A DNA stretch of 64,000 nucleotides from Planctomycetota bacterium (GTDB lineage Bacteria > Planctomycetota > JAJSAM01 > JAJVHW01): contig JAJVHW010000006.1 of NCBI GenBank assembly GCA_022072415.1, positions 4,958 through 68,957 of the forward strand. The letters are read 5' to 3'. This document shows positions 1 through 64,000 of the stretch, one piece after another; position 1 is the stretch's first letter; the number at the start of each line of letters is the position of its first letter. A program made the position numbers and the translations under genes. Under the pieces are notes generated by a model. It searched no databases. It had not been told where the DNA came from and saw only the letters and a list, made by a program, of their open reading frames with translations.

Positions 1-60
1 AAAGTCTAGCTCGTCCGGGCACTTCGCCTCAGCCTCCTGCCAACCGGGCGGCCCTCAGCG

Positions 61-2565
61 GTGTCCGCGAGCCAACCGGCCCTCGCCGCATCCCCGCCCC
101 GCGCGCGTCCACCGGCCCCCGTACACTCCCCGGCGATGACGGCTGAAGCTGCGATGACCGGGCGGGCGGGGCGCGACGCGGCGATCGCGGCGGCGCTGGC
201 GCGGCACTTCGGGTTCGGGGCGCTCCGGCCGCTGCAGAGGGACGCGATCGACGCGGCGCTCGACGGGCGGGATGCGCTGGTCGTGCTGCCGACCGGCGGC
301 GGGAAGTCGCTCTGCTACCAGCTCCCGCCGCTCGTGACCGGCCGGCTCACCGTGGTCGTGTCGCCGCTCATCGCGCTGATGAAGGACCAGGTGGACGGGC
401 TGCGCCTCGCCGGCTACCCCGCGGCGGCGCTGCACTCGAACGTCACGCCGAAGGAGCGGGCCGACCTGCGTCGCATGGAAGCGGCGGGCGAGCTGCGCCT
501 GCTCTTCGTCGCGCCGGAGCGGCTGTTCGCCGACGGGTTCCTCGACTGGATCGAGGGGCTCGCGCCGGGCGCGGTCGCCATCGACGAGGCCCACTGCATC
601 AGCCAGTGGGGCCATGACTTCCGCCCGGAGTACCGCCGCCTGGCCGAGCTGCGGGACCGCTTCGAGCGCGTGCCCTTCCACGCCTACACCGCCACGGCCA
701 CGCCGCGGGTGCGGGAGGACATCGCCACGCAACTGCGCCTCCGCGATCCGGCCGTGCTGGTCGGCACGTTCGACCGCCCGAACCTGACCTACCGCGTGCT
801 GCCGCGCCACGACCTCGCGGGGCAGGTGACGGACGCGATCCGTCGGCATCCCGCCGCGGCGTCGATCGTGTACTGCATCGCGCGGAAGGACACCGAGGAG
901 CTGGCCGCGTCGCTCCGCCGCGCGGGGATCGACGCGCGCGCCTACCACGCCGGGCTCGACCCTGCCGAGCGCGCCCGGGTCAGCGAGGACTTCCGCGCGG
1001 AACGTCTGCACGTGGTGGTCGCCACGGTGGCGTTCGGCATGGGGATCGACCGGGGCGACGTGAGGCTCGTGGTGCACGGGGCGATGCCGAAGAGCGTCGA
1101 GCACTACCAGCAGGAGACGGGGCGCGCGGGGCGCGACGGGCTGCCGGCCGAGTGCCTCCTCCTCTACACGTCGGCCGACGGCGCGAAGTGGCGGTCGATC
1201 CTCGCGCGGAGCGCTGCCGAGGGCGGCGACGACCCGCCCGGCGCGGGCGAGGCCGCCGCCGCGCAGATCGAGCTCCTCTCGCACATGCAGCGCTTCGCCG
1301 GGTCCGCGCGGTGCAGGCATCGCGCGCTCAGCGAGTACTTCGGACAGGAGTACCCGCACTCCGGGTGCGGAGCGTGCGACGTCTGCCTGCGGGAGCTCGA
1401 GGAGGTGCCCGACGGGCACGTCATCGCGCAGAAGATCCTGTCGGCGGTGGCGCGCACCGGCCGGCGCTTCGGCAGCGGCTACGTGATCGACGTCCTCCGC
1501 GGCAGCCGCACGGCGAAGGTGGTCGAGCGCGGGCACGACCGGATCCCCACGTTCGGGCTGCTGAAGGAGATGCCGGCGCAGCGCATCGGCAACTTCATCG
1601 ACCAGCTCGTGGATGCCGGGGCGCTCGCACGAACGGCCGGGGAGTACCCGGTGCTCGAGTTCACCGAGGACTCGGCGCGCGTGCTCCGCGGCGAGCGGCG
1701 TGCAGTGCTCGTGACGCCCCGGGCGGGCCTCGTCGCGAAGCCGCGGCGGCGGCAGGAGGGCGCGCGGTCCGCACAAGGCGGACAGGGTGCGCGGGGCGCG
1801 CCGGAGCGAGACCTCGCGCCGGCCGAGGAGGCGCTGTTCGAAGCGCTGCGCGCGCTTCGGCGCGGGATCGCGTCGGAGCTGGGCGTGCCTCCGTACATCG
1901 TGTTCGGCGACGTGACGCTCGAGGAACTGGCGCGCGTGCGGCCGACGTCCGAGGCGGCGCTCCTGCGGGTGAAGGGCGTGGGCGCGAAGAAGCTCGAGGC
2001 GTTCGGCGCGCGGTTCCTGGCGGCCATCGCGGAGCATCCGGCGGGTCCGCAGGGCGAGGCGCTGCGGGACGCGCCCGCCGCGGCACGCGGCGATTCCGGC
2101 GGAGGTGCCGAGGATGGCGCCGATGACGATGCCGACGATCGCGCCGACGGGAGCGCGGACGGCAGCGCATGCAGCGACGGCGAGTCCGCCGGCACGTCGG
2201 CCCCGAAACGGAGCGCGTCCCGCCGACGCGCCTCGGCTCTTTTCCGCAAGGGAGCAACGTTGGATGCGGTGGCGGCGGCGACGGATCGCGCGCCTTCGAC
2301 CGTCGTGCAGTACCTCGTCGAGTTCCTGCGAGAGGAGCCGCCGGCGTCGCTCGACCCGTGGGTCGCCCCCGAGGTGCAGGCCCGCGTGCTTCCCGCGCTG
2401 GCGTCGTCGCCCGACGGCCGGCTGCGCCCGGTCTTCGATCAACTGGCCGGCGCCGCGACGTACGACCAGATCCGCATGGTCCGCGCGTTCGTCGAGGGAA
2501 AGCTGCACTCCGTGACGGGGATGTCGCCGCGGACGGTGAACGAGCACGGCGAACGGCCCGCGTGA
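61..2565 (+). CDS. recQ: ATP-dependent DNA helicase RecQ with an unusual C-terminal extension (poly-Asp/Ser linker plus ~130 aa tail)
   Basis: DEAH-box helicase motifs are present (LVVLPTGGGKSLCYQLP, AIDEAHCISQWGHDFRPEY), together with the RecQ zinc-binding region (CRHRALSEYFG...CGACDVC) and an HRDC-like region. Start is GTG at 61 or an internal Met. Confidence 0.9.
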   Translation: MSASQPALAASPPRARPPAPVHSPAMTAEAAMTGRAGRDAAIAAALARHFGFGALRPLQRDAIDAALDGRDALVVLPTGGGKSLCYQLPPLVTGRLTVVVSPLIALMKDQVDGLRLAGYPAAALHSNVTPKERADLRRMEAAGELRLLFVAPERLFADGFLDWIEGLAPGAVAIDEAHCISQWGHDFRPEYRRLAELRDRFERVPFHAYTATATPRVREDIATQLRLRDPAVLVGTFDRPNLTYRVLPRHDLAGQVTDAIRRHPAAASIVYCIARKDTEELAASLRRAGIDARAYHAGLDPAERARVSEDFRAERLHVVVATVAFGMGIDRGDVRLVVHGAMPKSVEHYQQETGRAGRDGLPAECLLLYTSADGAKWRSILARSAAEGGDDPPGAGEAAAAQIELLSHMQRFAGSARCRHRALSEYFGQEYPHSGCGACDVCLRELEEVPDGHVIAQKILSAVARTGRRFGSGYVIDVLRGSRTAKVVERGHDRIPTFGLLKEMPAQRIGNFIDQLVDAGALARTAGEYPVLEFTEDSARVLRGERRAVLVTPRAGLVAKPRRRQEGARSAQGGQGARGAPERDLAPAEEALFEALRALRRGIASELGVPPYIVFGDVTLEELARVRPTSEAALLRVKGVGAKKLEAFGARFLAAIAEHPAGPQGEALRDAPAAARGDSGGGAEDGADDDADDRADGSADGSACSDGESAGTSAPKRSASRRRASALFRKGATLDAVAAATDRAPSTVVQYLVEFLREEPPASLDPWVAPEVQARVLPALASSPDGRLRPVFDQLAGAATYDQIRMVRAFVEGKLHSVTGMSPRTVNEHGERPA

Positions 2566-2711
2566 ACGCGGTACTCCTGACGTTCCCCGGCGAGTCGCCG
2601 CACATCACGAGATGAAGTGGAATTCCGGCGTCCGCCGGGCCATCGACACGCCTGCTGCCGAGGACGGCGCTCGCTGCTTCGCCCTGCGCCTGCACGCCGG
2701 CGGCGATCCAG

Positions 2712-4631
2712 TCACTTCCCTCCCACGTACCCGAGGCGGCGAAGCGCCTCGATCGTCCCGGCGTCGAGGTCGCGGGCGCCGCCGAGGAGGGCGGCGGCGG
2801 CGAGGCGGGTGAAGAGGTCGTCCATCAGCGAGAGGGCGCGGCGGGTCTCGGTGGCCTGTTCGACGGCGACGTCCTTCCGGTGGCGCGGGTCGCGCTCGTC
2901 CTCGTAGGCGGAGACGGACTCCTGGAGGGGCGCCTTCGCGCGGATCGCGAGGAGGGAGCCGTCGCGGATCGAGCGGAGGGAGACGGGGGTCATCGTGACC
3001 TCGGCGAGGACGGGCCGCGGGGCGATCGCGTCGGGGCGCGGGCCGGTGCCGAGGACCTGCGCGAGGAGGGACCGGCCGGAGCGCTGCGGGTCGGCGATGC
3101 GCGGGTCCTCGATGCCGCAGAGCTCCGTGAGGGTCGGGCCGACGTCGAGGAGCGTGGCGATGCCGCGGATGCGGCGGCCGCGCGACGCGGCGGGCGCAAC
3201 CGCGTCCGGCGCGCGGATCACGAGCGGCACCGAGATCACCTCGCGGTGGAGCGAGTGCCCGTGGGTCCATCCGCCGTGCTCGCAGAACTCCTCGCCGTGG
3301 TCGGCGAGGACGACGACCACCGTGTCGTCGAGCATCCCCCGCGCGCGGAGCCCGTCCACGAGCTTCCCGAACTCGCGGGACCAGCCGCGGATCTCGCCGT
3401 CGTACTGCGCCACGAGCTTCGCGCGGAAGGCGGGGTCGGGCTCCGGCGTCGTCTGGAACGGGAGGATGCCGTTGTAGCGCGGCGGTTCGGCGTACTCCTC
3501 GCCCTTCGGGAAGCCCATCGCCTCGGCGTCGGCGCGCGCGGGGACGTACGGGAGATGCGGCTCCATCGCGTGGACGTAGGCGAAGAAGGGGCGCCCGTCC
3601 TTCCTCGCCTCGTCGGCGAATGCGAGGGCGCGCTCGTGCAGGTGCGCCGCGCCGCGCTCCTCGCGGACGCCCACTCCGAACGGGCGGCCGGCGAGCGAGA
3701 GGACGCGCGTCATGAAGAGCGCCTTGCCGAGGAGCGTGCCGTTCACGACGACGCTCGGCGCGACGCCCTCGAAGCGCTCGAAGCCCTGTCCGAGCCCGAA
3801 CTCCTCGGAGACGAACGGGTTGTCCACGAACGCCGCGGTGCGCCATCCGGCCGCGCGGAACGTCTCCGAGATCGTGACCGCCTCCGGCACGAGCACGTCC
3901 CGCTGCTCGATGCACGCGTGCGTCGTCGGGTACATCGACGTGAAGAGCGACGCCACCGAGGGCTTCGTCCACGAAGTCACGGCGCGCGCGTCGTTGAAGG
4001 CGACCGCGTCCTTCGCGAACGCGTCGAACTCGGGGCTCGTCGGCTTCGCGTACCCGTGGAAGGAGAGATGGTCCGCGCGGAGCGTGTCCACGAGCACGAC
4101 GAGCACGTTCGGCCGCGGCTTCCCGCCGGCCGGGCCGCGCACCAGCGGCGCGTCGCCTTCGCCGCGGGGCGGGAGGACGAACCCGAAGAGCGCCGCGATG
4201 CCGAGCGACGCGATGGCGAGGAGCGCCCATCGTCCGCCGTGCGTCGCGTCGGCGCCCGGGGACCGGTAGCGCACCGTCACGAGGCCGGCGGCCGCGGCGA
4301 AGAGGAGCAGATCGACGAAGATCGAAAGCGGAGACGTGAAGCCGTCGAGCGCGGCCACGTTGATCCAGGCGGTGACGAAGAACCACACCGCGCCGCCCGC
4401 GAGGAGCAGGTCGAGCATGCGGAACGGCCACGCGAACCGCCGCGCCACGAGCACCGCCGCGGCGCCGAGCGGCGCGAACCATCCCGCGTAGAAGAGGACG
4501 ACCTTCCACCCGTGGTGCGGCTGGAGCACCTCGTGGGAGCTCCCGAGCGCGCGGCCCACGTCGAGGAGTCCCGCGAACGCGCCCGCCGCGGCACCCTGGA
4601 GGACGCCCCGCAGGATCGACGGCTTCCGCAT
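2712..4631 (-). CDS. Membrane-anchored sulfatase (alkaline-phosphatase superfamily)
   Basis: Several N-terminal TM helices are followed by the sulfatase signature LVVLVDTLRADHLSFHGY and the metal-binding region VLADHGEEFCEHGGWTHGHS. The start MRKPSIL was chosen inside the long ORF 2712..5099, whose upstream portion is Arg-rich junk. Confidence 0.8.
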   Translation of the reverse strand: MRKPSILRGVLQGAAAGAFAGLLDVGRALGSSHEVLQPHHGWKVVLFYAGWFAPLGAAAVLVARRFAWPFRMLDLLLAGGAVWFFVTAWINVAALDGFTSPLSIFVDLLLFAAAAGLVTVRYRSPGADATHGGRWALLAIASLGIAALFGFVLPPRGEGDAPLVRGPAGGKPRPNVLVVLVDTLRADHLSFHGYAKPTSPEFDAFAKDAVAFNDARAVTSWTKPSVASLFTSMYPTTHACIEQRDVLVPEAVTISETFRAAGWRTAAFVDNPFVSEEFGLGQGFERFEGVAPSVVVNGTLLGKALFMTRVLSLAGRPFGVGVREERGAAHLHERALAFADEARKDGRPFFAYVHAMEPHLPYVPARADAEAMGFPKGEEYAEPPRYNGILPFQTTPEPDPAFRAKLVAQYDGEIRGWSREFGKLVDGLRARGMLDDTVVVVLADHGEEFCEHGGWTHGHSLHREVISVPLVIRAPDAVAPAASRGRRIRGIATLLDVGPTLTELCGIEDPRIADPQRSGRSLLAQVLGTGPRPDAIAPRPVLAEVTMTPVSLRSIRDGSLLAIRAKAPLQESVSAYEDERDPRHRKDVAVEQATETRRALSLMDDLFTRLAAAALLGGARDLDAGTIEALRRLGYVGGK

Positions 4632-4635
4632 CCCG

Positions 4636-5784
4636 TCAGCCCCCGAACCGGTAGTCGTAGAAGGACGTGTCGCCCGGCGCCGGCAGCGCGCCCTTCCGGA
4701 GCAGGATCGTGCGCACGGCCCAGAGATCCTTGAACACGCGGTAGCGGAGCGCCGTGGAGTCGAGGTACGCGACACCCTCCGAACCGCCCGTCCCCGGCCG
4801 CGAACCGATCTCGCGCTCGACCATGCGCGCGTGCCGCTGGCGGAAGATGAGCATCGACTGCTCGAGCGCGACCAGCGAGTCGAGGAGTTCCCGCGGCCAC
4901 GCGAGGAGCGGCAGGTCGCGGTAGCTCTCGATGAAGAGGATCGCCGCGCGGATGCGGCTGCGCCGCGCGCGCTCGGCGTCGGACGTGCCCTCGGGGAGGT
5001 CCGCGGCGCGGAGGAAGTCGCGGGCCCGGGCGACCTCCGCGCGGTAGCGCGCGGCGAGTGCGCTCCGCGCCGCGGGGTCCTCGAGCTGGAGCGCCGCACG
5101 CGCGTCGGGATCGCCGATGTCCCGCTCCATCGCGGTCACGTAGTCCGCGCAGAAGCCCGCCACGACGGCGGCATCGCCCGCATCCCCCGGACGGCTCCCG
5201 AGGATCGGCGTGCGATGGAGCCACCGCTCGAGCACGACCAGGATCGGCGGGCCGGACTCGCGGAGCGCGTCGAGGCGCGACTTGCTGCCGCTCGCCGAGC
5301 CGTCGGCGTTCATGAGCGCGCGGTCCTGCGAACCCTTCCCGCCGTAGCCGATTCGCGCCGCCTCGTCGAGCCCGAGGATCGCCTCCACCTCGCGGAACTG
5401 GCCGGACTGGAAGCCGCTCGCGCGCATCAGCTTCTCGCGGAAGTCGAGGAAGTCGCGCGTCGAGAGCGTCTCCATCACGCGCCAGTGCTGCGCGGCGATC
5501 TCGAAGATGACCCCCACGCGGCGGAGCGAGTGGACGGCCACGCTCATCCGCTGGTCGGGCACGAACTCCGGGAGCAGCTCGTCGCGGATCCCGCGGAGTT
5601 CGCGGATCGCCAGCTTGAACCAGAGCTCGTAGATCTGGTGGACGACGATGAAGAGTTCCTCGTGCGTCGAGACCGGCGCGCCGCCGACCCCGCCCTGGAG
5701 CGAGAGCAGAGCGTCCACGCGGAGATAGTCCCAGTAGCTCGTCGCCCGCGGTCCGGCTGCGCCGGGGTGGTCGGGTGCGGTCAT
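4636..5784 (-). CDS. kynA: Tryptophan 2,3-dioxygenase
   Basis: The TDO signature SYWDYLRVDALLSLQ and the segment FIVVHQIYELWFKL are present. The start MTAPDHP overlaps the upstream gene's stop (ATGA). Confidence 0.8.
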   Translation of the reverse strand: MTAPDHPGAAGPRATSYWDYLRVDALLSLQGGVGGAPVSTHEELFIVVHQIYELWFKLAIRELRGIRDELLPEFVPDQRMSVAVHSLRRVGVIFEIAAQHWRVMETLSTRDFLDFREKLMRASGFQSGQFREVEAILGLDEAARIGYGGKGSQDRALMNADGSASGSKSRLDALRESGPPILVVLERWLHRTPILGSRPGDAGDAAVVAGFCADYVTAMERDIGDPDARAALQLEDPAARSALAARYRAEVARARDFLRAADLPEGTSDAERARRSRIRAAILFIESYRDLPLLAWPRELLDSLVALEQSMLIFRQRHARMVEREIGSRPGTGGSEGVAYLDSTALRYRVFKDLWAVRTILLRKGALPAPGDTSFYDYRFGG

Positions 5785-6881
5785 TGGATCTCCTGTCTGA
5801 CCTCGGGGACGTCCCGGACGAGCATCCCCGAGACCCGCGCGGCGACGAGCGCGGCCCACGCCATGGCGAACCGCACGCCGAACAGGACGAAGCGGAGCAG
5901 GTCGCGGCCGAAGGTGTGGTCCTCGATCGTCGCGCCGCGCTCCGGCGACGGGTTGAACGTGCCGGAGAGCACGGCCGCGATCCCGAAGAGCCCGAGGAAG
6001 GCCGCGGTCGGCGCCACGGCGATCTTCGCCGCGAACGCGTTCTTCCTCCACGCGCGGAGCGAACGGGTCGGGAGCGCGCCGGACGCGTCGTCGCGGAGGA
6101 CCGTCGCGGCGTGCGCGAACGGCAGGTGGAGCGTGGCGGCGACGAGGCACGCGGCGAGCACCGCGGCCGTGAGCCAGGAAGGCGCGCCGAAGGCGGACTG
6201 GACCGACATCCAGAGCCCGGCGGGAAGCATCCCCACCGCGAGGCAGACCACGAAGAGCCCCGCCGCCGTGCGCCGGTCCATCGGATCGAGTTCGTCGGTG
6301 AAGCCCGCGACGGGCCGGTCCTCGATCGTGGCCTTCGTGATGCGGCGGGACCAGAGCCCGAGCACGGCGAACGCGGGGATCCAGAGCGCGCCGCGGAGCC
6401 ACATCAGGTAGTGGCGCGAGTCCTTCGTGGAGCCGCCCTCGACCCACGACATGAAGAGGAAGAGCGCCGCGAGCATGAACGTGGCCGGGAGGACGCCGGG
6501 GGCCACGGGCGTGCGGAGGATCTCGAGCCACGGGGACTCGGACGGCGCGCCCGGGTCCGCGGGCGCCGGCGCGGACGGCGCTGCGACGGCGGGTGCGGCG
6601 CTCTCGACAGTCGGCTGCGGTTCGGACGCGGGTGCCTCCGCGACGGGCTCCGTGCCGGGCGTCGCATCGGGCGAAGCGCCGTTCGTTGCGCCAAGCGTTG
6701 CGCCTAGCGTTGCGTCGGGCGTCGCGGGCGGAGGGCTCCCCGCCGGCTCCATCTCGAGCGGCGCCGACCCGGACGAATCGCCGCCGGTCGCGTCGGGCGG
6801 CTCGTCCGCGTGCGTCGGTCGGACAGGACCCGCGCGGCGCGGCTCGGGGTCCCCCGGCTCGAGCTCCAGCGGCCCGGTCAT
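5781..6881 (-). CDS. Hypothetical polytopic membrane protein with Pro/Ala/Thr-rich N-terminal low-complexity region
   Basis: Five or six hydrophobic helices follow an N-terminal PT-rich repeat (ATPDATLGATLGATNGASPDATPG). The start MTGPLELEP makes an ATGA overlap with the upstream lipoprotein gene. Confidence 0.55.
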   Translation of the reverse strand: MTGPLELEPGDPEPRRAGPVRPTHADEPPDATGGDSSGSAPLEMEPAGSPPPATPDATLGATLGATNGASPDATPGTEPVAEAPASEPQPTVESAAPAVAAPSAPAPADPGAPSESPWLEILRTPVAPGVLPATFMLAALFLFMSWVEGGSTKDSRHYLMWLRGALWIPAFAVLGLWSRRITKATIEDRPVAGFTDELDPMDRRTAAGLFVVCLAVGMLPAGLWMSVQSAFGAPSWLTAAVLAACLVAATLHLPFAHAATVLRDDASGALPTRSLRAWRKNAFAAKIAVAPTAAFLGLFGIAAVLSGTFNPSPERGATIEDHTFGRDLLRFVLFGVRFAMAWAALVAARVSGMLVRDVPEVRQEIQ

Positions 6882-7279
6882 CGGACCGCGGGGAAGAGCT
6901 CGCGGAACGCCACCGACTCGGGGGAGAGGAAGACGATCTCGAGGCCCGGCAGGCGCTTCACCGGCAGCCAGGCGTTCCACGACACGCCGTCGGACTCGTC
7001 CTCGCTCAGCGCGTTCCGGTTCACGCTGAACACGTCCTTGAAGCACCCGCGGATCGGGCCTTCCGGAACGCACTGGATCACCTGGTACTCGTCCTGCACG
7101 CGGTGGACGAACACCTCTCCGTGCGACGACTTCCACGGTTCGCCGAGGCGGAGCGGCTGGACGCTCCCCGGGGAGACCGGCGCGGCGGTGCTGCCGCCCT
7201 GCGAGGCGCAGGCGGCGAGCGTCGCGGCAATCGAGAGGACGAGCACGACGTGCGGCGCCTTCTTCACGGCGGGGTGCAT
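6878..7279 (-). CDS. Small lipoprotein (signal peptide plus lipobox LAAC)
   Basis: The N-terminus MHPAVKKAPHVVLVLSIAATLAACAS is a signal peptide with a lipobox. It is the first gene of a four-gene overlapping operon. Confidence 0.6.
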   Translation of the reverse strand: MHPAVKKAPHVVLVLSIAATLAACASQGGSTAAPVSPGSVQPLRLGEPWKSSHGEVFVHRVQDEYQVIQCVPEGPIRGCFKDVFSVNRNALSEDESDGVSWNAWLPVKRLPGLEIVFLSPESVAFRELFPAVR

Positions 7280-7319
7280 GGGGCCTCCTTCGCGGCGGGA
7301 CGGCAGGGAGTGTACTCCA

Positions 7320-9161
7320 TCACCGCCCGGAGAGCTTCTCCTCGGTCAGCGTCCCGTCGTCCTGCCGGATGACGTACGCCCGGCGCCCCGCCACGTCGCG
7401 GAACTCGTGCGACGTGCCGCCCGGCCACTGGATCACGACCTTCCGCGCGGCGGGCTCCGCGCCGAGCCCGAAGAAGAAGCGCGGATCGTTGTCGCCGCAG
7501 AACGAGTCGCCGTAGTGGAGCTCGCGGACCTGCACCGAGCCGTCGGCCATGGTGACGAGGACCCGCGCCCCGGCCGGCGTCGTGAGGGGCTTCTTCCCGT
7601 CGAGGCGGAACCGCAGGAACGAGTTCCTGTTCCCCCCGTCGTTCCGGAAGAGCGCCGCCTTCCCGTTGAGCGCGCCGACCCACACGTCCTCGTCGCCGTC
7701 GTCGTCGAAGTCGGCGAAGGTCGCGCCGCGCCAGACGCGCTTCAGGCCGAACGCGGGCCCGGCGTCGTCGGTCACGTCCCGGAGCATCCGCGCGGTCGTG
7801 CCGTCGTTCCGGAGCACCTGGCAGCGCTGCGCGTAGCTCGTCTGCGTCGTCTTCTCGAAGTCGTCCATCTCGCCGTAGACGTGCCCGCACGCGGTGAAGT
7901 AGTCGAGCCATCCGTCGAGGTCGAAGTCCACGAACTTGACGCCCCAGCTCAGGCGGAAGTAGCTCGGCTGCGCGAGCCCCACGGCGTGCGTGCTGTCGGT
8001 GAACGAGATCACGCGGCTCCCGTCGGGGCGGCGGGTGCGTCCGGTCTTGTTCAGGTAGATGGTGTTGTAGTCGTGGGAGAAGTTGGTCACGGTGAGGTCG
8101 AGCCAGCCGTCGCGGTCGTAGTCCGCGGCGTCCACGCCCATGCACGCCTGCTCCAGCATGTCGCGGTTCATGGCGACGCCCGCCTGGAGGGCCAGGTCCT
8201 CGAAGACGCCCTTCCCGTCGTTCACCCAGAGGTGGTTCGACTGCGTGTCGTTCGCCACGAAGATGTCGAGGTCGCCGTCGTTGTCCACGTCGGTCATGAC
8301 GGGGGAGAAGCCGTAGTAGGCCTTCTGGTTCCGGAGGCGCGCCTTCGATTCGTCGGAGAACGTGCCGTCGCCGCGGCCGATCCAGAGACGGTCGAGCTGT
8401 CCCGTGAGTCCCGCGGGGCCCACGTACACCTTGTGACCGCGCCAGGTCGCGTTCCGTCCGCCGATCCCGGCCTTCCGGCACTCGTCGATGTACGCCTTCT
8501 GGTCGGAGTAGTTCGCCGCGTAGATGTCGAGGATCCCGTCGCCGTTCACGTCGCCGAGCGCGCAGGAGGTCGTCATCTCCCAGTCGCCGCCCGCGACGTC
8601 CGCGCGGTCCGTGATGTCCTCGAACGTGCCGTCGCCGCGGTTCCTGTACAGGCGGTTCCGGCCCCAGCAGCAGATGTACAGGTCCGGCCAGCCGTCGCCG
8701 TCCACGTCGCCGGCCGCGCCGCCGAACCCGAACGCCTGGAGGTCGATTCCCGCGGCCTTCGTCACCTCGGTGAACTTCATCCCGCCTTCGTTGCGGAAGA
8801 GGCGCGTGCGGGCCTCGTCGAGGTACTCGAGGACGCCCTGGTCGGTCAGCATCGTGCCGTCCACCACGCAGAGGTCCATGTCGCCGTCGCGGTCGTAGTC
8901 GAACGCGATCGCGGCGGCGCCCATGCCGGAGACGATCCAGTCCTTCTTCGCCGGCTTCCCGGTGTGGTTCATGGTCGCGACGCCCGCCTCCTCGGCGACG
9001 TCCACGAACGTCGGGAACGGGGCGGCCGCGGGCTTCGCGGGCGGGCGCTCCGCCGGGGCCTGAGCGGGGGTCGGCGGCGCATCGGGCGAACTGGGCGCGA
9101 CGGGCGCGGGCGCGGAGTCGCACGCCGCGAGCGCGAGGGCCGCTCCCGCCGCGGCGAACAT
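7320..9161 (-). CDS. FG-GAP/VCBS repeat lipoprotein with C-terminal ASPIC/UnbV domain (CRTAC1-like)
   Basis: Lipoprotein signal MFAAAGAALALAACDS is followed by repeated DxDGDGxxDL motifs and a C-terminal ELHYGDSFCGDNDPRFFFGLG (ASPIC-UnbV). The start was chosen inside ORF 7320..9515. Confidence 0.8.
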   Translation of the reverse strand: MFAAAGAALALAACDSAPAPVAPSSPDAPPTPAQAPAERPPAKPAAAPFPTFVDVAEEAGVATMNHTGKPAKKDWIVSGMGAAAIAFDYDRDGDMDLCVVDGTMLTDQGVLEYLDEARTRLFRNEGGMKFTEVTKAAGIDLQAFGFGGAAGDVDGDGWPDLYICCWGRNRLYRNRGDGTFEDITDRADVAGGDWEMTTSCALGDVNGDGILDIYAANYSDQKAYIDECRKAGIGGRNATWRGHKVYVGPAGLTGQLDRLWIGRGDGTFSDESKARLRNQKAYYGFSPVMTDVDNDGDLDIFVANDTQSNHLWVNDGKGVFEDLALQAGVAMNRDMLEQACMGVDAADYDRDGWLDLTVTNFSHDYNTIYLNKTGRTRRPDGSRVISFTDSTHAVGLAQPSYFRLSWGVKFVDFDLDGWLDYFTACGHVYGEMDDFEKTTQTSYAQRCQVLRNDGTTARMLRDVTDDAGPAFGLKRVWRGATFADFDDDGDEDVWVGALNGKAALFRNDGGNRNSFLRFRLDGKKPLTTPAGARVLVTMADGSVQVRELHYGDSFCGDNDPRFFFGLGAEPAARKVVIQWPGGTSHEFRDVAGRRAYVIRQDDGTLTEEKLSGR

Positions 9162-9187
9162 GCGGCTCGAGCGGTTCCGGGTCAGCT

Positions 9188-9358
9188 TCACGGCTCCTCC
9201 GAATCCGCCCGACGGGCGTCCCACATCTGCTTCACGCGCGCGAGGAAGTAGACGACCGCGGAGAGGACGAGCACGCCCGTCCCCGTCGTCTGCCACCGCT
9301 CGCCCCCGGCGAGCAGGATCGCCGCTCCGGCGACGAGGAGGACGCACGCGGCGACCAT
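9188..9358 (-). CDS. Small two-TM membrane protein (56 aa)
   Basis: The sequence MVAACVLLVAGAAILLAGG...VLVLSAVVYFLARV is hydrophobic. It sits immediately upstream of the FG-GAP lipoprotein gene, and only the 3' part of ORF 9188..9829 is plausible. Confidence 0.35.
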   Translation of the reverse strand: MVAACVLLVAGAAILLAGGERWQTTGTGVLVLSAVVYFLARVKQMWDARRADSEEP

Positions 9359-9547
9359 GCCTGCGTTCAAGCGGAACGTGAAGGGGAGCACGGGCCGGAA
9401 GGTATCCGTCCCGCCCGCGGAATTCGACGTCCGCAGGGCGGGTCCCGGGCGGTGCGCCCGCGCGAACCGCGCGCGAGTCGGGATTTCCGACGGGAACCGG
9501 CGGGCGGCGGAGCATGGTACGGCGTCGTGACCCGGGAGGGCCTGGGG

Positions 9548-9934
9548 TTGCCCGATCTCACCCTGAAGTGCCGAGACTGCGGAGCCGACTTCGTCTTCAG
9601 CGAGGGCGACCAGAGCCGATTCGCGGAGCACGGCTACGCGCCGCCCCGGCGATGCAAGTCCTGCCGCGCGAGGCAGCGCACGCGCGCGGCCAGCACCGGC
9701 ACCGGCGTCGGCACCGGCGATTCGGGGAGGGCTCCCGGCGGCGTTCCCCAGGGGACCCCCGCGCCCGGCGGCGGCGCCGCGGGGGCGGACACGCCTCGCT
9801 CCCGCCCGAAGCCCGCGGGGCCGATGCACGACACCCGGTGCAGCGAGTGCGACGCGCCGACGCAGGTGCCGTTCGTGCCGGACGGACTTCGTCCGGTGTT
9901 CTGCCTCGCCTGCCTGAAGAAGCGCACGCGCTGA
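9548..9934 (+). CDS. Zinc-ribbon protein (two CxxC...CxxC pairs), probable TTG start
   Basis: Two Cys pairs are present: KCRDCGADFVFSEGDQSRFAEHGYAPPRRCKSCR and CSECDAPTQVPFVPDGLRPVFCLACL. GGAGGG at 9535-9540 lies 7 nt before TTG 9548. The ATG at 9452 gives an Arg-rich, implausible N-terminus. Confidence 0.5.
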   Translation: MPDLTLKCRDCGADFVFSEGDQSRFAEHGYAPPRRCKSCRARQRTRAASTGTGVGTGDSGRAPGGVPQGTPAPGGGAAGADTPRSRPKPAGPMHDTRCSECDAPTQVPFVPDGLRPVFCLACLKKRTR

Positions 9935-9968
9935 CGACGGCTCTCCGGCGCGGTCGCGGCGTGACGCC

Positions 9969-12071
9969 TCACCGCGACGGCTCGAGCCTTCCCGTCCCCT
10001 CGGTCGCCGTCCACGCCACCCGCGCGTCGCCGGCCGCCTCGGCGGGCACCTCGAAGGTCTCCGTCGCGCCCCAGGGCCACCGGACCGAGAGCCGGCGCAG
10101 ACGCCCGCCGCTCCCGAGCCCGAGGTGGACGCGCGTGTCCTCGCTGCCGCCGAAGGAGGAGCCGATCCGGACGTCGCGCACGATCGTCCCGCGCGCGCCG
10201 TCGGCGGCTTCCGTCACCGCGGTCACCTTCGCGCCGACGGCCACCGCCCCGTCCTTCCGCAGCACGCGGACCAGCGCCGCCCCGCCGCTCCCGCGGCCGT
10301 CGTTCCGCAGCACGACCGGCGCACCGTCGAGCACGGTCAGGACGAGATCGAGGTGCCCGTCGTCGTCGAGATCCGCGGCGAGGAGGCCTCGGTGCGCGCG
10401 CGGCACCGCCACGTCGCCCGCGTCGCTCGACACCTCGGTGAACCGGCCCGTGCCGTCGTTCCGCATCACGGCCGTGTGCTGGCGGTACGTCGTGTCGGGC
10501 GCCGCGGCGCGCACGTCGGGGTAGAGGTGCCCGTTGGCGTAGGCGAGGTCGAGGTCGCCGTCGTTGTCGAGGTCGGCGAACGACGCGCCCCAGCCCAGCG
10601 TCAGGAACCCGGGGCGGCCCACGCCGGACGCGCTCGTCACGTCGGCGAAGACCGGCGCGCCGGTCGCTCCCATCGAGCGGTAGAGGATGTTCGTCTCGTG
10701 GCTGAAGTTGGTGACGAAGAGGTCGGTCCGCCCGTCGCCGTCGGCGTCGCCCGCCGCGACGCCCATGCTCGCCTGCTCGGCGCCCTGTCCGTCGGACGCG
10801 CAGCCCGACTCGACCGCGGCGTCGCGGAAGCGCCCGCGTCCGTCGTTGAGGAGCAGCACGTTCTTCTGCGCGTCGGCCGCGACGTACACGTCCGGGTCCC
10901 CGTCGTCGTCGTAGTCGGCGACGACCGCCTGGAACGACCAGCGGCGGAGGTGCGGCGGAAGGCACGCGTCCGTGGCGTCGTCGAACGTGCCGTCGCCGCG
11001 GTTCAGGTACACGCGGTCGCGCTGCGGCTCGAGCGGCGCGGGGCCGCACGCGACCGGGAGCGATCGCCACGTGCAGGAGCGGCCGTGCGCCGACTCCTGC
11101 ATGAAGCGGTGCATGTTCGCGTAGTTCGCCACGTAGAGGTCGAGGTCGCCGTCGCCGTCGAAGTCGGACATCGCGGCCGACGTGCTCCACTCGTCCTCGC
11201 CGCCGCCGATCCCCGCGCCTTCGGACGCTTCGCGGAAGCGCATGCCCCCTTCGTTCAGGAACAGGCGGTTCCGGCCGAGGCACGCGACGTAGACGTCGAG
11301 CCGCCCGTCGCCGTTCACGTCCCCCGCCACGGCGCCGCAGCCCCATGCGTCGGCGCGGAGGCCGGACTGCCTCGACACGTCGGTGAAGCGGAATCCGCCG
11401 TCGTTCCGGTAGAGCCGCCAGGTCTCGCCGACCCGCTCGCCGCCGACCAGCGCGGCGGCGCCCGGGAAGAAGAGGTCGAGGTCGCCGTCGCCGTCCGCGT
11501 CGAACGCGCACGCGCCGTGCCCCGTGGTCTCGACCATCCAGTCCTTCGAGTCGAGGCGACCGCGGAGCGGCGCGGCGGTGATGCCCGACCCGCGCGTGAC
11601 GTTCGCGAACTGCGGGCCGTCGTAGCCGGGAACGTGCGGCGCGGCGAGCGCGTAGCCTTCGACGGGGTCCTCGGGGGTGGCGGGTCCGACGGTGCCCGAG
11701 TTCCAGGCCGCCCACCCGGCGACCGCGGCGAGGACCGCCGCGGCGGCCGCGGCGGCGCGCAGGCCCGCGCGACGCATCGGCGTCACCCGCCCCGCCGGGA
11801 GCGCGGACATCACGCGGGCCACGAGTGCGCGGTCGGCCTCGTGCTCCGACGCTGCGTCGGGGACGAGTTCGGCGCGGAGCAGGTCGGCCGTGGCGCGGAG
11901 CTCGTCGCGGAGCGCGGCGCAGTCCGGGCAGGCGGCGAGGTGCTCGACCATCGCCACGCGTTCGTGCGACGGGACTCCCGCCTCCTCGACGGGGATCGTG
12001 TCGCCGATCGTGCGCTCGAGCACGCGCTCCGCGGCGGCGCAGGCCGGCGGACGCGGGTCGCGGGCGGTCAC
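9969..12071 (-). CDS. Anti-sigma factor (zf-HC2, HLAACPDCAAL) fused through one TM helix to an extracytoplasmic FG-GAP/ASPIC-UnbV domain
   Basis: GTG start (VTARDPRPPACAAAERVLER) overlaps the sigma factor's stop (GTGA). One TM helix (AAAAAAVLAAVAGWAAW) is followed by DxDGDGxLD repeats and a C-terminal GSSFGGSEDTRVHLGLG. Confidence 0.75.
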   Translation of the reverse strand: MTARDPRPPACAAAERVLERTIGDTIPVEEAGVPSHERVAMVEHLAACPDCAALRDELRATADLLRAELVPDAASEHEADRALVARVMSALPAGRVTPMRRAGLRAAAAAAAVLAAVAGWAAWNSGTVGPATPEDPVEGYALAAPHVPGYDGPQFANVTRGSGITAAPLRGRLDSKDWMVETTGHGACAFDADGDGDLDLFFPGAAALVGGERVGETWRLYRNDGGFRFTDVSRQSGLRADAWGCGAVAGDVNGDGRLDVYVACLGRNRLFLNEGGMRFREASEGAGIGGGEDEWSTSAAMSDFDGDGDLDLYVANYANMHRFMQESAHGRSCTWRSLPVACGPAPLEPQRDRVYLNRGDGTFDDATDACLPPHLRRWSFQAVVADYDDDGDPDVYVAADAQKNVLLLNDGRGRFRDAAVESGCASDGQGAEQASMGVAAGDADGDGRTDLFVTNFSHETNILYRSMGATGAPVFADVTSASGVGRPGFLTLGWGASFADLDNDGDLDLAYANGHLYPDVRAAAPDTTYRQHTAVMRNDGTGRFTEVSSDAGDVAVPRAHRGLLAADLDDDGHLDLVLTVLDGAPVVLRNDGRGSGGAALVRVLRKDGAVAVGAKVTAVTEAADGARGTIVRDVRIGSSFGGSEDTRVHLGLGSGGRLRRLSVRWPWGATETFEVPAEAAGDARVAWTATEGTGRLEPSR

Positions 12072-12715
12072 TGTCCGTCCTCCATCCGTTCGCGGAGCTT
12101 CCGGAGCGCGCGGGAGATGCGCATCGCGACCGCGGGCGGCTGTTCGCCGAGTGCGGCGGCGATGTCCTTCACCGCCTGCCCTTCGCGGAATCGGAGGAGC
12201 AGGACGATCCGCGTCCTCTCGTCGAGCTCCGCCAGGTGTCCGAGCATGGTGCGCGTCTCCTCCGCCCGTTCCATCGCCGCGCCGGGAGCGGCGGCGCCGG
12301 GGTCGGCGAGTTCCTCGATCGTGCGGTCGGCGGAGTCGTCGCTCCCGCCGTCGCCGCCCCGTCCCGTCGCGGGGGCGAGCGGCCCCCCCGCCCGCCGCTT
12401 CCGGCGCCGGAGCTCCTCCAGCGCTCGGTGCGTGGCGATGGTCGAGAGCCACCCCGCGAACCGTTCCGGGTCGGCGAGCGACGGCAGGCGTTCGAACGCG
12501 GCGAGGAAGACATCCTGCGCCGCGTCCTCGGCCTCCGGCGACCTGCCGAGCCGGGCCGTGACGAGCGCGCGCACGACGCCCGCGTACTTCTCCGCGAGCC
12601 GCCCGAACGCGGAGCGGTCGCCCCCCCTTGCGAGGAGGACGAGCTCGGCGTCCTCGGCGAACCCGGCGGGAGCGTCGGTCATCGTGCGCCCGGCGTCCGT
12701 GCCCGGCCTGTGCAT
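12068..12715 (-). CDS. ECF (sigma-70 family) RNA polymerase sigma factor
   Basis: Region 2 (LLARGGDRSAFGRLAEKYAGVVRALV) and region 4 (EGQAVKDIAAALGEQPPAVAMRISRALRKLRE) are recognisable. It is translationally coupled to the anti-sigma gene. Confidence 0.85.
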   Translation of the reverse strand: MHRPGTDAGRTMTDAPAGFAEDAELVLLARGGDRSAFGRLAEKYAGVVRALVTARLGRSPEAEDAAQDVFLAAFERLPSLADPERFAGWLSTIATHRALEELRRRKRRAGGPLAPATGRGGDGGSDDSADRTIEELADPGAAAPGAAMERAEETRTMLGHLAELDERTRIVLLLRFREGQAVKDIAAALGEQPPAVAMRISRALRKLRERMEDGQ

Positions 12716-13042
12716 GGGAGGATGCTCCCCGACCCGCGCCGCAACACCGAGGGGAAGGGGACGCCCCGGCCGGACCCCATCCGCACCCCGAGCCTCGCAT
12801 CCGGCGCCGCCCCGCGACTCCCCGCACCCCCCCCCTGCCAGCCGCTTCCAACGAACCCGCGCCCAGACCCGCCGGGGGCGACGACGTCAGCCAGGTCTTC
12901 GGACGTCCGCAGGAAGCGAACAGGCTGTCGTGATCACTACAGATCCGCAGGCGCTCATCGCCCCGCCCGGCGTGCAGTCAGGGCAACGGGGCGACGCGAA
13001 CGGGAGCTTTCGAGTGTTTGAGAGCCGTCCCCGTTGGCCCGC

Positions 13043-13516
13043 TCATCCATCCTCTCCCCAGGCCCCATTGGACTCGGAGCAAAGGAAGACCGTTCGCCCC
13101 GGATACAACCCAAACGGATCTCGAATGATAACGTACCTTCCACCCAATCCCGGTCCCCAATCCGGGCGTGGCTCAATAAACCTAAACAGCGTGGGCCGAA
13201 GATCGATGCGCTCAGGTGCGATATCCATGACATTCATTCGAAGATACCCGCTCACGGCCGCGCTATGAGAGATTCGATGTTTCAACGTTTGCCCAGACAG
13301 TATCGACAACACGATCGCGATCACTCCCGCCGGACCGGAAACAATGGAGAACGATCGGACTAACAGCGACGACTTCCTGCACCTGTTCGCAAATGGCACA
13401 AACCACAAGAATGCAGCGATGGCGACTGCAATCACCGCGCCCGTGCGCGCGAATACCCAGGCAAGCATGAACGAAAGCAGCGTCCCGATCAACAGACGAA
13501 ACGTCCACTTATGCAT
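13043..13516 (-). CDS. Hypothetical membrane protein (low-GC cargo ORF)
   Basis: MHKWTFRLLIGTLLSFMLAWVF...AVAIAAFLWFVPF has 3-4 hydrophobic segments. Codon usage is atypical of the host. Confidence 0.45.
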   Translation of the reverse strand: MHKWTFRLLIGTLLSFMLAWVFARTGAVIAVAIAAFLWFVPFANRCRKSSLLVRSFSIVSGPAGVIAIVLSILSGQTLKHRISHSAAVSGYLRMNVMDIAPERIDLRPTLFRFIEPRPDWGPGLGGRYVIIRDPFGLYPGRTVFLCSESNGAWGEDG

Positions 13517-13699
13517 TGGCGGTACCTACTTACTCCTAAGCCTCTTCCACGTGATCGATCCACTTGAGCCGCATCCAGGAGCCGAGTTTCGACATCCGAA
13601 CCACACCGGCTTGTTGCCGCGTAGATGCCCGAAGAGCAGTGCGTACATGCAACACTCCTTGCAGCATTTTGACTGCCTCTCCTTGGACGCGCAGTTTCG

Positions 13700-14617
13700 A
13701 CCGCATCTGTGGTGTGCCAAGAAACGATTCCGGTTTGACGAGGGCGTTCACCGGACACCTCGGGTTCGTCTGATGAGTCCGAGTTCCTCCATCGATGCAT
13801 AGATCGCTTCACGCCGCGCCTTGCGCCGCGCTCGCTCCGATTCGACGCCCGGCAGGGCCTCGGCGAGACGACGGCTGAGGGTCGCGAGGAAGCGTTCACG
13901 AGTCCCAGCATCGTACCAACCCGTCAAGTCCGCGTCCGCCGCCGAGGCCGTCCTGTACCCGAGCCCTCTGCGCAGCCGCCGTTCGTCGAGCAGCGTTCTT
14001 GCCTTCTCGATGCGTGCACGGACCGGGGCGGCGTCGTTCACGACGACACCGCGGCCGAGACCCGTCTCCTCCTTCAGCTCGCGGTTCGTCCTCTCGACCC
14101 ACGCGCTGTGCTGCGGCGTGTGCGGCAGCAAGAGCGGATGCACGACGCCCTGCTCCTTCAGCCACTCCTCGACCGTCCCGCACCTGTAGATCGGGCCGTT
14201 GTCCGTCACAAGCACGAGCGGCAGGCGGCCGCGCTCCACGGCGATCCGCGTGAGGAGTCGCACGACCGCGTCGCCGTCCGCCGGAGCGCCGACCTCGGCG
14301 GCGAGGATCCTCGGCGTCGACACCTCGCGCACCACCTGCCCCTCGACCGCCTCCCCGCCTTCGGTGCGCGCGAGGTGCGTTCCGTCCATCGACCACATCA
14401 CGTCGCGGCCCCCGACCTCTACCGATGTGCGGTGTTCGGCCGCGTGCCCGCGCCGCTGCCTGCGGCGGCTCTGCTTGATCTCGGCGAGGCACTGCCGCAC
14501 GAGGCAGATCGTGAACTTCCGCCAGAAGTCCGGGACCGCCGACGTGCTCGACATCCACGCGCGCCTCGCCACGGCTCTTGAGAGGCTCCGCGAGCGCCAG
14601 CGCCGCACCTGACACAC
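13700..14617 (-). mobile_element. IS copy A: one terminus (TGTGGTGTGCCAAGAAACGATTCCGG) plus an N-terminally truncated rve/DDE transposase (13748..14617)
   Basis: The integrase core is recognisable (MWSMDGTHL, LVLVTDNGPIY, HSAWVERTNRELK). The N-terminal HTH is missing. Confidence 0.7.
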
Positions 14618-14671
14618 CGCCGGGTCCGGTGACTACGTGTCCTCTCCCACCGCGGGCGCACCTACCAGAGC

Positions 14672-14905
14672 GTGAAGGCGAGCCTGCGGATCACCCTCCG
14701 CCGGGCCGGGCTCGGCGACCGCCACGACCTCACGTTCCACAGCTTCCGCCACAGCTTCGCGACGTACTTCCTGGAGCGCGCCGGGGCGGTCACGGACCTC
14801 CAGCAGCAGCTCGGGCATGCGGACCTGAGCACGACGCAGATCTACGCGACGGGGGTCTCGGCGCGGCGGCGGGAGGCGGTGATGGGGATGGAGTTCGGCG
14901 GGTGA
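14672..14905 (+). pseudogene. C-terminal fragment of a tyrosine recombinase/phage integrase
   Basis: It contains [13 protein letters not shown]...[13 protein letters not shown] (the H-x-x-R, H and Y catalytic box). Only 77 aa remain, abutting IS copy A. Confidence 0.6.
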
Positions 14906-15005
14906 AGGGGAGCACGTCCGCATCCCGCTCCCGGACGCCCGAGGTGACGATCATCCGTCAGAAAGCAACCGAATGTCGTAATCCGTAGCCTGGAAACCGA
15001 TGTCA

Positions 15006-15413
15006 TCAACGTCCCGCCGGAACTCTGAATGACACCTCGCCGCGCGAGTTTGCACCCTCAATGGTCGGCTCACCCGCGTCGTCAAATCCGATCACAATTC
15101 GGGAGCCGGTGCCAGACAGCAGCTCCAACGCTGGGGAGTTGCCCCCACCGCCACGAGCGACCATCAGCCGGGCGTACGACTTGTGGTCTGGACCAATGAC
15201 CCCAACCGATGATCGTCCATGCTCCTGACTCCACTCCATAAACGCAATCTGGCGTGGCTCCGCCTCGTTTCCCACGCACAGCTGGCGGCGCGAGCTCTCG
15301 CCGAGCAGCGTGACGGTACGGTGCAGTCTTCGGAACTCGCGGAGTGCGCCGATCGAGGACACGACAATCAGGACCCCAAGAGTAGCCAACCAGAACATCG
15401 TCGCTCGAGTCAC
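15006..15413 (-). CDS. Hypothetical N-terminally membrane-anchored protein (low-GC cargo ORF, GTG start)
   Basis: GGAGGTGAG lies 8 nt before the GTG start. The anchor is MFWLATLGVLIVVSSIGAL. Confidence 0.5.
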   Translation of the reverse strand: MTRATMFWLATLGVLIVVSSIGALREFRRLHRTVTLLGESSRRQLCVGNEAEPRQIAFMEWSQEHGRSSVGVIGPDHKSYARLMVARGGGGNSPALELLSGTGSRIVIGFDDAGEPTIEGANSRGEVSFRVPAGR

Positions 15414-15549
15414 TCAACTCACCTCCGGTCGGGATCGAACTAGTGCCTTCTAGCCTTCATGAGATGCTAGTCAATCGAAAAGCCAGTTCCAGACCTTTGT
15501 CCAGATGCTGTCTCCGCCCGTATGTTCCTCGACGACTGGCTCGACCTCT

Positions 15550-15842
15550 AGGTCCGCAACAGCAGCACAGACGCGAGCAACGTCTCGATCGCCGCCTTTG
15601 ACCTCTACGGCGCGGGTCTCCGGCTGAAGAAGACCTCCTTCGGGAACGGCAACACCTCTGAGCTCGTCTACGACGGCTTCCGCCGCCCGGTCGAGATCAA
15701 CCACAAGCTCTCGGGGGGCAGCGAGTTCGCGGGGCAGGACTGCGCCTGGGACAAGAACGACAACCCCCTCATGGAGAAGCGGAGCCACGAGTCCGGGAAG
15801 GGCGACGTCTACACCTACGACAACCCTCAAGTTGATTGTTGA
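15550..15842 (+). pseudogene. RHS/YD-repeat protein fragment (no start codon)
   Basis: Translation gives AAFDLYGAGLRLKKTSFGNGNTSELVYDGFRRPVEINHKLSGGSEFAGQDCAWDKNDNPLMEKRSHESGKGDVYTYDNPQVDC, which carries YD-repeat motifs. It is a high-GC segment embedded in low-GC DNA. Confidence 0.55.
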
Positions 15843-15904
15843 GAGCGTCCCACTTGGCAACTCTTGACCGTACCCCGGCGCGACTGGCCCGGGTGAGTAT
15901 GACG

Positions 15905-16347
15905 CTACTTCTGCCCGGGTGAGTATCCGCTTGCGGGCGGCTCGGAGACGATGACGACAGAGGGCTCAACTACACGGCATTCAACTTTCAAGTCACGAAA
16001 AGCGTCACGAAGCCGAACAACGCCCGCGGGTCGCTTCGCCTCAAGGAGGCACTCCCCCGACACGGGAAACCCCAAGCGCTCCTTGATGCGACCGATCAAA
16101 GCTGTTGCACCGTAGCGATGAATCTCCGTCAACTTCAGATACTCCGAATCACCGACTTCCATCCACTGTCCGCGCCCACTCATCGCTAGCCCCCCGACTC
16201 CATGAACATCAACACAGAGATCTGTATCCCCACGTAGATGGGCGTTGTGATGCACCCAATAAGTGTGTTCATCGATGAACACCCACAGCGCGACGACGGC
16301 CGCCGTCGTGACCACTACAATCTTCAGCAACAGTCGGCGGTTCACAC
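15905..16347 (-). CDS. Hypothetical membrane-anchored protein (low-GC cargo ORF)
   Basis: MRVNRRLLLKIVVVTTAAVVALWVF is the likely anchor. Upstream codons of ORF 15905..16603 are alternate-frame IS sequence. Confidence 0.4.
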
Positions 16348-16404
16348 GCATGCCAGCTCTCGAGTGTGACTCATGAAGTGTGATGCATGAAGATAGCTCG
16401 CTTG

Positions 16405-16880
16405 AGCGACCTGTGGTGTGCCAAGAAGCGATTCCGGTTTGACGAGGGCGTTCACAGGTCACCTCGGGTTCGTCTGATGAGTCCGAACTCCTCCGTCGAC
16501 GCGAAGATCGCTTCACGCCGCGCCATGCGCCGCGCACGCTCCGATTCGAGGCCCGGCAGGGCCTCGGCGAGACGACGGCCGAGGGTCGCGAGGAAGTGCC
16601 CACAAGTCCCCGGATCGTACCACCTCGACACGTCGGCGTCCGCCGCCCCCGTCGTGCGCCGGCCGAGGCCGCGGTGGCGCCGCTCCTCGTTCAGCACACG
16701 GCGCGAGCACTCGATCCGTTCCCCAGCCTCGGCGGGCGTCCTCACGACGACCCCGCGGCCGCGGCCGGACACCTCCCTCAGCTCACGGTCCGTCCGCTCG
16801 CCCCGCGCGCTCTGCTGCGGCGTGAACGCCAGCGACAGCAGGTGCACGCGGGCATCGCTCAGGAAGTCCTCGTCCATGTC
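16405..16880 (-). mobile_element. IS copy B: same terminus plus a C-terminal 140 aa transposase fragment (16452..16877)
   Basis: The fragment is about 90% identical to copy C and about 75% to copy A. It is truncated within the TPQHSA codons. Confidence 0.65.
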
Positions 16881-17063
16881 ACCTCCGACGCCGGAGGTGA
16901 GCGTCAGTCGCGGGCGTCGAGTTGCGGTCAGCCCGGCGCGTCACGGGCGGAAGTGAGGAACGCGCGATGCCCGGCACGGCCCGGCTCGGCCGGCGGGTAC
17001 CTGGCACCGAGTGCATCACCGAGCGGTGGGTTTGTACCTGGCTCCGCATGACATGGCTCCGTG

Positions 17064-17684
17064 TTACCGCGAACCGACGCACGAAAGCTCCACTCGGATC
17101 AGCGCGTCTCCCCGAACATCAATGACGTCCTTTGAGATGTATCCGCGAGCCACCCCCCGAGAGAGGGATGAAACGTAGACCCAGAACTGCCCCCTTCGAG
17201 CCGTCGGGAACACGACGCCCTGTCGGTACACCTTCGCATTCATCACGCACCTGTGCCGGAGCTCGCTTGAACTCAGTCCGCGCACGTCATCGACTGACTT
17301 GCGAGGGATCAGTCCAGCGACTTCGGATTCGCCACCTTTCGGTAATGGACGCCGAACCAGTCTCAGCTCGACGCGGACGCCCCGAGCCAACGTGATCGAA
17401 ACGTGCACTGTCCGACCTTGAACTACAAGCCGAATGCTCCGCGCTTGATACGTCGACAAGTCTTTCACGGAGACAAGACGTAGCGACTCGCGGCCCGCTA
17501 TCACCTCAGCAAATCTCGGGGAGCCCTCACAGAGGGCTGTGAACTGACCCCGCGCATCCGTTTCGCAACGATACTCCGACAGCCACGCGCCGTCGGACGC
17601 GGTGAACGTGACTGCCACCTGCGCACACTCTACTGGAGTGCCGCTTCGACTGAGTACTCGTCCAACGACCGCGGTCGAACGCAT
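17064..17684 (-). CDS. Hypothetical protein with a carboxypeptidase-regulatory-like beta-sandwich N-terminus
   Basis: GAGGTGAG lies 6 nt before the ATG. The motif GTPVECAQVAVTFTASDG...TDARGQFTA resembles a CarboxypepD_reg domain. Confidence 0.45.
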   Translation of the reverse strand: MRSTAVVGRVLSRSGTPVECAQVAVTFTASDGAWLSEYRCETDARGQFTALCEGSPRFAEVIAGRESLRLVSVKDLSTYQARSIRLVVQGRTVHVSITLARGVRVELRLVRRPLPKGGESEVAGLIPRKSVDDVRGLSSSELRHRCVMNAKVYRQGVVFPTARRGQFWVYVSSLSRGVARGYISKDVIDVRGDALIRVELSCVGSR

Positions 17685-17744
17685 CAGCGCTCACCTCGCA
17701 TGAGTGCCCGCAACATGCGCACATTATGCCTCACAGGAAACACT

Positions 17745-18470
17745 GTGGTGTGCCAAGAAACGATTCCGGTTTGACGAGGGCGTTCACCGGTCACCTCGGG
17801 TTCGTCCGATGAGTCCGAACTCCTCCGTCGACGCGAAGATCGCTTCACGCCGCGCCATGCGCCGCGCACGCTCCGATTCGAGGCCCGGCAGGGCCTCGGC
17901 GAGACGACGGCCGAGGGTCGCGAGGAAGCGTCCACAAGTGCCCGGATCGTACCACCTCGACACGTTGGCGTCCGCCGCCCCCGTCGTGCGCCGGCCGAGG
18001 CCGCGGCGGCACCGCTCCTCGTTCAGCACGCGGCGCGAGCACTCGATCCGTACACCGGCCTCGGCGGGCGTCCTCACGACGACCCGGCGGCCGAGGTCGG
18101 ACGCCCTCTTCCGCTCACGGTTCGTCCGCTCGACCCGCGCGCTGTGCTGCGGCGTGTGCGGCCCGGTCTGGACGTGCGCGGCGCCTCGCCGCGCGGAGTG
18201 CATCGCGCCGCAGACGAGAGCGAGGGTCGTGCCGAACCGCCTTGCGGCGTCTGCCCAGGTCGTGCTGCGTGACGTGGCGTGGAGCGCGTGGAGTTCGTGG
18301 GTCGTCAACGCGCGACGGGATTCCGCTGCGAGCGCGGCGCATTGCGCGGCATGGACAGCGACATTGAGTGCCTCCCGTTCCCGGCCCCGCGGCCCCGCGG
18401 TCCCGTCGTCGCCGGCGCGCGGCCGCTGTGCCCGGGGGGAGCGCGGCTCGGCTCCCCGCTCCACCGCAGC
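17745..18470 (-). mobile_element. IS copy C: same terminus plus a truncated transposase fragment
   Basis: HTPQHSARVERTNRE...GLIGRTRGDR matches copies A and B. The breakpoint lies within 6 nt of copy B's breakpoint. Confidence 0.65.
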
Positions 18471-18513
18471 GGAACGTGACGTTCGCCCCCCGCCGCCGTC
18501 CTACACTCCGGCC

Positions 18514-19398
18514 ATGTCCACCGGCGCGCCTTCCGCCCCCGTCCGTCCCAGCTTCGCCGGGATCGTCCGCGTCCGCACCGGGCTCGACATCTACGTCGAA
18601 CGGCACGGCGAGCGCGGGCGGCCCCCGGTCATGCTCCTCATGGGCACCGGCGCCGACCACTCGCTCTGGAACGCCCAGGTCGAAGCGTACACGCGCGAGT
18701 TCGAGCTCGTCGTCATCGACTCCCGGGGGACCGGACGATCGACCCGTCCCGACGACCCGCGCACCTGCACGCCCCGGGCGATGGCCGAGGACGCGCTCGG
18801 CGTGCTCGACGCGCTCGGGATCGGCCGCGTCCACCTGGGCGGCCTGTCTCTGGGGTCCGCCGTCGCGCAGGAGGCCGCGCTCCTGGAACCCGACCGCCTG
18901 CTCTCGCTCTCCCTCCACGGCGCATGGGCGCGGAGCGACGAGTGGTTCCGCCGCTGCATCGACACGCTCGAGTACCCCGCCGCGCGAGGCGACGTGAAGG
19001 CGTACCTCCGCGCCGGGCTGATGTGGGTGCTCTCCCCGCACTTTCTCGCGACCGAACCGCCGGCGGTGGCCGACATCGAGCGCACGTACGTGGACGAGAA
19101 CCCACATCCGCCCTCCGGTCCGGGCATCTGCGGCCACACGCACGCCGACAAGATGCACGACACGCTCGATCGGCTCCCGTCGATCCGCGTCCGTACGCTG
19201 GTGACCGCGGGCGAGATGGACATCATCACGCCGCCCCGCTACGGCGAGGTCGTCGCCCGCTCGATCCCCGGCGCGCGCTACCACCTCTTCCGCGGCCCGC
19301 TCTCGTCGCACTGCGCGTGCATCGAGATGGCCGACGAGTGGAACCGCGTGACGCTCGCGTTCCTGCGGGGGGACGCGGTGGGCGAAGTCCTCGGATGA
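18514..19398 (+). CDS. Alpha/beta-fold hydrolase
   Basis: The nucleophile elbow HLGGLSLGSAV (GxSxG) is present, along with the conserved segment LLMGTGADHSLW. Confidence 0.8.
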   Translation: MSTGAPSAPVRPSFAGIVRVRTGLDIYVERHGERGRPPVMLLMGTGADHSLWNAQVEAYTREFELVVIDSRGTGRSTRPDDPRTCTPRAMAEDALGVLDALGIGRVHLGGLSLGSAVAQEAALLEPDRLLSLSLHGAWARSDEWFRRCIDTLEYPAARGDVKAYLRAGLMWVLSPHFLATEPPAVADIERTYVDENPHPPSGPGICGHTHADKMHDTLDRLPSIRVRTLVTAGEMDIITPPRYGEVVARSIPGARYHLFRGPLSSHCACIEMADEWNRVTLAFLRGDAVGEVLG

Positions 19399-21167
19399 CC
19401 GACGCCGCGCCGACGTCCGCCGACGGCGATTCGATCTCCCCCCGCCGATACGCCGCGCTGCTCGCGTGCGTGGCGTTCGTCGTCGCGGGCGTCACGGCCT
19501 GGCCGTGGCTCCGTTTCGACTGGGAGATGCGCGCGACGGGCGGCGCCGCGTTGCCGCTCGTCGGCGTGGTGGACGGAGAGTTCTACATCTTCCTCCTCCG
19601 CCGCGCGGCCGAGGGCTTCACCGACAGCGCGAATCATCTCCTCCTCGAGCACCGCGGCCCTTCCGGGCACTCCGAGGAGGAACTCGTCCGGTGGATCGCG
19701 TCGGCTCCGCTCCGGATCTTCGGCGGGAGCGCGCATCACGTGGTCCTGGCGATGACGGCGGTCTGCGCGGGGCTCCATGCGCTGCTGTTCGCGGCGATCG
19801 CGCGCGCCGTCGGGGCTTCGCGAGCCGCCGCCGCGGCGACGGCCGCCGCGTGCTGCCTGGTCCCCCACGTCTTCGCGTGGTACGGCGCCGGCTTCTGGCT
19901 CCTGCGCCCCGATGCGGCGCTGCTCGACTTCCTGCCGCTCGCGCGGCCCGTGCATCCGAGCGTCTCCGGACTCCTGCTCTGGGGCGGCGTGCTCGCGGCG
20001 GTCCGCGCGGTGCGGAACGGGTCGCGCGTCGCGCTCGTCGCCGCGGCGGCGATGACGTGGCTCTCGTGGGAGATCTACCGCCCCGTCTTCCCGCTCCTCG
20101 GGGCGTTCATGGTCGGCGCGTGCGCCGCGCACTGGCTCCGCGGCGACCGCAAGTCCGCGGCGTGGACCGCCGCGCTCGGCGCGGCCGTGCTGGCGCTCCG
20201 CTTCGGCGCGTTGACGTCGACGGTGGGCGGCGAGGACCTCGTCAACGGAATGGGCGTGCCGCGCAGGGCGCCGATCCTGACCGCGAACGCGGCCCTCCTG
20301 GTCGCCGTCGCCGTCGCCGCGGTCGCGGTCGCCCTCCGCAGGCGGCTTCGCGCCGAGCCGGTGATGTTCGCCGTGTCCGCGGCCGGCGCGACTCTCCTCG
20401 TCTGGAACCAGCAGGTCGTGACGGGACGCATCTTCCAGCCGTTCCACTACGACTGGTTCTGGACGACCCCGTTCACGTGGCTCGCGCTCGCCGGCGTCGC
20501 AGCCGCGCTCCCCGCGCCGAAGCCGCGAGCGTCCACGGCCGTCGCGCTTGCCGTCCTCGCCCTGTCGGTCGTGTCGGGCCTCCGCATCCAGGACCACGCG
20601 CGCCGCCGCCGCGCCGCGTGGTACCGCACCGTGCAGACGCAGCGCGGCGCGTTCGACTGGCTCGCCGCGAACGCCGGTCCGGACGATGTCGCCGTGTTCG
20701 CCCGCGACGAGTCCGCCCGCCTCTACGCGGCGCACACGGGGCGGCCCGTCTACGCCGTCATGGAGATGCAGTTCACGGCGACGGCGCCCGACGAGCGAGA
20801 GCGCCGCGAGCGCCGCCTCGTGCAGTTCGACGTCTTCGGGGTCACGCGCGACGCGCTCGCCGCCGGAATGGACGACCGGAGCGCGATCCACGGGATGCTC
20901 TTCGGCTGGCGGACGTTCGGTCCGCCCGGCCCCCGCATCGCCGCCGTGATGCACACCGACGCTCCGCCGCCGCTCCCGGCGGCGACGCGCGACGAGATCC
21001 TCGCCGCGTGGGACGCGCTCCGCGCCCGTCCCGACGCGGAACGCAGGACGCTGCACCGGCTCGACTGGATCGTCTGGACCGACGACGCCCCGAAGGAGTT
21101 CCGCGAGCCGACGGACCTGCCGCTCGCCGCCAAGGGCCCGGGCTGGCGCATCCGCCGCGTGCGCTGA
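19395..21167 (+). CDS. Large polytopic membrane protein (about 12 TM; possibly a GT-C-like glycosyltransferase)
   Basis: ATGA overlap with the hydrolase gene. Many hydrophobic helices are followed by a soluble C-terminal domain. Confidence 0.6.
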   Translation: MTDAAPTSADGDSISPRRYAALLACVAFVVAGVTAWPWLRFDWEMRATGGAALPLVGVVDGEFYIFLLRRAAEGFTDSANHLLLEHRGPSGHSEEELVRWIASAPLRIFGGSAHHVVLAMTAVCAGLHALLFAAIARAVGASRAAAAATAAACCLVPHVFAWYGAGFWLLRPDAALLDFLPLARPVHPSVSGLLLWGGVLAAVRAVRNGSRVALVAAAAMTWLSWEIYRPVFPLLGAFMVGACAAHWLRGDRKSAAWTAALGAAVLALRFGALTSTVGGEDLVNGMGVPRRAPILTANAALLVAVAVAAVAVALRRRLRAEPVMFAVSAAGATLLVWNQQVVTGRIFQPFHYDWFWTTPFTWLALAGVAAALPAPKPRASTAVALAVLALSVVSGLRIQDHARRRRAAWYRTVQTQRGAFDWLAANAGPDDVAVFARDESARLYAAHTGRPVYAVMEMQFTATAPDERERRERRLVQFDVFGVTRDALAAGMDDRSAIHGMLFGWRTFGPPGPRIAAVMHTDAPPPLPAATRDEILAAWDALRARPDAERRTLHRLDWIVWTDDAPKEFREPTDLPLAAKGPGWRIRRVR

Positions 21168-22397
21168 TCAGGTCTTCCGGCGCGCGTGGTCCGAAGGCGA
21201 CCGCTCGGCCACGCGCCGGGCCGCGGCGCGGGCGACGGTGCCGTCGCCGAACCGGTCGGTGAGCGCGTCCACGGCGCGGTCGAGCCGCCGCTTCCTCTCG
21301 TCGGCCGGAGACGCGAAGAGGTCGCCCTGCGCTCCGTCCTTCGTGAACCGGCCGGCCGACACGCCGATGAGCCGCACCGGACGGAACGACGCCGACGCCC
21401 ACGTCTGGAAGAGCGACCGCGCGGCGCTCCACACGTCGGCCGTCGCATCGGTCGGCTGCGGGAGGGTCGTCTGCCGCGTGATCGTCTCGAACGCGCCGTA
21501 GCGGATCTTCACGTGCACTTCCCGCGCGCGCAGCCCGCTCCGCCGGATGCGCCGCGCGACGGCCTCCGCTTCGGCGAGCAGCACGGAGAGCACCTCGGCG
21601 GGATCGCCGAGGTCGGTCTCGAACGTCCGCTCCTGACCGATCGACTTCGCCTCGGAATCGGGGACCACGTCGCGGTCGTCCTGCCCCGTCGCGAGCGCGC
21701 GCCAGTGGTCCGCGGCGCCGCGTCCGACGGTGCGCGCGAGCAGTTCACCGTCGCACGCGAGGAGCTCCGCGATGGTCCGCACGCCGATCCCGTGCAGCTT
21801 CCGCTCCGCGACCTCGCCGACGCCCCAGATCTTCCGCACCGGAAGCGGCGCGAGCAGCGCCGGTCCGCCGCCGCGGGGGACGACCGTCAGACCGTCGGGC
21901 TTCTTCAGGTCGCTCGCGAGCTTCGCGAGGAACTTGTTCTCGGCGACGCCGGCCGACGCCGTGAGCGAGAGCTCCTCGCGGATGCGGCGGCGGAGGCGCT
22001 CCGCCGTGTCCGCGGGCGGCCCGTGCAGCCGCTCGGTGCCGGTCAGGTCCACGAACGCCTCGTCGATCGAGAGCGGCTCGACCAGCGGCGAGAGTTCCTC
22101 CAGCATCCCGAACACCTGCGCGGAGACCGCCGCGTAGTGGTCCATCCTGGGCTCGACGACGATCGCCTGCGGGCAGAGCCGCTTCGCGACCGCGAGCGGC
22201 TGGGCCGACCGGCACCCGAACTTCCGCGCCTCGTAGCTCGCCGTGGTGAGCACCGACCGAGCGCCCTCGAACGCGACCACCACCGGCTTCCCGCGGAGTT
22301 CCGGCCGGTCCCGCTGCTCCACCGACGCATAGAACGCATCCATGTCCACATGGAGGATCACCCGCCGGACCGGGGCTTCGGGAGAGGGGCTCGGCAC
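21168..22397 (-). CDS. dinB: DNA polymerase IV
   Basis: Y-family polymerase motifs are present: ILHVDMDAFYASVE, SIDEAFVDLT and KFLAKLASDLKKPDG. Confidence 0.9.
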   Translation of the reverse strand: MPSPSPEAPVRRVILHVDMDAFYASVEQRDRPELRGKPVVVAFEGARSVLTTASYEARKFGCRSAQPLAVAKRLCPQAIVVEPRMDHYAAVSAQVFGMLEELSPLVEPLSIDEAFVDLTGTERLHGPPADTAERLRRRIREELSLTASAGVAENKFLAKLASDLKKPDGLTVVPRGGGPALLAPLPVRKIWGVGEVAERKLHGIGVRTIAELLACDGELLARTVGRGAADHWRALATGQDDRDVVPDSEAKSIGQERTFETDLGDPAEVLSVLLAEAEAVARRIRRSGLRAREVHVKIRYGAFETITRQTTLPQPTDATADVWSAARSLFQTWASASFRPVRLIGVSAGRFTKDGAQGDLFASPADERKRRLDRAVDALTDRFGDGTVARAAARRVAERSPSDHARRKT

Positions 22398-22466
22398 GCG
22401 CGGATTGTCGCAGGCCAGGGGACGGTCCCGGCCGCACGGGTCTCGTCGGACGGCCGCGGCGGCGCG

Positions 22467-23567
22467 TCAGTTGAACAGGAAGTGGCAGACGTCGCCGTCG
22501 CGCATCACGTACGAGCGGCCCTCGGTGCGCATCCTGCCCGCGTCGCGGATCGCCTTCTCGGTCTTCAGGGCGACGAGGTCGTCCACGCCGTAGGTCTCCG
22601 ATCGGATGAAGCCCTTCTCGAAGTCCGTGTGGATGACGCCCGCGGCCTGCGGCGCGGTGGCGCCGACGGGGATCGTCCAGGCGCGGATCTCCTTCGGGCC
22701 GGCCGTGTAGAACGACTGCAGCCCGAGGAGCCGGTACGCGGCGCGGGCGAGGGTCGCGAGCGCGGGCTCCTCCATGCCGAGGCTGCCGAGCAGCTCCATG
22801 CGGTCGGCCTCCGGGAGCTCGCCGAGCTCGCTCTCGATCTTCGCGCAGACGGGGACGACCTCCATCCCCTCCGCGGCGGCGCGGGCGCGGACGCGCCCCG
22901 CCAGCTCGCCCTTGCCGAGGACGTCGTCCTCGCCGACGTTCATCACGTAGAGGACCGGCTTCGCGGTCAGCAGCCCGAGGAGATCCACGCCGCGCTGCTC
23001 CTCGGCCGTGAGCCCCTTCAGGGCGCGCGCGGGCTTCCCGGCCTCGAGGAGCGGGAGGAGCTTCCGGATCACCGCCACGCGGAGCGCCGACTCCTTGTCG
23101 CCGCCCTTCGCCGCGCGCTCCGCCTTCGGGAGCGCCGCCTCGACGAGCTGGAGGTCGGCGAGCATCAGCTCCGTGTCGATCGTGTCGATGTCGCGGATCG
23201 GGTCGACGGAGTTCTCGACGTGGAGGACCTGCTCGCCGCCGGGAGGCGACTCGAAGCAGCGCACGACGTGGAGGATCGCGTCCACTTCGCGGATGTGGGA
23301 CAGGAACTTGTTGCCGAGGCCCTCGCCTTCGGACGCGCCGCGGACGATGCCCGCGATGTCCACGAGGCGCAGCACCGCGGGGACGATCTTCTCCGACGAG
23401 ACGTACCCCCGGATGAGCTCGAGGCGCGGGTCGGGGATCGCGACGACCCCGACGTTCGGCTCGATCGTCGCGAACGGATAGTTCGCGGCGAGAGCCCCGG
23501 CCCGGGTCAGGGCGTTGAAGAGCGTGCTCTTCCCGACGTTCGGCAGACCGACGATTCCAGCTTCCAC
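22467..23567 (-). CDS. ychF: Ribosome-binding ATPase YchF
   Basis: [18 protein letters not shown] and the C-terminal TGS domain ([28 protein letters not shown]). Confidence 0.9.
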
Positions 23568-23749
23568 GTGTCACCTCGGGCGCCCGGGCTGATTCCCGGA
23601 GCGCGGAAGGGTGTATCGCGCCGCCCGCCCGAGGGCTCGGGGAAGTCGCGCGTCGGGCGGCGGCCGCCGGATCCTCGGGCGCGTCGGTCGCGGGCCGGTC
23701 CGCACGCGGATCGTTGCAGCCGCCACCCCGTTCCATGTAGACCGCGGGC

Positions 23750-24253
23750 ATGAACGCCCCGATTCGAACGGCTCCCCTGGCCCTCGTCCTCGCGCTGACG
23801 GCCGCCGCGTGCGGCGGATCGGAGAAGCCGGCTCCGGCTCCCGCACCGACGCCTGCGCCATCGCCTGCGCCGACCCCCGAAGGCGCACCGGCTGCGGCGT
23901 GGCCGTCGATGACCCACGAGCAGCGCGAGGCTCACATGAAGGCAGTCGTCATGCCCGCGATGCGCGCGGCGTTCGCCAAGTGGAAGCCCGACGAGTTCGC
24001 CGACATGAAGTGCGGCGTCTGCCACGGCAAGGAGCCGAAGAAGCGCAACTTCAAGATGCCGAACCCCGACATCGAGAAGCTCCCGACCACGCCCGAGGGC
24101 TGGAAGGCGCTCGAAGCCCACGAACCCGACGCGATGGCGTTCATGGGGAAGACCGTCGTCCCCGGGATGGCGAAGATGCTCGGCGTCGCCCCATACGACC
24201 CGGCGACGAAGCAGGGCTTCGGCTGCTTCAACTGCCACGAGGCGCAGAAGTAG
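23750..24253 (+). CDS. Di-heme cytochrome c lipoprotein
   Basis: A signal peptide with lipobox LTAAAC precedes two CxxCH motifs (CGVCHG and CFNCHE). Confidence 0.7.
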   Translation: MNAPIRTAPLALVLALTAAACGGSEKPAPAPAPTPAPSPAPTPEGAPAAAWPSMTHEQREAHMKAVVMPAMRAAFAKWKPDEFADMKCGVCHGKEPKKRNFKMPNPDIEKLPTTPEGWKALEAHEPDAMAFMGKTVVPGMAKMLGVAPYDPATKQGFGCFNCHEAQK

Positions 24254-24269
24254 GGGACATCCCGCACGC

Positions 24270-24659
24270 CTACTTCAGCCGCACCAGCTTCCCCTTGCGT
24301 CGCACGAGGTTCTTGTAGTCCCACTGGATGTCCCGCGCCTTCCCGAGCCACCGGGCGAGCGCCTTCACGTCCACCTGGTCGGCCGACGTGTACCGCGCCT
24401 CCGCCGCCTTGAAGCTGCCCTCCGGCGCGAGCCCCTCCTCGTCGAACGACTGCCCGCTCCAGAAGAGGAGCCGCACGCAATCCTTCAGCTTGCTGTAGCC
24501 CGCGACCGGATTCCCGTCGAGGAACCACACGGGATGCGCGTGCCACACCTTGTTCTCCGCCTCCGGCAGTCCGCGGTCGATCTCCGCCGCGAGCCGCTCG
24601 CAGATCGCCCGGTCTGCGGCCTTCTGCTTCGCGTTGTACGCCTTCGTGTCGGGATGCAT
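24270..24659 (-). CDS. DUF1801/YdhG-like protein
   Basis: A small soluble protein containing WHAHPVWFLDGNPVAGYSKLKDCVRLLFWSG. Confidence 0.5.
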   Translation of the reverse strand: MHPDTKAYNAKQKAADRAICERLAAEIDRGLPEAENKVWHAHPVWFLDGNPVAGYSKLKDCVRLLFWSGQSFDEEGLAPEGSFKAAEARYTSADQVDVKALARWLGKARDIQWDYKNLVRRKGKLVRLK

Positions 24660-25159
24660 GGGTCGGCTCCGGGTCGGGCGGGCTCGTCACAGTCTACCCG
24701 CGAGGGTCCCGTCGGTCAGTCCGGCGACGGCGCGGGCACGCCGGCTGGAAGACGCAGGGCGGAACGCCTGACGGGGCGGCGCGCGGATCGGCTCATCGCC
24801 GGGAACGAGCGCCTGAACGACGTGTGCGATTGACCCCGACCGGCCCGAGCGCCCCGCTCGCTCGGACGTTCCGCATCGACGAATCGCGCTCATCGAAGGC
24901 GACATCGGCGACCTGCGCAGGACACTCGCAGCCGCGCATTCGACGCGAAAGCGTTCACGATGACCGCACGTGCACTCTCGGACGACGGTGGACGACCTCG
25001 GTGCCGACGACTCGCTGCTGGAGCGAGCCTACGTCGCCCCCACGCCGGGATTCGCTGTCTGGCTCGCCTCCGATCAGGTCGTCGCCGGTCGGGGATGCGG
25101 CAGAGAGGTCCGATCCGCCAGAGTCTTCGCGAACGACAGGAGTCGGCGCATCGCCGACC

Positions 25160-26032
25160 TCACCCCTCGAACGAGTACCCCGCCAGGAACGGCTCGGACG
25201 CGATCAGCGCGTCGATGCGGCGGCGGTGATCGGGGGTGAAGGGGAACGTGTCGCGGCTTCGGCGGGGCGACGGGAAGATCACGGCGGCGCAAGCGTCGAG
25301 GAACGGCGGCGGAGCGTCGAGCCCGACGAAGGAGCAGAGGCGGCGGACCTCGCGGCGCGGGTCGGCGATCACGTCCTCGTGGCGGACGTCGAGGACGGAG
25401 CCGCGGCGGAACGCGTCGTCCCACACTCCGGCCGCGTCGCGGATCCTCGCGACGCCGCGGACGAGGCCGGACGTGACGTCGATCAGCTTCTCCATCGGCG
25501 CGCCGCTCCGCCGGTGGCGCGTCGCGAGGATGTCGTACGGATTCCGCGCCACGTGGACCAGCCTCGGCGGCGCGCCGAAGAGCGCCGCGGCGCGCGCGAG
25601 GAGCGTGGGTTCGGCGGAGAGGCGGCGCACGGAGCGGGCGCCCTTCTTGTCGCCCATCACACGGAGGTCGCCCGTCGCGCCCTGCCCGGCGCCGGGGACG
25701 GCGTACGAGTAGTCCATCCACTTCCGGTCCATCGCCTCGAACTGGCGGCCGTTCTCGAGGACGAGGGAGAGGATCTCCTCGCGCGAGAACCCGCGGTCTA
25801 CGAAGTGGAAGAGGTCGAGTTCGTGCGCGACCGCGGCCTGCGGGTGCGCGTCGAGGAGCGACCCGAACAGGCTGTGGCCCGAGCGCGGGTAGCCGATGAA
25901 GACGACCACCGTCTTCACGCCCGCGAAGAGCGGCGCCTCGCGGCGCGCGGCGTCGGCCGAGAACGTGCGGAGGAGTCCGACGTCGGCCTCCGGGTATCGC
26001 TTGATGCCGACGCACGGCGGGACGGGCGTCAC
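25160..26032 (-). CDS. Sulfotransferase family protein (GTG start overlapping the ABC gene stop)
   Basis: The PAPS 5'-phosphosulfate-binding-like loop VVFIGYPRSGHSLFGSLL is present. It occupies the 3' portion of ORF 25160..28678. Confidence 0.7.
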   Translation of the reverse strand: MTPVPPCVGIKRYPEADVGLLRTFSADAARREAPLFAGVKTVVVFIGYPRSGHSLFGSLLDAHPQAAVAHELDLFHFVDRGFSREEILSLVLENGRQFEAMDRKWMDYSYAVPGAGQGATGDLRVMGDKKGARSVRRLSAEPTLLARAAALFGAPPRLVHVARNPYDILATRHRRSGAPMEKLIDVTSGLVRGVARIRDAAGVWDDAFRRGSVLDVRHEDVIADPRREVRRLCSFVGLDAPPPFLDACAAVIFPSPRRSRDTFPFTPDHRRRIDALIASEPFLAGYSFEG

Positions 26033-28696
26033 GCCGGGAGCTCCTCGTCGTCGTCGGACCCGGCGTCCGCATCCCCGGACGAGTCGCCGCCTTCGGACTC
26101 CGCCTTCTTCCGCTCCCCCATCTGCCGGTCCCACATCTCCTTGAACCGGCCGCCCTCGCGGTCCATCAGGAGCGACGGCGGGCCCTGCTCGACGATGGCG
26201 CCCTGGTCGAGCACGACCACGTGGTCGGCGTCGCGAATCGTGGAGAGTCGGTGCGCGACGACGATGACGGTGCGGCCGTGCATCAGCTTCGCGAGCGCGG
26301 CCTGCACCTGCGACTCGGCGTGGCTGTCGAGGGCGCTCGTCGCCTCGTCGAGGATCAGCACCGGCGCGTCCTTCAGGATCGCGCGGGCGATGGTCACGCG
26401 CTGGCGCTGCCCGCCGGAGAGCGACGTGCCGCGCTCGCCCGCCATCTTCCCGTAGCCGCCCTCCATGCGGGCGATCTCGTCGTGGACGAACGCGTCGCGC
26501 GCGGCCTGCTCGACCTGCTCGCGCGTGGCGCCGGGGCAGCCGTAGCGGATGTTCTCCTCGATCGACGCGTTGAAGAGGAAGGCGTCCTGCGTCACGATCG
26601 CCACGTTTGCAAGGAGGCTCTCCTTCGTGACGCTCCGCGCGTCGCGCCCGTCGAAGAGCACGGCTCCCTCCGTCGGGTCGTAGAACCGCGCGACCAGGTC
26701 GCAGATCGTCGTCTTCCCCGCGCCGGTCGGGCCCACGAGCGCGACGACCTTCCCCGCCGGGACCACGAGGTCGATCCCGCGCAGGATGTCCTTCTTCCGG
26801 TAGGCGAAGCGCACGCCGCGGAGCTCGATGCCGCGCGAGAGCGGGCCGCGGGGCATGCGGTCCGCGCCGTCGGGGAGCGTGTCCGGCTCGTCGAAGATCT
26901 CGAAGACGCGCTCGGTGCCCGGGACCGCCTCGATCAGCTTGTTGATGACGGAGGTGATCTCCTTCGACTGCTGGTAGCAGGTCTGGACGATCAGCGTGAA
27001 CGCGAAGAGGTCGCCCACCGAGACGCGCCCCGCGAGCACGAACTTCCCTCCGTACCAGACGAGCAGCGCGCCGCCGCCCATCTGCATCAGGTCCATCAGC
27101 GCCTTGCTCATCGCGGAGAGCCGCTGGAGCTTCCGCGCCTCGCGCCGGTAGCGGTGGACCACCTCGTCGAGGCGCTCGGTCTCGCGCGTCTCGCCGGAGA
27201 ACGCCTTCACCACCTTGATCCCGATCATCATCTGGAAGATGACGTGGCTGATCTCGGCCAGGATGAGCTGCCGCGTCTCCGCGCGCTTCTTCACCTTGCG
27301 CGCGATCCGGTAGAGCGGGAAGACGAGGAGCGGGAGCCCGAGGAGGATGAGCGCGAGGCCCCAGTTCGTGACGAAGGCGAGCAGCAGCGCGCCGGCCAGC
27401 ACGAAGGGCGCGGTGAACGCCGTCTCGAAGACCTGGTTCAGCACGTTCCGGAGCGACGCGACGTCGCGCTCGAGCCGCGCGACGAGGTCGCCGAGCTTGT
27501 GCTTCCCGTAGAAGGAGAGCGGCAGCCGGACGAGCTTCGCGCCGAGCGAGACGCGCACGTCGGCGATCATCTGCGTCGCGTAGAAGTTCTGGAGGTAGTC
27601 GCGGAGGAACCCCGTCCCCGCCATGAGCACGCCCACGCCGAGGGTCGCCCACGAGAGCCAGCGGAGGCGGTCGAGGGCGTCGGCGCCCGGGTCCACGAGC
27701 ACGTCGTCGAAGAGCTCGCTCCCGAGCTTGATCTTCAGCATCTGCGAGGCGGAGAAGAGGCCGCCCAGCACGATGACGACGAGGATCCCCCACCTGTACG
27801 GCTTCGCGAACGAGTAGACGCGGAGGAGCGACGAGATCCGGCCCTGCCGCCCTCCGACCCAGAGGAACGCCGCCACGACGCCCGTGAGCAGCGCGCCGCC
27901 GAGGAGCACGTGCCACGGCTTCGCGCGGCCGACGTACTGCGCGCCGACGCGCAGGCTGAGCCCGCCGGTGTCGCGGAGCGCCTCGCCCTCGGTCATCTCC
28001 ACGAGGACGCCGAACCGCGGGGCGTTCCGGCCTTCGCCGTACGCGGCGGAGAGCTTCGACCACGTCGCGAGCACGCGCTCCGACTTCCCTCCGCGGAACG
28101 TCGGCGGGTTCCCGTCGTCGTCCGGCTCCGCGAGGCCGCCGCGGCCCTGGAGGTGCTTCGCAAGCGCCTCGACGCCCTTCGACTCGTGGTCCTTGTCGAA
28201 GCGGTGGCGATGGCGCTCCTGCACGGCCTTCGGGTCGCCCTGCATGCGGAAGAGGACGCGGCCCGTGTCGTCGGCGACGGCCAGGTGCTCGTAGTTCCCC
28301 GACGACGCGCGCCCGCCCACCGGCGGACCGACGGCGGCGACCGCCTGCGCGCGCGCCGCGAGCGTCTCGTAGCGGATCTTCGCGGAGCGCCCGTTCTCGG
28401 AGATCGCGAGGTTCCGCGGCAGGAACTCGACGGTCAGCTCCGTCTCCGTGCCGCCGCCCCACCGGTCGATCGGCGGCGGCGGGGCCGCCGACATGTCGCC
28501 CGCGGCGAGCGCGGCGCGGGCCGACGCCACGGTCGAGGCGATCTCCCCGTCGAACGCCTTCCGCGCCGCGTCGATCCGCGCGAACGCCGCGCGGCGCGCG
28601 ACCGCCGACGCCCGGGAGTCGTTCACCGCGGTCGCGACCGCCGCCACGAGCATCGCGAACGCGAGCACGCACAGCCACGCCTGGATGCGCCTCATC
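26029..28696 (-). CDS. ABC exporter (fused permease/ATPase, MsbA-like) with an extra 280 aa N-terminal periplasmic domain
   Basis: Walker A GPTGAGKTT, the ABC signature LSGGQRQR, Walker B ILILDEATSALD and six TM helices are all present. An N-terminal signal-anchor plus a soluble domain precedes the transmembrane domain. Confidence 0.85.
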
Positions 28697-29816
28697 GCGG
28701 CGGCTCCGGCCGGCTTCCGAGGAGTTCGCGGTAGACCGCGAGGTTCCCCCCGACCATCGCGTCGATCGTGAACTTCCGCTCGACGTGCCGCCGCCCCTCG
28801 TCGGCGAGGCGGGCCGCGAGCGCGCGGTCCGCGAGCAGGCGCAGCACCGCCGCGGCGAGCGCGGCTGGGTCGCGCACGGGCACGGTGAGTCCGGTCTGTC
28901 CGTCCACGATCACTTCGGGGATTCCTCCCGCCGCCGAGCCGACACAGGGCCGCCGGAGCGCCAGCGCATCGAGCAGGCTCGTGCAGAGGCCCTCCAGCAC
29001 GCTGCACATCACGAAGACGTCGCAGCCGGCGAGGAGCGAGGGTACGTCGGTGCGGAACCCCGTGAAGACGATTCGGGACGCCACGCCGAGCGCCTCGGCC
29101 TCGGCGCGCACCTTCGGCAGGCACTCGCCCTCGCCCACGAGGACGATCCGCGCCTCGGGGTGGGCGGCCAGGATCGCCGGCGCCGCGCGCACGAGGAACT
29201 CCTGCGCCTTGTGCCAGCCGAACGCCGCCACGTCGAGGATCACGGGCGCGCCGCGCGGCATCCCGAACTCGGCCGCGTAGTCGTGCGGCGCGACGCCGTC
29301 GAAGCGCGCGAGGTCGATCCCCGAGTGGACGACGCGGATCCGCTCCGGCGGGATCCCGTCCTTCACCATCTGCGCGCGGATGCCCTCGCTGATCGCCACG
29401 TAGCGGTCCACGCCGAAGCGGTACTTGAACCACGAGAGCCGGAGCGCGTTCCGGTAGATCGTGAAGTCCACGCGGCGGGAGACGACGGTCTTCCCGATGC
29501 CGGCCGCCTTCGCCGCGAGCACGCCCAGCGTGTGGGCATGGCTCGTGTGCATGTGGATCACGTCGGGGCGGAACGAACGGAAGACGCGGCGGAGGCGGAG
29601 CACGCCGGCCGGGTCGGCCTCGCCCCGCGTCCGGACCTCGGCGACGTCGAGCCCCTTCGCGCGGCAGCGCTCGACGTACGGCATCCCCGGCTGCCCGACG
29701 CAGAGGTTCGTCACGCCGCGGCGTGCGAGTCCCTCGGCCAGGTAGAGCGCCTGCTGCTCGCCCCCGCGCCAGCCCTTCTCCGTGTCGATGTGGAGGACGC
29801 GGAGGGGGGCCGTCAC
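28692..29816 (-). CDS. Glycosyltransferase family 4
   Basis: A GTG start gives VTAPLRVLHID. The EX7E-like region CSVLEGLCTSLLDALALRRPCVGSAAGGIPEVI is present. It forms an ATGA overlap with the ABC exporter gene. Confidence 0.8.
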   Translation of the reverse strand: MTAPLRVLHIDTEKGWRGGEQQALYLAEGLARRGVTNLCVGQPGMPYVERCRAKGLDVAEVRTRGEADPAGVLRLRRVFRSFRPDVIHMHTSHAHTLGVLAAKAAGIGKTVVSRRVDFTIYRNALRLSWFKYRFGVDRYVAISEGIRAQMVKDGIPPERIRVVHSGIDLARFDGVAPHDYAAEFGMPRGAPVILDVAAFGWHKAQEFLVRAAPAILAAHPEARIVLVGEGECLPKVRAEAEALGVASRIVFTGFRTDVPSLLAGCDVFVMCSVLEGLCTSLLDALALRRPCVGSAAGGIPEVIVDGQTGLTVPVRDPAALAAAVLRLLADRALAARLADEGRRHVERKFTIDAMVGGNLAVYRELLGSRPEPPR

Positions 29817-30949
29817 GCCGGCACCCCCGCCCCGGCGCGCGCGGCGTCGCGGTAGGCCTCGACGGTGCGGCGCGCCGTCTCCTTCCAGTCGAACTGCGCG
29901 GCGCGCGCGTGGCCGCGTCCGATCCACGCCTGCCGTTCGCCGCCGTCGACGAGCCGGAGCGCCGCCGCGGCGAGTTCCTCCTCCGAGTCGGGGTGCACGA
30001 GCACCGCGGCGCCGCCGCAGGTCCCCTCCGTGGCGGCCGCGCGGGCCGCGACGACCGGAGTCCCGCACGCCATCGCCTCGAGCACGGGGAGCCCGAAACC
30101 CTCGCCCTTCCCGGTGAAGCAGAACGCGACAGCCCCGGCGTAGAGCGCGGGGAGCTCGTCGTCGCCGACGTATCCCAGACGCTTCACGCGCGACGCCACG
30201 GGGAGCCCCTCCGCCGCGGCGAGCACGTCCTGCCCCCCCGTCTGCACCGGCCCCGCGAGCACCAGGTCGAGGTCGAGCCCGGGGCGCCGCGCGTGGATCG
30301 CGCCGAACGCGCGGACGAGAGGCATCAGGTTCTTCCGGGCGGAGATCTGCCCCACGAAGAGCAGGTACGGCGACCGGAGCCCGTTCGCCTCGCGGACTCT
30401 CGCCACCGCCTCCGGCGTCTGCGGACGGAACGCCGCGCCGAGCCCGAGCGGCACGACGCGCGTGCGCGGCGCGGCCTCCGGGAACCGCCGGAGGAACGCG
30501 TCCCGCGTGTAGTCGGAGATGCAGAGGATCACGGCCGCGCGGCGCGCCACGTCGGCGAGCGCCCGCTCCTTCGTGCGGCGGAACTTCTCGTCGGCGATCC
30601 CCGGGAGCTCGAGGGCGGAGAGGTCGTGGACGGTGGACACGCAGGGGACCCGGCGGAACTTCGGGATGCGGAGGTCGGGCCCGTGGATCACGTCGAGGCC
30701 CCGCGGGCGGATCGGGATCGGACCGTCCTGGAACCAGCGCATGCGGAACCGCGCGTCCTCCGGCACGACCACGTGGGCCCGCCGCCCGAATCGGGAGATC
30801 CGGTAGAGGAGGTCGGCCCGGTCGTCCTCGCCGAGGACGGCCGGGAGCGCGTCCACGAGCGACGCGCAGTAGCGCGCGACCCCCGTGCGCTCGGCCTTCG
30901 CCACGCACGAGCAGTCGATGCCGATCCGCATCGGGCCGATTGTCCGCAA
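29813..30949 (-). CDS. Glycosyltransferase family 4
   Basis: MRIGIDCS at the N-terminus and GEGFGLPVLEAMACGTPVV in the catalytic region. It forms a GTGA overlap with the downstream GT4. Confidence 0.8.
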   Translation of the reverse strand: MRTIGPMRIGIDCSCVAKAERTGVARYCASLVDALPAVLGEDDRADLLYRISRFGRRAHVVVPEDARFRMRWFQDGPIPIRPRGLDVIHGPDLRIPKFRRVPCVSTVHDLSALELPGIADEKFRRTKERALADVARRAAVILCISDYTRDAFLRRFPEAAPRTRVVPLGLGAAFRPQTPEAVARVREANGLRSPYLLFVGQISARKNLMPLVRAFGAIHARRPGLDLDLVLAGPVQTGGQDVLAAAEGLPVASRVKRLGYVGDDELPALYAGAVAFCFTGKGEGFGLPVLEAMACGTPVVAARAAATEGTCGGAAVLVHPDSEEELAAAALRLVDGGERQAWIGRGHARAAQFDWKETARRTVEAYRDAARAGAGVPA

Positions 30950-31629
30950 CGGACCCCGAAACCGCGCCTTTGAACCCGACGCGAGTAGGATCGGCCGCTC
31001 TGGGCGACCCCGTGGTTCCGTCGGCAGAGGACGTCGAGCGCGCCACCGTCGCGACGCTCGGGAAGCAGGGCGCGTTCCGGCCCACGGTGAGGCTCGTCGA
31101 GGCGGGCGGGGAGCGGCTCGTCGCCAAGGACTACCGCGCGTGCACGGCGCTCTACCGCTGGACGGTGGGCGCGTGGAACCTCGCGCGGGAGGAGTCGGCG
31201 CTCCGGCGGCTCGACGGGATCGACGGCATCCCGCGGTTCCGGGGGCGCGCGGGGCGGTGGATCCTCCTCATGGACTGGATCCGCGGCCGCGACCTCGGGA
31301 AGGTGCGCCGGTTCCGCCAGACGCCGGAGTTCTACGACCGTCTGATGGCCGTCGTGGCCGAGATGCACGCCCGCGGAGTCGTCCACCTGGACCTCCGTCA
31401 GCGCCGGAACATCCTCTTCCGCCCCGACGGCGCCCGGCCGGCGGTGCTCGACTTTGGCTCCGCTCTCTGTCTCCGTCCGGGGACACTCATGCATCGCTTC
31501 CTTTCGCGGATCGACCGCTCGGGAGTCCTCAAGTACAAGCGGCGGGCGCAGCCCGACGCGCTGTCCCCCGAGGAGGCACGGGCGTTGCGATCCGTGGAGA
31601 GGCGAAGGAAGTGGTGGCCGTTCAGTTGA
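30940..31629 (+). CDS. Kdo/lipopolysaccharide-kinase family protein (protein-kinase-like fold)
   Basis: VVHLDLRQRRNILF...VLDFGSA is an HxD/DFG-like catalytic core. The start is uncertain because it overlaps the divergent GT4 5' end. Confidence 0.6.
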   Translation: MSATDPETAPLNPTRVGSAALGDPVVPSAEDVERATVATLGKQGAFRPTVRLVEAGGERLVAKDYRACTALYRWTVGAWNLAREESALRRLDGIDGIPRFRGRAGRWILLMDWIRGRDLGKVRRFRQTPEFYDRLMAVVAEMHARGVVHLDLRQRRNILFRPDGARPAVLDFGSALCLRPGTLMHRFLSRIDRSGVLKYKRRAQPDALSPEEARALRSVERRRKWWPFS

Positions 31630-31693
31630 CTCCGCACGGAAGACCTGCGGGACGGCCGCCGCGACGTGATCCGCGTTCCGAGGAGGAACCCCG

Positions 31694-32953
31694 ATGCTGA
31701 CGCAGTCTCTCCCCCGCCGCGCGCCGCTCTGGCGCCGCGCCGCAGCGTACCTCGCCGTGTTCGCGGCCACCGTGCTCGGCGCCGGCCGGGCCCTGGCCGG
31801 CGACGCCGTGAAACTCCAGTTCGAGTTCATCGACGACCGCACGCAGATCAACGCCGCCGAGTCGATCGACGTGCAGATCGTCGGGATCGACGCGACCGGC
31901 GCGCGCGTCGGGTTCAAGGACCTCGAGGTGTCGGCCACGGGCGGCACGTTCACGGTCGTCCGCCAGCCCTTCTCCTGCCGCTACACGGCGCCCGCCGAGG
32001 GCACCGACCTCGCCGCGTACCGGCTCCGCGCGTGGCTGAAGGCCCGCCCGGAGGTGAGCGGCGAGGCGACGATCACCGTCATCCCGCCCCCCGCCTACAA
32101 GCGCCTCGCGATGACCGGACCGGGCACGACGCCCGCCGGGGCGTTCGTGGACCTCGACCTCCTCGGCGAGAACGCCGCGGGCCAGATGGTCGCCGCCGAC
32201 CCGGCCACCGTCAGCGTGAAGGTCGCCTCCGGCCCCGGCACGATCACGCTGGTCAAGCCCGGGCGCTACAGGCTCGCGACCGAGGTGAAGGACACCGGCA
32301 CGTCGCGCGTCGTCGCGTCGCTGGTGCGCCACCCGTCGATCCAGTCCACCGTGGACGTGGTCGTGACCGGCGCGGCCACGCCGCAGCCCCAGCCCCAGCC
32401 GCAGCCCCTCCCGGTTCCTCCGCCGACCGGCGGCTCGGGATCCTCCGGCGGCGGCACGCCCCCGGCCCCGCCCGCCGGGGGCGGCGCAGGCGGCGGCACG
32501 AAGCCCGTCGACCCGCCGAAGCCGGTGGACAAGAACGACGTCGTCTGGCCGAGCGGCAACATCCGCATCGGCGCGTGGCGCACCATGGCCGCGGGCGACG
32601 CCGACTGGAGCGACTCAGAGAAGTCGATGCCGAAGCCTGCCGGCGAGTTCGTCGCGCGGAAGGACAAGCAGAAGCTCCGCATCGTGATCGAGCGGAAGGA
32701 CACGATCAAGGTCGAGCTCGAGGAGTGGATCGGCGACAAGAAGGGCGCGGACGTGAAGCGCCTCGACCCGACCAAGGACGGCCGCTTCCAGCTCGAGCGG
32801 AACAAGAAGGACCAGTACGTCATCCACTTCGAGGCGGCTCCGCCGGACAACGGGAAGCCCCTGAACCTGGCGATCCTCCTGACCTTCGCGGACAACAAGA
32901 TCGCCCGCGAGGAGATCGTCCTGCGCCGCGACGCGCCGGAGCCGAAGAAGTAG
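31694..32953 (+). CDS. Secreted hypothetical protein with a (PQ)n linker
   Basis: An AGGAGGA RBS precedes a signal peptide MLTQSLPRRAPLWRRAAAYLAVFAATVLGAGRALA. There is a PQPQPQPQPLPVPPPTGGSGSSGGG linker. Confidence 0.65.
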   Translation: MLTQSLPRRAPLWRRAAAYLAVFAATVLGAGRALAGDAVKLQFEFIDDRTQINAAESIDVQIVGIDATGARVGFKDLEVSATGGTFTVVRQPFSCRYTAPAEGTDLAAYRLRAWLKARPEVSGEATITVIPPPAYKRLAMTGPGTTPAGAFVDLDLLGENAAGQMVAADPATVSVKVASGPGTITLVKPGRYRLATEVKDTGTSRVVASLVRHPSIQSTVDVVVTGAATPQPQPQPQPLPVPPPTGGSGSSGGGTPPAPPAGGGAGGGTKPVDPPKPVDKNDVVWPSGNIRIGAWRTMAAGDADWSDSEKSMPKPAGEFVARKDKQKLRIVIERKDTIKVELEEWIGDKKGADVKRLDPTKDGRFQLERNKKDQYVIHFEAAPPDNGKPLNLAILLTFADNKIAREEIVLRRDAPEPKK

Positions 32954-33149
32954 ACCCCGCTCCCGTCCGCACCCGGCGGCCCGCGACCCCTCCCGGGGTC
33001 CGGGCCGCCTCGATTCCGAGGGGCAGGACCCGCCCGCGCCGGGGGTTGGCACGAACCGTGCAACCGGAACTTGGGTGGGGACGTCCCACTTCCGATAGAG
33101 TGTCCGTCCTCCGGAACTCGGACAGACCCCTCACAAGGAGGCCTGAGAG

Positions 33150-34100
33150 ATGCGTTCGATGATGGTTGCGGCAGCCACGGCGCTGCTGACGTTCGCCGCC
33201 GGCGCCGCGCTGGCCGGCAAGGGCGACAAGGCGGAACCGAAGATCACGGTCCGCTTCGCCAAGTCCTGGGACACGGCGGTCGCCGAGGCGAAGGAGCTGA
33301 ACCTGCCGCTGATCGTCCACAGCCACGGCTTCTATTGAAACCCCTGCTGGGGGATGCACGGTGCCGTGCTCCAGAACGAAGACTACATCAGCTTCTCCAA
33401 CGAGAACACTGTCGAGGTGCTCGCCCTCGGGCGGCTCGACGAGGGCATCCAGAAGAACGACCCCCGCGCCGCCGAGTACGACGCGAAGGACGCCGACGGG
33501 AAGCCCGTGAAGTACATGGTGAGCTGGCCCGGACTCACGAAGGAGGAGATCTTCGCGCTCAACTCCTCGAAGGCCGGCTCCTACAACAACACCGGCGGCA
33601 TCCCGTTCACGTGCGTGGTCAACCCGCACGACGAGAAGGAGATGCAGCGGTGGCAGGGCGGCCAGTCGGCGAAGACGATCATGGAGGCCGTCGCCACCCA
33701 CAAGAAGACGATCAACGCCCAGTTCGGCCCGAGCCTCTCGCGCGGGACGATCAAGAAGATCGAGGAGGAGGGGAAGAAGATCGCCGCCTCCCTCGAGAAG
33801 GGCAACCTCGCGGCCGCGGCCGCCGACCTGAAGAAGCTCCAGAAGTCGGTGTCCGGGAAGGACGGCAAGGTCCCCGAGGGCCTGAAGCCGCGCCTCGGCA
33901 AGGTCGAGGACGCGCTCGTCGAGGCGATCGGCAAGGTGCTCGACGAGGCCGAGGGCCTCATCGGCACGGGTGACGCCGCGGGGGCGAAGAAGTCCCTCGC
34001 GAAGGTCGCCGCCGCCGCCAAGGGCACGTCCGCGGAAGCCCGCGTGAAGGAGCTCGAGGCGAAGATCAAGGAGATGGCTCCCGCCGAGCCCGCGAAGTAG
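33150..34100 (+). CDS. Candidate selenoprotein: secreted thioredoxin-fold protein with an in-frame TGA (33336-33338) at the first position of a U-N-P-C motif, plus a Lys/Ala/Glu-rich tail
   Basis: ORFs 33150..33338 and 33354..34100 are in the same frame, separated only by the TGA. The context is LPLIVHSHGFY-TGA-NPCWGM, and a cis-Pro-like GGIPFTCVV follows downstream. A SECIS-like hairpin at 33352..33372 has a bulged U and a GUGC apical loop. There is an AGGAGG RBS and a signal peptide. Confidence 0.45.
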
Positions 34101-34123
34101 TCCGTCGCTCCGTCGCGTACTCA

Positions 34124-34160
34124 GGGGCCCGTCTGCCGCGCTTCGCGGACGACGGGCCCC
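34124..34160. terminator. GC-rich hairpin between convergent genes (bidirectional terminator candidate)
   Basis: A 10 bp perfect stem (GGGGCCCGTC, 17 nt loop, GACGGGCCCC) lies between the stops at 34100 and 34179. Confidence 0.4.
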
Positions 34161-34178
34161 GTTCGATTCCGGGCCGGG

Positions 34179-36668
34179 TCAGTCCTTCCCGCCGAACTTC
34201 TGCCCGGGCTCGCCGGAGATGCGAACGTTCGCGCCGGAGGGCACCGTCATCGCGGGGATCGTTCCGCCGAAGAGGATGCGCACGGCGCCGTTGCCCGACT
34301 CGGCGAGCGGCGATCCCGCGATCACGTCGCGGATGCCGTCGCCGTTCACGTCGATCGGCGGGAAGCCGAAGATCCCGAACTGTTCGCCCGCCGCGCCGAA
34401 GAAGCGCCGCCCCGTCGCCCACGACTGGCTCGCGGGGGAGTCGAACACGACGACGACGCCCGCATCGGCGTCGGCGCCGTTGTCGGCTCCGGGCGCGGTG
34501 GCGAGGACATCGGCGAGCCCGTCGCCCGTCACGTCGGCCGCGCCGATCGCGGCGCCGAGGTGGTCCCCCGCCGCCACGCCGAAGAACATGAAGTCCGCCG
34601 TCGAGGCTCCGGCCGACGCGAGGCCGTCCTCGCCCCGGAACCCGTAGATCCGCCCCGCCCCCGCGGCCGAGCCGCCCTGGTTGAACTCGACCGCGCCCAC
34701 CAGCAGGTCGGCGCGGCCGCCTCCCGTGACGTCGCCCACGGCGAGCGGGATCCCGAACCCCGAATCGGTCCCTTCGCCGGTGAGGATCACGTCGGCGGTG
34801 GACGCCGGGCGCGTCCCCGCGACGATGGGCCCCGCGAACACGTAGCACCTGCCGGTGGCGCCCGCCGTGTCGATCTGGTCCGCGCCGACGACCAGGTCCC
34901 TCGCGCCGCTCCCGATCAGGTCCCCCGACGCGATCGCCGCGCCGAAGAGGTCCGACGCGGCTTCGCCCGTCAGGATCACGTCGGCCGCGTCCGCGGTGGT
35001 GCTCGCGGTCAGCGGCCCGAAGAAGATCAGCACGGCGCCGTTCCCGGTCCCGGTCCGGTTGTTGGACTCGTCGCCCACGATCAGGTCGTCCACGCCGTCG
35101 CCGGTCACGTCGGCGATGTGCAACTGGTTCCCGAAGTTCGGGTCGGCCGCCGATCCCGTGATCTCGATGTCCGCGTCGCCCGACGCGCCGAACCCGGACT
35201 TCCCGAACAGGATGCCCACCGTCGCCGGCTGGCGCGCCGACACGGCGAGGTCTGCGACCCCGTCCCCGTCGAGGTCGCCGGACGCGACGAAGCGGCCCAG
35301 TTCGTCGCCCGGGGTCCCGTTCGTGAACTTCGGGCTCGCGGACGACGCCGACGTCGTCGCGGCGATCGTCCCGCCGCGGAACACGCTCACGCTGCCGCGG
35401 TCGCCGTTCTCCCCGGGCGAGCCGACGACGAGGTCGGCGAGCCCGTCTGCGTCGAGGTCCCAGTCCACGACGCCCCGCGGGCGGAACGCCTGGTAGGTGC
35501 TGAAGTGCGCGACCGGGAACGAGACGGTGCGGTTCACCGTGTCGAACACGAACGCCGCGGGCGGCGCGAGGACGACCTCGGTCACCTTGCCCTTCGCGTC
35601 GCGCACGAAGATCCGCAGGTCGTCGGTCGTCGTTCCGGGAGGGAGCGGGGCGTACGGGATCGTGACCGTGGCAGGCACGGCGAAGGACGTGCCCTCGGGC
35701 CCGAAGAACACCGCGGGTCCGCCGCCCGCGACGTCTTCCGCCTTCGGAGCCACGGCGGCGCCCGTGCCCACGATGATCCCGGTCGGAAGGGCGAGCGCGC
35801 CGCCGGGCACGTCCACCGACGCGCCGTCCACCGGCGACAGCGCGTCGTCCACCGCGACCATCCCGCCCTCCGCGCCGACGACGGCGCCGGTCGCGAGCGA
35901 CCCGTCGCCGGGCCCGAGCTTCCGGTCGGTGAGATCCACCCGCTTCGAGGTCTCCCGGGGCAGGGTCGCGGTCGCCGTCCCGGTGAACGGACCGCCCGCG
36001 CCCGCGTCGGCGACGAAGATGCGCCACGTCCCGGTGGAAGAGATCGTCCCGCGGCCGGAGTGCGACGTCGCGCCCTCGCGCGGCGGCGCGAAGATCGCGC
36101 CGCATCCGCCGTCGGAGCAGATCCTGTCGAGTCGCGGCAGCGATGCGCTCCCCTGCGCGCGCTTCACGACGAACGACACCTGCGTCCCCGCGGCGAACTC
36201 GAACGGGACCTCGACCTCGCCGCCGCTCGTGTCGCCTCCGAACGGCGTCTTCTTCGGGACGGACCACGACGCGGTGACGTCGTAGTCGCCGACGACGCCG
36301 TCGCCGGACACGACGATGCGGTACACGCCCGTCTCGGGCACCAAGCCGCTCCACGCCGCGCCGGTCGCGCCCTTCGGCGTCGTCGGCGTCGCGTCGGTGA
36401 GGTCCCCCGCCGTCGGCGCGACGATCTCGAACCCCGCCCGCGGTGCGGCCGGCGCGCCCTTCGCCTTCCGCCCCTTCACCGACACCTTGAGCGTCGCCCC
36501 TGCCGGGATCTCGATCCGGTACGTCTCGAACTCGGCCGCGGGGTTCAGCGTTCCGCGCGCCTTGAACCCGTTCCGCACGGCCACGTCCACGTCGGCGCGC
36601 GCAGACGCTGCGGCGACGAGGAGCGCAAGGTGCGACACGACGAGGACGGCGGAACGCGATCGAGTCAT
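34179..36668 (-). CDS. Secreted FG-GAP repeat protein (integrin-alpha-like repeats) with an N-terminal beta-rich domain
   Basis: A signal peptide MTRSRSAVLVVSHLALLVAAASARA precedes multiple DxDGDGxxDLxVG repeats. Confidence 0.8.
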   Translation of the reverse strand: MTRSRSAVLVVSHLALLVAAASARADVDVAVRNGFKARGTLNPAAEFETYRIEIPAGATLKVSVKGRKAKGAPAAPRAGFEIVAPTAGDLTDATPTTPKGATGAAWSGLVPETGVYRIVVSGDGVVGDYDVTASWSVPKKTPFGGDTSGGEVEVPFEFAAGTQVSFVVKRAQGSASLPRLDRICSDGGCGAIFAPPREGATSHSGRGTISSTGTWRIFVADAGAGGPFTGTATATLPRETSKRVDLTDRKLGPGDGSLATGAVVGAEGGMVAVDDALSPVDGASVDVPGGALALPTGIIVGTGAAVAPKAEDVAGGGPAVFFGPEGTSFAVPATVTIPYAPLPPGTTTDDLRIFVRDAKGKVTEVVLAPPAAFVFDTVNRTVSFPVAHFSTYQAFRPRGVVDWDLDADGLADLVVGSPGENGDRGSVSVFRGGTIAATTSASSASPKFTNGTPGDELGRFVASGDLDGDGVADLAVSARQPATVGILFGKSGFGASGDADIEITGSAADPNFGNQLHIADVTGDGVDDLIVGDESNNRTGTGNGAVLIFFGPLTASTTADAADVILTGEAASDLFGAAIASGDLIGSGARDLVVGADQIDTAGATGRCYVFAGPIVAGTRPASTADVILTGEGTDSGFGIPLAVGDVTGGGRADLLVGAVEFNQGGSAAGAGRIYGFRGEDGLASAGASTADFMFFGVAAGDHLGAAIGAADVTGDGLADVLATAPGADNGADADAGVVVVFDSPASQSWATGRRFFGAAGEQFGIFGFPPIDVNGDGIRDVIAGSPLAESGNGAVRILFGGTIPAMTVPSGANVRISGEPGQKFGGKD

Positions 36669-36710
36669 CGGAGACCTCCCGGCTGCGCCGGAGTCTATCC
36701 GACCGGCGCT

Positions 36711-37863
36711 CTACGCAGTCCCGGCGGCCCGCTTTCCGAGGATCACCTCGTAGAACGCCTCGATCCGCCGCGCCTGGAGCGCGAGTCCGTAGCGGCGGTG
36801 CGCGATGTCGTGGGCCGACGCGGAGAGCCGCTCGCGGAAGGAGGCGTCCTCGGCGAGGCGGATCAGCGCGGACGCGAGTTCGTCGGGGGAATCGCCGACG
36901 AGGATCCCGTTCACGCCGTCCTCGATCAGGTCCACGAGGTGCCCGCGGCGCGCGGCGACGACGGGCACGCCCATCGCGAGCGCCTCGCGCGCGGCGCGGC
37001 ACGAGCCGTCGCTCCCGGGGACGAGGTACACCTTCGCGTGCATGCAGCGGAGGGTCGCCACGTACTCCGACCCGCGACGGTAGCCCGTGAAGATCGCCTT
37101 GCCCTGGAGGTCCTTCCGCGCGGCCGGCTTCACCGCGACCTCGTCCATCCACGTCCCGCGTCCGACGAGCAGGATCTTCATGCGCGGCACGCGCCGCGCG
37201 ACCTGCGTCATCGCCTCGAAGAACACCTCGAACCGGCGGTGACGCTGCATGCGCGCGACGATCCCGACGACGAAGTCCTCCGGCTCGATCCCGTAGTCCT
37301 TCCGGAGGTCCGGGAGCCCCTTCGCCCGGGGGTTGAAGCGGCGGAGGTCCACCGCGCCGTCCACCCAGATCGCGCGCTCCTCCTCCAGGCCGAACCGCTG
37401 GACCACGGAGTTCCGCACGCGCTCGCTGATGGCGACGACGCCCGCGCATCCGCCGCGGAGGAGGGTCTTCGTGTCCTTCGTGACCGGCGGCGGATCGCCG
37501 TCGTAGAGCGAACGGACGATCGGGATCCCGAGCCCCTCGGCCGCGCCGAGCGCGATGCGGTGGTCGTTCGGGAGGTGGCAGTGGATGACGTCGGGGCGGT
37601 GCTTCCTCAGCCACGCGCGGAGCGCGCGGCGGTCGAGGGCGTCCCAGATGGGGTTCCGGTGCTTGCCGAGGCGGAGCACGAGCCGCGGCTCGAGCCCGCG
37701 GCGGCGGGCCTCGTCGGCCACGTCGTTCGGGAGCGGCTCCACCTCGCGCCCGCAGAGGAACTCCACCGTGTGCCCGCGCTGGCGGAGCTGCGCCGCGAGG
37801 TTCACGGCCGGCTCCGCCGGACCGGTCCACTTCCAGTTCGCGAAGAGATGCAGGATGCGCAAG
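36711..37863 (-). CDS. Glycosyltransferase family 4 (probable TTG start)
   Basis: RILHLFANWKW at the N-terminus and EALAMGVPVVAARRGHLVDLIEDGVNG in the catalytic region. Confidence 0.75.
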
Positions 37864-37873
37864 ACGTGGATCC

Positions 37874-39607
37874 TCACTCGATCGGGTCCATGCGGACGAC
37901 GATCTTCCGCCGGCACTCCGCCGCGACGCGGCGGAACCACTCCTTCCACCCCGCAGCCACCTCGGGACGCCCCGCGGCGTACGCGCGGAAGAACCGCAGG
38001 CGGTCCGCGAGGGAGATGCACACGGGCACGCTCGCCGAGAGCTGCGCCAGGTTCTTCACCCGCCGGCGGAACGGCACGCGGCGGTCGAACTCCACGCGGT
38101 CGTAGTCGGCCAGCACGAGCCGGGGCCCCGCCGCCGCTCCGCGGCGGAGGAACAGGTTCACCGCCTTCAGGTCGCCGTGGTAGACGCCCGCGTCGTGGAG
38201 CCGGCGGACGAGCGACGCAGCGGCCTCGACGAGCGCGCGCTTCTCGGCCCGGCGCGCGGCGTCGGGGGCCGACGCGTGGCGCGCGAGCACCACGAGATCG
38301 GACCGCGTGCCGTCCCCGAGGTCCTCCATCACGAGGAACGCGTCCCCGAGCGCCGCGCCGCGCCCGCGGACGAGGAGCGCCAGCGGCTCCGCCGCGTCGA
38401 AGCCGCGGACGAGGAGCCCGTTCCCGGCGACCCATGCGGCCACGGCCCGCGGAGTCCGCACGAGGTTCTTCGCCCGGTCCATCGCGCCGCCCCGCCGGTA
38501 CTGCTTCACGATCACGCTGCGCGGCGCGCCGCCCTCCTCCGGCGGCGGGAGGCTCTGGCGCGTGAGCGCGGACCGGCTCCCGTCCTTCAGCACGTTCCTC
38601 GCCTTCGCCGCCACGTCGCGGAGGTGCGGCGCGACGAGCCCCGCGAGCGCGCGGGCGTCGAGGGTCCGGAGGTGATGGACGCGCATCCCCTCCGCGGCCG
38701 TCACGTCGAACTTCGACGACCGGGCGAGGCTCCGGTCGGTGCGGCTCCGCACGCGCCGGAGCTCCATCCTCGCGAGCTCCGGCTCGAGCGCCGCGGAGAG
38801 CGCGCCTTCCGCGAGCAGGCGTTCCACGCGCGTGCCCGACGGTCCGCCCGCGGTCGCGTACGTCTCGCAGATCCTGCGCCGCTCCTCCTCCGTGCTGCAC
38901 GTGAGCATCGAGTGGAGGAGCTTCACGAGGTCGAACCATCGCGCCGACTCCGACGGGCGCGCAGGGCGCGTCACCGAGTGGAGGTCGATCACGTGGAGCG
39001 ACGGCGCGTCCGGCGGCCCGTTCACGAGGAGGTTCCCGCCGTGGAAGTCGTTGTGGACGAACCCCGCGTCGTGCATCCGGCGGACGAGGCGCGCGAGCGC
39101 GTCGTAGAGCGCGCCGCGGAGCGCCGCGCGGCGGTCCGCCTCGGCGCGGTCGCCTTCGGCGGCGGCGCCCCCGAGCATGTGCTTCTCGACGAACGCGTTG
39201 AGATGGAGCGCGTCGGGGATCTCGCGCGTGACCAGCGCCGCGTCGCGGAGCACGCCTCCTGCGCGCCGCTCTCCGAAGGCGAGGGGCACCGACGTCGGAA
39301 TGCCCGCCGCGTCGAGCGCGCGGCCGACGTCCCACTCGGTCTTCGCGCGGGAGTCCTTCACCGCGTACTTCACCACGTCCTGCGCGCCGGACACGCGGTA
39401 GCGCTTCACGATCACGCGGCCGCCGCCGGGCATCGGCACGCGGAACACCGCGCGGACGAGGTTCCGCTTGAGCACCGCGACGCCGGGCGCGCCGTCGATC
39501 TCGCCGAGCCGCCCGGCGATCCCGGCGCGCACCGCCTCCGCGGTCGCCGCCTCCGCGGTCCATCGGAGCCCCGAGGCGTCGAACGTCACCGTCGCCTCAG
39601 CGGGCAT
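37874..39607 (-). CDS. Protein with two tandem Kdo/LPS-kinase-like domains
   Basis: Domain 1 contains VIVKRYR...FVHNDFHGGNLLV. Domain 2 contains VIVKQYRRGG...VYHGDLKAVNLFL. Confidence 0.7.
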   Translation of the reverse strand: MPAEATVTFDASGLRWTAEAATAEAVRAGIAGRLGEIDGAPGVAVLKRNLVRAVFRVPMPGGGRVIVKRYRVSGAQDVVKYAVKDSRAKTEWDVGRALDAAGIPTSVPLAFGERRAGGVLRDAALVTREIPDALHLNAFVEKHMLGGAAAEGDRAEADRRAALRGALYDALARLVRRMHDAGFVHNDFHGGNLLVNGPPDAPSLHVIDLHSVTRPARPSESARWFDLVKLLHSMLTCSTEEERRRICETYATAGGPSGTRVERLLAEGALSAALEPELARMELRRVRSRTDRSLARSSKFDVTAAEGMRVHHLRTLDARALAGLVAPHLRDVAAKARNVLKDGSRSALTRQSLPPPEEGGAPRSVIVKQYRRGGAMDRAKNLVRTPRAVAAWVAGNGLLVRGFDAAEPLALLVRGRGAALGDAFLVMEDLGDGTRSDLVVLARHASAPDAARRAEKRALVEAAASLVRRLHDAGVYHGDLKAVNLFLRRGAAAGPRLVLADYDRVEFDRRVPFRRRVKNLAQLSASVPVCISLADRLRFFRAYAAGRPEVAAGWKEWFRRVAAECRRKIVVRMDPIE

Positions 39608-40379
39608 CCGGCCTCCAGAGGTCGCGTCCGAGCTCCCGGAGCTTCGCGTACTTGAGGAAGACGTAGTAGGCGCCCGACACGGCCGCGCAGAAGCCCGCCG
39701 CGCCGTCGAGGAAGCCCGCGCGGAGCACGTACATCCGCACGAACTTCCCGAACGGGCGGAGCGTCAGGTCGAGGAGCCCCGCGCGCCGTCCGGCCGCATG
39801 CTTCTCGCGCGCCGCGATCGACGTGAACGAGTCGATCGTGCGGAGATGGTCGGAGAGCGAGCGGTAGCTCAGGTGGAGGAGATCCCCGCCGATCCGCCGC
39901 ACCGGGCCGCCCCCGGGGTCCGTCACCACGTGATCGTGCGGGTTCGTCCCGCCCCACCGCGCGCGGCTCCTCCGGAAGAGCCGGAGCTTCCGGTCCGGAT
40001 ACCAGCCGCCGTGCCGGATCCACCGCCCGAGGTAGAACGTGCGCCGCGCGCACTCGAAGCCGGCGGCGTCGCCCGGCGACCCGAGCGCGGCGAGGATCGA
40101 CGCGCGGAGCTCCGGCGAGACGCGCTCGTCGGCGTCGAGGCAGAGCACCCAGTCGTGCGTCGCCTCCGAGAGCGCGAAGTTCTTCTGCTGCACGTGCCCC
40201 GGCCAGTCGCGCTCGATCACACGCGCCCCGGCCGCCGCGGCGAGTTCGCGGGTGCGGTCCGTCGAATGGCTGTCCACCACGACCCACTCGTCCGCGAAGT
40301 CCGCCGAACTGAGGCAGTCGGAGATGTTCGCCTCCTCGTTCATCGCGACGATGCACACGGAGAGTTTCGGACGCGTCAC
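39597..40379 (-). CDS. Glycosyltransferase family 2
   Basis: LSVCIVAMNEE...WVLCLDADE (DxD motif). The GTG start overlaps the upstream kinase stop (GTGA). Confidence 0.75.
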   Translation of the reverse strand: MTRPKLSVCIVAMNEEANISDCLSSADFADEWVVVDSHSTDRTRELAAAAGARVIERDWPGHVQQKNFALSEATHDWVLCLDADERVSPELRASILAALGSPGDAAGFECARRTFYLGRWIRHGGWYPDRKLRLFRRSRARWGGTNPHDHVVTDPGGGPVRRIGGDLLHLSYRSLSDHLRTIDSFTSIAAREKHAAGRRAGLLDLTLRPFGKFVRMYVLRAGFLDGAAGFCAAVSGAYYVFLKYAKLRELGRDLWRPDAR

Positions 40380-41209
40380 AGCGCGGCCCCCCGGACGGGG
40401 CGGACGGCGTCGTGCCGCGCGATGTGCGCCGCGAGCCGCGAGGCGAGGGCGCGGAGGTCGTCGCGCGACGGCCAGTCGGCGCCGGCGTATGCGCGGAGGA
40501 CCCGCATGCGGTCCGCCCGGGTCACCGGGTGCCCCGCCGCGGCGACCTTCGCGGCGTAGCGGTCGAACCGGAACAGTCCGGCGAGCCGCCTCTCGCGCGG
40601 GAGCGGACGCGCGCGCTTCACGCGGTCGAGGTCGAGGACCCGGACCGCGGCACCGTCGGCGAGGAGGTTCTTCAGGTGGAGGTCGGGGTGGTCGAAGCCC
40701 GCGTCGTGAAGGGCGCGGATCGACCGGCCGGAGGCGGCGAGGATCGCGCGGCGCGCGGCCGGCGCGAGGCCCTCGGCGAGCGCCTGCTCGACGTCGCGGG
40801 CACCGGGGACCTCCTCGAGCAGGAGCCATCCCGCGCGGAACAGCGCGTCGGCACGCCGCGACACGACGCCCAGCGCGCGGCAGACGGGGACTCCCGCGGC
40901 CTCCGCGTCCACGTGCGCGCGAAGCTCGCCGAGGAACCGCCCGTCGCCGACGTGGCGCGCCCCGGTCACGCGGCCGAGCACCCCGCCGTGCAGGTACGGG
41001 CGCACGAACACGCGCCCGGCTCCGGGAACCTCCACCGAGAAGGGCCGCCCGCGCCCGCGGAACTCGCGGACCGCCCGCAGGCGGGCCGACGCGGGGTCGG
41101 CGAGCGACGCGGCCAGCGCGTCGGCGACGTCCTCGCGGAGCACCATGTCGGCGCCCCCCGAGGACCGCCGCACGAAACCGCGCGGAAGCTCAGCCGCCGT
41201 CGGGCCCAT
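40376..41209 (-). CDS. Kdo/LPS-kinase family protein (KdkA/WaaP-like)
   Basis: FDHPDLHLKNLLADG...VLDLDRV in the catalytic region. Confidence 0.65.
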   Translation of the reverse strand: MGPTAAELPRGFVRRSSGGADMVLREDVADALAASLADPASARLRAVREFRGRGRPFSVEVPGAGRVFVRPYLHGGVLGRVTGARHVGDGRFLGELRAHVDAEAAGVPVCRALGVVSRRADALFRAGWLLLEEVPGARDVEQALAEGLAPAARRAILAASGRSIRALHDAGFDHPDLHLKNLLADGAAVRVLDLDRVKRARPLPRERRLAGLFRFDRYAAKVAAAGHPVTRADRMRVLRAYAGADWPSRDDLRALASRLAAHIARHDAVRPVRGAAL

Positions 41210-41301
41210 GCGCGGGATTGTCCCCGCCGTCCGCCCCGCCCGGCAGGGTTTCGGGGCCCCGCGGCGCAGGGGAGACTTTGCACGGCAAAGGCCGAGGGGC
41301 G

Positions 41302-41922
41302 ATGCTCGTGCCCGTGACCCGCCGCGAACCCCGCCCGACCGCCTCCGCGAAGCACGCCGCGGACGACCTGCGGTTCATCCGCGAGACCCTCGAGCGCTCC
41401 GGGCGCTTCACGGCGATCCCCGGCGCCGGAGTGGCGGCGCTCGGCGGGATCGCGTTCACGGCCGCGGCGCTCGCGCAGCAGGCGCGCGACGCGCGCACCT
41501 GGCTCTGGATCTGGGCAGCGGCCGCGGGCGCGGGGATCGCCGTCGGCCTCGCCGCGGTGGCCGTGAAGGCCCGCCGCTCGGGGATGCCGGCCTTCTCCGG
41601 CCCGGCGCGCAGGTTCCTCGCGGCACTGCTTCCCGCGGTCGCCGCGGGCGCGCTGGTGACGGTGCCCCTCGTCTCCCGCGGGCAGACGGCGCTCGTCCCC
41701 GCGCTCTGGATGCTGTTCTACGGCGTCGGCCTCTTCGCGGCGGCGCTCGGCGCCACGCGGATCGTCGCGGTGGCGGGCCTCTGGATCGCCTCGTGCGGCG
41801 CGGCGGCGCTGGTCCTTCCCGCGCGGATGGGGAACGAACTCCTCGCCGCCGGGCTCGGCGCGGGGCACGTCGCGGCGGGCGTCGCGGTCCTCCTCCTCGA
41901 CCGGAGGCGCGATGACCGCTGA
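41302..41922 (+). CDS. Hypothetical four-TM membrane protein
   Basis: Hydrophobic helices. It overlaps the downstream regulator gene start. Confidence 0.5.
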   Translation: MLVPVTRREPRPTASAKHAADDLRFIRETLERSGRFTAIPGAGVAALGGIAFTAAALAQQARDARTWLWIWAAAAGAGIAVGLAAVAVKARRSGMPAFSGPARRFLAALLPAVAAGALVTVPLVSRGQTALVPALWMLFYGVGLFAAALGATRIVAVAGLWIASCGAAALVLPARMGNELLAAGLGAGHVAAGVAVLLLDRRRDDR

Positions 41923-42259
41923 ACGCACCCGGAAGGTGCGCGCGTCGGCTGCGCTGTTCCGGGACGGCGCGGGGCTCGACCCGCTCGTCCACGAGCGCGT
42001 GCGTCTCGGCATCCTCGCGGCCCTCGCCGCCGAGTCCCCCGCGGCGTTCACGGACCTCCGCGACGCGCTCGGCCTGACCGACGGGAACCTCGCCGTGCAC
42101 GGCCGGCGCCTCGAGGAGGCGGGCTACGTCGTCCAGGCGAAGCGGTTCCGCGGCGAAGCGCGGAAGACCGAGTTCTCGATCACGCCGAAGGGCCGCGCCG
42201 CGCTCGCCTCGTACCTCGACCGGATGGACGCGATCCTCCGGAACGCCCGCAACGCCTGA
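41912..42259 (+). CDS. Winged-helix transcriptional regulator (ArsR/PadR-like)
   Basis: ERVRLGILAALAAESPAAFTDLRDALGLTDGNLAVHGRRLEEAGYV. Confidence 0.55.
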   Translation: MTAERTRKVRASAALFRDGAGLDPLVHERVRLGILAALAAESPAAFTDLRDALGLTDGNLAVHGRRLEEAGYVVQAKRFRGEARKTEFSITPKGRAALASYLDRMDAILRNARNA

Positions 42260-42494
42260 GGCGTCGTCCCGAAACAACTGACACATTTCGTCACGCGGCT
42301 TGCGGCGGTCCTTCGATGCGGATCCAGCGGTCCAGGCTCGCAAGCCGCGCGCCAGCAAGCTGCCGCAATGCATCGGCCGTCTGCGGCGTTGGGCTCGCGC
42401 CGCAACTCGCTCCGTTGAGTTGGCGGCGCTCGCCCGCCTTGCAGCCGGCTCGCTGCATCGCGGCCAAATGTGTCACTTGTTTCGGGACGACGCC
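42260..42494 (+). repeat. MITE copy 1 (about 235 bp) with 29 bp imperfect terminal inverted repeats
   Basis: The termini are GGCGTCGTCCCGAAACAACTGACACATTT and AAATGTGTCACTTGTTTCGGGACGACGCC. It is flanked by TGA on both sides, and a second copy lies at 52218..52451. Confidence 0.6.
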
Positions 42495-42499
42495 TGACG

Positions 42500-43570
42500 T
42501 CACGCCCCGAGCAGCCAGTCCTTCCACCACGCGAGGCACTCCCGCGCGACGAACAGGGGCGTCTTCGTGACGCGCTCCGACGGGACGGCCGGGACCGTGT
42601 ACGCGCGGAGCCCCCGCCGCTCGAACGCGAGATCGAGGCGCGGGAGGTGCCATCCGTGGCTCACCACGAGCACCCGCGCGCCGGGTCCGAGGAGCGCCGC
42701 GGCGTTCGCGACCGTGCTCCGCGAGTCCAGCCCCGCGGGGTCGAGTTCGATCGCGTCGGGCGGAACGCCGAGCGACGCGGCGAGGCGGCGCATCGACTCC
42801 GTCTCGTGGACGTCGCCGTCGCCCGGGCCGCCGGAGAGCACGAGACGGGGCGCGAGACCCTCGTGCCATGCGGCGCACGCGGTCGTCACGCGGTCGCGGA
42901 GGGACGTGGAGGGACGTCCGTCGGCGTAGGCGCGGGCGCCGAGGACGACGATCGCGTCGGCCCGTCGCGCGTACCGGCTCGTCCCCGTCGTCGCCATGAG
43001 CAGGAGCGGGAACGCGAGCGCCGCGGCGGCGGCCCACGCCACGACGGGGAGTCGCGCCCGCGACGCGTTCCCGTCACGGGCCGCCGCGACGGCGACGCAC
43101 GCGAGGAGCGCCGCGAAGACGAGCGACAGCGAGATCCACGGCGTGTCCACCGCGCCCTCGAGGTCGAGCCGGATCACGCGGACCGCATCGGCCAGCGTCA
43201 CGGCCGCGAGCGACGCCGCCGCGCAGATCGCCGGGACGCGCGCCCGGGGCAGGCCGACCGCCCAGGCGGCCATCGCCGCGCCCGCGGCGGCGAGGACGAC
43301 GCGGAGCGCGGCGCCGCCGAGCGGCCGCGCGTCGATCCATGTTCCGTTGGCGTCGAATGCGGGGACGGCGAGCCCGGCGAGCGCGTTCACGGAGGCGAAG
43401 CCGCCGAGGAACAGCGCGAACCCGCGCAGCGCGGCTCCGGATGCGACGACGATGCCCACGAGGGCATCGTACGACCGCCGCCGCCAGCCCGGATCATTCG
43501 CGACGGTTCGCGCGTGACCGTCGCCGCGTGGACGACCGCGGAATCGCCGTGCGATGTCGTCGTACGACAT
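42500..43570 (-). CDS. Membrane protein with a C-terminal DUF218 (ElyC/SanA/YdcF-like) domain
   Basis: VVLGARAYADGRPS...LVLSGGPGDG...SHGWHLPR after N-terminal TM helices. Confidence 0.65.
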   Translation of the reverse strand: MSYDDIARRFRGRPRGDGHARTVANDPGWRRRSYDALVGIVVASGAALRGFALFLGGFASVNALAGLAVPAFDANGTWIDARPLGGAALRVVLAAAGAAMAAWAVGLPRARVPAICAAASLAAVTLADAVRVIRLDLEGAVDTPWISLSLVFAALLACVAVAAARDGNASRARLPVVAWAAAAALAFPLLLMATTGTSRYARRADAIVVLGARAYADGRPSTSLRDRVTTACAAWHEGLAPRLVLSGGPGDGDVHETESMRRLAASLGVPPDAIELDPAGLDSRSTVANAAALLGPGARVLVVSHGWHLPRLDLAFERRGLRAYTVPAVPSERVTKTPLFVARECLAWWKDWLLGA

Positions 43571-43638
43571 CGACGCACGATGCAGGCAGTCCGCGAACTG
43601 GATGCCGTTCCCGCGCGAACTCTCGTGCAGGACCCGGA

Positions 43639-44436
43639 CTAGTCCTTCTTCTTCCCCTCGCGGTCCCGCTTCCGCTGGTCGCGGTCCTCCTTCGCGCCGC
43701 GGGCCTTGTCGCGGTTCACGGCGGCGAGGTCGAAGTCGAACGTGGCCTTGTTGTCCTTCCACCACTTCCGCCACATGTCCGGATCGACGACGCCCCGCTC
43801 GCCGGTCGCGTACTGGAGCGCCTTGCGGTAGAGGGACTGCATGCCGGAGCCGTTCCGGCCTCGCCGGGACATGTGGTCGATCAGCTTCTCGATCGCCTCC
43901 GCGCACGGCACGTTCGCCACGGCCATGGCGCGCGCCTCGGCGACATCGAGGTCGGAGTCGTCCTGGATGCCGTCGAGCAGCGCGTCGATCGTGCACGGCT
44001 GGGCGAGGTCGTGGAGGCTCTTAGCCACCGCGATGAGCTCCATCTGGTCCTTCACGTCCTTCTCGATGAACTTGATCCGGGCGCCGAGCGCCTCGGCGGC
44101 CTTCTTCTTCTGGTCGTCGGCCGTGCGCGCGCCGAGCGCCTTCACGGCCGCGAGCCGCACGTCGGCGTCCGAGTCCTTCAGGAGCTTCACGAGGACCGGG
44201 AGGAGCTTCGCGTCCTGGACGGAGAGCGCGCCGGTCGCCCCGTCGAGCCGCGTGGCAGCGAACTTCGCGTCGTTCATCTTCGCGATGAGCGCGTCGGCCT
44301 CGGCCGCGACCTGCGCGGCGGCGTCCTTCGGCTTCTCCTCCTCCTTCGCCTTCCCGGCGGGCGGGTCCTCGGCGAAGGCGGCGGCGGCGAACGCGAGCAG
44401 GGTGAACAGCGCGGCCGGTCGGGTCATTCGGGACAT
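43639..44436 (-). CDS. Secreted HEAT-repeat (PBS-lyase-like) protein
   Basis: A signal peptide is followed by repeated LLxxLxDxDxxVRxxAxxAL units. Confidence 0.65.
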   Translation of the reverse strand: MSRMTRPAALFTLLAFAAAAFAEDPPAGKAKEEEKPKDAAAQVAAEADALIAKMNDAKFAATRLDGATGALSVQDAKLLPVLVKLLKDSDADVRLAAVKALGARTADDQKKKAAEALGARIKFIEKDVKDQMELIAVAKSLHDLAQPCTIDALLDGIQDDSDLDVAEARAMAVANVPCAEAIEKLIDHMSRRGRNGSGMQSLYRKALQYATGERGVVDPDMWRKWWKDNKATFDFDLAAVNRDKARGAKEDRDQRKRDREGKKKD

Positions 44437-44469
44437 CGGTTCCTCCGTCTCAGGAACACCTGCCGACGC

Positions 44470-45864
44470 TCACCGGTTTCGCGGAGTCCCGGCGGCCGCC
44501 TCGACCGCCGCCGCGAGCTCGCCTTCGAGGCCCTCGAGCGTCACCCCGAGGAGACGGCCGAGTTCGGCCGCCGGCCCCCCTCGGACGTCGGTCCCGGCGT
44601 CGGCGACGACCTTCCGGAACCGCTCGGCGCCGCGCGAGGCCACGAGGTGCCGGACGAGCGCCCACGAGAGCGCGTACCGGAGGCGTCCGTCGGCGCCCGC
44701 GAACTCGGGCGGCCCCGAGTGGACGAGGTTCAGCGCCGTCGGGAGCGCCCTCCGCCCGGCCGCGTCCGCGATCGTGGCGACGAGGTCCGGCCGCGGCCCG
44801 GGGTCCTCGAGGTGCGTCGCGGCGCCTTCGTCGAGCCACGACGGCACGCCGCGCCGCGCCGACCGGCTGTAGAGAAGCGCGTGGGACATCTCGTGACGGA
44901 GCGTCTTCGCGAGGTCGGACCGCCCGGCATGGACGTGGATGCGCGCGCCGCCCGCCTCGCCGCGTCCCATCCCCGTCGGCATCGTGAACGCGCGACCCGG
45001 GAGCGATGCGGGGAAGAGCCGCCGCCGGTGCGCCTCGTGCTCGTCCAGCGTGCGGGAGAAGACGAGCGTGACGCGGGTCCCGGGCGTCGGCGTCCCGAGG
45101 AACTCCGCGCACTCGCGCGCCGCACCGGCGAGCGCCGCCTCGACGTCGCGGGGGAGGGACGGACCGATCCGCGTCTCCACGGCGATCCCGGCCGCCTCGA
45201 ACGTCCACGGCGACCCGTTCGCGGCGCGCATGCGGTCCGGCGCGGAGAGCGAGAGGTCCCACGCGACCAGCCGCTCGCCGACGTCGCACGCGTCCGCGTC
45301 CGCCCCGGCCTTCCGCGCCTCGGCCCACGCCGCCTTCGCCGCCGCCGCGTCGCCGCGCGTCCAGAGCAGCGTGGCCCGCTCCGCGGCGCACCACGCTGGC
45401 TCGATCCCCTGCTCCGCCGCGTCGGCGGTCCGCGCGAGCGCGACGTCCCACCGCCTCCCCGCGCGGAGCGCTCGGACGAGCTTCTTCCACGCGTCGGCCG
45501 ACTCCGGGGCGAGCGCCACGGCGATCTCGAGCGACGCCGCGCCCTCGTCCGTCCGGCCGAGCTCCACCTGGAGGTTCCCGAGCTGCGTCCACGCCCACGC
45601 GTGCCCGCGGTCGATCCGCGTCACCCGGTCATAGGCCGCCGCCGCCTCGTCGAGGCGCCCCAGCTTGTGGAGCGCGTACGCCCGGAACTCCCAGCCGACG
45701 AGGTCGTCCTTCGCGCCGAGGAGCACGGCATCGGCCGCGCGGAGAAGCTCCCCCCACGCGCCGCGCCGCCGGATCTCGTCGAACGTCGCGCGGAGGTCCG
45801 ACGAAGGCTCCCCGGCGCGGGCCGCGCCTGCGAAGAGGAGGAGCAGGAGCATCGCCCGCCGCAC
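44470..45864 (-). CDS. Secreted TPR-repeat protein with a C-terminal HExxH (HEMSH) putative metallopeptidase domain
   Basis: A signal peptide and TPR helices are followed by TLRHEMSHALLYS. Confidence 0.65.
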   Translation of the reverse strand: MRRAMLLLLLFAGAARAGEPSSDLRATFDEIRRRGAWGELLRAADAVLLGAKDDLVGWEFRAYALHKLGRLDEAAAAYDRVTRIDRGHAWAWTQLGNLQVELGRTDEGAASLEIAVALAPESADAWKKLVRALRAGRRWDVALARTADAAEQGIEPAWCAAERATLLWTRGDAAAAKAAWAEARKAGADADACDVGERLVAWDLSLSAPDRMRAANGSPWTFEAAGIAVETRIGPSLPRDVEAALAGAARECAEFLGTPTPGTRVTLVFSRTLDEHEAHRRRLFPASLPGRAFTMPTGMGRGEAGGARIHVHAGRSDLAKTLRHEMSHALLYSRSARRGVPSWLDEGAATHLEDPGPRPDLVATIADAAGRRALPTALNLVHSGPPEFAGADGRLRYALSWALVRHLVASRGAERFRKVVADAGTDVRGGPAAELGRLLGVTLEGLEGELAAAVEAAAGTPRNR

Positions 45865-45916
45865 GGGCCGGATCCTACCCGCCCGGGGACGGCGTCAGAG
45901 GCTCTGAAGAAGCCCC

Positions 45917-46459
45917 TCAGGCCCTGAAGATCTCGACGCGGTCGAGCTTGGTCTTCGCGTTCCCGGCGCGGGCGATCTTCGCGATCAGTTCGGCGCCCTG
46001 GGTGACCTTGCCGAACACCGTGTGCTTGCCGTCGAGCCACGGGGTCGCGACCTCGGTGATGAAGAACTGCGAGCCGTTCGTGCCGGGGCCGGCGTTGGCC
46101 ATCGAGAGGACGCCGGGGCCGTCGTGGCGGAGGGCGGACGTGCACTCGTCCTTGAACTTCCAGCCGGGTCCGCCGGTGCCGGTGCCCATCGGACAGCCGC
46201 CCTGGATCATGAACTCGGGGATCACGCGGTGGAACACGGTGCCCGTGTAGAGCGGGTCCTTCGACTTCGCGCCCTTCGGCGTCGTCCACTCGACGGTGCC
46301 CGTCGCGAGCGCGACGAAGTTGTCCACGGTGCGCGGCGCCTCCTTCTCGTGGAGGACGCACTCGATGGGCCCGGCCGACGTCACGAACCGCGCGTGGAGC
46401 TTCCCCGCGCCGGGGACGTTCGCCTTGGGTGCCGGGGTGTCTCCGCCTGATCCGAACAT
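45917..46459 (-). CDS. ppiB: Cyclophilin-type peptidyl-prolyl cis-trans isomerase
   Basis: [13 protein letters not shown]...[15 protein letters not shown]. Confidence 0.85.
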
Positions 46460-46530
46460 GAACGCCTCCTTGGGATGCAAAGCGCGGAGTTTCGTCGCCC
46501 GGGCCGCGCGGAACACGGATTCGCGGCGCG

Positions 46531-47532
46531 TCAGAAGTCCCAGGTCCACCCGATCGAGAGCGACCCGAACCGCTGGCCGCCGTCCTGCCCCTCGAACTCG
46601 TCGGTGCGGTGGACGTGCGTGTAGGCGATGCGGAACTTCCCGAACTCCAGCGCGATCCCCGCGCGGAGCTCCGCGACCAGGGGCTCCTTGTCCACGTCGT
46701 GCCCGTCGTGGAACAGCGGCCCGTCGAGGAACGCGTTCCGGCCGACGGCGCGCGCGTCGGCGCCGCCGAACACGTACCAGCGGGGCGACGAGCCGCGGTC
46801 GCCGTCGTCGGGGACCTCGATCGCCGTGGTGTGGATCGTGTTGACGCCGAAGTCGCGCGGCAGCCGCCAGCCGAGCCGCGCCTGGAGGCCCCCCACGGCG
46901 TTCGCGTGGATCGTCCCGAGGCTCGCCCCGACCTTGCCGAGCACGTCCCAGTCCATCTGCGAGAACGCCTCGCCCGCTGCGAGACGGCGGCGGTACTCGT
47001 AGGTGCCGACGATTCCGGCCTCGCTCGCCGCCTGGTGGCGCCACCCGCGCGGGCGGTCGGACCCGGTCCAGTCGTGGACGAGCTTCTGCGCGTCCTCGGC
47101 GAGCGACGCGGCGCCGGTGACGCCCACGTCCACCTCGAACGTGCTCGCGTAGTCTCCGACCGGGTGCTCGCCCGCGCGCCGCCCCGCATTCGCCACGAGC
47201 AGGCCGGCGTAGAGCCAGCCCGCGTACGGGCGGTCGTCCTCGATCCTCCGGCGGAGCTTGATCTTCTCGGGCGTGTAGACCTCCTGCGCGACGACCGCCC
47301 CGATCTGCGTCGTGGAGCCGCGCTCGTAGAGCGGCGTGGCCGACGCGGCGGCGCGCATCCACTCCGGCGTCGCGTCGGCGTCGAACATCGACGAGACGCG
47401 GAACCCGCTCGTGTAGTAGCGGTCGCTGCGGTTGCCTGCGCCGAAGATGTCGTTCTCGAAGTGGATGCTCGTGGTGCCGCAGGCCGCGAGCAGGAGCGGA
47501 GCGGCGGCGGCGGCGTTGCGCGTGGTTCGCAT
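46531..47532 (-). CDS. Outer-membrane beta-barrel protein, lipid A deacylase LpxR-like (DUF2219)
   Basis: Lipoprotein-like signal [19 protein letters not shown] beta-strand-rich sequence ends in GWTWDF. Confidence 0.5.
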
Positions 47533-47543
47533 GGGTCTCTCCG

Positions 47544-48827
47544 TCAGTTCGGTCCCGCAGCGACGAGCGGCTTCAGGAACGACTCCCACTCGGTCTCGAG
47601 CGGGAGCACGAGGGCCGCGACTCGGGCGGGATCGCGCTCCGCGACCGCCGCGGCGAGCGCGGCGGGGTGCTTCCGCGCGAGGAAGTGGACGACCGACCAG
47701 CACTCCGCGTACGCCGCGGAGCGGCCGGCGGCGCCGGCCGCGAGCACCCGGTCCGAGAGGATGTCCGCGAGCCGCGTGCGGCGTCCCGCCGCGCGCGCGC
47801 CGCGCAGGTCGCCGAGCCGGGCGCGGTTCGGCGCGTCGGGGACGAACGTCCCGCGCCCCTGCACCTCGAACAGCGTGGCGATCCCCTCGACGAGCCAGAG
47901 CGGCTGGCCCGCGCGGCAGACCCCGGTCGCGAAGGCCACCTGGTGCGCCGCCTCGTGCGTGACGGACGCGAACGACTCGCGCTCGACATGCTCGTCGAGG
48001 GCGCGCCGACGCGCCTCGATCTCGCGCTCGAGGCCCTCGACGGACTCCCGGGCCGACGATTCGTCCGCGCGGACCGCGGCGAGGCGGGCGTCGAGGGCGT
48101 CCCGTGCCGCACGCGCCGACGCGCCCCGCACCGCGGCGCGTTCGGCCGTCAGGGATGCGATCGCCTGCTGCACGCCGAGCAGCGCCGACCGCGCCGCGGC
48201 GAGTTTCTCCTCCGCCTCGGAGATCGCCGTCCGCGCCGCGCGCACGTCCGGCGACTCCTCGACGTCGTAGACGAGCACGCGCCCGGCCCCGTGGTCGTAG
48301 ATCCCGGTGAGCCCCTTCACCTCGTCCGAGGGACGCGCGAGCGCCGCGGCGAACCGCTCGAAGCTGGCGAAGACGCGCACCTCGAGCTTTCGGCCGACCT
48401 GCGCCGCCGGGATGCCGAGCGATGCGCACCACGCATGGAACTTCGCGTACGCCGCCTCGAACCGGTCGGCCCGCGCGCGCATGTCCCGGACGCCGGCATC
48501 GTGCGCGATGCGGTAGTGCGCGGTGACCACCAGCCCCGCGCCCGGTCCGTGGAGCGCGCGCAGCGCAGCGTCGGCCGACGGGTCGTCGGGGAGCGCGCCG
48601 ACGGCCCCGGCGGGCGGAGCGGAGGCTCCGGGCGTCCGCTCGATCGACGCGACCCGGTCCCGCGGCAGCGTGACCGCGCCGCCCGCGACCGCCACGCGGA
48701 CGTGCGTGTCCGTCTCGCTCACCTCGCCGACGAGCGTCCCTCCGCCGGAGAGCCGGACTTCGTCGGCCGCGCCCCGCGCCCCGAGGGCGAGGACGGCGGC
48801 GGACGCCAGGGGGACGACGAAGCGCAT
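47544..48827 (-). CDS. Secreted hypothetical protein with an HExxH (HEAAHQ) motif and a central coiled-coil
   Basis: Signal peptide, an Ala/Arg-rich coiled segment, and HEAAHQVAF. Confidence 0.55.
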
Positions 48828-48866
48828 CGCCGCCTCATCGGCAGGAACGGCGCGGCACCTGCAGCG

Positions 48867-51269
48867 TCACTGGATGGTCCAGGACAGGCGGTAGCTCGCC
48901 CGCGGCGCGGTCGGATAGGCAGTCACGCGCAGGAAGTGCGTCCCACTGGACGAGGGCGTGTACTCGAGGAAGAAGTTGTAGTCCGTCTGCCCGAAGATGT
49001 CCGTGTAGTCGTCCGCGTAGCCGAGCTCGAGCGTGCCTCCGGCGTCGGCGAAGATCGTCCCCACCGTGTCGCCGTCCCCGGTCGTGTAGAAGGCGTAGGT
49101 GTTCCCGGCGACGAGGTCGATCGCGTACCAGTCGGCGATGTCGTTCGCGTCGAGCTCGTGCTGCGACGTCGTGCCGAATGAATCGGACCCGAGGTCCGTC
49201 GCGCCGGCGCCGTTGTCGTCCTCCGGATCGAACGCGTCGAGCCCCGGCGAGCCGGACACGTTCACCGTGATCGCCGTCCCCGCGAAGCCGTTCGCGTCGT
49301 AGGGCCCCACGCGGTAGGTGTGCTGCCCCGGGCCCGGGCGGTGCTTGTACGACTTCGCGCCCGCTCCGAGGTTCGTCAGCGTGACGAACCCCGACGGCCC
49401 CTCGAGCTCGACGCGGTACCCCTGTTCGCCGGCCGCGCGGTCCTTCCACGTGAGCTTGACGACGCCCCTCCGGTTCACGGTCGCGCGGAGCCGCTTCACC
49501 GCCGCCGGGAGCTCCCCCGCCGGCGCGTAGTAGACGAGGGAGTACGACGTGTCGGACGCCAGCGCGCGGCGGACGCGGAGCCAGTGCCGCGCCGTCGCGG
49601 TCGCGACGTGCTGGATGCGGAACCCCGTCCCCGCCACGCCGGAGTCGGCGGCGACGACGTTCGCGCCGCCCGCGTCGAGCGACAGGTCCGCGCGCACCGG
49701 GCCGGACGCCTGGAACACGTACGTCGTGCCCTGCGCGAGGTCGAACGCGAACCAGTCCTCGGGATCGGTGGTCTGGAGGGTGTGGAGCCCGTGCGACGCC
49801 GCGTTCCCGGGCGGCGGGCCCATGTCCGTCGCGCCTGCGCCGGTGTCGTCCGTCGGGTCCCACGCGTCCGGCATGGGCACGGGCGGCTGCCCGTCGCCGA
49901 GGAACGGCGCGAGGAAGTTCTCGTAGCTCACGTCGAAGCGCCCGTAGTCGTCTGGGTCCCGCAGCGCGTTGCAGAAGGAGAGCCCGCAGCAGAGCTGCCC
50001 GATCACCTGCTGCTGCGCGTTGAAGAGCGCGGAGCCGGAGGATCCCTGCGCCGTCACGCCGTCGTCCCACGTGACCGTGTGGAACGCGCCGGTCCGGTCG
50101 GTCAGCTCGCCGTAGCTGATCCGCATGTGCTCGCCCTCGGGGTGGTGCACCCCGAGGACCGTGATCCCCTCCTGCGGCGTCGCGGCGTTCCAGCCGCAGA
50201 AGTACCGGTTCGAGGGCAGCGTGCCCGTGATGCGGACGAGCGTCACGTCGGTCGAATCCGACGTCACGGAGAGCTGCGCGCCGACGGTGCGCGGCACCGA
50301 CCCGATCGAGGGCGGCGAGCCGCCGCACGTGGACGCCTTGTAGTCCCAGAAGAACTCCATCGTGCGCGCCACCTTGTCGGTGGAGACGCAGTGGTTCGCG
50401 GTCAGGAAGTACGGGATCGTCGTGTTCGGATCGGAGTCGTTGAGCAGCGTGCCGGAGCAGAGGAACGTCGAGCCTCCGCTCGTGAACTCGTAGCGGGCGA
50501 CGGCGCGGGAGACGTTGGCGTTCCACGTCGCGTCGCACGCGATGTTGTTCATGCAGGAGAGGTTCGCCGCGAGTCCGGCTCCGTCGTCGTGGACGTGCGA
50601 CGGCTCGTCGGGCGCCTTGTAGCGGTGCGTGATCCCGTCGATCTCGAGCGAGACGCGGCGGTCGAGGGACTCCTCCGGCACGCGGAGCGTCACGCGCACG
50701 CGCTCGCCGAACACCGTCGGGGACATGAGGAAGCCGCCGTCCTCGGGCATGCGGAGCGGGCCGTAGGCCTCCTTCGGCTCGTCGGCGTCGGAGACGATCA
50801 GCTCCGCGCCCGGCGGCAGCGACGCGCGGGAGAACTTCACGCGTACGCCTCGGGCTCCGGCGGACTCGACGAGCGCCGTCCACGTGCGGGAGCCGTCGCC
50901 GCCGGTCTCCGCATCGCGCCAGCGCGACGGCCGCGGGGGCACGCGGATCACGCCGGTCGCGCGCTCCACGCCGACGCGGCTCCAGCGCTTCGCAAGTGCG
51001 CCCGGACGCGCCTTCTCGACCTCGTCCTGCGCGCGGAGCGACGCCTCGTCGATCGGAGGGAGCGAGACGCGCCGCGCCGGGGCGCGCGCGGACTTCGACG
51101 CTCCGCCGGGCCACGCCTTCCGGGCGGCCTCCGGGCTCGCCGCGTCGCCGAGGAGCGGCAGGTCGCGGGGTCCCTCGGCGCCGGGGGCTTCCTGGGCTGC
51201 GGCGGGCGCCGCGGCTGCCGCCAGCGCGAGCCCCAGAAGGACCCGCGCCGCGTTCGGACGGACGTGCAT
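48867..51269 (-). CDS. Secreted trypsin-fold (S1) serine endopeptidase with C-terminal pre-peptidase (PPC) domains
   Basis: Catalytic LTANHCV and GSSGSALF. There are two repeats of WF/YAxDL...Y.F PPC-like modules. The start MHVRPNA has a signal peptide. Confidence 0.75.
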   Translation of the reverse strand: MHVRPNAARVLLGLALAAAAAPAAAQEAPGAEGPRDLPLLGDAASPEAARKAWPGGASKSARAPARRVSLPPIDEASLRAQDEVEKARPGALAKRWSRVGVERATGVIRVPPRPSRWRDAETGGDGSRTWTALVESAGARGVRVKFSRASLPPGAELIVSDADEPKEAYGPLRMPEDGGFLMSPTVFGERVRVTLRVPEESLDRRVSLEIDGITHRYKAPDEPSHVHDDGAGLAANLSCMNNIACDATWNANVSRAVARYEFTSGGSTFLCSGTLLNDSDPNTTIPYFLTANHCVSTDKVARTMEFFWDYKASTCGGSPPSIGSVPRTVGAQLSVTSDSTDVTLVRITGTLPSNRYFCGWNAATPQEGITVLGVHHPEGEHMRISYGELTDRTGAFHTVTWDDGVTAQGSSGSALFNAQQQVIGQLCCGLSFCNALRDPDDYGRFDVSYENFLAPFLGDGQPPVPMPDAWDPTDDTGAGATDMGPPPGNAASHGLHTLQTTDPEDWFAFDLAQGTTYVFQASGPVRADLSLDAGGANVVAADSGVAGTGFRIQHVATATARHWLRVRRALASDTSYSLVYYAPAGELPAAVKRLRATVNRRGVVKLTWKDRAAGEQGYRVELEGPSGFVTLTNLGAGAKSYKHRPGPGQHTYRVGPYDANGFAGTAITVNVSGSPGLDAFDPEDDNGAGATDLGSDSFGTTSQHELDANDIADWYAIDLVAGNTYAFYTTGDGDTVGTIFADAGGTLELGYADDYTDIFGQTDYNFFLEYTPSSSGTHFLRVTAYPTAPRASYRLSWTIQ

Positions 51270-51434
51270 CGATCGCTCCTCCGCGCGGAGCCGGGCTGCG
51301 AAGGACCGGCGCCGCAACGGGGATGATGACACGAGTTTCCCGGCACGGGCCGGAGATACGCGAGCTCCCTCCCCGCCGGGCGCAGAGGCCCCTATGGAAC
51401 CTGCCGCGCCGCGACAGGTTCCTTCACGGCCTCA

Positions 51435-52203
51435 TCAGCCGCCGCCGCGCCCCTTCGGCACGGTGAGCCCGTACCAGAGGATGTGCCAGAAGGCGGCGAT
51501 GCCGTCCTTCCACGTAATCTTCTTCCCCTCGGCGTACGTGCGCCCGTCGTACCCGATCCCGACCTCGTAGAACCGCCACCCGGCGCGCGCGAGGCGCACG
51601 GTGATCTCCGGCTCGAAGCCGAAGCGGTCCTCCTTGAGGACGAGACCCTGCACGCACTCGCGGCGCATGGCCTTGAAGCACGTCTCCATGTCCGTCAGGT
51701 TGAGGTCGCTCGTCATGTTGCTGAGCGTCGTCAGCATGCGGTTCCCGACGGTGTGCCAGAAGTAGAGGACGCGGCCCGCCTCGCCGCCGCGGAAGCGGGA
51801 GCCGTAGACCACGTCGGCGCGGCCGTCGGCGATGGGCTCGAGGAGCTTCCCGTACTCGCGGGGGTCGTACTCGAGGTCGGCGTCCTGGACGAGCACCGCC
51901 TCGCCGGTCGCCGTCGCGAACCCGGTGCGCATCGCCGCGCCCTTGCCTTCGTTCCGCTCCTTCAGGACGAGCCGGTCGATCCGGTCCCGGATCCGCTCGA
52001 GTTCCCGCCGCGTCCCGTCGGTCGAGCAGTCGTCCACGACGACCACCTCGACCGAGGCTCCGAGGTGCGACAGGTCCACCGCGCGGACCTTCTCCACGAC
52101 GGCCGCGATCGTCGCCTCCTCGTTGAAGCACGGGATGACGACGGAGACGCGCCACGGGCGTTCGAGCGGCTTGCGTGCGGAGGCGTCGCGGGCGGCGGTC
52201 AAG
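51435..52203 (-). CDS. Glycosyltransferase family 2 (polyprenyl-phosphate sugar transferase-like), probable TTG start 14 nt from MITE copy 2
   Basis: VSVVIPCFNEE...VVVVDDCSTDGT...VQDADLEYDP. The 5' end of ORF 51435..52454 is MITE-derived. Confidence 0.7.
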
Positions 52204-52217
52204 CCGGGGAGTGTAAG

Positions 52218-52451
52218 GCGTCGTCCCGAAACAAGTGACACACTTGGCCGCGATGCGGCGAGCCGGCTGCAAGGCGGGCGAGCGGCGCCAACTCGACGGA
52301 GAGAGTTGCGGCGCGAGCCCAACGCAGCAGACGGCCGCCGGATCGCGGCAGCTTGCTGGCGTGCGGGTTGCGATCCGTTCGTACAGGGTTTTCCGGCGAC
52401 GGACGTCGCAACCCGCATGACGAAGTGTGTCAGTTGTTTCGGGACGACGCC
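52218..52451 (-). repeat. MITE copy 2 (inverted orientation relative to copy 1)
   Basis: It is about 90% identical to the reverse complement of 42260..42494. Flanks are TAA and CAA. Confidence 0.6.
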
Positions 52452-52522
52452 CAAGTGGCGTCCGGCGCGCCCGGGAGTTCCGGCGCGGCGGGCCGTCGTC
52501 CCGGCGAAAGTGGCCCGTTCCC

Positions 52523-53161
52523 ATGGGCGACACGGGTTCCCCCCAGGCCGAGTGCGACCGCTTCTTCGAGGCGGCGCAGGCCGCGATCGACACGCAGCGC
52601 TTCGACGACGCCGAAGCCGCTCTGCTCGAGGCCGCAGGTGCCGCGGCTCGGTGCGGTCCGAGGGACCCGCGGAACGCGGTCGCGATGCATCACCTCGGGA
52701 TCGTCCACGGCGCGCGCGCGCGCTTCGGAGACGCGGAGCGGGCGCTGGTCGCGGCGGTCGCTGCGTGGGAGCGTTCCGTCGGGCCGGACGATCCGCACGT
52801 CTGCGCCAGCGTGAACGCCCTGGGCCACGTGCTCGCCCTGGCCGAGCGCCACGAGGAGGCCCTCGCGCAGTTCGGGCGGTGCCTCGCGATCTGGGAGCGC
52901 GTCCGCGGGCCCGCGCACCTGGTCGTCGCCGCGTGCCTCCACAACGTCGCGACGCAGCACGCCGCGCTCGGACGGCACGAGACCGCGGTGCCGCTGTTCG
53001 AGCGCGCGCTCGCGATCGACGAGTCGGCGCGGGGGAAGGACCACCCCGGCTCCGCGGACACGCTCGAGGTGTACGCCGAGTCGCTCGCTGCGCTCGGCCG
53101 CGAGGCCGCGGCCCTCGCCGTCTCCGGACGTGCCGCGGCGCTCCGGGCCGCCGCGTCCTGA
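52523..53161 (+). CDS. TPR-repeat protein
   Basis: Repeated AxxxLGxVxxxxxxxxEAxxxxxRxLAI units. Confidence 0.6.
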   Translation: MGDTGSPQAECDRFFEAAQAAIDTQRFDDAEAALLEAAGAAARCGPRDPRNAVAMHHLGIVHGARARFGDAERALVAAVAAWERSVGPDDPHVCASVNALGHVLALAERHEEALAQFGRCLAIWERVRGPAHLVVAACLHNVATQHAALGRHETAVPLFERALAIDESARGKDHPGSADTLEVYAESLAALGREAAALAVSGRAAALRAAAS

Positions 53162-53180
53162 TCCGCCGCGCAACGCCCCG

Positions 53181-54413
53181 TCAGGCGCGACCCGCCGCCA
53201 CGGACTGCACGCGGAGCACGGCCGCGGCCCTCCGTCCGTCGGGCGAGATCCGGCAGCGGGACCCCCGCGGCACCAGCACGGCGCCGCCCGAAGGCGCGAT
53301 CCATGCGCGGTCCCCGGCGTGGACGCGGATCGGCCCGGCGAGCACGATCATCACCACGTCTCCCCGCTCGGCGACGACGCGGACTTCGGCACCCGCGGGG
53401 ATCTCGTCGCGAACCGCACGCACGCACGACGACGCGACCGCGAACGACTCCGGATCGCGGCTCGCCGCCTCGGGAGTGACGTGGCGCCACTCGAGCGGCC
53501 GCGGTCCCGCGGGATCCGCCACGGTGAACGCGCGATATGCCCGCACCTCGTCGAGACCGTCCACGCCCAGCGCCTCCGCGAGTCCGCGGTCGTCGTCGGG
53601 GTGCTCCGCGAGGTACCTCACGACGAACGTCCTCCGGAGCGACTCCGCCGTGCAGCGCACGCCCGCCGCGTCGGCGGCCCGGCGCACGGCGTCCTCGACC
53701 GCACGCGCGTCCATCGCCGCCCGCCCGCCCACCCGGAACAGGAATCCTCCCCGCCGGCGCGGGTTCTCGGCGAGGAGCGCGGCCATCCGGGCCGACGCGT
53801 AGGGACCGAGACGGAGGAGCTTCGGGCGGCGCCCCCGGACCCGCACCCACTCCGCGCGTCCGGCGCGGATCTGGACGTCGCCGGACCGGATCCGCGCGGC
53901 GTCCTCCGCGCGAAGCCCCGTGCCGAGCAGCAGCGACACGATCGCCGCGCACTGCGGGCCGAGCACGTCCGCCGCGGCCCGCAGGCGCCGCTCGCCCGCC
54001 GCGTCGAGGGCCGCCGTCGCGTCCCTGCGGGCGACGTCGAGGAACGGAAGCTCCGCGAACCCGCGGGCCGTGCGCTCGAGCCACGGCTCCGCGCGTGCGG
54101 CGAACGCGGCGTAGCGGCGGAGGAAGGAGAGCCGGCGGTTCAGCGTCGCCGGCGCGGTCCCCGAGGCGAGCTGGCGCCGGCGCATCCGGTCGAACCTGGC
54201 CGGTCCGAAGTCCTTCAGGTCGAACTTCCGCCCCCGGGGACCGGCGCACGCCGCGAGCGTGGCCCAGTCCGACGCGTAGCACGCGCGCGTGACCGGCGCC
54301 AGGCCGTCGCGCCGCAGGTGCTCGCGGAACGCCTCGAACCGGCGCGCCTCGCGCGGCGTCGCGCGGTCACCCCCGGATTCGGCGACGTTTCGTGCGGGCG
54401 TGCGCGTACTCAT
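53181..54413 (-). CDS. Fusion of a tyrosine-recombinase-like domain (degenerate catalytic residues) with a C-terminal cupin
   Basis: SAM-like N-domain FREHLRRDGLAPVTRACYASDWATLA and box I LLLGTGLRAEDAARI. Box II is degenerate (LRRTF in place of LRHxF, and the second His is lost). Cupin-like EVRVVAERGDVVMIVLAGPIRVHAGD. Confidence 0.6.
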   Translation of the reverse strand: MSTRTPARNVAESGGDRATPREARRFEAFREHLRRDGLAPVTRACYASDWATLAACAGPRGRKFDLKDFGPARFDRMRRRQLASGTAPATLNRRLSFLRRYAAFAARAEPWLERTARGFAELPFLDVARRDATAALDAAGERRLRAAADVLGPQCAAIVSLLLGTGLRAEDAARIRSGDVQIRAGRAEWVRVRGRRPKLLRLGPYASARMAALLAENPRRRGGFLFRVGGRAAMDARAVEDAVRRAADAAGVRCTAESLRRTFVVRYLAEHPDDDRGLAEALGVDGLDEVRAYRAFTVADPAGPRPLEWRHVTPEAASRDPESFAVASSCVRAVRDEIPAGAEVRVVAERGDVVMIVLAGPIRVHAGDRAWIAPSGGAVLVPRGSRCRISPDGRRAAAVLRVQSVAAGRA

Positions 54414-54474
54414 ATAATACGACTATAACGTCCCCGCTCCCGGAGGCAACCGGAGGCCGGGCGGAGGAGACCGC

Positions 54475-55605
54475 ATGCCGAACGTCCGCTACGTGACGAA
54501 CCTCGCCGCGCTTCCGGGGATCCCGGCCCACGCCCGCCCCCACCTCGAGCGGATCGCGGAGAAGTACAAGTTCCGGGCGAACGACGGCTACCTCGGCCTG
54601 ATCGACTGGTCGGACCCGGCGGACCCGATCCGCCGGATCGTCGTCCCGGACGCCGGGGAGTCGGAGGACTGGGGCGCCCTCGATGCGTCGAACGAGGCCG
54701 CGCACACGGTCGCGCCGGGGACCCAGCACAAGTACGCGCAGACCGCCCTCCTCCTCGTGAACGAGGTGTGCGGCGCGTACTGCCGGTACTGCTTCCGCAA
54801 GCGCCTGTTCATGGACGGGAACGACGAGACCTCGATGGACGTCGGCCCCGGCTGCGAGTACATCGCGGCGCGGCCGGAGATCACGAATGTCCTGCTGACC
54901 GGCGGCGATCCGCTGGTCCTCTCCACCCGCCGCCTCGGCGAGATCCTCGCCCGGGTGCGCGCGATCCCCCACGTGCGGATCATCCGGATCGGCTCGAAGA
55001 TGACGGCGTTCAACCCGCACCGGATCCTCGGGGACCCGGAGCTTCCGCGCATGCTCGGCATGCACAGCCTCCCCGACCGCCGCGTGTACCTGATGGCGCA
55101 CTTCGACCATCCGCGCGAGCTCACCGGCGACGCGGTGGCCGCGATCGACGCGCTGATCCGGGCCGGCGTCATCGTCGTCAACCAGTGCCCCCTGCTCGCG
55201 GGGATCAACGACGACGCGGACACCCTCCGCACGCTCTTCCGCGAACTGTCGTTCGCGGGCGCGCCGCAGTACTACGTGTTCCAGGGACGGCCCACGGCCG
55301 GGAACCTCCCGTTCCGCGTGCCGATCGTGCGCGGGTGGCACATCTTCCAGGAGGCCCTCCGGGGCATCTCCGGGCTCGCGAAGCGCGCGCGCTTCGTGAT
55401 GTCGCACGAGAGCGGCAAGGTCGAGGTGGTCGCGGTGACCGACGACGACGTCATCGTGCGGTACCACCGGGCGCGGGACCCGGCGATGCGGGGCCGCGTG
55501 CTCGTCTACGAACGCGACGACGACGCCGCGTGGCTCGACGAACTCCGCCCGCGGGGCCGCCGCCCCTCGGACGAGCCGGTCGGCGCCGCCCTCGGGCCGG
55601 AGTAG
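54475..55605 (+). CDS. KamA-family radical SAM protein (lysine 2,3-aminomutase-like)
   Basis: CGAYCRYCFRKR (CxxxCxxC) and LLTGGDPL. Confidence 0.85.
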   Translation: MPNVRYVTNLAALPGIPAHARPHLERIAEKYKFRANDGYLGLIDWSDPADPIRRIVVPDAGESEDWGALDASNEAAHTVAPGTQHKYAQTALLLVNEVCGAYCRYCFRKRLFMDGNDETSMDVGPGCEYIAARPEITNVLLTGGDPLVLSTRRLGEILARVRAIPHVRIIRIGSKMTAFNPHRILGDPELPRMLGMHSLPDRRVYLMAHFDHPRELTGDAVAAIDALIRAGVIVVNQCPLLAGINDDADTLRTLFRELSFAGAPQYYVFQGRPTAGNLPFRVPIVRGWHIFQEALRGISGLAKRARFVMSHESGKVEVVAVTDDDVIVRYHRARDPAMRGRVLVYERDDDAAWLDELRPRGRRPSDEPVGAALGPE

Positions 55606-55641
55606 CGCGCGCGGCGCCGGATCGGCGAGAGTCGGCGCTCC

Positions 55642-56466
55642 ATGGAACTCCGCAACTACGTCACGACGCCGGACCTCGTCACCGCGGTGCAGGCGGCCGT
55701 CGCGCTGGAGCGCCCGCTCCTCGTGAAGGGCGAGCCGGGGACGGGGAAGACCGTCCTCGCCGAGGAGGTGGCGGCGTCGCTCGGGAAGCCGCTCTTCCGC
55801 TGGCACGTGAAGTCCACCACGAAGGCGCAGCACGGGCTCTACGAGTACGACGCCGTCGCGCGGCTCCGCGATTCGCAGCTCGGCGACCCGCGCGTGAGCG
55901 ACGTGCGGAACTACATCGTGAAGGGCCGCGTGTGGGAGGCGTTCGAGGCGCCGGAGGGCGCCGTGCTGCTGATCGACGAGATCGACAAGGCGGACATCGA
56001 GTTCCCGAACGACCTCCTCCAGGAGCTGGACCGGATGGAGTTCTTCGTGCACGAGACCCGCGAGTGGGTCCGCGCGAAGCGGCGCCCGCTCGTCTTCATC
56101 ACGTCGAACAACGAGAAGGAGCTCCCCGACGCGTTCCTCCGCCGGTGCTTCTTCCACTTCATCCGGTTCCCCGACCGCGAGACGATGGCGCGGATCGTCG
56201 CCGTGCACTTCCCCGGACTCCAGGAGGCGCTCCTCCGCGAGGCGCTCTCGCTCTTCTACGGACTCCGCGACGTGCCGGGGCTCCGGAAGAAGCCGTCCAC
56301 TTCGGAGCTCCTCGACTGGGTGAAGCTCCTCGTGCACGAGGGCGTCCCCGCCGAGACCCTCGCCCGGGCGGACGCGCAGGCGCCGCTCCTCGGCGCGCTG
56401 CTGAAGAACGAGCAGGACACCGCGACGGTCCGTCACGCCGGGCTCCGCCGCTCGCGCAGGGCGTGA
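55642..56466 (+). CDS. MoxR-family AAA+ ATPase (CbbQ/NorQ/CoxD-like)
   Basis: Walker A GEPGTGKT and Walker B LLIDEIDKA. Confidence 0.8.
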   Translation: MELRNYVTTPDLVTAVQAAVALERPLLVKGEPGTGKTVLAEEVAASLGKPLFRWHVKSTTKAQHGLYEYDAVARLRDSQLGDPRVSDVRNYIVKGRVWEAFEAPEGAVLLIDEIDKADIEFPNDLLQELDRMEFFVHETREWVRAKRRPLVFITSNNEKELPDAFLRRCFFHFIRFPDRETMARIVAVHFPGLQEALLREALSLFYGLRDVPGLRKKPSTSELLDWVKLLVHEGVPAETLARADAQAPLLGALLKNEQDTATVRHAGLRRSRRA

Positions 56467-56470
56467 CGGC

Positions 56471-57679
56471 GTGTTCGACCGCTTCTTCCTCTCGCTCCGC
56501 GACGCGAAGGTGCCCGTGTCGCTCCGCGAGTACCTGACGCTGCTCGAAGCCGTCGAGCGGGGCTGCGCGGACTTCGACGTCGAGCGCTTCTACGAGCTCG
56601 CGCGCACGACGCTCGTGAAGGACGAGCGACACTACGACCGGTTCGACCGGGTGTTCGCCGCGCACTTCGGGAACCTCGGAGAGGGCGCAGGACTCGATCC
56701 GTCCGGAGTGCCCGCCGGGTGGCTGGAGGCGCTCGCGCGGCGGGTGCTCTCCGAGGAGGAGAAGGCGCTCGTCAAGTCGCTCGGGGGCTTCGAGAAGCTG
56801 ATGGAGGAGCTACGGAAGCGGCTCCTCGAGCAGAAGGACGTCCACCGCGGCGGCTCGAAGTGGATCGGCACGGGCGGCACGTCGCCCTTCGGCGCGATGG
56901 GGTACCACCCCGAGGGCGTCCGCATCGGCCCCGTCTCGGCCGGGAACCGCACGGCGGTCAAGGTGTGGGACCGCCGCGAGTTCAGGGACTACGACGACGA
57001 CGCGGAGGTCGGCGTCCGCACGTTCCAGATGGCGCTCCGGCGTCTCCGGCGCTTCACGCGCGAGGGGCGCCCCGACGTGTTCGACGTGGACGGCACCATC
57101 GACGCGACCGCCCGGAACGCGGGGCTCCTCGACGCGCAGTTCGTCCCGGAGCGGCGGAACCGGCCGAAGGTGCTGCTCCTCCTCGACGTCGGCGGGTCGA
57201 TGGACGACCACGTCGAGACCGTCACGCAGCTCTTCAGCGCCGCGCGCGCGGAGTTCACGCGGCTCGTGCCGTTCCAGTTCCACAACTGCGTGTACGAGAC
57301 GCTCTGGCGCACGTCGGGGCCGCGCGAGTCGCGGACCGCGGCGACCGCCGAGGTGCTCCGCACCTACGGGAAGGACCACGGGCTGGTGGTGGTCGGCGAC
57401 GCCGCGATGAGCCCGTACGAGCTCGACGCGCCGGGCGGCGCGATCCACCACTGGAACGACGAGACCGGCGCCGCGTGGCTCGAGCGGCTCGTCGCCCATT
57501 ACCCGCGGGCCGCGTGGATCAACCCGATGCCGGAGGCGCGATGGCGCGCCTTCGAGACCGTCGGCCGCGTGAAGGGGATCTTCGGGAACCGCATGTTCCC
57601 GCTGACCGTCGGCGGGATCGAGCAGGCGATGCGGCGCCTCGCGCGCGCGACGCCGGCGCCTCCGCCGCGGGCGGCCTGA
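56471..57679 (+). CDS. VWA domain protein (CoxE-like partner of the MoxR ATPase)
   Basis: MIDAS-like LLLDVGGSMDD. It is adjacent to the MoxR ATPase in the same orientation. Confidence 0.75.
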   Translation: MFDRFFLSLRDAKVPVSLREYLTLLEAVERGCADFDVERFYELARTTLVKDERHYDRFDRVFAAHFGNLGEGAGLDPSGVPAGWLEALARRVLSEEEKALVKSLGGFEKLMEELRKRLLEQKDVHRGGSKWIGTGGTSPFGAMGYHPEGVRIGPVSAGNRTAVKVWDRREFRDYDDDAEVGVRTFQMALRRLRRFTREGRPDVFDVDGTIDATARNAGLLDAQFVPERRNRPKVLLLLDVGGSMDDHVETVTQLFSAARAEFTRLVPFQFHNCVYETLWRTSGPRESRTAATAEVLRTYGKDHGLVVVGDAAMSPYELDAPGGAIHHWNDETGAAWLERLVAHYPRAAWINPMPEARWRAFETVGRVKGIFGNRMFPLTVGGIEQAMRRLARATPAPPPRAA

Positions 57680-58891
57680 TCACCGGTCGGTGGAGAGCTC
57701 GCCGGTGGGGACCGCGCGGAAGCCGAGGCAGAGCGAGATTCCGTCCATGGACCCGTTCCCGTCGAGGTCGAGGTCCGCGGCGAGCCCGAGCAGGGCGAGG
57801 ACCCCGGCGTCCACCGTGATGCCCTGCGCTTCCATGAACTGCGTGACGGCGTCGATCGGGAGCCCCATCGCGATGCGGCCCGTGACCGGCGCGTCGGCGC
57901 CGGGATCGACCGTGCCGTCCACCTTCACGATCCCTTCGGCGGGGACGACGAACCCGCCGACCGCGACCGCCGCGCCGGAGAGATCGATCGCGAAGCGGCC
58001 TGCGGAGACCTTCGTGAAGGAGCGCGGCGTCGGGCGTCCGTCGCCCGCGAGGACGGACGTGACCGCGAACGGCTCCGTGCCGCTGAAGTTGTCGGACGGC
58101 TCCCCGTCGCGGTCCTCTCCGGCGGACAGCGACGCGAACGCGAGCGCGTCCTTCTTGAGGGCGTGCACGCCCCAGAGCCAGAGGAGTGCGACCTCCTCCG
58201 CGGTCCCCAGCGTCTCGTTCGCGAGCGCCGCCGGATCGACCCCGGCGAGCCCCGCGAGGCCCTGGAGCGCGTTGTCCCCGTCGCGGTCGCCGTCGAGGTC
58301 GGGCGACTGCGCCGCGGGAACGGAGAAGAACTCCGAGACGACCCAGACGGAGTCGTTCCCGTCGTCCCAGGGCGTGAAGCCCTTCGCCGCCGAGAAGCCG
58401 TCCGAGATCAGCGTGAGCGCGCCCGAGAGCGTCGCGGGGTCGGGCGCCGCCTTCCGCAGCGGCGCGAGCGCGGCGTCCGTCCCGTCGCGCGCCTTCTGGA
58501 TCTTCCTCCGGGCGGACTCGGGCAGGTGGAGCGCGCCGAGCGCGCCGTCGAGCGCCTCGAGAGACACCACGAGGTCCCGGTGGTAGGAGGCGCGCGCCTG
58601 GTCGTGCGCGTCGCGGAGCGCCAGTTCGATCTCCGTTCCGGCGAGCGCGGTCTCGAGGATCTTCGCCGACTTCGAGACGGCCTTCACCTCGTTCGCGATG
58701 GACCGTTCGTTGGAGTGCTTCCCGAGCGCGGCGTCCATGCGGTCGAGGGCGCGGATCTCCGCGCCGGTCGCGCCGGAACGGGCGGCCGTCACCGCGTCCT
58801 CGACCCCCTCGACGTACGTCGAGACCCCGTGCGCGGCGGCGGCGCCGGCAAGGACGAGGGTGAAGACGGCTGCGGCGGACTTCCTCGGCAT
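57680..58891 (-). CDS. Secreted hypothetical protein
   Basis: Signal peptide MPRKSAAAVFTLVLAGAAAAHG. No recognisable motif. Confidence 0.5.
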   Translation of the reverse strand: MPRKSAAAVFTLVLAGAAAAHGVSTYVEGVEDAVTAARSGATGAEIRALDRMDAALGKHSNERSIANEVKAVSKSAKILETALAGTEIELALRDAHDQARASYHRDLVVSLEALDGALGALHLPESARRKIQKARDGTDAALAPLRKAAPDPATLSGALTLISDGFSAAKGFTPWDDGNDSVWVVSEFFSVPAAQSPDLDGDRDGDNALQGLAGLAGVDPAALANETLGTAEEVALLWLWGVHALKKDALAFASLSAGEDRDGEPSDNFSGTEPFAVTSVLAGDGRPTPRSFTKVSAGRFAIDLSGAAVAVGGFVVPAEGIVKVDGTVDPGADAPVTGRIAMGLPIDAVTQFMEAQGITVDAGVLALLGLAADLDLDGNGSMDGISLCLGFRAVPTGELSTDR

Positions 58892-58937
58892 GATGTCGAT
58901 CCTCCGCGGGGACTGCGGGGCCCCGCAGACGGAGAGC

Positions 58938-59722
58938 CTACTCCAGCGCGGCCAGTCGTGCGACGAGTCGCGCCCATCCGGCCCGCACGATCACGTCCCG
59001 GGCCGACTGCGCGCGGGCGCCCGTGAGGGCGCGTCGCCACCCGATCATGTCCACGTGGTCGGCCTCCCACACCTCGGCCCCGGGCCACCGCGACGCGGAG
59101 CGCACGGTGACGAGTCCGTCGTTCGGGCCCTCCGTGTCCGCGAGGTGCTGCGCCGGGACGCGGAGAAGCGGGTGGACGCGCGCCGGGTCGACGGCCCCCG
59201 CCACCGCCATGTAGACGACGCCGGGCACGTCCGGAGTCGCGTCGTCGAACGCCCGGCAGGCCGCCGTCGCGAGGTCCCCGATGCCCGCCAGCGCGGATGC
59301 GGCGTCGCCGAGGGCCCACCGCCGTCCCCGGTCCCCCACCCTGCCGACAATCTCGTCCGCGATCGCGCTCCCGAGGTGCGGCGTGCCGAGGGTCGTCAGG
59401 GAGAGCACGCGCTCGTCCATCCCCATGTGCGTGATCATCTGCCGCGCGTCGAGCCCGCCCATGCTGTGGGCGACGACGTGCGCCTTCCCGCGTCCGGCCG
59501 CCGCGCGCACGGCGTCGCGGAGCGCGGCGGCGCGCCGCACGATCGACCCGGCCGGCGGCACGGCGGGAGTGTGGACCTCGGTGCCCGACTTCCGCAGCCG
59601 CTCCGGAATGCCGCGGAAGTAGCTCGCGAGCTCGATCCCCGCGACGACGAGCTGCGAGAACCCGAGCAGCCCGTGCGCGAGCACGACGGGGTGCCGGAGC
59701 TTCGGGAGCGACCCGCTCATGC
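58938..59722 (-). CDS. Lipase-like alpha/beta hydrolase
   Basis: VVAHSMGG (GxSxG). ATGA overlap with the upstream kinase gene. Confidence 0.65.
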
Positions 59723-61012
59723 GTGGCGCCGCGCGCGGAGCGTGGATTCCACGACGTCCGCCGACACCGGGCCCGCGAGCGCGGCCAGCGCGCCCGCGTC
59801 GCGGAGACGGTCCTCCGGATCCGGAGCGATCAGCGCGGCGCACACCGGACGGAAGTCGGGCGGGACGGCCTCGAGCGGCGACGGGCCGTCGCCCGCTCCC
59901 GCCGTGCCGAACCGGCGCTTCGCGAGCACGAGCGCGCCGATCTCCTCCTGCGGGAACGGCGTCTCGCCCGTGAACATCTCGATCATGGTGCAGCCGAACG
60001 CATAGAGGTCCGCGCTCGCGGACGGCGGCGCGCCGAGGAAGAGCTCCGGGGCCATGTACCGGGGCGTCCCGCAGATCCGCACCTGCGACGCCGCCGCGTC
60101 GGGGGGCGAGTCGACGGACCGCGCGATCCCGAAGTCGGTGAGGCGCGCGTCGCCGCTCCTCGCGAGCATCACGTTCGACGGCTTCACGTCGCAGTGGACG
60201 ACTCCCTTCGCGTGGACGAAGGACAGCGCGCCCGCCACGGCGCCCGCGACTCCGCGCGCGTCGCGGACCGGGAGCGGCCCGGAGAGCGTGATCGCGTCCC
60301 AGAGCGACGGGCCGTCGAGGAACTCCATCACGAGGAACTTCGTGCCGTACGCGTCGAAGCTCCCGTGGCACGTCGCGACGCCCGGATGCGCGAGGTCGAG
60401 CAGCATCCGCGACTCGCGCTCGAAGAGGTCCATCGCAGCGCGGTCGCGCGAGAACCGGTGGGAGAGCATCTTCAGCGCCACGGTGCGCCCGTCGTCGAGC
60501 CGCACGGCCTCGTACACCACCGCCGTGGCGCCGCGCCCCGCCGGGCGGACGACGCGGAAGCCGCCGAGCACCTTGTCCGCGAGCCCGTCGGCGACGGACT
60601 TCCCGAGCCGCTGCGCCGTCAGCTCCGTGAGGATGCCGAGGATTTCCGGCGTCCGCGCCTCGAGCGCGCGGAACGCCGCCACGGAGAGGAACAGCGCCTC
60701 GCCCGGCTCGGTCGCGACCACGTCCGCGTTCCGCGGCGCGCCGGTGAGCAGCGCCATCTCGCCCGCGATGTCGCCCCGCTCCATCTGCGCGAGGATCAGG
60801 TCCGAGCCTTCCTTCCGCCGGAGGCGCACGTCCGCGCGCCCCGACGCGAACAGCCAGAGCCCGTCGGCCGGATGCCCCTGCCGGATCAGCGCATCCCCCG
60901 CCGCGAACCGCCGCGGCTCGCACGCCGCCGCCAGCGCCTCGACGACGCTCCCCGCGAGCGGACGCACGACGTCCACCTCGGAGAGAAGCGCCCGCCGCGC
61001 GCGAAGATCCAT
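59717..61012 (-). CDS. Cyclic-nucleotide-binding domain fused to a Ser/Thr protein kinase
   Basis: cNMP-binding GDIAGEMALLTGAPRNADVVA, then kinase motifs VALKML, HCDVKPSNVML, DFG and APE. Confidence 0.8.
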   Translation of the reverse strand: MDLRARRALLSEVDVVRPLAGSVVEALAAACEPRRFAAGDALIRQGHPADGLWLFASGRADVRLRRKEGSDLILAQMERGDIAGEMALLTGAPRNADVVATEPGEALFLSVAAFRALEARTPEILGILTELTAQRLGKSVADGLADKVLGGFRVVRPAGRGATAVVYEAVRLDDGRTVALKMLSHRFSRDRAAMDLFERESRMLLDLAHPGVATCHGSFDAYGTKFLVMEFLDGPSLWDAITLSGPLPVRDARGVAGAVAGALSFVHAKGVVHCDVKPSNVMLARSGDARLTDFGIARSVDSPPDAAASQVRICGTPRYMAPELFLGAPPSASADLYAFGCTMIEMFTGETPFPQEEIGALVLAKRRFGTAGAGDGPSPLEAVPPDFRPVCAALIAPDPEDRLRDAGALAALAGPVSADVVESTLRARRHA

Positions 61013-61064
61013 CCGCCGGGGAGGCTACCCCGTCCGCAGGCTCCCGGCCACCTGGCGATCGCGG

Positions 61065-63608
61065 CTACTTCGCGAGGAACCCGGACCCGTCGGTCTCCCA
61101 GCGCGCGTCGAAGAACCCCGCGGCGAGGACGGCGTCGTCGCCCCGGGTCAGCGTCGCGTCGGACCAGACGGTGTAGTCGGGCCATCCGGCGCCGCTGATG
61201 AAGAGGCCGTGGAGGTTCCCCAGGCGGGCGCCGCGCACGCCGGTGTCGCCGAGCACTCCGACGAGCGCGTCGGGGTCGTCGGCGCGGGGGCGGACGAAGA
61301 AGGCGGCGAGGGCGTCGCCGCGGAACGTGCGCTCGGTCCCGCCGCCGACGCGCGCGCTGTCGTCGCGGACGGTGACGGCTCCGCGCGCGACGCGGACCGG
61401 CGACGACGGGCCGACGACCTGCGCCCAGGCCGCGTTCGTGTCGGCGTTGCCGTAGAGGATCAGGTTCCGCCCCGCGAACTCGCGCGGCGCGCCGGTCACG
61501 ACGCCGTCCCACGCGACCGTGACGGCGCCGTTCCCGCGGTACCACCACTGCATCGCGTCGAACCGCGCCCGCGACCACGCCTCGGCGTTCTCCTCGGGCG
61601 TTCCCTGCGTGGGGAGCACGAGGACGAAGCGGCGGTCGAACGCGCGCTTCATCGGCCCGCTCCGCGCGGCGGACTTCTGCGCGGCGGGCGGCGTGCCGCT
61701 CACCTCCAGCCATCCGTCGTCGCCTCGCATGAACCACGCGGGCTCGCGCGATGCGGCGAACTGCCTGCCGTCCACCGCGATCTCGCGGAGCGGCTTCCCG
61801 TCCGGAGACGACACGGCGAGCCACCGCACGTTGTCCGTCGTCACCTCGGCGCGCCGCCGCGAGGGGTCGAACGCCGCGCGCACCGTCGCGGGCGAGCCGT
61901 AGCGCACGACCTGCTCCACGCGGAGCCAGTGGTGGCGGCTGTCCATCGCGGGATCGAAGATCATCCACTCGAGCGACAGGGGCGCGGGGCCCGGCGTGAC
62001 CGAGCGGAAGTGGTCGAACGCGGACTCGAGGTTCACGCAGTCGGCGCCCGGAGTGGACGGGTCGTCCCACCAGTGCCCGCCGCCCTCCTGCCACACCGTC
62101 ACCGGAGGCGCGCCCGCCGCCGTGAGCGCGTCGACCATGCGGTCGGCCTGCGACTTCGGCACGTTGTCGTCCGCCGTCCCGTGGATGACGAACACGGGCG
62201 CCTGCACGAGGTTCCGGATCATCGAGAGCGTGTCGGAACCCCCGTCGCCGCCGAACCACCACTTCGACAGCGCCGTGCGCGGCCGCGGGTTCCCGTAGCC
62301 GTCGAACGACTCCCATCCGGCGCTCGGCACCGCCGTGAGGAACCGGTCGGGATCGTGCGCGAGGAAGTGCCACGTGCCGTGGCCTCCCATCGAATGCCCG
62401 GTCAGGTGGACGCGCCGCGGGTCGATCCCGGTCACGCGGAGCGCATCGGCGAGCGTCTCGTAGCCGTCGGCGCGGCCCCAGTCCTGCCAGTCGAACCCGA
62501 ACGGGCGGCGGTTGGTCGGGCACGCGACCGCGAAGTCGGGCCGCGCGGAGTACGACCGGGCCTGCCCGAGGCAGTCCACTCCGGCGCCGTGGAGCGACAG
62601 CACGAGCGAAGGCGGCCCCTTCGCCGCGAGGCGCTCGTCCACGGGGAGCAGCGCCCACTCCTGCACCGATCCGTCGATGTCGGAGCGCCGCGTGACGCGC
62701 CGCGCGCCGCTCGCGGCTCGCACGTCGAGCTGGATCGGATGGCGCGCGGCGACGGCGCCGTCCACCGTGAGCACGAGAGGGACGGAGATGCGGTCGGTCG
62801 CCGCGTCGGCCGCGGGGGCGCGGATGCGGACGCGGCGCTTCGTCTGCGCGAGCGGCGGCAGCGTGAACGGATCCGAGTTCTCGCCCCCGCTCTCGCCCGC
62901 GACGGCGAGCCGCACGTTCGCGACGGTCTTCGCCGAGACGTTCCGCACGACGACCGACGCCCAGCCTTCGAGCGGCTCGCCGCGCACGGCGTCCGGGCAC
63001 GTCACGTCCTCCGCGCCGATCTCCACTCCCTCGGCGCAGGGCGTCACGGAGAAGAGCACCTTCCCGCGGAGCCCGGAGAGGTACACGCGGTTCACGCCGG
63101 CGCGGAGGAGGACCGGGAAGCCGCCCGTGCCGAGCCCGTACACGTCGCCGGGGCGCGCGTCGCCGTTCACCCACACGGTGGCCGCCCCGCGGACGTCCAT
63201 CCGCGCGAGCTGGTCCGCTGGCGATCGGATCTCCGCACACGCCCATCGCTTGCCGGTGGGCGAGAACATGCCCGTCGCGTCCGCGGACATCTCCTCCCAC
63301 GCGACGGGGGTCCCCGTCTCGCCGGTGACCGTCTCCCCCGCCGCGGGCGGGGCCGCGTCGCGCGCGTGCAGGTGCCTGGCGAACACGACATCGGTGCGGA
63401 TCGGGCGGCGCGGCGCGGTCTCCGGGTCCGGGAGGACGAGCCACTTCGAGGGGACGAGCGACGGAGCCGCGTCCGCGGCGGCCTTCGACCCGGGAGGAGG
63501 CGGAGGCGGCGGCGGATCGCCCCCGTCCTGCGCGCGGAGAACCGCGCACGGGAGAGCGAGGAGGACGAGCGCGGCGGACGCGCGCCGCGTGCGGTCACTT
63601 CGGTGCAT
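61065..63608 (-). CDS. Secreted prolyl-oligopeptidase-like (S9/alpha-beta hydrolase) protein with an N-terminal poly-Pro segment
   Basis: Signal peptide, PPPPPPPP, GHSMGGHG (GxSxG), and HGTADDNV. Confidence 0.7.
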   Translation of the reverse strand: MHRSDRTRRASAALVLLALPCAVLRAQDGGDPPPPPPPPGSKAAADAAPSLVPSKWLVLPDPETAPRRPIRTDVVFARHLHARDAAPPAAGETVTGETGTPVAWEEMSADATGMFSPTGKRWACAEIRSPADQLARMDVRGAATVWVNGDARPGDVYGLGTGGFPVLLRAGVNRVYLSGLRGKVLFSVTPCAEGVEIGAEDVTCPDAVRGEPLEGWASVVVRNVSAKTVANVRLAVAGESGGENSDPFTLPPLAQTKRRVRIRAPAADAATDRISVPLVLTVDGAVAARHPIQLDVRAASGARRVTRRSDIDGSVQEWALLPVDERLAAKGPPSLVLSLHGAGVDCLGQARSYSARPDFAVACPTNRRPFGFDWQDWGRADGYETLADALRVTGIDPRRVHLTGHSMGGHGTWHFLAHDPDRFLTAVPSAGWESFDGYGNPRPRTALSKWWFGGDGGSDTLSMIRNLVQAPVFVIHGTADDNVPKSQADRMVDALTAAGAPPVTVWQEGGGHWWDDPSTPGADCVNLESAFDHFRSVTPGPAPLSLEWMIFDPAMDSRHHWLRVEQVVRYGSPATVRAAFDPSRRRAEVTTDNVRWLAVSSPDGKPLREIAVDGRQFAASREPAWFMRGDDGWLEVSGTPPAAQKSAARSGPMKRAFDRRFVLVLPTQGTPEENAEAWSRARFDAMQWWYRGNGAVTVAWDGVVTGAPREFAGRNLILYGNADTNAAWAQVVGPSSPVRVARGAVTVRDDSARVGGGTERTFRGDALAAFFVRPRADDPDALVGVLGDTGVRGARLGNLHGLFISGAGWPDYTVWSDATLTRGDDAVLAAGFFDARWETDGSGFLAK

Positions 63609-63927
63609 CGGTCTTCTCCCCGTCCGGCGCGGCGAGCGCCGCGGACGCGCCGCGAAGCGCCTCCTCCACGGCCGCCGCCTTGAACCTCGGTCCCGAGAAG
63701 CTCGTCTCGAGGACGAACCGCCCTGCGCGCACGGTCCACACTTCGGTCGCCGGCGCATTCTCCGGAACGCGCCGCGCGCGGTGGCCCGGAAGCCCCGCGG
63801 CGCCGTCGGCGTACGTCGCCGCGACGGCTCCCGGAGCACGGTCGCGCGCCTCCGAGAGCCTGCGTTCGAGCGCGACGAACGCCGCGGCCGACTCCTCGTC
63901 GTCGAACGCGAGCACGCCCGCGACCAC
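63595..63927 (-). CDS. Small hypothetical protein overlapping the 5' end of the S9 hydrolase gene
   Basis: Ordinary amino-acid composition. There is no other support. Confidence 0.3.
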   Translation of the reverse strand: MVAGVLAFDDEESAAAFVALERRLSEARDRAPGAVAATYADGAAGLPGHRARRVPENAPATEVWTVRAGRFVLETSFSGPRFKAAAVEEALRGASAALAAPDGEKTDAPK

Positions 63928-64000
63928 GAACCCATGCCGCTCGGACCACGTGCGCGCGGCCGTGTCCGCGATGCGGTCGAGGCACGGGTCGTCGGCCGCG

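Follow-up and report, generated by a model that had tools for sequence, protein, structure and literature searches.

The operon described here lies on the minus strand of the window, by which we mean the whole 64-kb stretch of DNA that was analysed, and consists of four translationally coupled genes in the order kinase, GT2 glycosyltransferase, two-domain kinase and GT4 glycosyltransferase. The first gene, kinA (40376..41209), encodes a 277-aa KdkA-like kinase of the Kdo/WaaP family. It is followed by genes for a 260-aa GT2 glycosyltransferase (39597..40379), a 577-aa tandem kinase with an N-terminal WaaP-like domain (residues 1-300, 38708..39607) and a C-terminal WaaP-like domain (residues 301-577 plus stop, 37874..38707), and a 388-aa GT4 glycosyltransferase (36711..37877). 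The same minus-strand genes emerge from a GC3 frame plot, a gene caller and independent calls on the identical public contig, and all three sets match the gene order proposed in an earlier interpretation of this DNA (the sequence-only reading). The junctions were read directly. At the kinA/GT2 junction CTGTGACG, the GTG start of the GT2 gene overlaps the kinA stop codon (GTGA), and at the GT2/tandem-kinase junction ATGCCCGCTGA the two genes overlap by 11 nt, both as previously described. Another GTGA overlap, between the tandem-kinase stop codon and the GTG start of the GT4 gene, forms the third junction GAGTGAGG.

Pfam also backs the domain assignments that had been made for all four proteins. 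HMM searches return Kdo/WaaP matches well above the Pfam threshold for kinA (PF06293, 66 bits, E 3.6e-18) and for both halves of the tandem kinase (PF06293, E 2.6e-38 for the whole protein, in two matched stretches). The GT2 enzyme matches PF00535 (E 6.8e-19), and the GT4 enzyme matches PF13692 (Glyco_trans_1_4), PF13439 (Glyco_transf_4) and PF00534 (Glycos_transf_1) with E ~1e-20. After a 42-nt gap, the GT4 gene is followed by a co-directional gene for a secreted FG-GAP repeat protein of 829 aa (34179..36668, minus strand; Pfam FG-GAP E 1.2e-29; signal peptide), which has its own ribosome binding site (GGGAGG) 5ʹ of the ATG at 36668. The sequence-only reading had ended the operon at this gene. 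The encoded protein is indeed secreted and is the next gene product, but no counterpart resides beside the cluster in the related loci L001-3, L080 and L081, and the FG-GAP gene is not part of the conserved operon.

The operon is part of a conserved cluster of ~16 kb (25160-41209) for assembling and exporting a glycolipid of the cell envelope, in an uncultured, high-GC bacterium labelled Planctomycetes; the inner core of lipopolysaccharide (LPS) is the most likely product. The second conserved sub-operon of this cluster, also on the minus strand, is led by a gene for a 378-aa GT4 glycosyltransferase (29813..30949; Pfam; orthologues in L003, L080 and L081), which is followed by genes for a 374-aa GT4 glycosyltransferase (28692..29816; Pfam; orthologues of 47-56% identity in L003, L017, L030 and L050), an 888-aa MsbA-like ABC exporter (26029..28695) and a 290-aa sulfotransferase (25160..26032; Pfam Sulfotransfer_3 and Sulfotransfer_1) whose gene overlaps the end of the ABC gene. 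The sulfotransferase has an orthologue (44% identity) at the same position in L080; such an enzyme fits nowhere in canonical core synthesis, which we counted against an LPS-core product.

The exporter carries ABC_membrane and ABC_tran domains (Pfam, residues 306-787) and is kept 3ʹ of the two GT4 genes in L003, L017, L080 and L081. This half-transporter resembles MsbA, the lipid A-core flippase, in that the MsbA_rel and MsbA_lipidA models are its top NCBIfam matches and core-type genes are clustered with it. It differs in its score, 438 bits where the cut-offs are 780 and 602, respectively, and in an unusual N-terminal addition of ~270 aa that follows a signal-anchor helix. This additional length persists in relatives (867-907 aa). 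The sub-threshold score and the odd N-terminal domain were likewise counted against an LPS-core product.

On the opposite strand from the operon resides kinF (30940..31629, plus strand), a gene for a small protein-kinase-like protein of 205-229 aa whose start is ambiguous (TTG at 30940 or GTG at 31012). Its partner is a conserved gene (31694..32953, plus strand) for a secreted 419-aa protein with a signal peptide and a low-complexity linker; this protein has no match in Pfam or NCBIfam, and aligns at 33-34% identity with the product of the kinF-adjoining gene in L080, L081 and L001. Orthologues of kinF (57-66% identity) occupy the same position in L080, L081 and L003, and we count the gene among those conserved in the wider cluster. 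The kinF product carries the motifs K, E and HLD...N and a true DFG, scores 68 bits with NCBIfam PRK12274 (below the cut-off of 372), and yields no match to PF06293 and only weak, sub-threshold Pkinase and APH matches in Pfam. The kinase at 30940 therefore falls outside the Kdo family, and the four Kdo-kinase-fold domains in 10 kb of the sequence-only reading become three Kdo-family domains and one other protein-kinase-like protein.

The kinA product is closest to KdkA, with 64 bits for NCBIfam NF002475 (cut-off 142) versus only 24 bits for RfaP. Like the KdkA proteins of Haemophilus and other Pasteurellaceae, it carries GRG...(L/V)R-x-Y-x-x-GG, R...E, HxDLxxxN and DxD, as well as two C-terminal Arg residues. 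The R-x-Y-x-x-G-G signature is common to kinA and genuine KdkA proteins; R70, which occupies the position of the beta3 Lys, is invariant, as are E95, H174, D176, N181, D193 and D195. A neighbour-joining tree groups kinA and KdkA as monophyletic in 77/100 bootstraps. We assign kinA as KdkA-like, including the KdkA-family Arg that replaces the beta3 Lys, but its identity to KdkA is ~20%, its score is below the cut-off and it bears a C-terminal extension of ~35 aa.

Both halves of the tandem kinase are most similar to WaaP/RfaP, the heptose(I) kinase of the LPS core. The NCBIfam RfaP model (NF011703) scores 60 bits with the N-half and 61.5 bits with the C-half, versus 40 and 39 bits for KdkA, and the whole protein reaches 118 bits against a cut-off of 170. 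An AF2 model (pLDDT 91.5, above 90 in the N-terminal domain; pTM 0.89) has P. aeruginosa WaaP (6dfl) as its top PDB match (E 1e-12, TM 0.69 on target). Over 210 aa, the two halves share 35% identity (E 3e-20), and the earlier proposal of two kinase domains in one polypeptide is borne out. Alignment of the halves with 22 homologues, down to 30% identity, revealed that the catalytic Lys, the HxDxxxxN motif and the metal-binding Asp are kept in both. The invariant residues are K68, E91, H179, D187, H189, N192 and D208 in the N-half and K368, H477, D479, N484 and D501 in the C-half. Because both halves retain these residues across the homologues, the pseudokinase half that would have counted against the sequence-only reading is not seen. 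The tandem kinase shares its catalytic Lys, HxD and metal-binding Asp with WaaP, and its N-half also shares the ‘IDLH’ motif. However, its halves score far below the equivalog cut-off, its architecture is tandem, and its C-half carries ‘DYD’ in place of ‘DLH’ and lacks the alpha-C Glu.

The missing Glu bears on whether two phosphates or one would be added. In the C-half of all 22 homologues, and in the C-half only, this residue is Ala or Ser (here A391, in the motif ‘RAVAAW’), which makes the catalytic competence of this half less certain. It is conceivable, although we consider it unlikely, that only one domain is a working kinase adding a single phosphate, and that the other, most likely the C-half, binds nucleotide or substrate and serves as the built-in partner in a pseudo-dimer, as a regulator or as a scaffold. 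Fusions of a kinase with a pseudokinase occur frequently in the protein-kinase superfamily, and the pTM of 0.89 implies a fixed packing of the two domains that would fit a structural partnership. Nevertheless, if a domain served structure alone, at least some lineages should have dropped its catalytic Asp and Asn, whereas the five C-half residues do not vary even in homologues with 30% identity, and the two cores are conserved to the same degree (mean pairwise identity 0.447 for the C-core and 0.456 for the N-core). Both active sites are under purifying selection, and each domain is predicted to be an active kinase.

The sequence-only reading had considered a tandem duplication of this fold uncommon, a view that the size of the family overturns. 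Homologues of the tandem kinase form at least 328 clusters (50% identity, E<=1e-30), mainly from Planctomycetota; ~138 of the top 150 clusters are collinear proteins of at least 500 aa, with family lengths given as 520-620 aa. Genome loci with such homologues number 77, again mostly in Planctomycetota. The N-halves and C-halves fall in separate clades of the tree, which indicates that the double kinase arose by one ancient fusion or duplication and has remained collinear throughout Planctomycetota. Placement of WaaP with the tandem halves is weak (38/100 bootstraps) and was counted against an LPS-core product. The double kinase belongs to a large, widespread and unstudied protein family, and a literature search found no paper on these genes. 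Given this distribution, the architecture is notable but unsurprising.

Gene order is conserved among relatives. The order kinA-GT2-tandem kinase-GT4 recurs in L001-3, L080 and L081, where the GT2 orthologues are 65-74% identical and hold the same position, and GT2-tandem kinase-GT4 recurs in L014, L016 and L017. The GT4 gene lies directly 3ʹ of the tandem kinase in L001-3, L012, L014, L016, L017, L032, L080 and L081. In relatives, the cluster runs on through the small kinase, two GT4 enzymes, the MsbA-like exporter and the sulfotransferase, and a GT9 heptosyltransferase adjoins it in L080 and L081. Among 27 distant members of the tandem-kinase family, adjacent same-strand genes within 200 nt mostly encode glycosyltransferases (GT2 in 11/27, GT4 in 5/27 and GT9 in 2/27). 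The locus is conserved within a clade, yet it differs from the canonical core locus of the enterobacterial type.

The idea that the kinases phosphorylate several positions of a core oligosaccharide, already raised in the sequence-only reading, is the one best supported by homology, as the closest HMMs are KdkA and WaaP and the closest structure is WaaP. Synteny with GT2, GT4, the MsbA-like exporter and, in relatives, GT9 points the same way. In P. aeruginosa, four LPS kinase genes share one operon with core glycosyltransferases, and core without phosphate fails to be exported (PMC3147165). The waaP-wapP-wapQ-PA5006 operon (with waaF, waaC and wapG) resembles the present one in combining several Kdo/WaaP-family kinases with core glycosyltransferases, an arrangement that implies multi-site phosphorylation. 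A link to export may be common to both, since unphosphorylated core stays unexported in P. aeruginosa and an MsbA-like exporter is co-clustered here. The Pseudomonas kinases, in contrast, are separate polypeptides, whereas two WaaP-like domains are fused here with only ~25% identity to WaaP; inside the present operon, the partner transferases belong to GT2 and GT4, not to GT9, and the cluster adds a KdkA-like kinase and a sulfotransferase.

We infer that the cluster probably builds up the LPS inner core sugar by sugar and phosphorylates it at several sites, before export through the MsbA-like exporter. Lipid A-Kdo would be extended by the glycosyltransferases at the cytoplasmic face of the inner membrane. 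The KdkA-like enzyme would phosphorylate Kdo, and the fused kinase, through its two domains, would phosphorylate two core-sugar positions, so that up to three positions might be phosphorylated overall. The two further GT4 enzymes, and possibly the sulfotransferase, would finish the product, which the exporter would then flip. What the analysis establishes is the gene structure, family membership, retention of catalytic residues, fold, synteny and family size; the LPS-core substrate, the phosphorylated positions, whether each domain is active and the sequence in which the steps occur are predictions.

Evidence that the organism makes lipid A comes from a full-length homologue of the lipid A 3ʹ-O-deacylase LpxR (46531..47532, minus strand; PF09982, E 1.2e-87) ~5 kb from the operon. 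A quite improbable alternative is that the cluster makes and exports some other envelope glycoconjugate bearing phosphate or sulfate, for example a glycolipid or a lipid-linked oligosaccharide, on which the Kdo-family kinases act. Such a product would accommodate the conserved sulfotransferase, the N-terminal extra of the exporter, the failure of the exporter and of every kinase to reach NCBIfam equivalog cut-offs, and the lack of GT9 or other heptosyltransferase, WaaA and heptose-pathway genes in the 64-kb window. It sits poorly with LPS kinases being the nearest characterized relatives of all three Kdo-family domains, with MsbA models being the top matches of the exporter, with the LpxR homologue nearby, and with the GT9 gene flanking the cluster in L080 and L081.

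The sequence-only reading had also suggested that the kinases could be protein kinases with the glycosyltransferases as their targets; these or other protein targets are very improbable, and we see no specific support for them in the sequences. The fold is protein-kinase-like, there are weak, sub-threshold matches to Pkinase, RIO and Bud32, the kinF product has its DFG motif, and P. aeruginosa WaaP reportedly shows tyrosine kinase activity in vitro. However, sequence and structure both match LPS sugar kinases most strongly, kinA carries its KdkA-specific signature, there is no activation-loop-like insert, and the window holds no partner phosphatase or FHA genes.

Upstream of the LPS-core candidate operon, a divergent pair (41278..42259, plus strand; gene calls) encodes a 206-214-aa protein of unknown kind and an HTH_34 winged-helix regulator (41912-42259; Pfam E 2.9e-22). 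This pair is not conserved, as L080 and L081 carry a different upstream gene, and the HTH_34 protein is possibly a local regulator.

The G+C content of the window, at 70-77% in most 2-kb bins, is so high that raw ORF lists are filled with spurious frames, and genes were therefore delineated using a codon-position G+C plot together with a gene caller based on GC3/GC2. These two approaches agree on an unbroken run of five minus-strand genes, and independent gene calls on an identical public contig yield the same five products. The run begins with a 277-aa Kdo/WaaP kinase termed kinA (40376-41209, -; Pfam E 3.6e-18), followed by a 260-aa GT2 glycosyltransferase with a GTG start (39597-40379, -; E 6.8e-19), a 577-aa tandem Kdo/WaaP kinase with two matched stretches (37874-39607, -; E 2.6e-38), a 388-aa GT4 glycosyltransferase that also starts with GTG (36711-37877, -; E about 1e-20) and an 829-aa FG-GAP protein (34179-36668, -; E 1.2e-29). 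Junction sequences bear out the gene order and overlaps described in an earlier sequence-only reading of this DNA. Specifically, kinA and GT2 share a GTGA overlap, GT2 and the tandem kinase overlap by 11 nt (ATGCCCGCTGA), and the tandem kinase and GT4 share a second GTGA overlap. These overlapping reading frames suggest that the first four genes are co-transcribed, in which case at least two LPS-kinase genes would share a transcription unit with core glycosyltransferases, as in P. aeruginosa. The FG-GAP start is preceded by a 42-nt spacer carrying a GGGAGG ribosome-binding site. A scan of positions 33900-41500 for promoters and terminators returned nothing beyond shuffled expectation and is uninformative for this organism.

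Genomic context was compared by tblastn of window proteins against the loci of relatives, and through tabulated genes and Pfam domains of two long contigs (L080 and L081). The order kinA-GT2-tandem kinase-GT4 is kept at five loci (L001, L002, L003, L080 and L081), and the order GT2-tandem kinase-GT4 at three others (L014, L016 and L017). Beyond GT4, loci L003, L080 and L081 carry kinF, a gene on the opposite strand for a small protein-kinase-like protein, and then two further GT4 genes followed by one for an MsbA-like ABC exporter, which is 867-907 aa long in L080 and L081. At L017, GT4 leads directly into another GT4, the ABC exporter and one more GT4, and kinF was not detected in this cluster by tblastn. 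The gene order of the window over 25160-41209 is that of the relatives except for two window-specific insertions, namely the FG-GAP gene and a gene for a 248-aa Lys-rich protein. Since the FG-GAP gene is absent beside the cluster at L001-L003, L080 and L081, we regard it as a local addition, and its proposed role as the end of the operon was rejected as a conserved feature. A GT9 heptosyltransferase adjoins the cluster in L080 and L081; neither this gene nor an ~800-aa protein that also flanks the relatives' clusters was found in the window. Among 27 same-strand neighbours lying no more than 200 nt from the tandem kinase at diverse planctomycete loci, 11 are GT2, five are GT4 and two are GT9 proteins. 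Nine anammox-related loci from Brocadiia/Scalindua (L004-L011 and L049) couple kinase and glycosyltransferase just as tightly but in another way, with a GT2 of ~315 aa following the tandem kinase at a 7-nt overlap.

The N-half (residues 1-300) and C-half (residues 301-577) of the tandem kinase align with 35% identity across 210 residues (E 3e-20), and each repeat unit of ~290-300 aa consists of a kinase core plus an extension formed by an N-terminal beta-hairpin and helix. The sequence-only reading had raised the prospect that one half might be catalytically dead, which is not what an alignment of 22 full-length homologues, reaching down to 30% identity, reveals. Invariant residues are K68, E91, H179, D187, H189, N192 and D208 in the N-half, and K368, H477, D479, N484 and D501 in the C-half. 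Both halves and kinA carry the residues characteristic of protein-kinase-like catalysis (Lys or Arg in beta3, HxDxxxxN, and the metal-binding Asp of a DxD or DLH motif), with the catalytic sets being K68, D187, N192 and D208 in the N-half and K368, D479, N484 and D501 in the C-half. Mean pairwise identity of the kinase cores is 0.456 for the N-half and 0.447 for the C-half, and a decaying pseudokinase half is therefore not supported. In NJ trees, N-halves form one clade and C-halves another, the exception being P0086, the most divergent homologue, in both of its halves, and so a single fusion or duplication must have preceded diversification of the family. Both halves have been under similar constraint since that event.

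The sole canonical residue absent from the C-half is the alpha-C Glu, which is replaced by Ala or Ser in every aligned sequence ('RAVAAW', versus 'RAKTEW' with E91 in the N-half). This substitution means that the C-domain could still be non-canonical. An AlphaFold2 model computed from the homologue alignment is very confident (pLDDT 91.5, pTM 0.89), with a pTM high enough to imply that the two domains would pack against each other in a defined manner. The C-half might accordingly be viewed as a non-catalytic partner of the N-half, for which both the missing Glu and the fixed packing would speak, but the invariance of its catalytic Asp, Asn and Lys and a degree of conservation equal to that of the N-half argue against this reading. 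The best PDB match of the model by Foldseek is P. aeruginosa WaaP (6dfl_A; E 9.7e-13, 25% identity), with a TM score of 0.69 on the target that indicates a WaaP-type fold. PRPK/Bud32 and RIO kinases come next, and no solved structure among the PDB matches spans both domains.

WaaP/RfaP is the heptose(I) kinase that phosphorylates O-4 of heptose I in L,D-heptose-containing LPS core. Against Pfam PF06293 (gathering threshold 21.3 bits), kinA scores 66.2 bits and the tandem kinase 132 bits in two stretches. Among NCBIfam models, RfaP/WaaP scores 60.1 bits for the N-half and 61.5 for the C-half, and KdkA scores lower (40 and 39 bits), whereas KdkA is the best match of kinA, which reaches only 24 bits with RfaP. 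No equivalog cut-off is reached by kinA or either half: the whole tandem kinase attains 117.9 bits against the 170 bits of RfaP/WaaP NF011703, and kinA attains 64.2 bits against the 142 bits of KdkA NF002475. The beta3 strand of kinA has Arg in place of Lys ('VFVRPYLHGG'), and this Arg (R70) does not vary among 16 kinA homologues and three syntenic loci; D176, N181, D193 and the alpha-C Glu E95 are likewise invariant in the kinA family alignment. Annotated Pasteurellaceae KdkA proteins display the same signature ('LRHYYRGG') along with further common Arg, Glu, His, Asp and Asn positions. When six of them were included in an 11-sequence alignment, R53, G75, G76, R91, E95, H174, D176, N181, D193, D195, R214 and R217 (kinA numbering) were invariant and R70 was found in 10 of the 11 sequences. 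The kinA protein thus carries the KdkA signature of a beta3 Arg followed by Y-x-x-G-G with the common Arg and Glu positions. The possibility that kinA is a pseudokinase was rejected, since the Arg is invariant in the family and is the residue used by genuine KdkA. Monophyly of kinA and KdkA was recovered in 77 of 100 bootstraps. The grouping of WaaP with the tandem-kinase halves is weakly supported (38/100), and the WaaP placement consequently rests on HMM and fold scores.

The sequence-only reading counted four Kdo-kinase-fold domains by including kinF (30940-31629, +). The PF06293 domains of kinA and the tandem protein stand, but kinF has no PF06293 match, carries a DFG motif and finds its best, sub-threshold match in PRK12274, and hence is not a member of this Pfam family. 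The kinF gene is paired with one for a secreted protein of ~400 aa in the window (30940-32953, +), in L080 (13077-14929) and in L081 (12872-14742), and the pair is located between two glycosyltransferase sub-operons. This partner has no family match. We considered the window representative (419 aa, 31694-32953) as an O-antigen ligase and rejected it, since the protein has a signal peptide and is secreted rather than membrane-bound.

The same reading held the tandem fold to be uncommon, and this proved not to be so. We searched 1.84 billion cluster representatives (50% identity) exhaustively with phmmer and obtained 5451 matches to the tandem kinase at E<=1e-3, of which 328 reach E<=1e-30. Approximately 138 of the best 150 matches are at least 500 aa long and collinear over both domains, with the remainder being short fragments and a few longer proteins with extra regions. 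A word-indexed search found 89 clusters at 90% identity, mostly full-length proteins of ~510-610 aa. We recovered 77 loci in GTDB species genomes, most of them from Planctomycetota (Brocadiia/Scalindua, Pirellulales, Planctomycetales, Gemmatales and Phycisphaerae) and a few from MAGs labelled Myxococcota, Deltaproteobacteria or Lentisphaerae. Family members traced through cluster membership come only from metagenomes or MAGs. Judged from these sequences, the tandem architecture is no rarity but the conserved hallmark of a large and uncharacterised family, whose annotation is inconsistent ('Kdo kinase', 'InaA family', 'Bud32' or 'hypothetical'). Our literature search found nothing specific on tandem LPS kinases or on planctomycete WaaP/KdkA. 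Some family members are well above 577 aa (P0234, 829 aa; P0162, 854; P0205, 932; P0229, 955; P0230, 879), and one of these has five matched stretches. Proteins with at least three kinase domains or further fusions may therefore exist.

The ABC exporter of the window (26029-28695, -) has two MsbA models as its best family matches, both below their cut-offs; its 438.4 bits fall short of the 602 bits set for MsbA TIGR02203. An extra N-terminal region of ~270 aa comprises a signal-anchor helix and then a soluble segment that has no Pfam match and is probably periplasmic. Such a region is unusual for an MsbA-type half-transporter, and its length is conserved in L080 and L081. The 3' end of the exporter gene is overlapped by a sulfotransferase gene (25160-26032, -), and a sulfotransferase with 44% identity occupies the matching position after the exporter in L080 (19875-20726). 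This conservation may point to sulfation of an envelope glycolipid or glycan. Only 5 kb from the cluster lies a homologue of the lipid A deacylase LpxR (E 1e-87), from which it follows that the organism makes lipid A. The cluster might instead produce a non-LPS glycoconjugate, given that the kinases and exporter all score below equivalog cut-offs, that the exporter is atypical and that a sulfotransferase is present. However, the nearest relatives of these proteins are all LPS enzymes, and GT9 beside the relatives' clusters and LpxR in the window also point to LPS.

Most likely, these genes constitute a clade-specific cluster for LPS inner-core assembly and export, for which we infer the substrate, the sites and the reaction order. 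Sugar transfer by GT2 and GT4 would alternate with phosphorylation by the KdkA-like kinase and the two fused WaaP-like domains, and the MsbA-like transporter would flip the product once it has been glycosylated and phosphorylated. The reading in which the kinases act on proteins gains no specific support. Among known systems, the nearest is the waaP-wapP-wapQ-PA5006 operon of P. aeruginosa, in which four kinase genes lie beside waaF, waaC and wapG, and whose core bears 3-6 phosphates and is not exported when unphosphorylated (PMC3147165). Unlike that operon, the planctomycete cluster has two WaaP-like domains permanently fused, an associated KdkA-like enzyme, and a sulfotransferase and atypical exporter in the same cluster. 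The genes, order and overlaps of the sequence-only reading are thus confirmed and its interpretation is supported in part: this is a probable LPS-core cluster with several kinases, of which the two WaaP-like ones are fused and belong to a widespread, unstudied family. We see in it no anomaly and no new class of system.

We consider it rather unlikely, but worth stating, that the fused double kinase is a device used across the planctomycete phylum, its two sites acting sequentially on one acceptor, and that this modification, together with KdkA-like phosphorylation and sulfation, licenses export by the N-terminally extended MsbA. Under such a scheme, the inner core might receive two phosphates or a diphosphate from the double kinase, and the result would be a distinct LPS-core chemistry of highly anionic character as well as a checkpoint undescribed in model bacteria.

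The composition and biosynthesis of the Planctomycetota LPS core are essentially uncharted, and the cluster supplies concrete and conserved candidates for inner-core assembly: a KdkA-like kinase, a fused double WaaP-like kinase, GT2, GT4, an MsbA-like exporter and a sulfotransferase. A confident AlphaFold2 model is now available for the double kinase. If both domains are active, the protein would represent a natural case of two sugar-kinase sites fused for multi-site phosphorylation, and would help to explain how LPS export is gated by core phosphates, as it is in P. aeruginosa. These findings refine known biology without adding a new kind of system, and will be of interest chiefly to specialists in LPS and the planctomycete envelope.

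Several other features of the window were recorded. The stretch at 12000-18300, probably a mobile element or island that has decayed, has a lower G+C content (0.64-0.67, versus about 0.74) and contains pieces of genes for integrases and transposases, namely rve (13748-14572), a phage-integrase fragment (14672-14905) and rve_3 (17784-18308). Genes for three large secreted proteins with FG-GAP/ASPIC-type repeats lie on the minus strand (7320-9191, 9969-12071 and 34179-36668), one of them immediately preceded by a gene for an ECF sigma factor (12068-12715). Finally, a gene triplet for a radical SAM protein, a MoxR-like AAA ATPase and a CoxE-like VWA protein (54475-57679, +) is adjoined by a tyrosine-recombinase-like gene (53181-54413).
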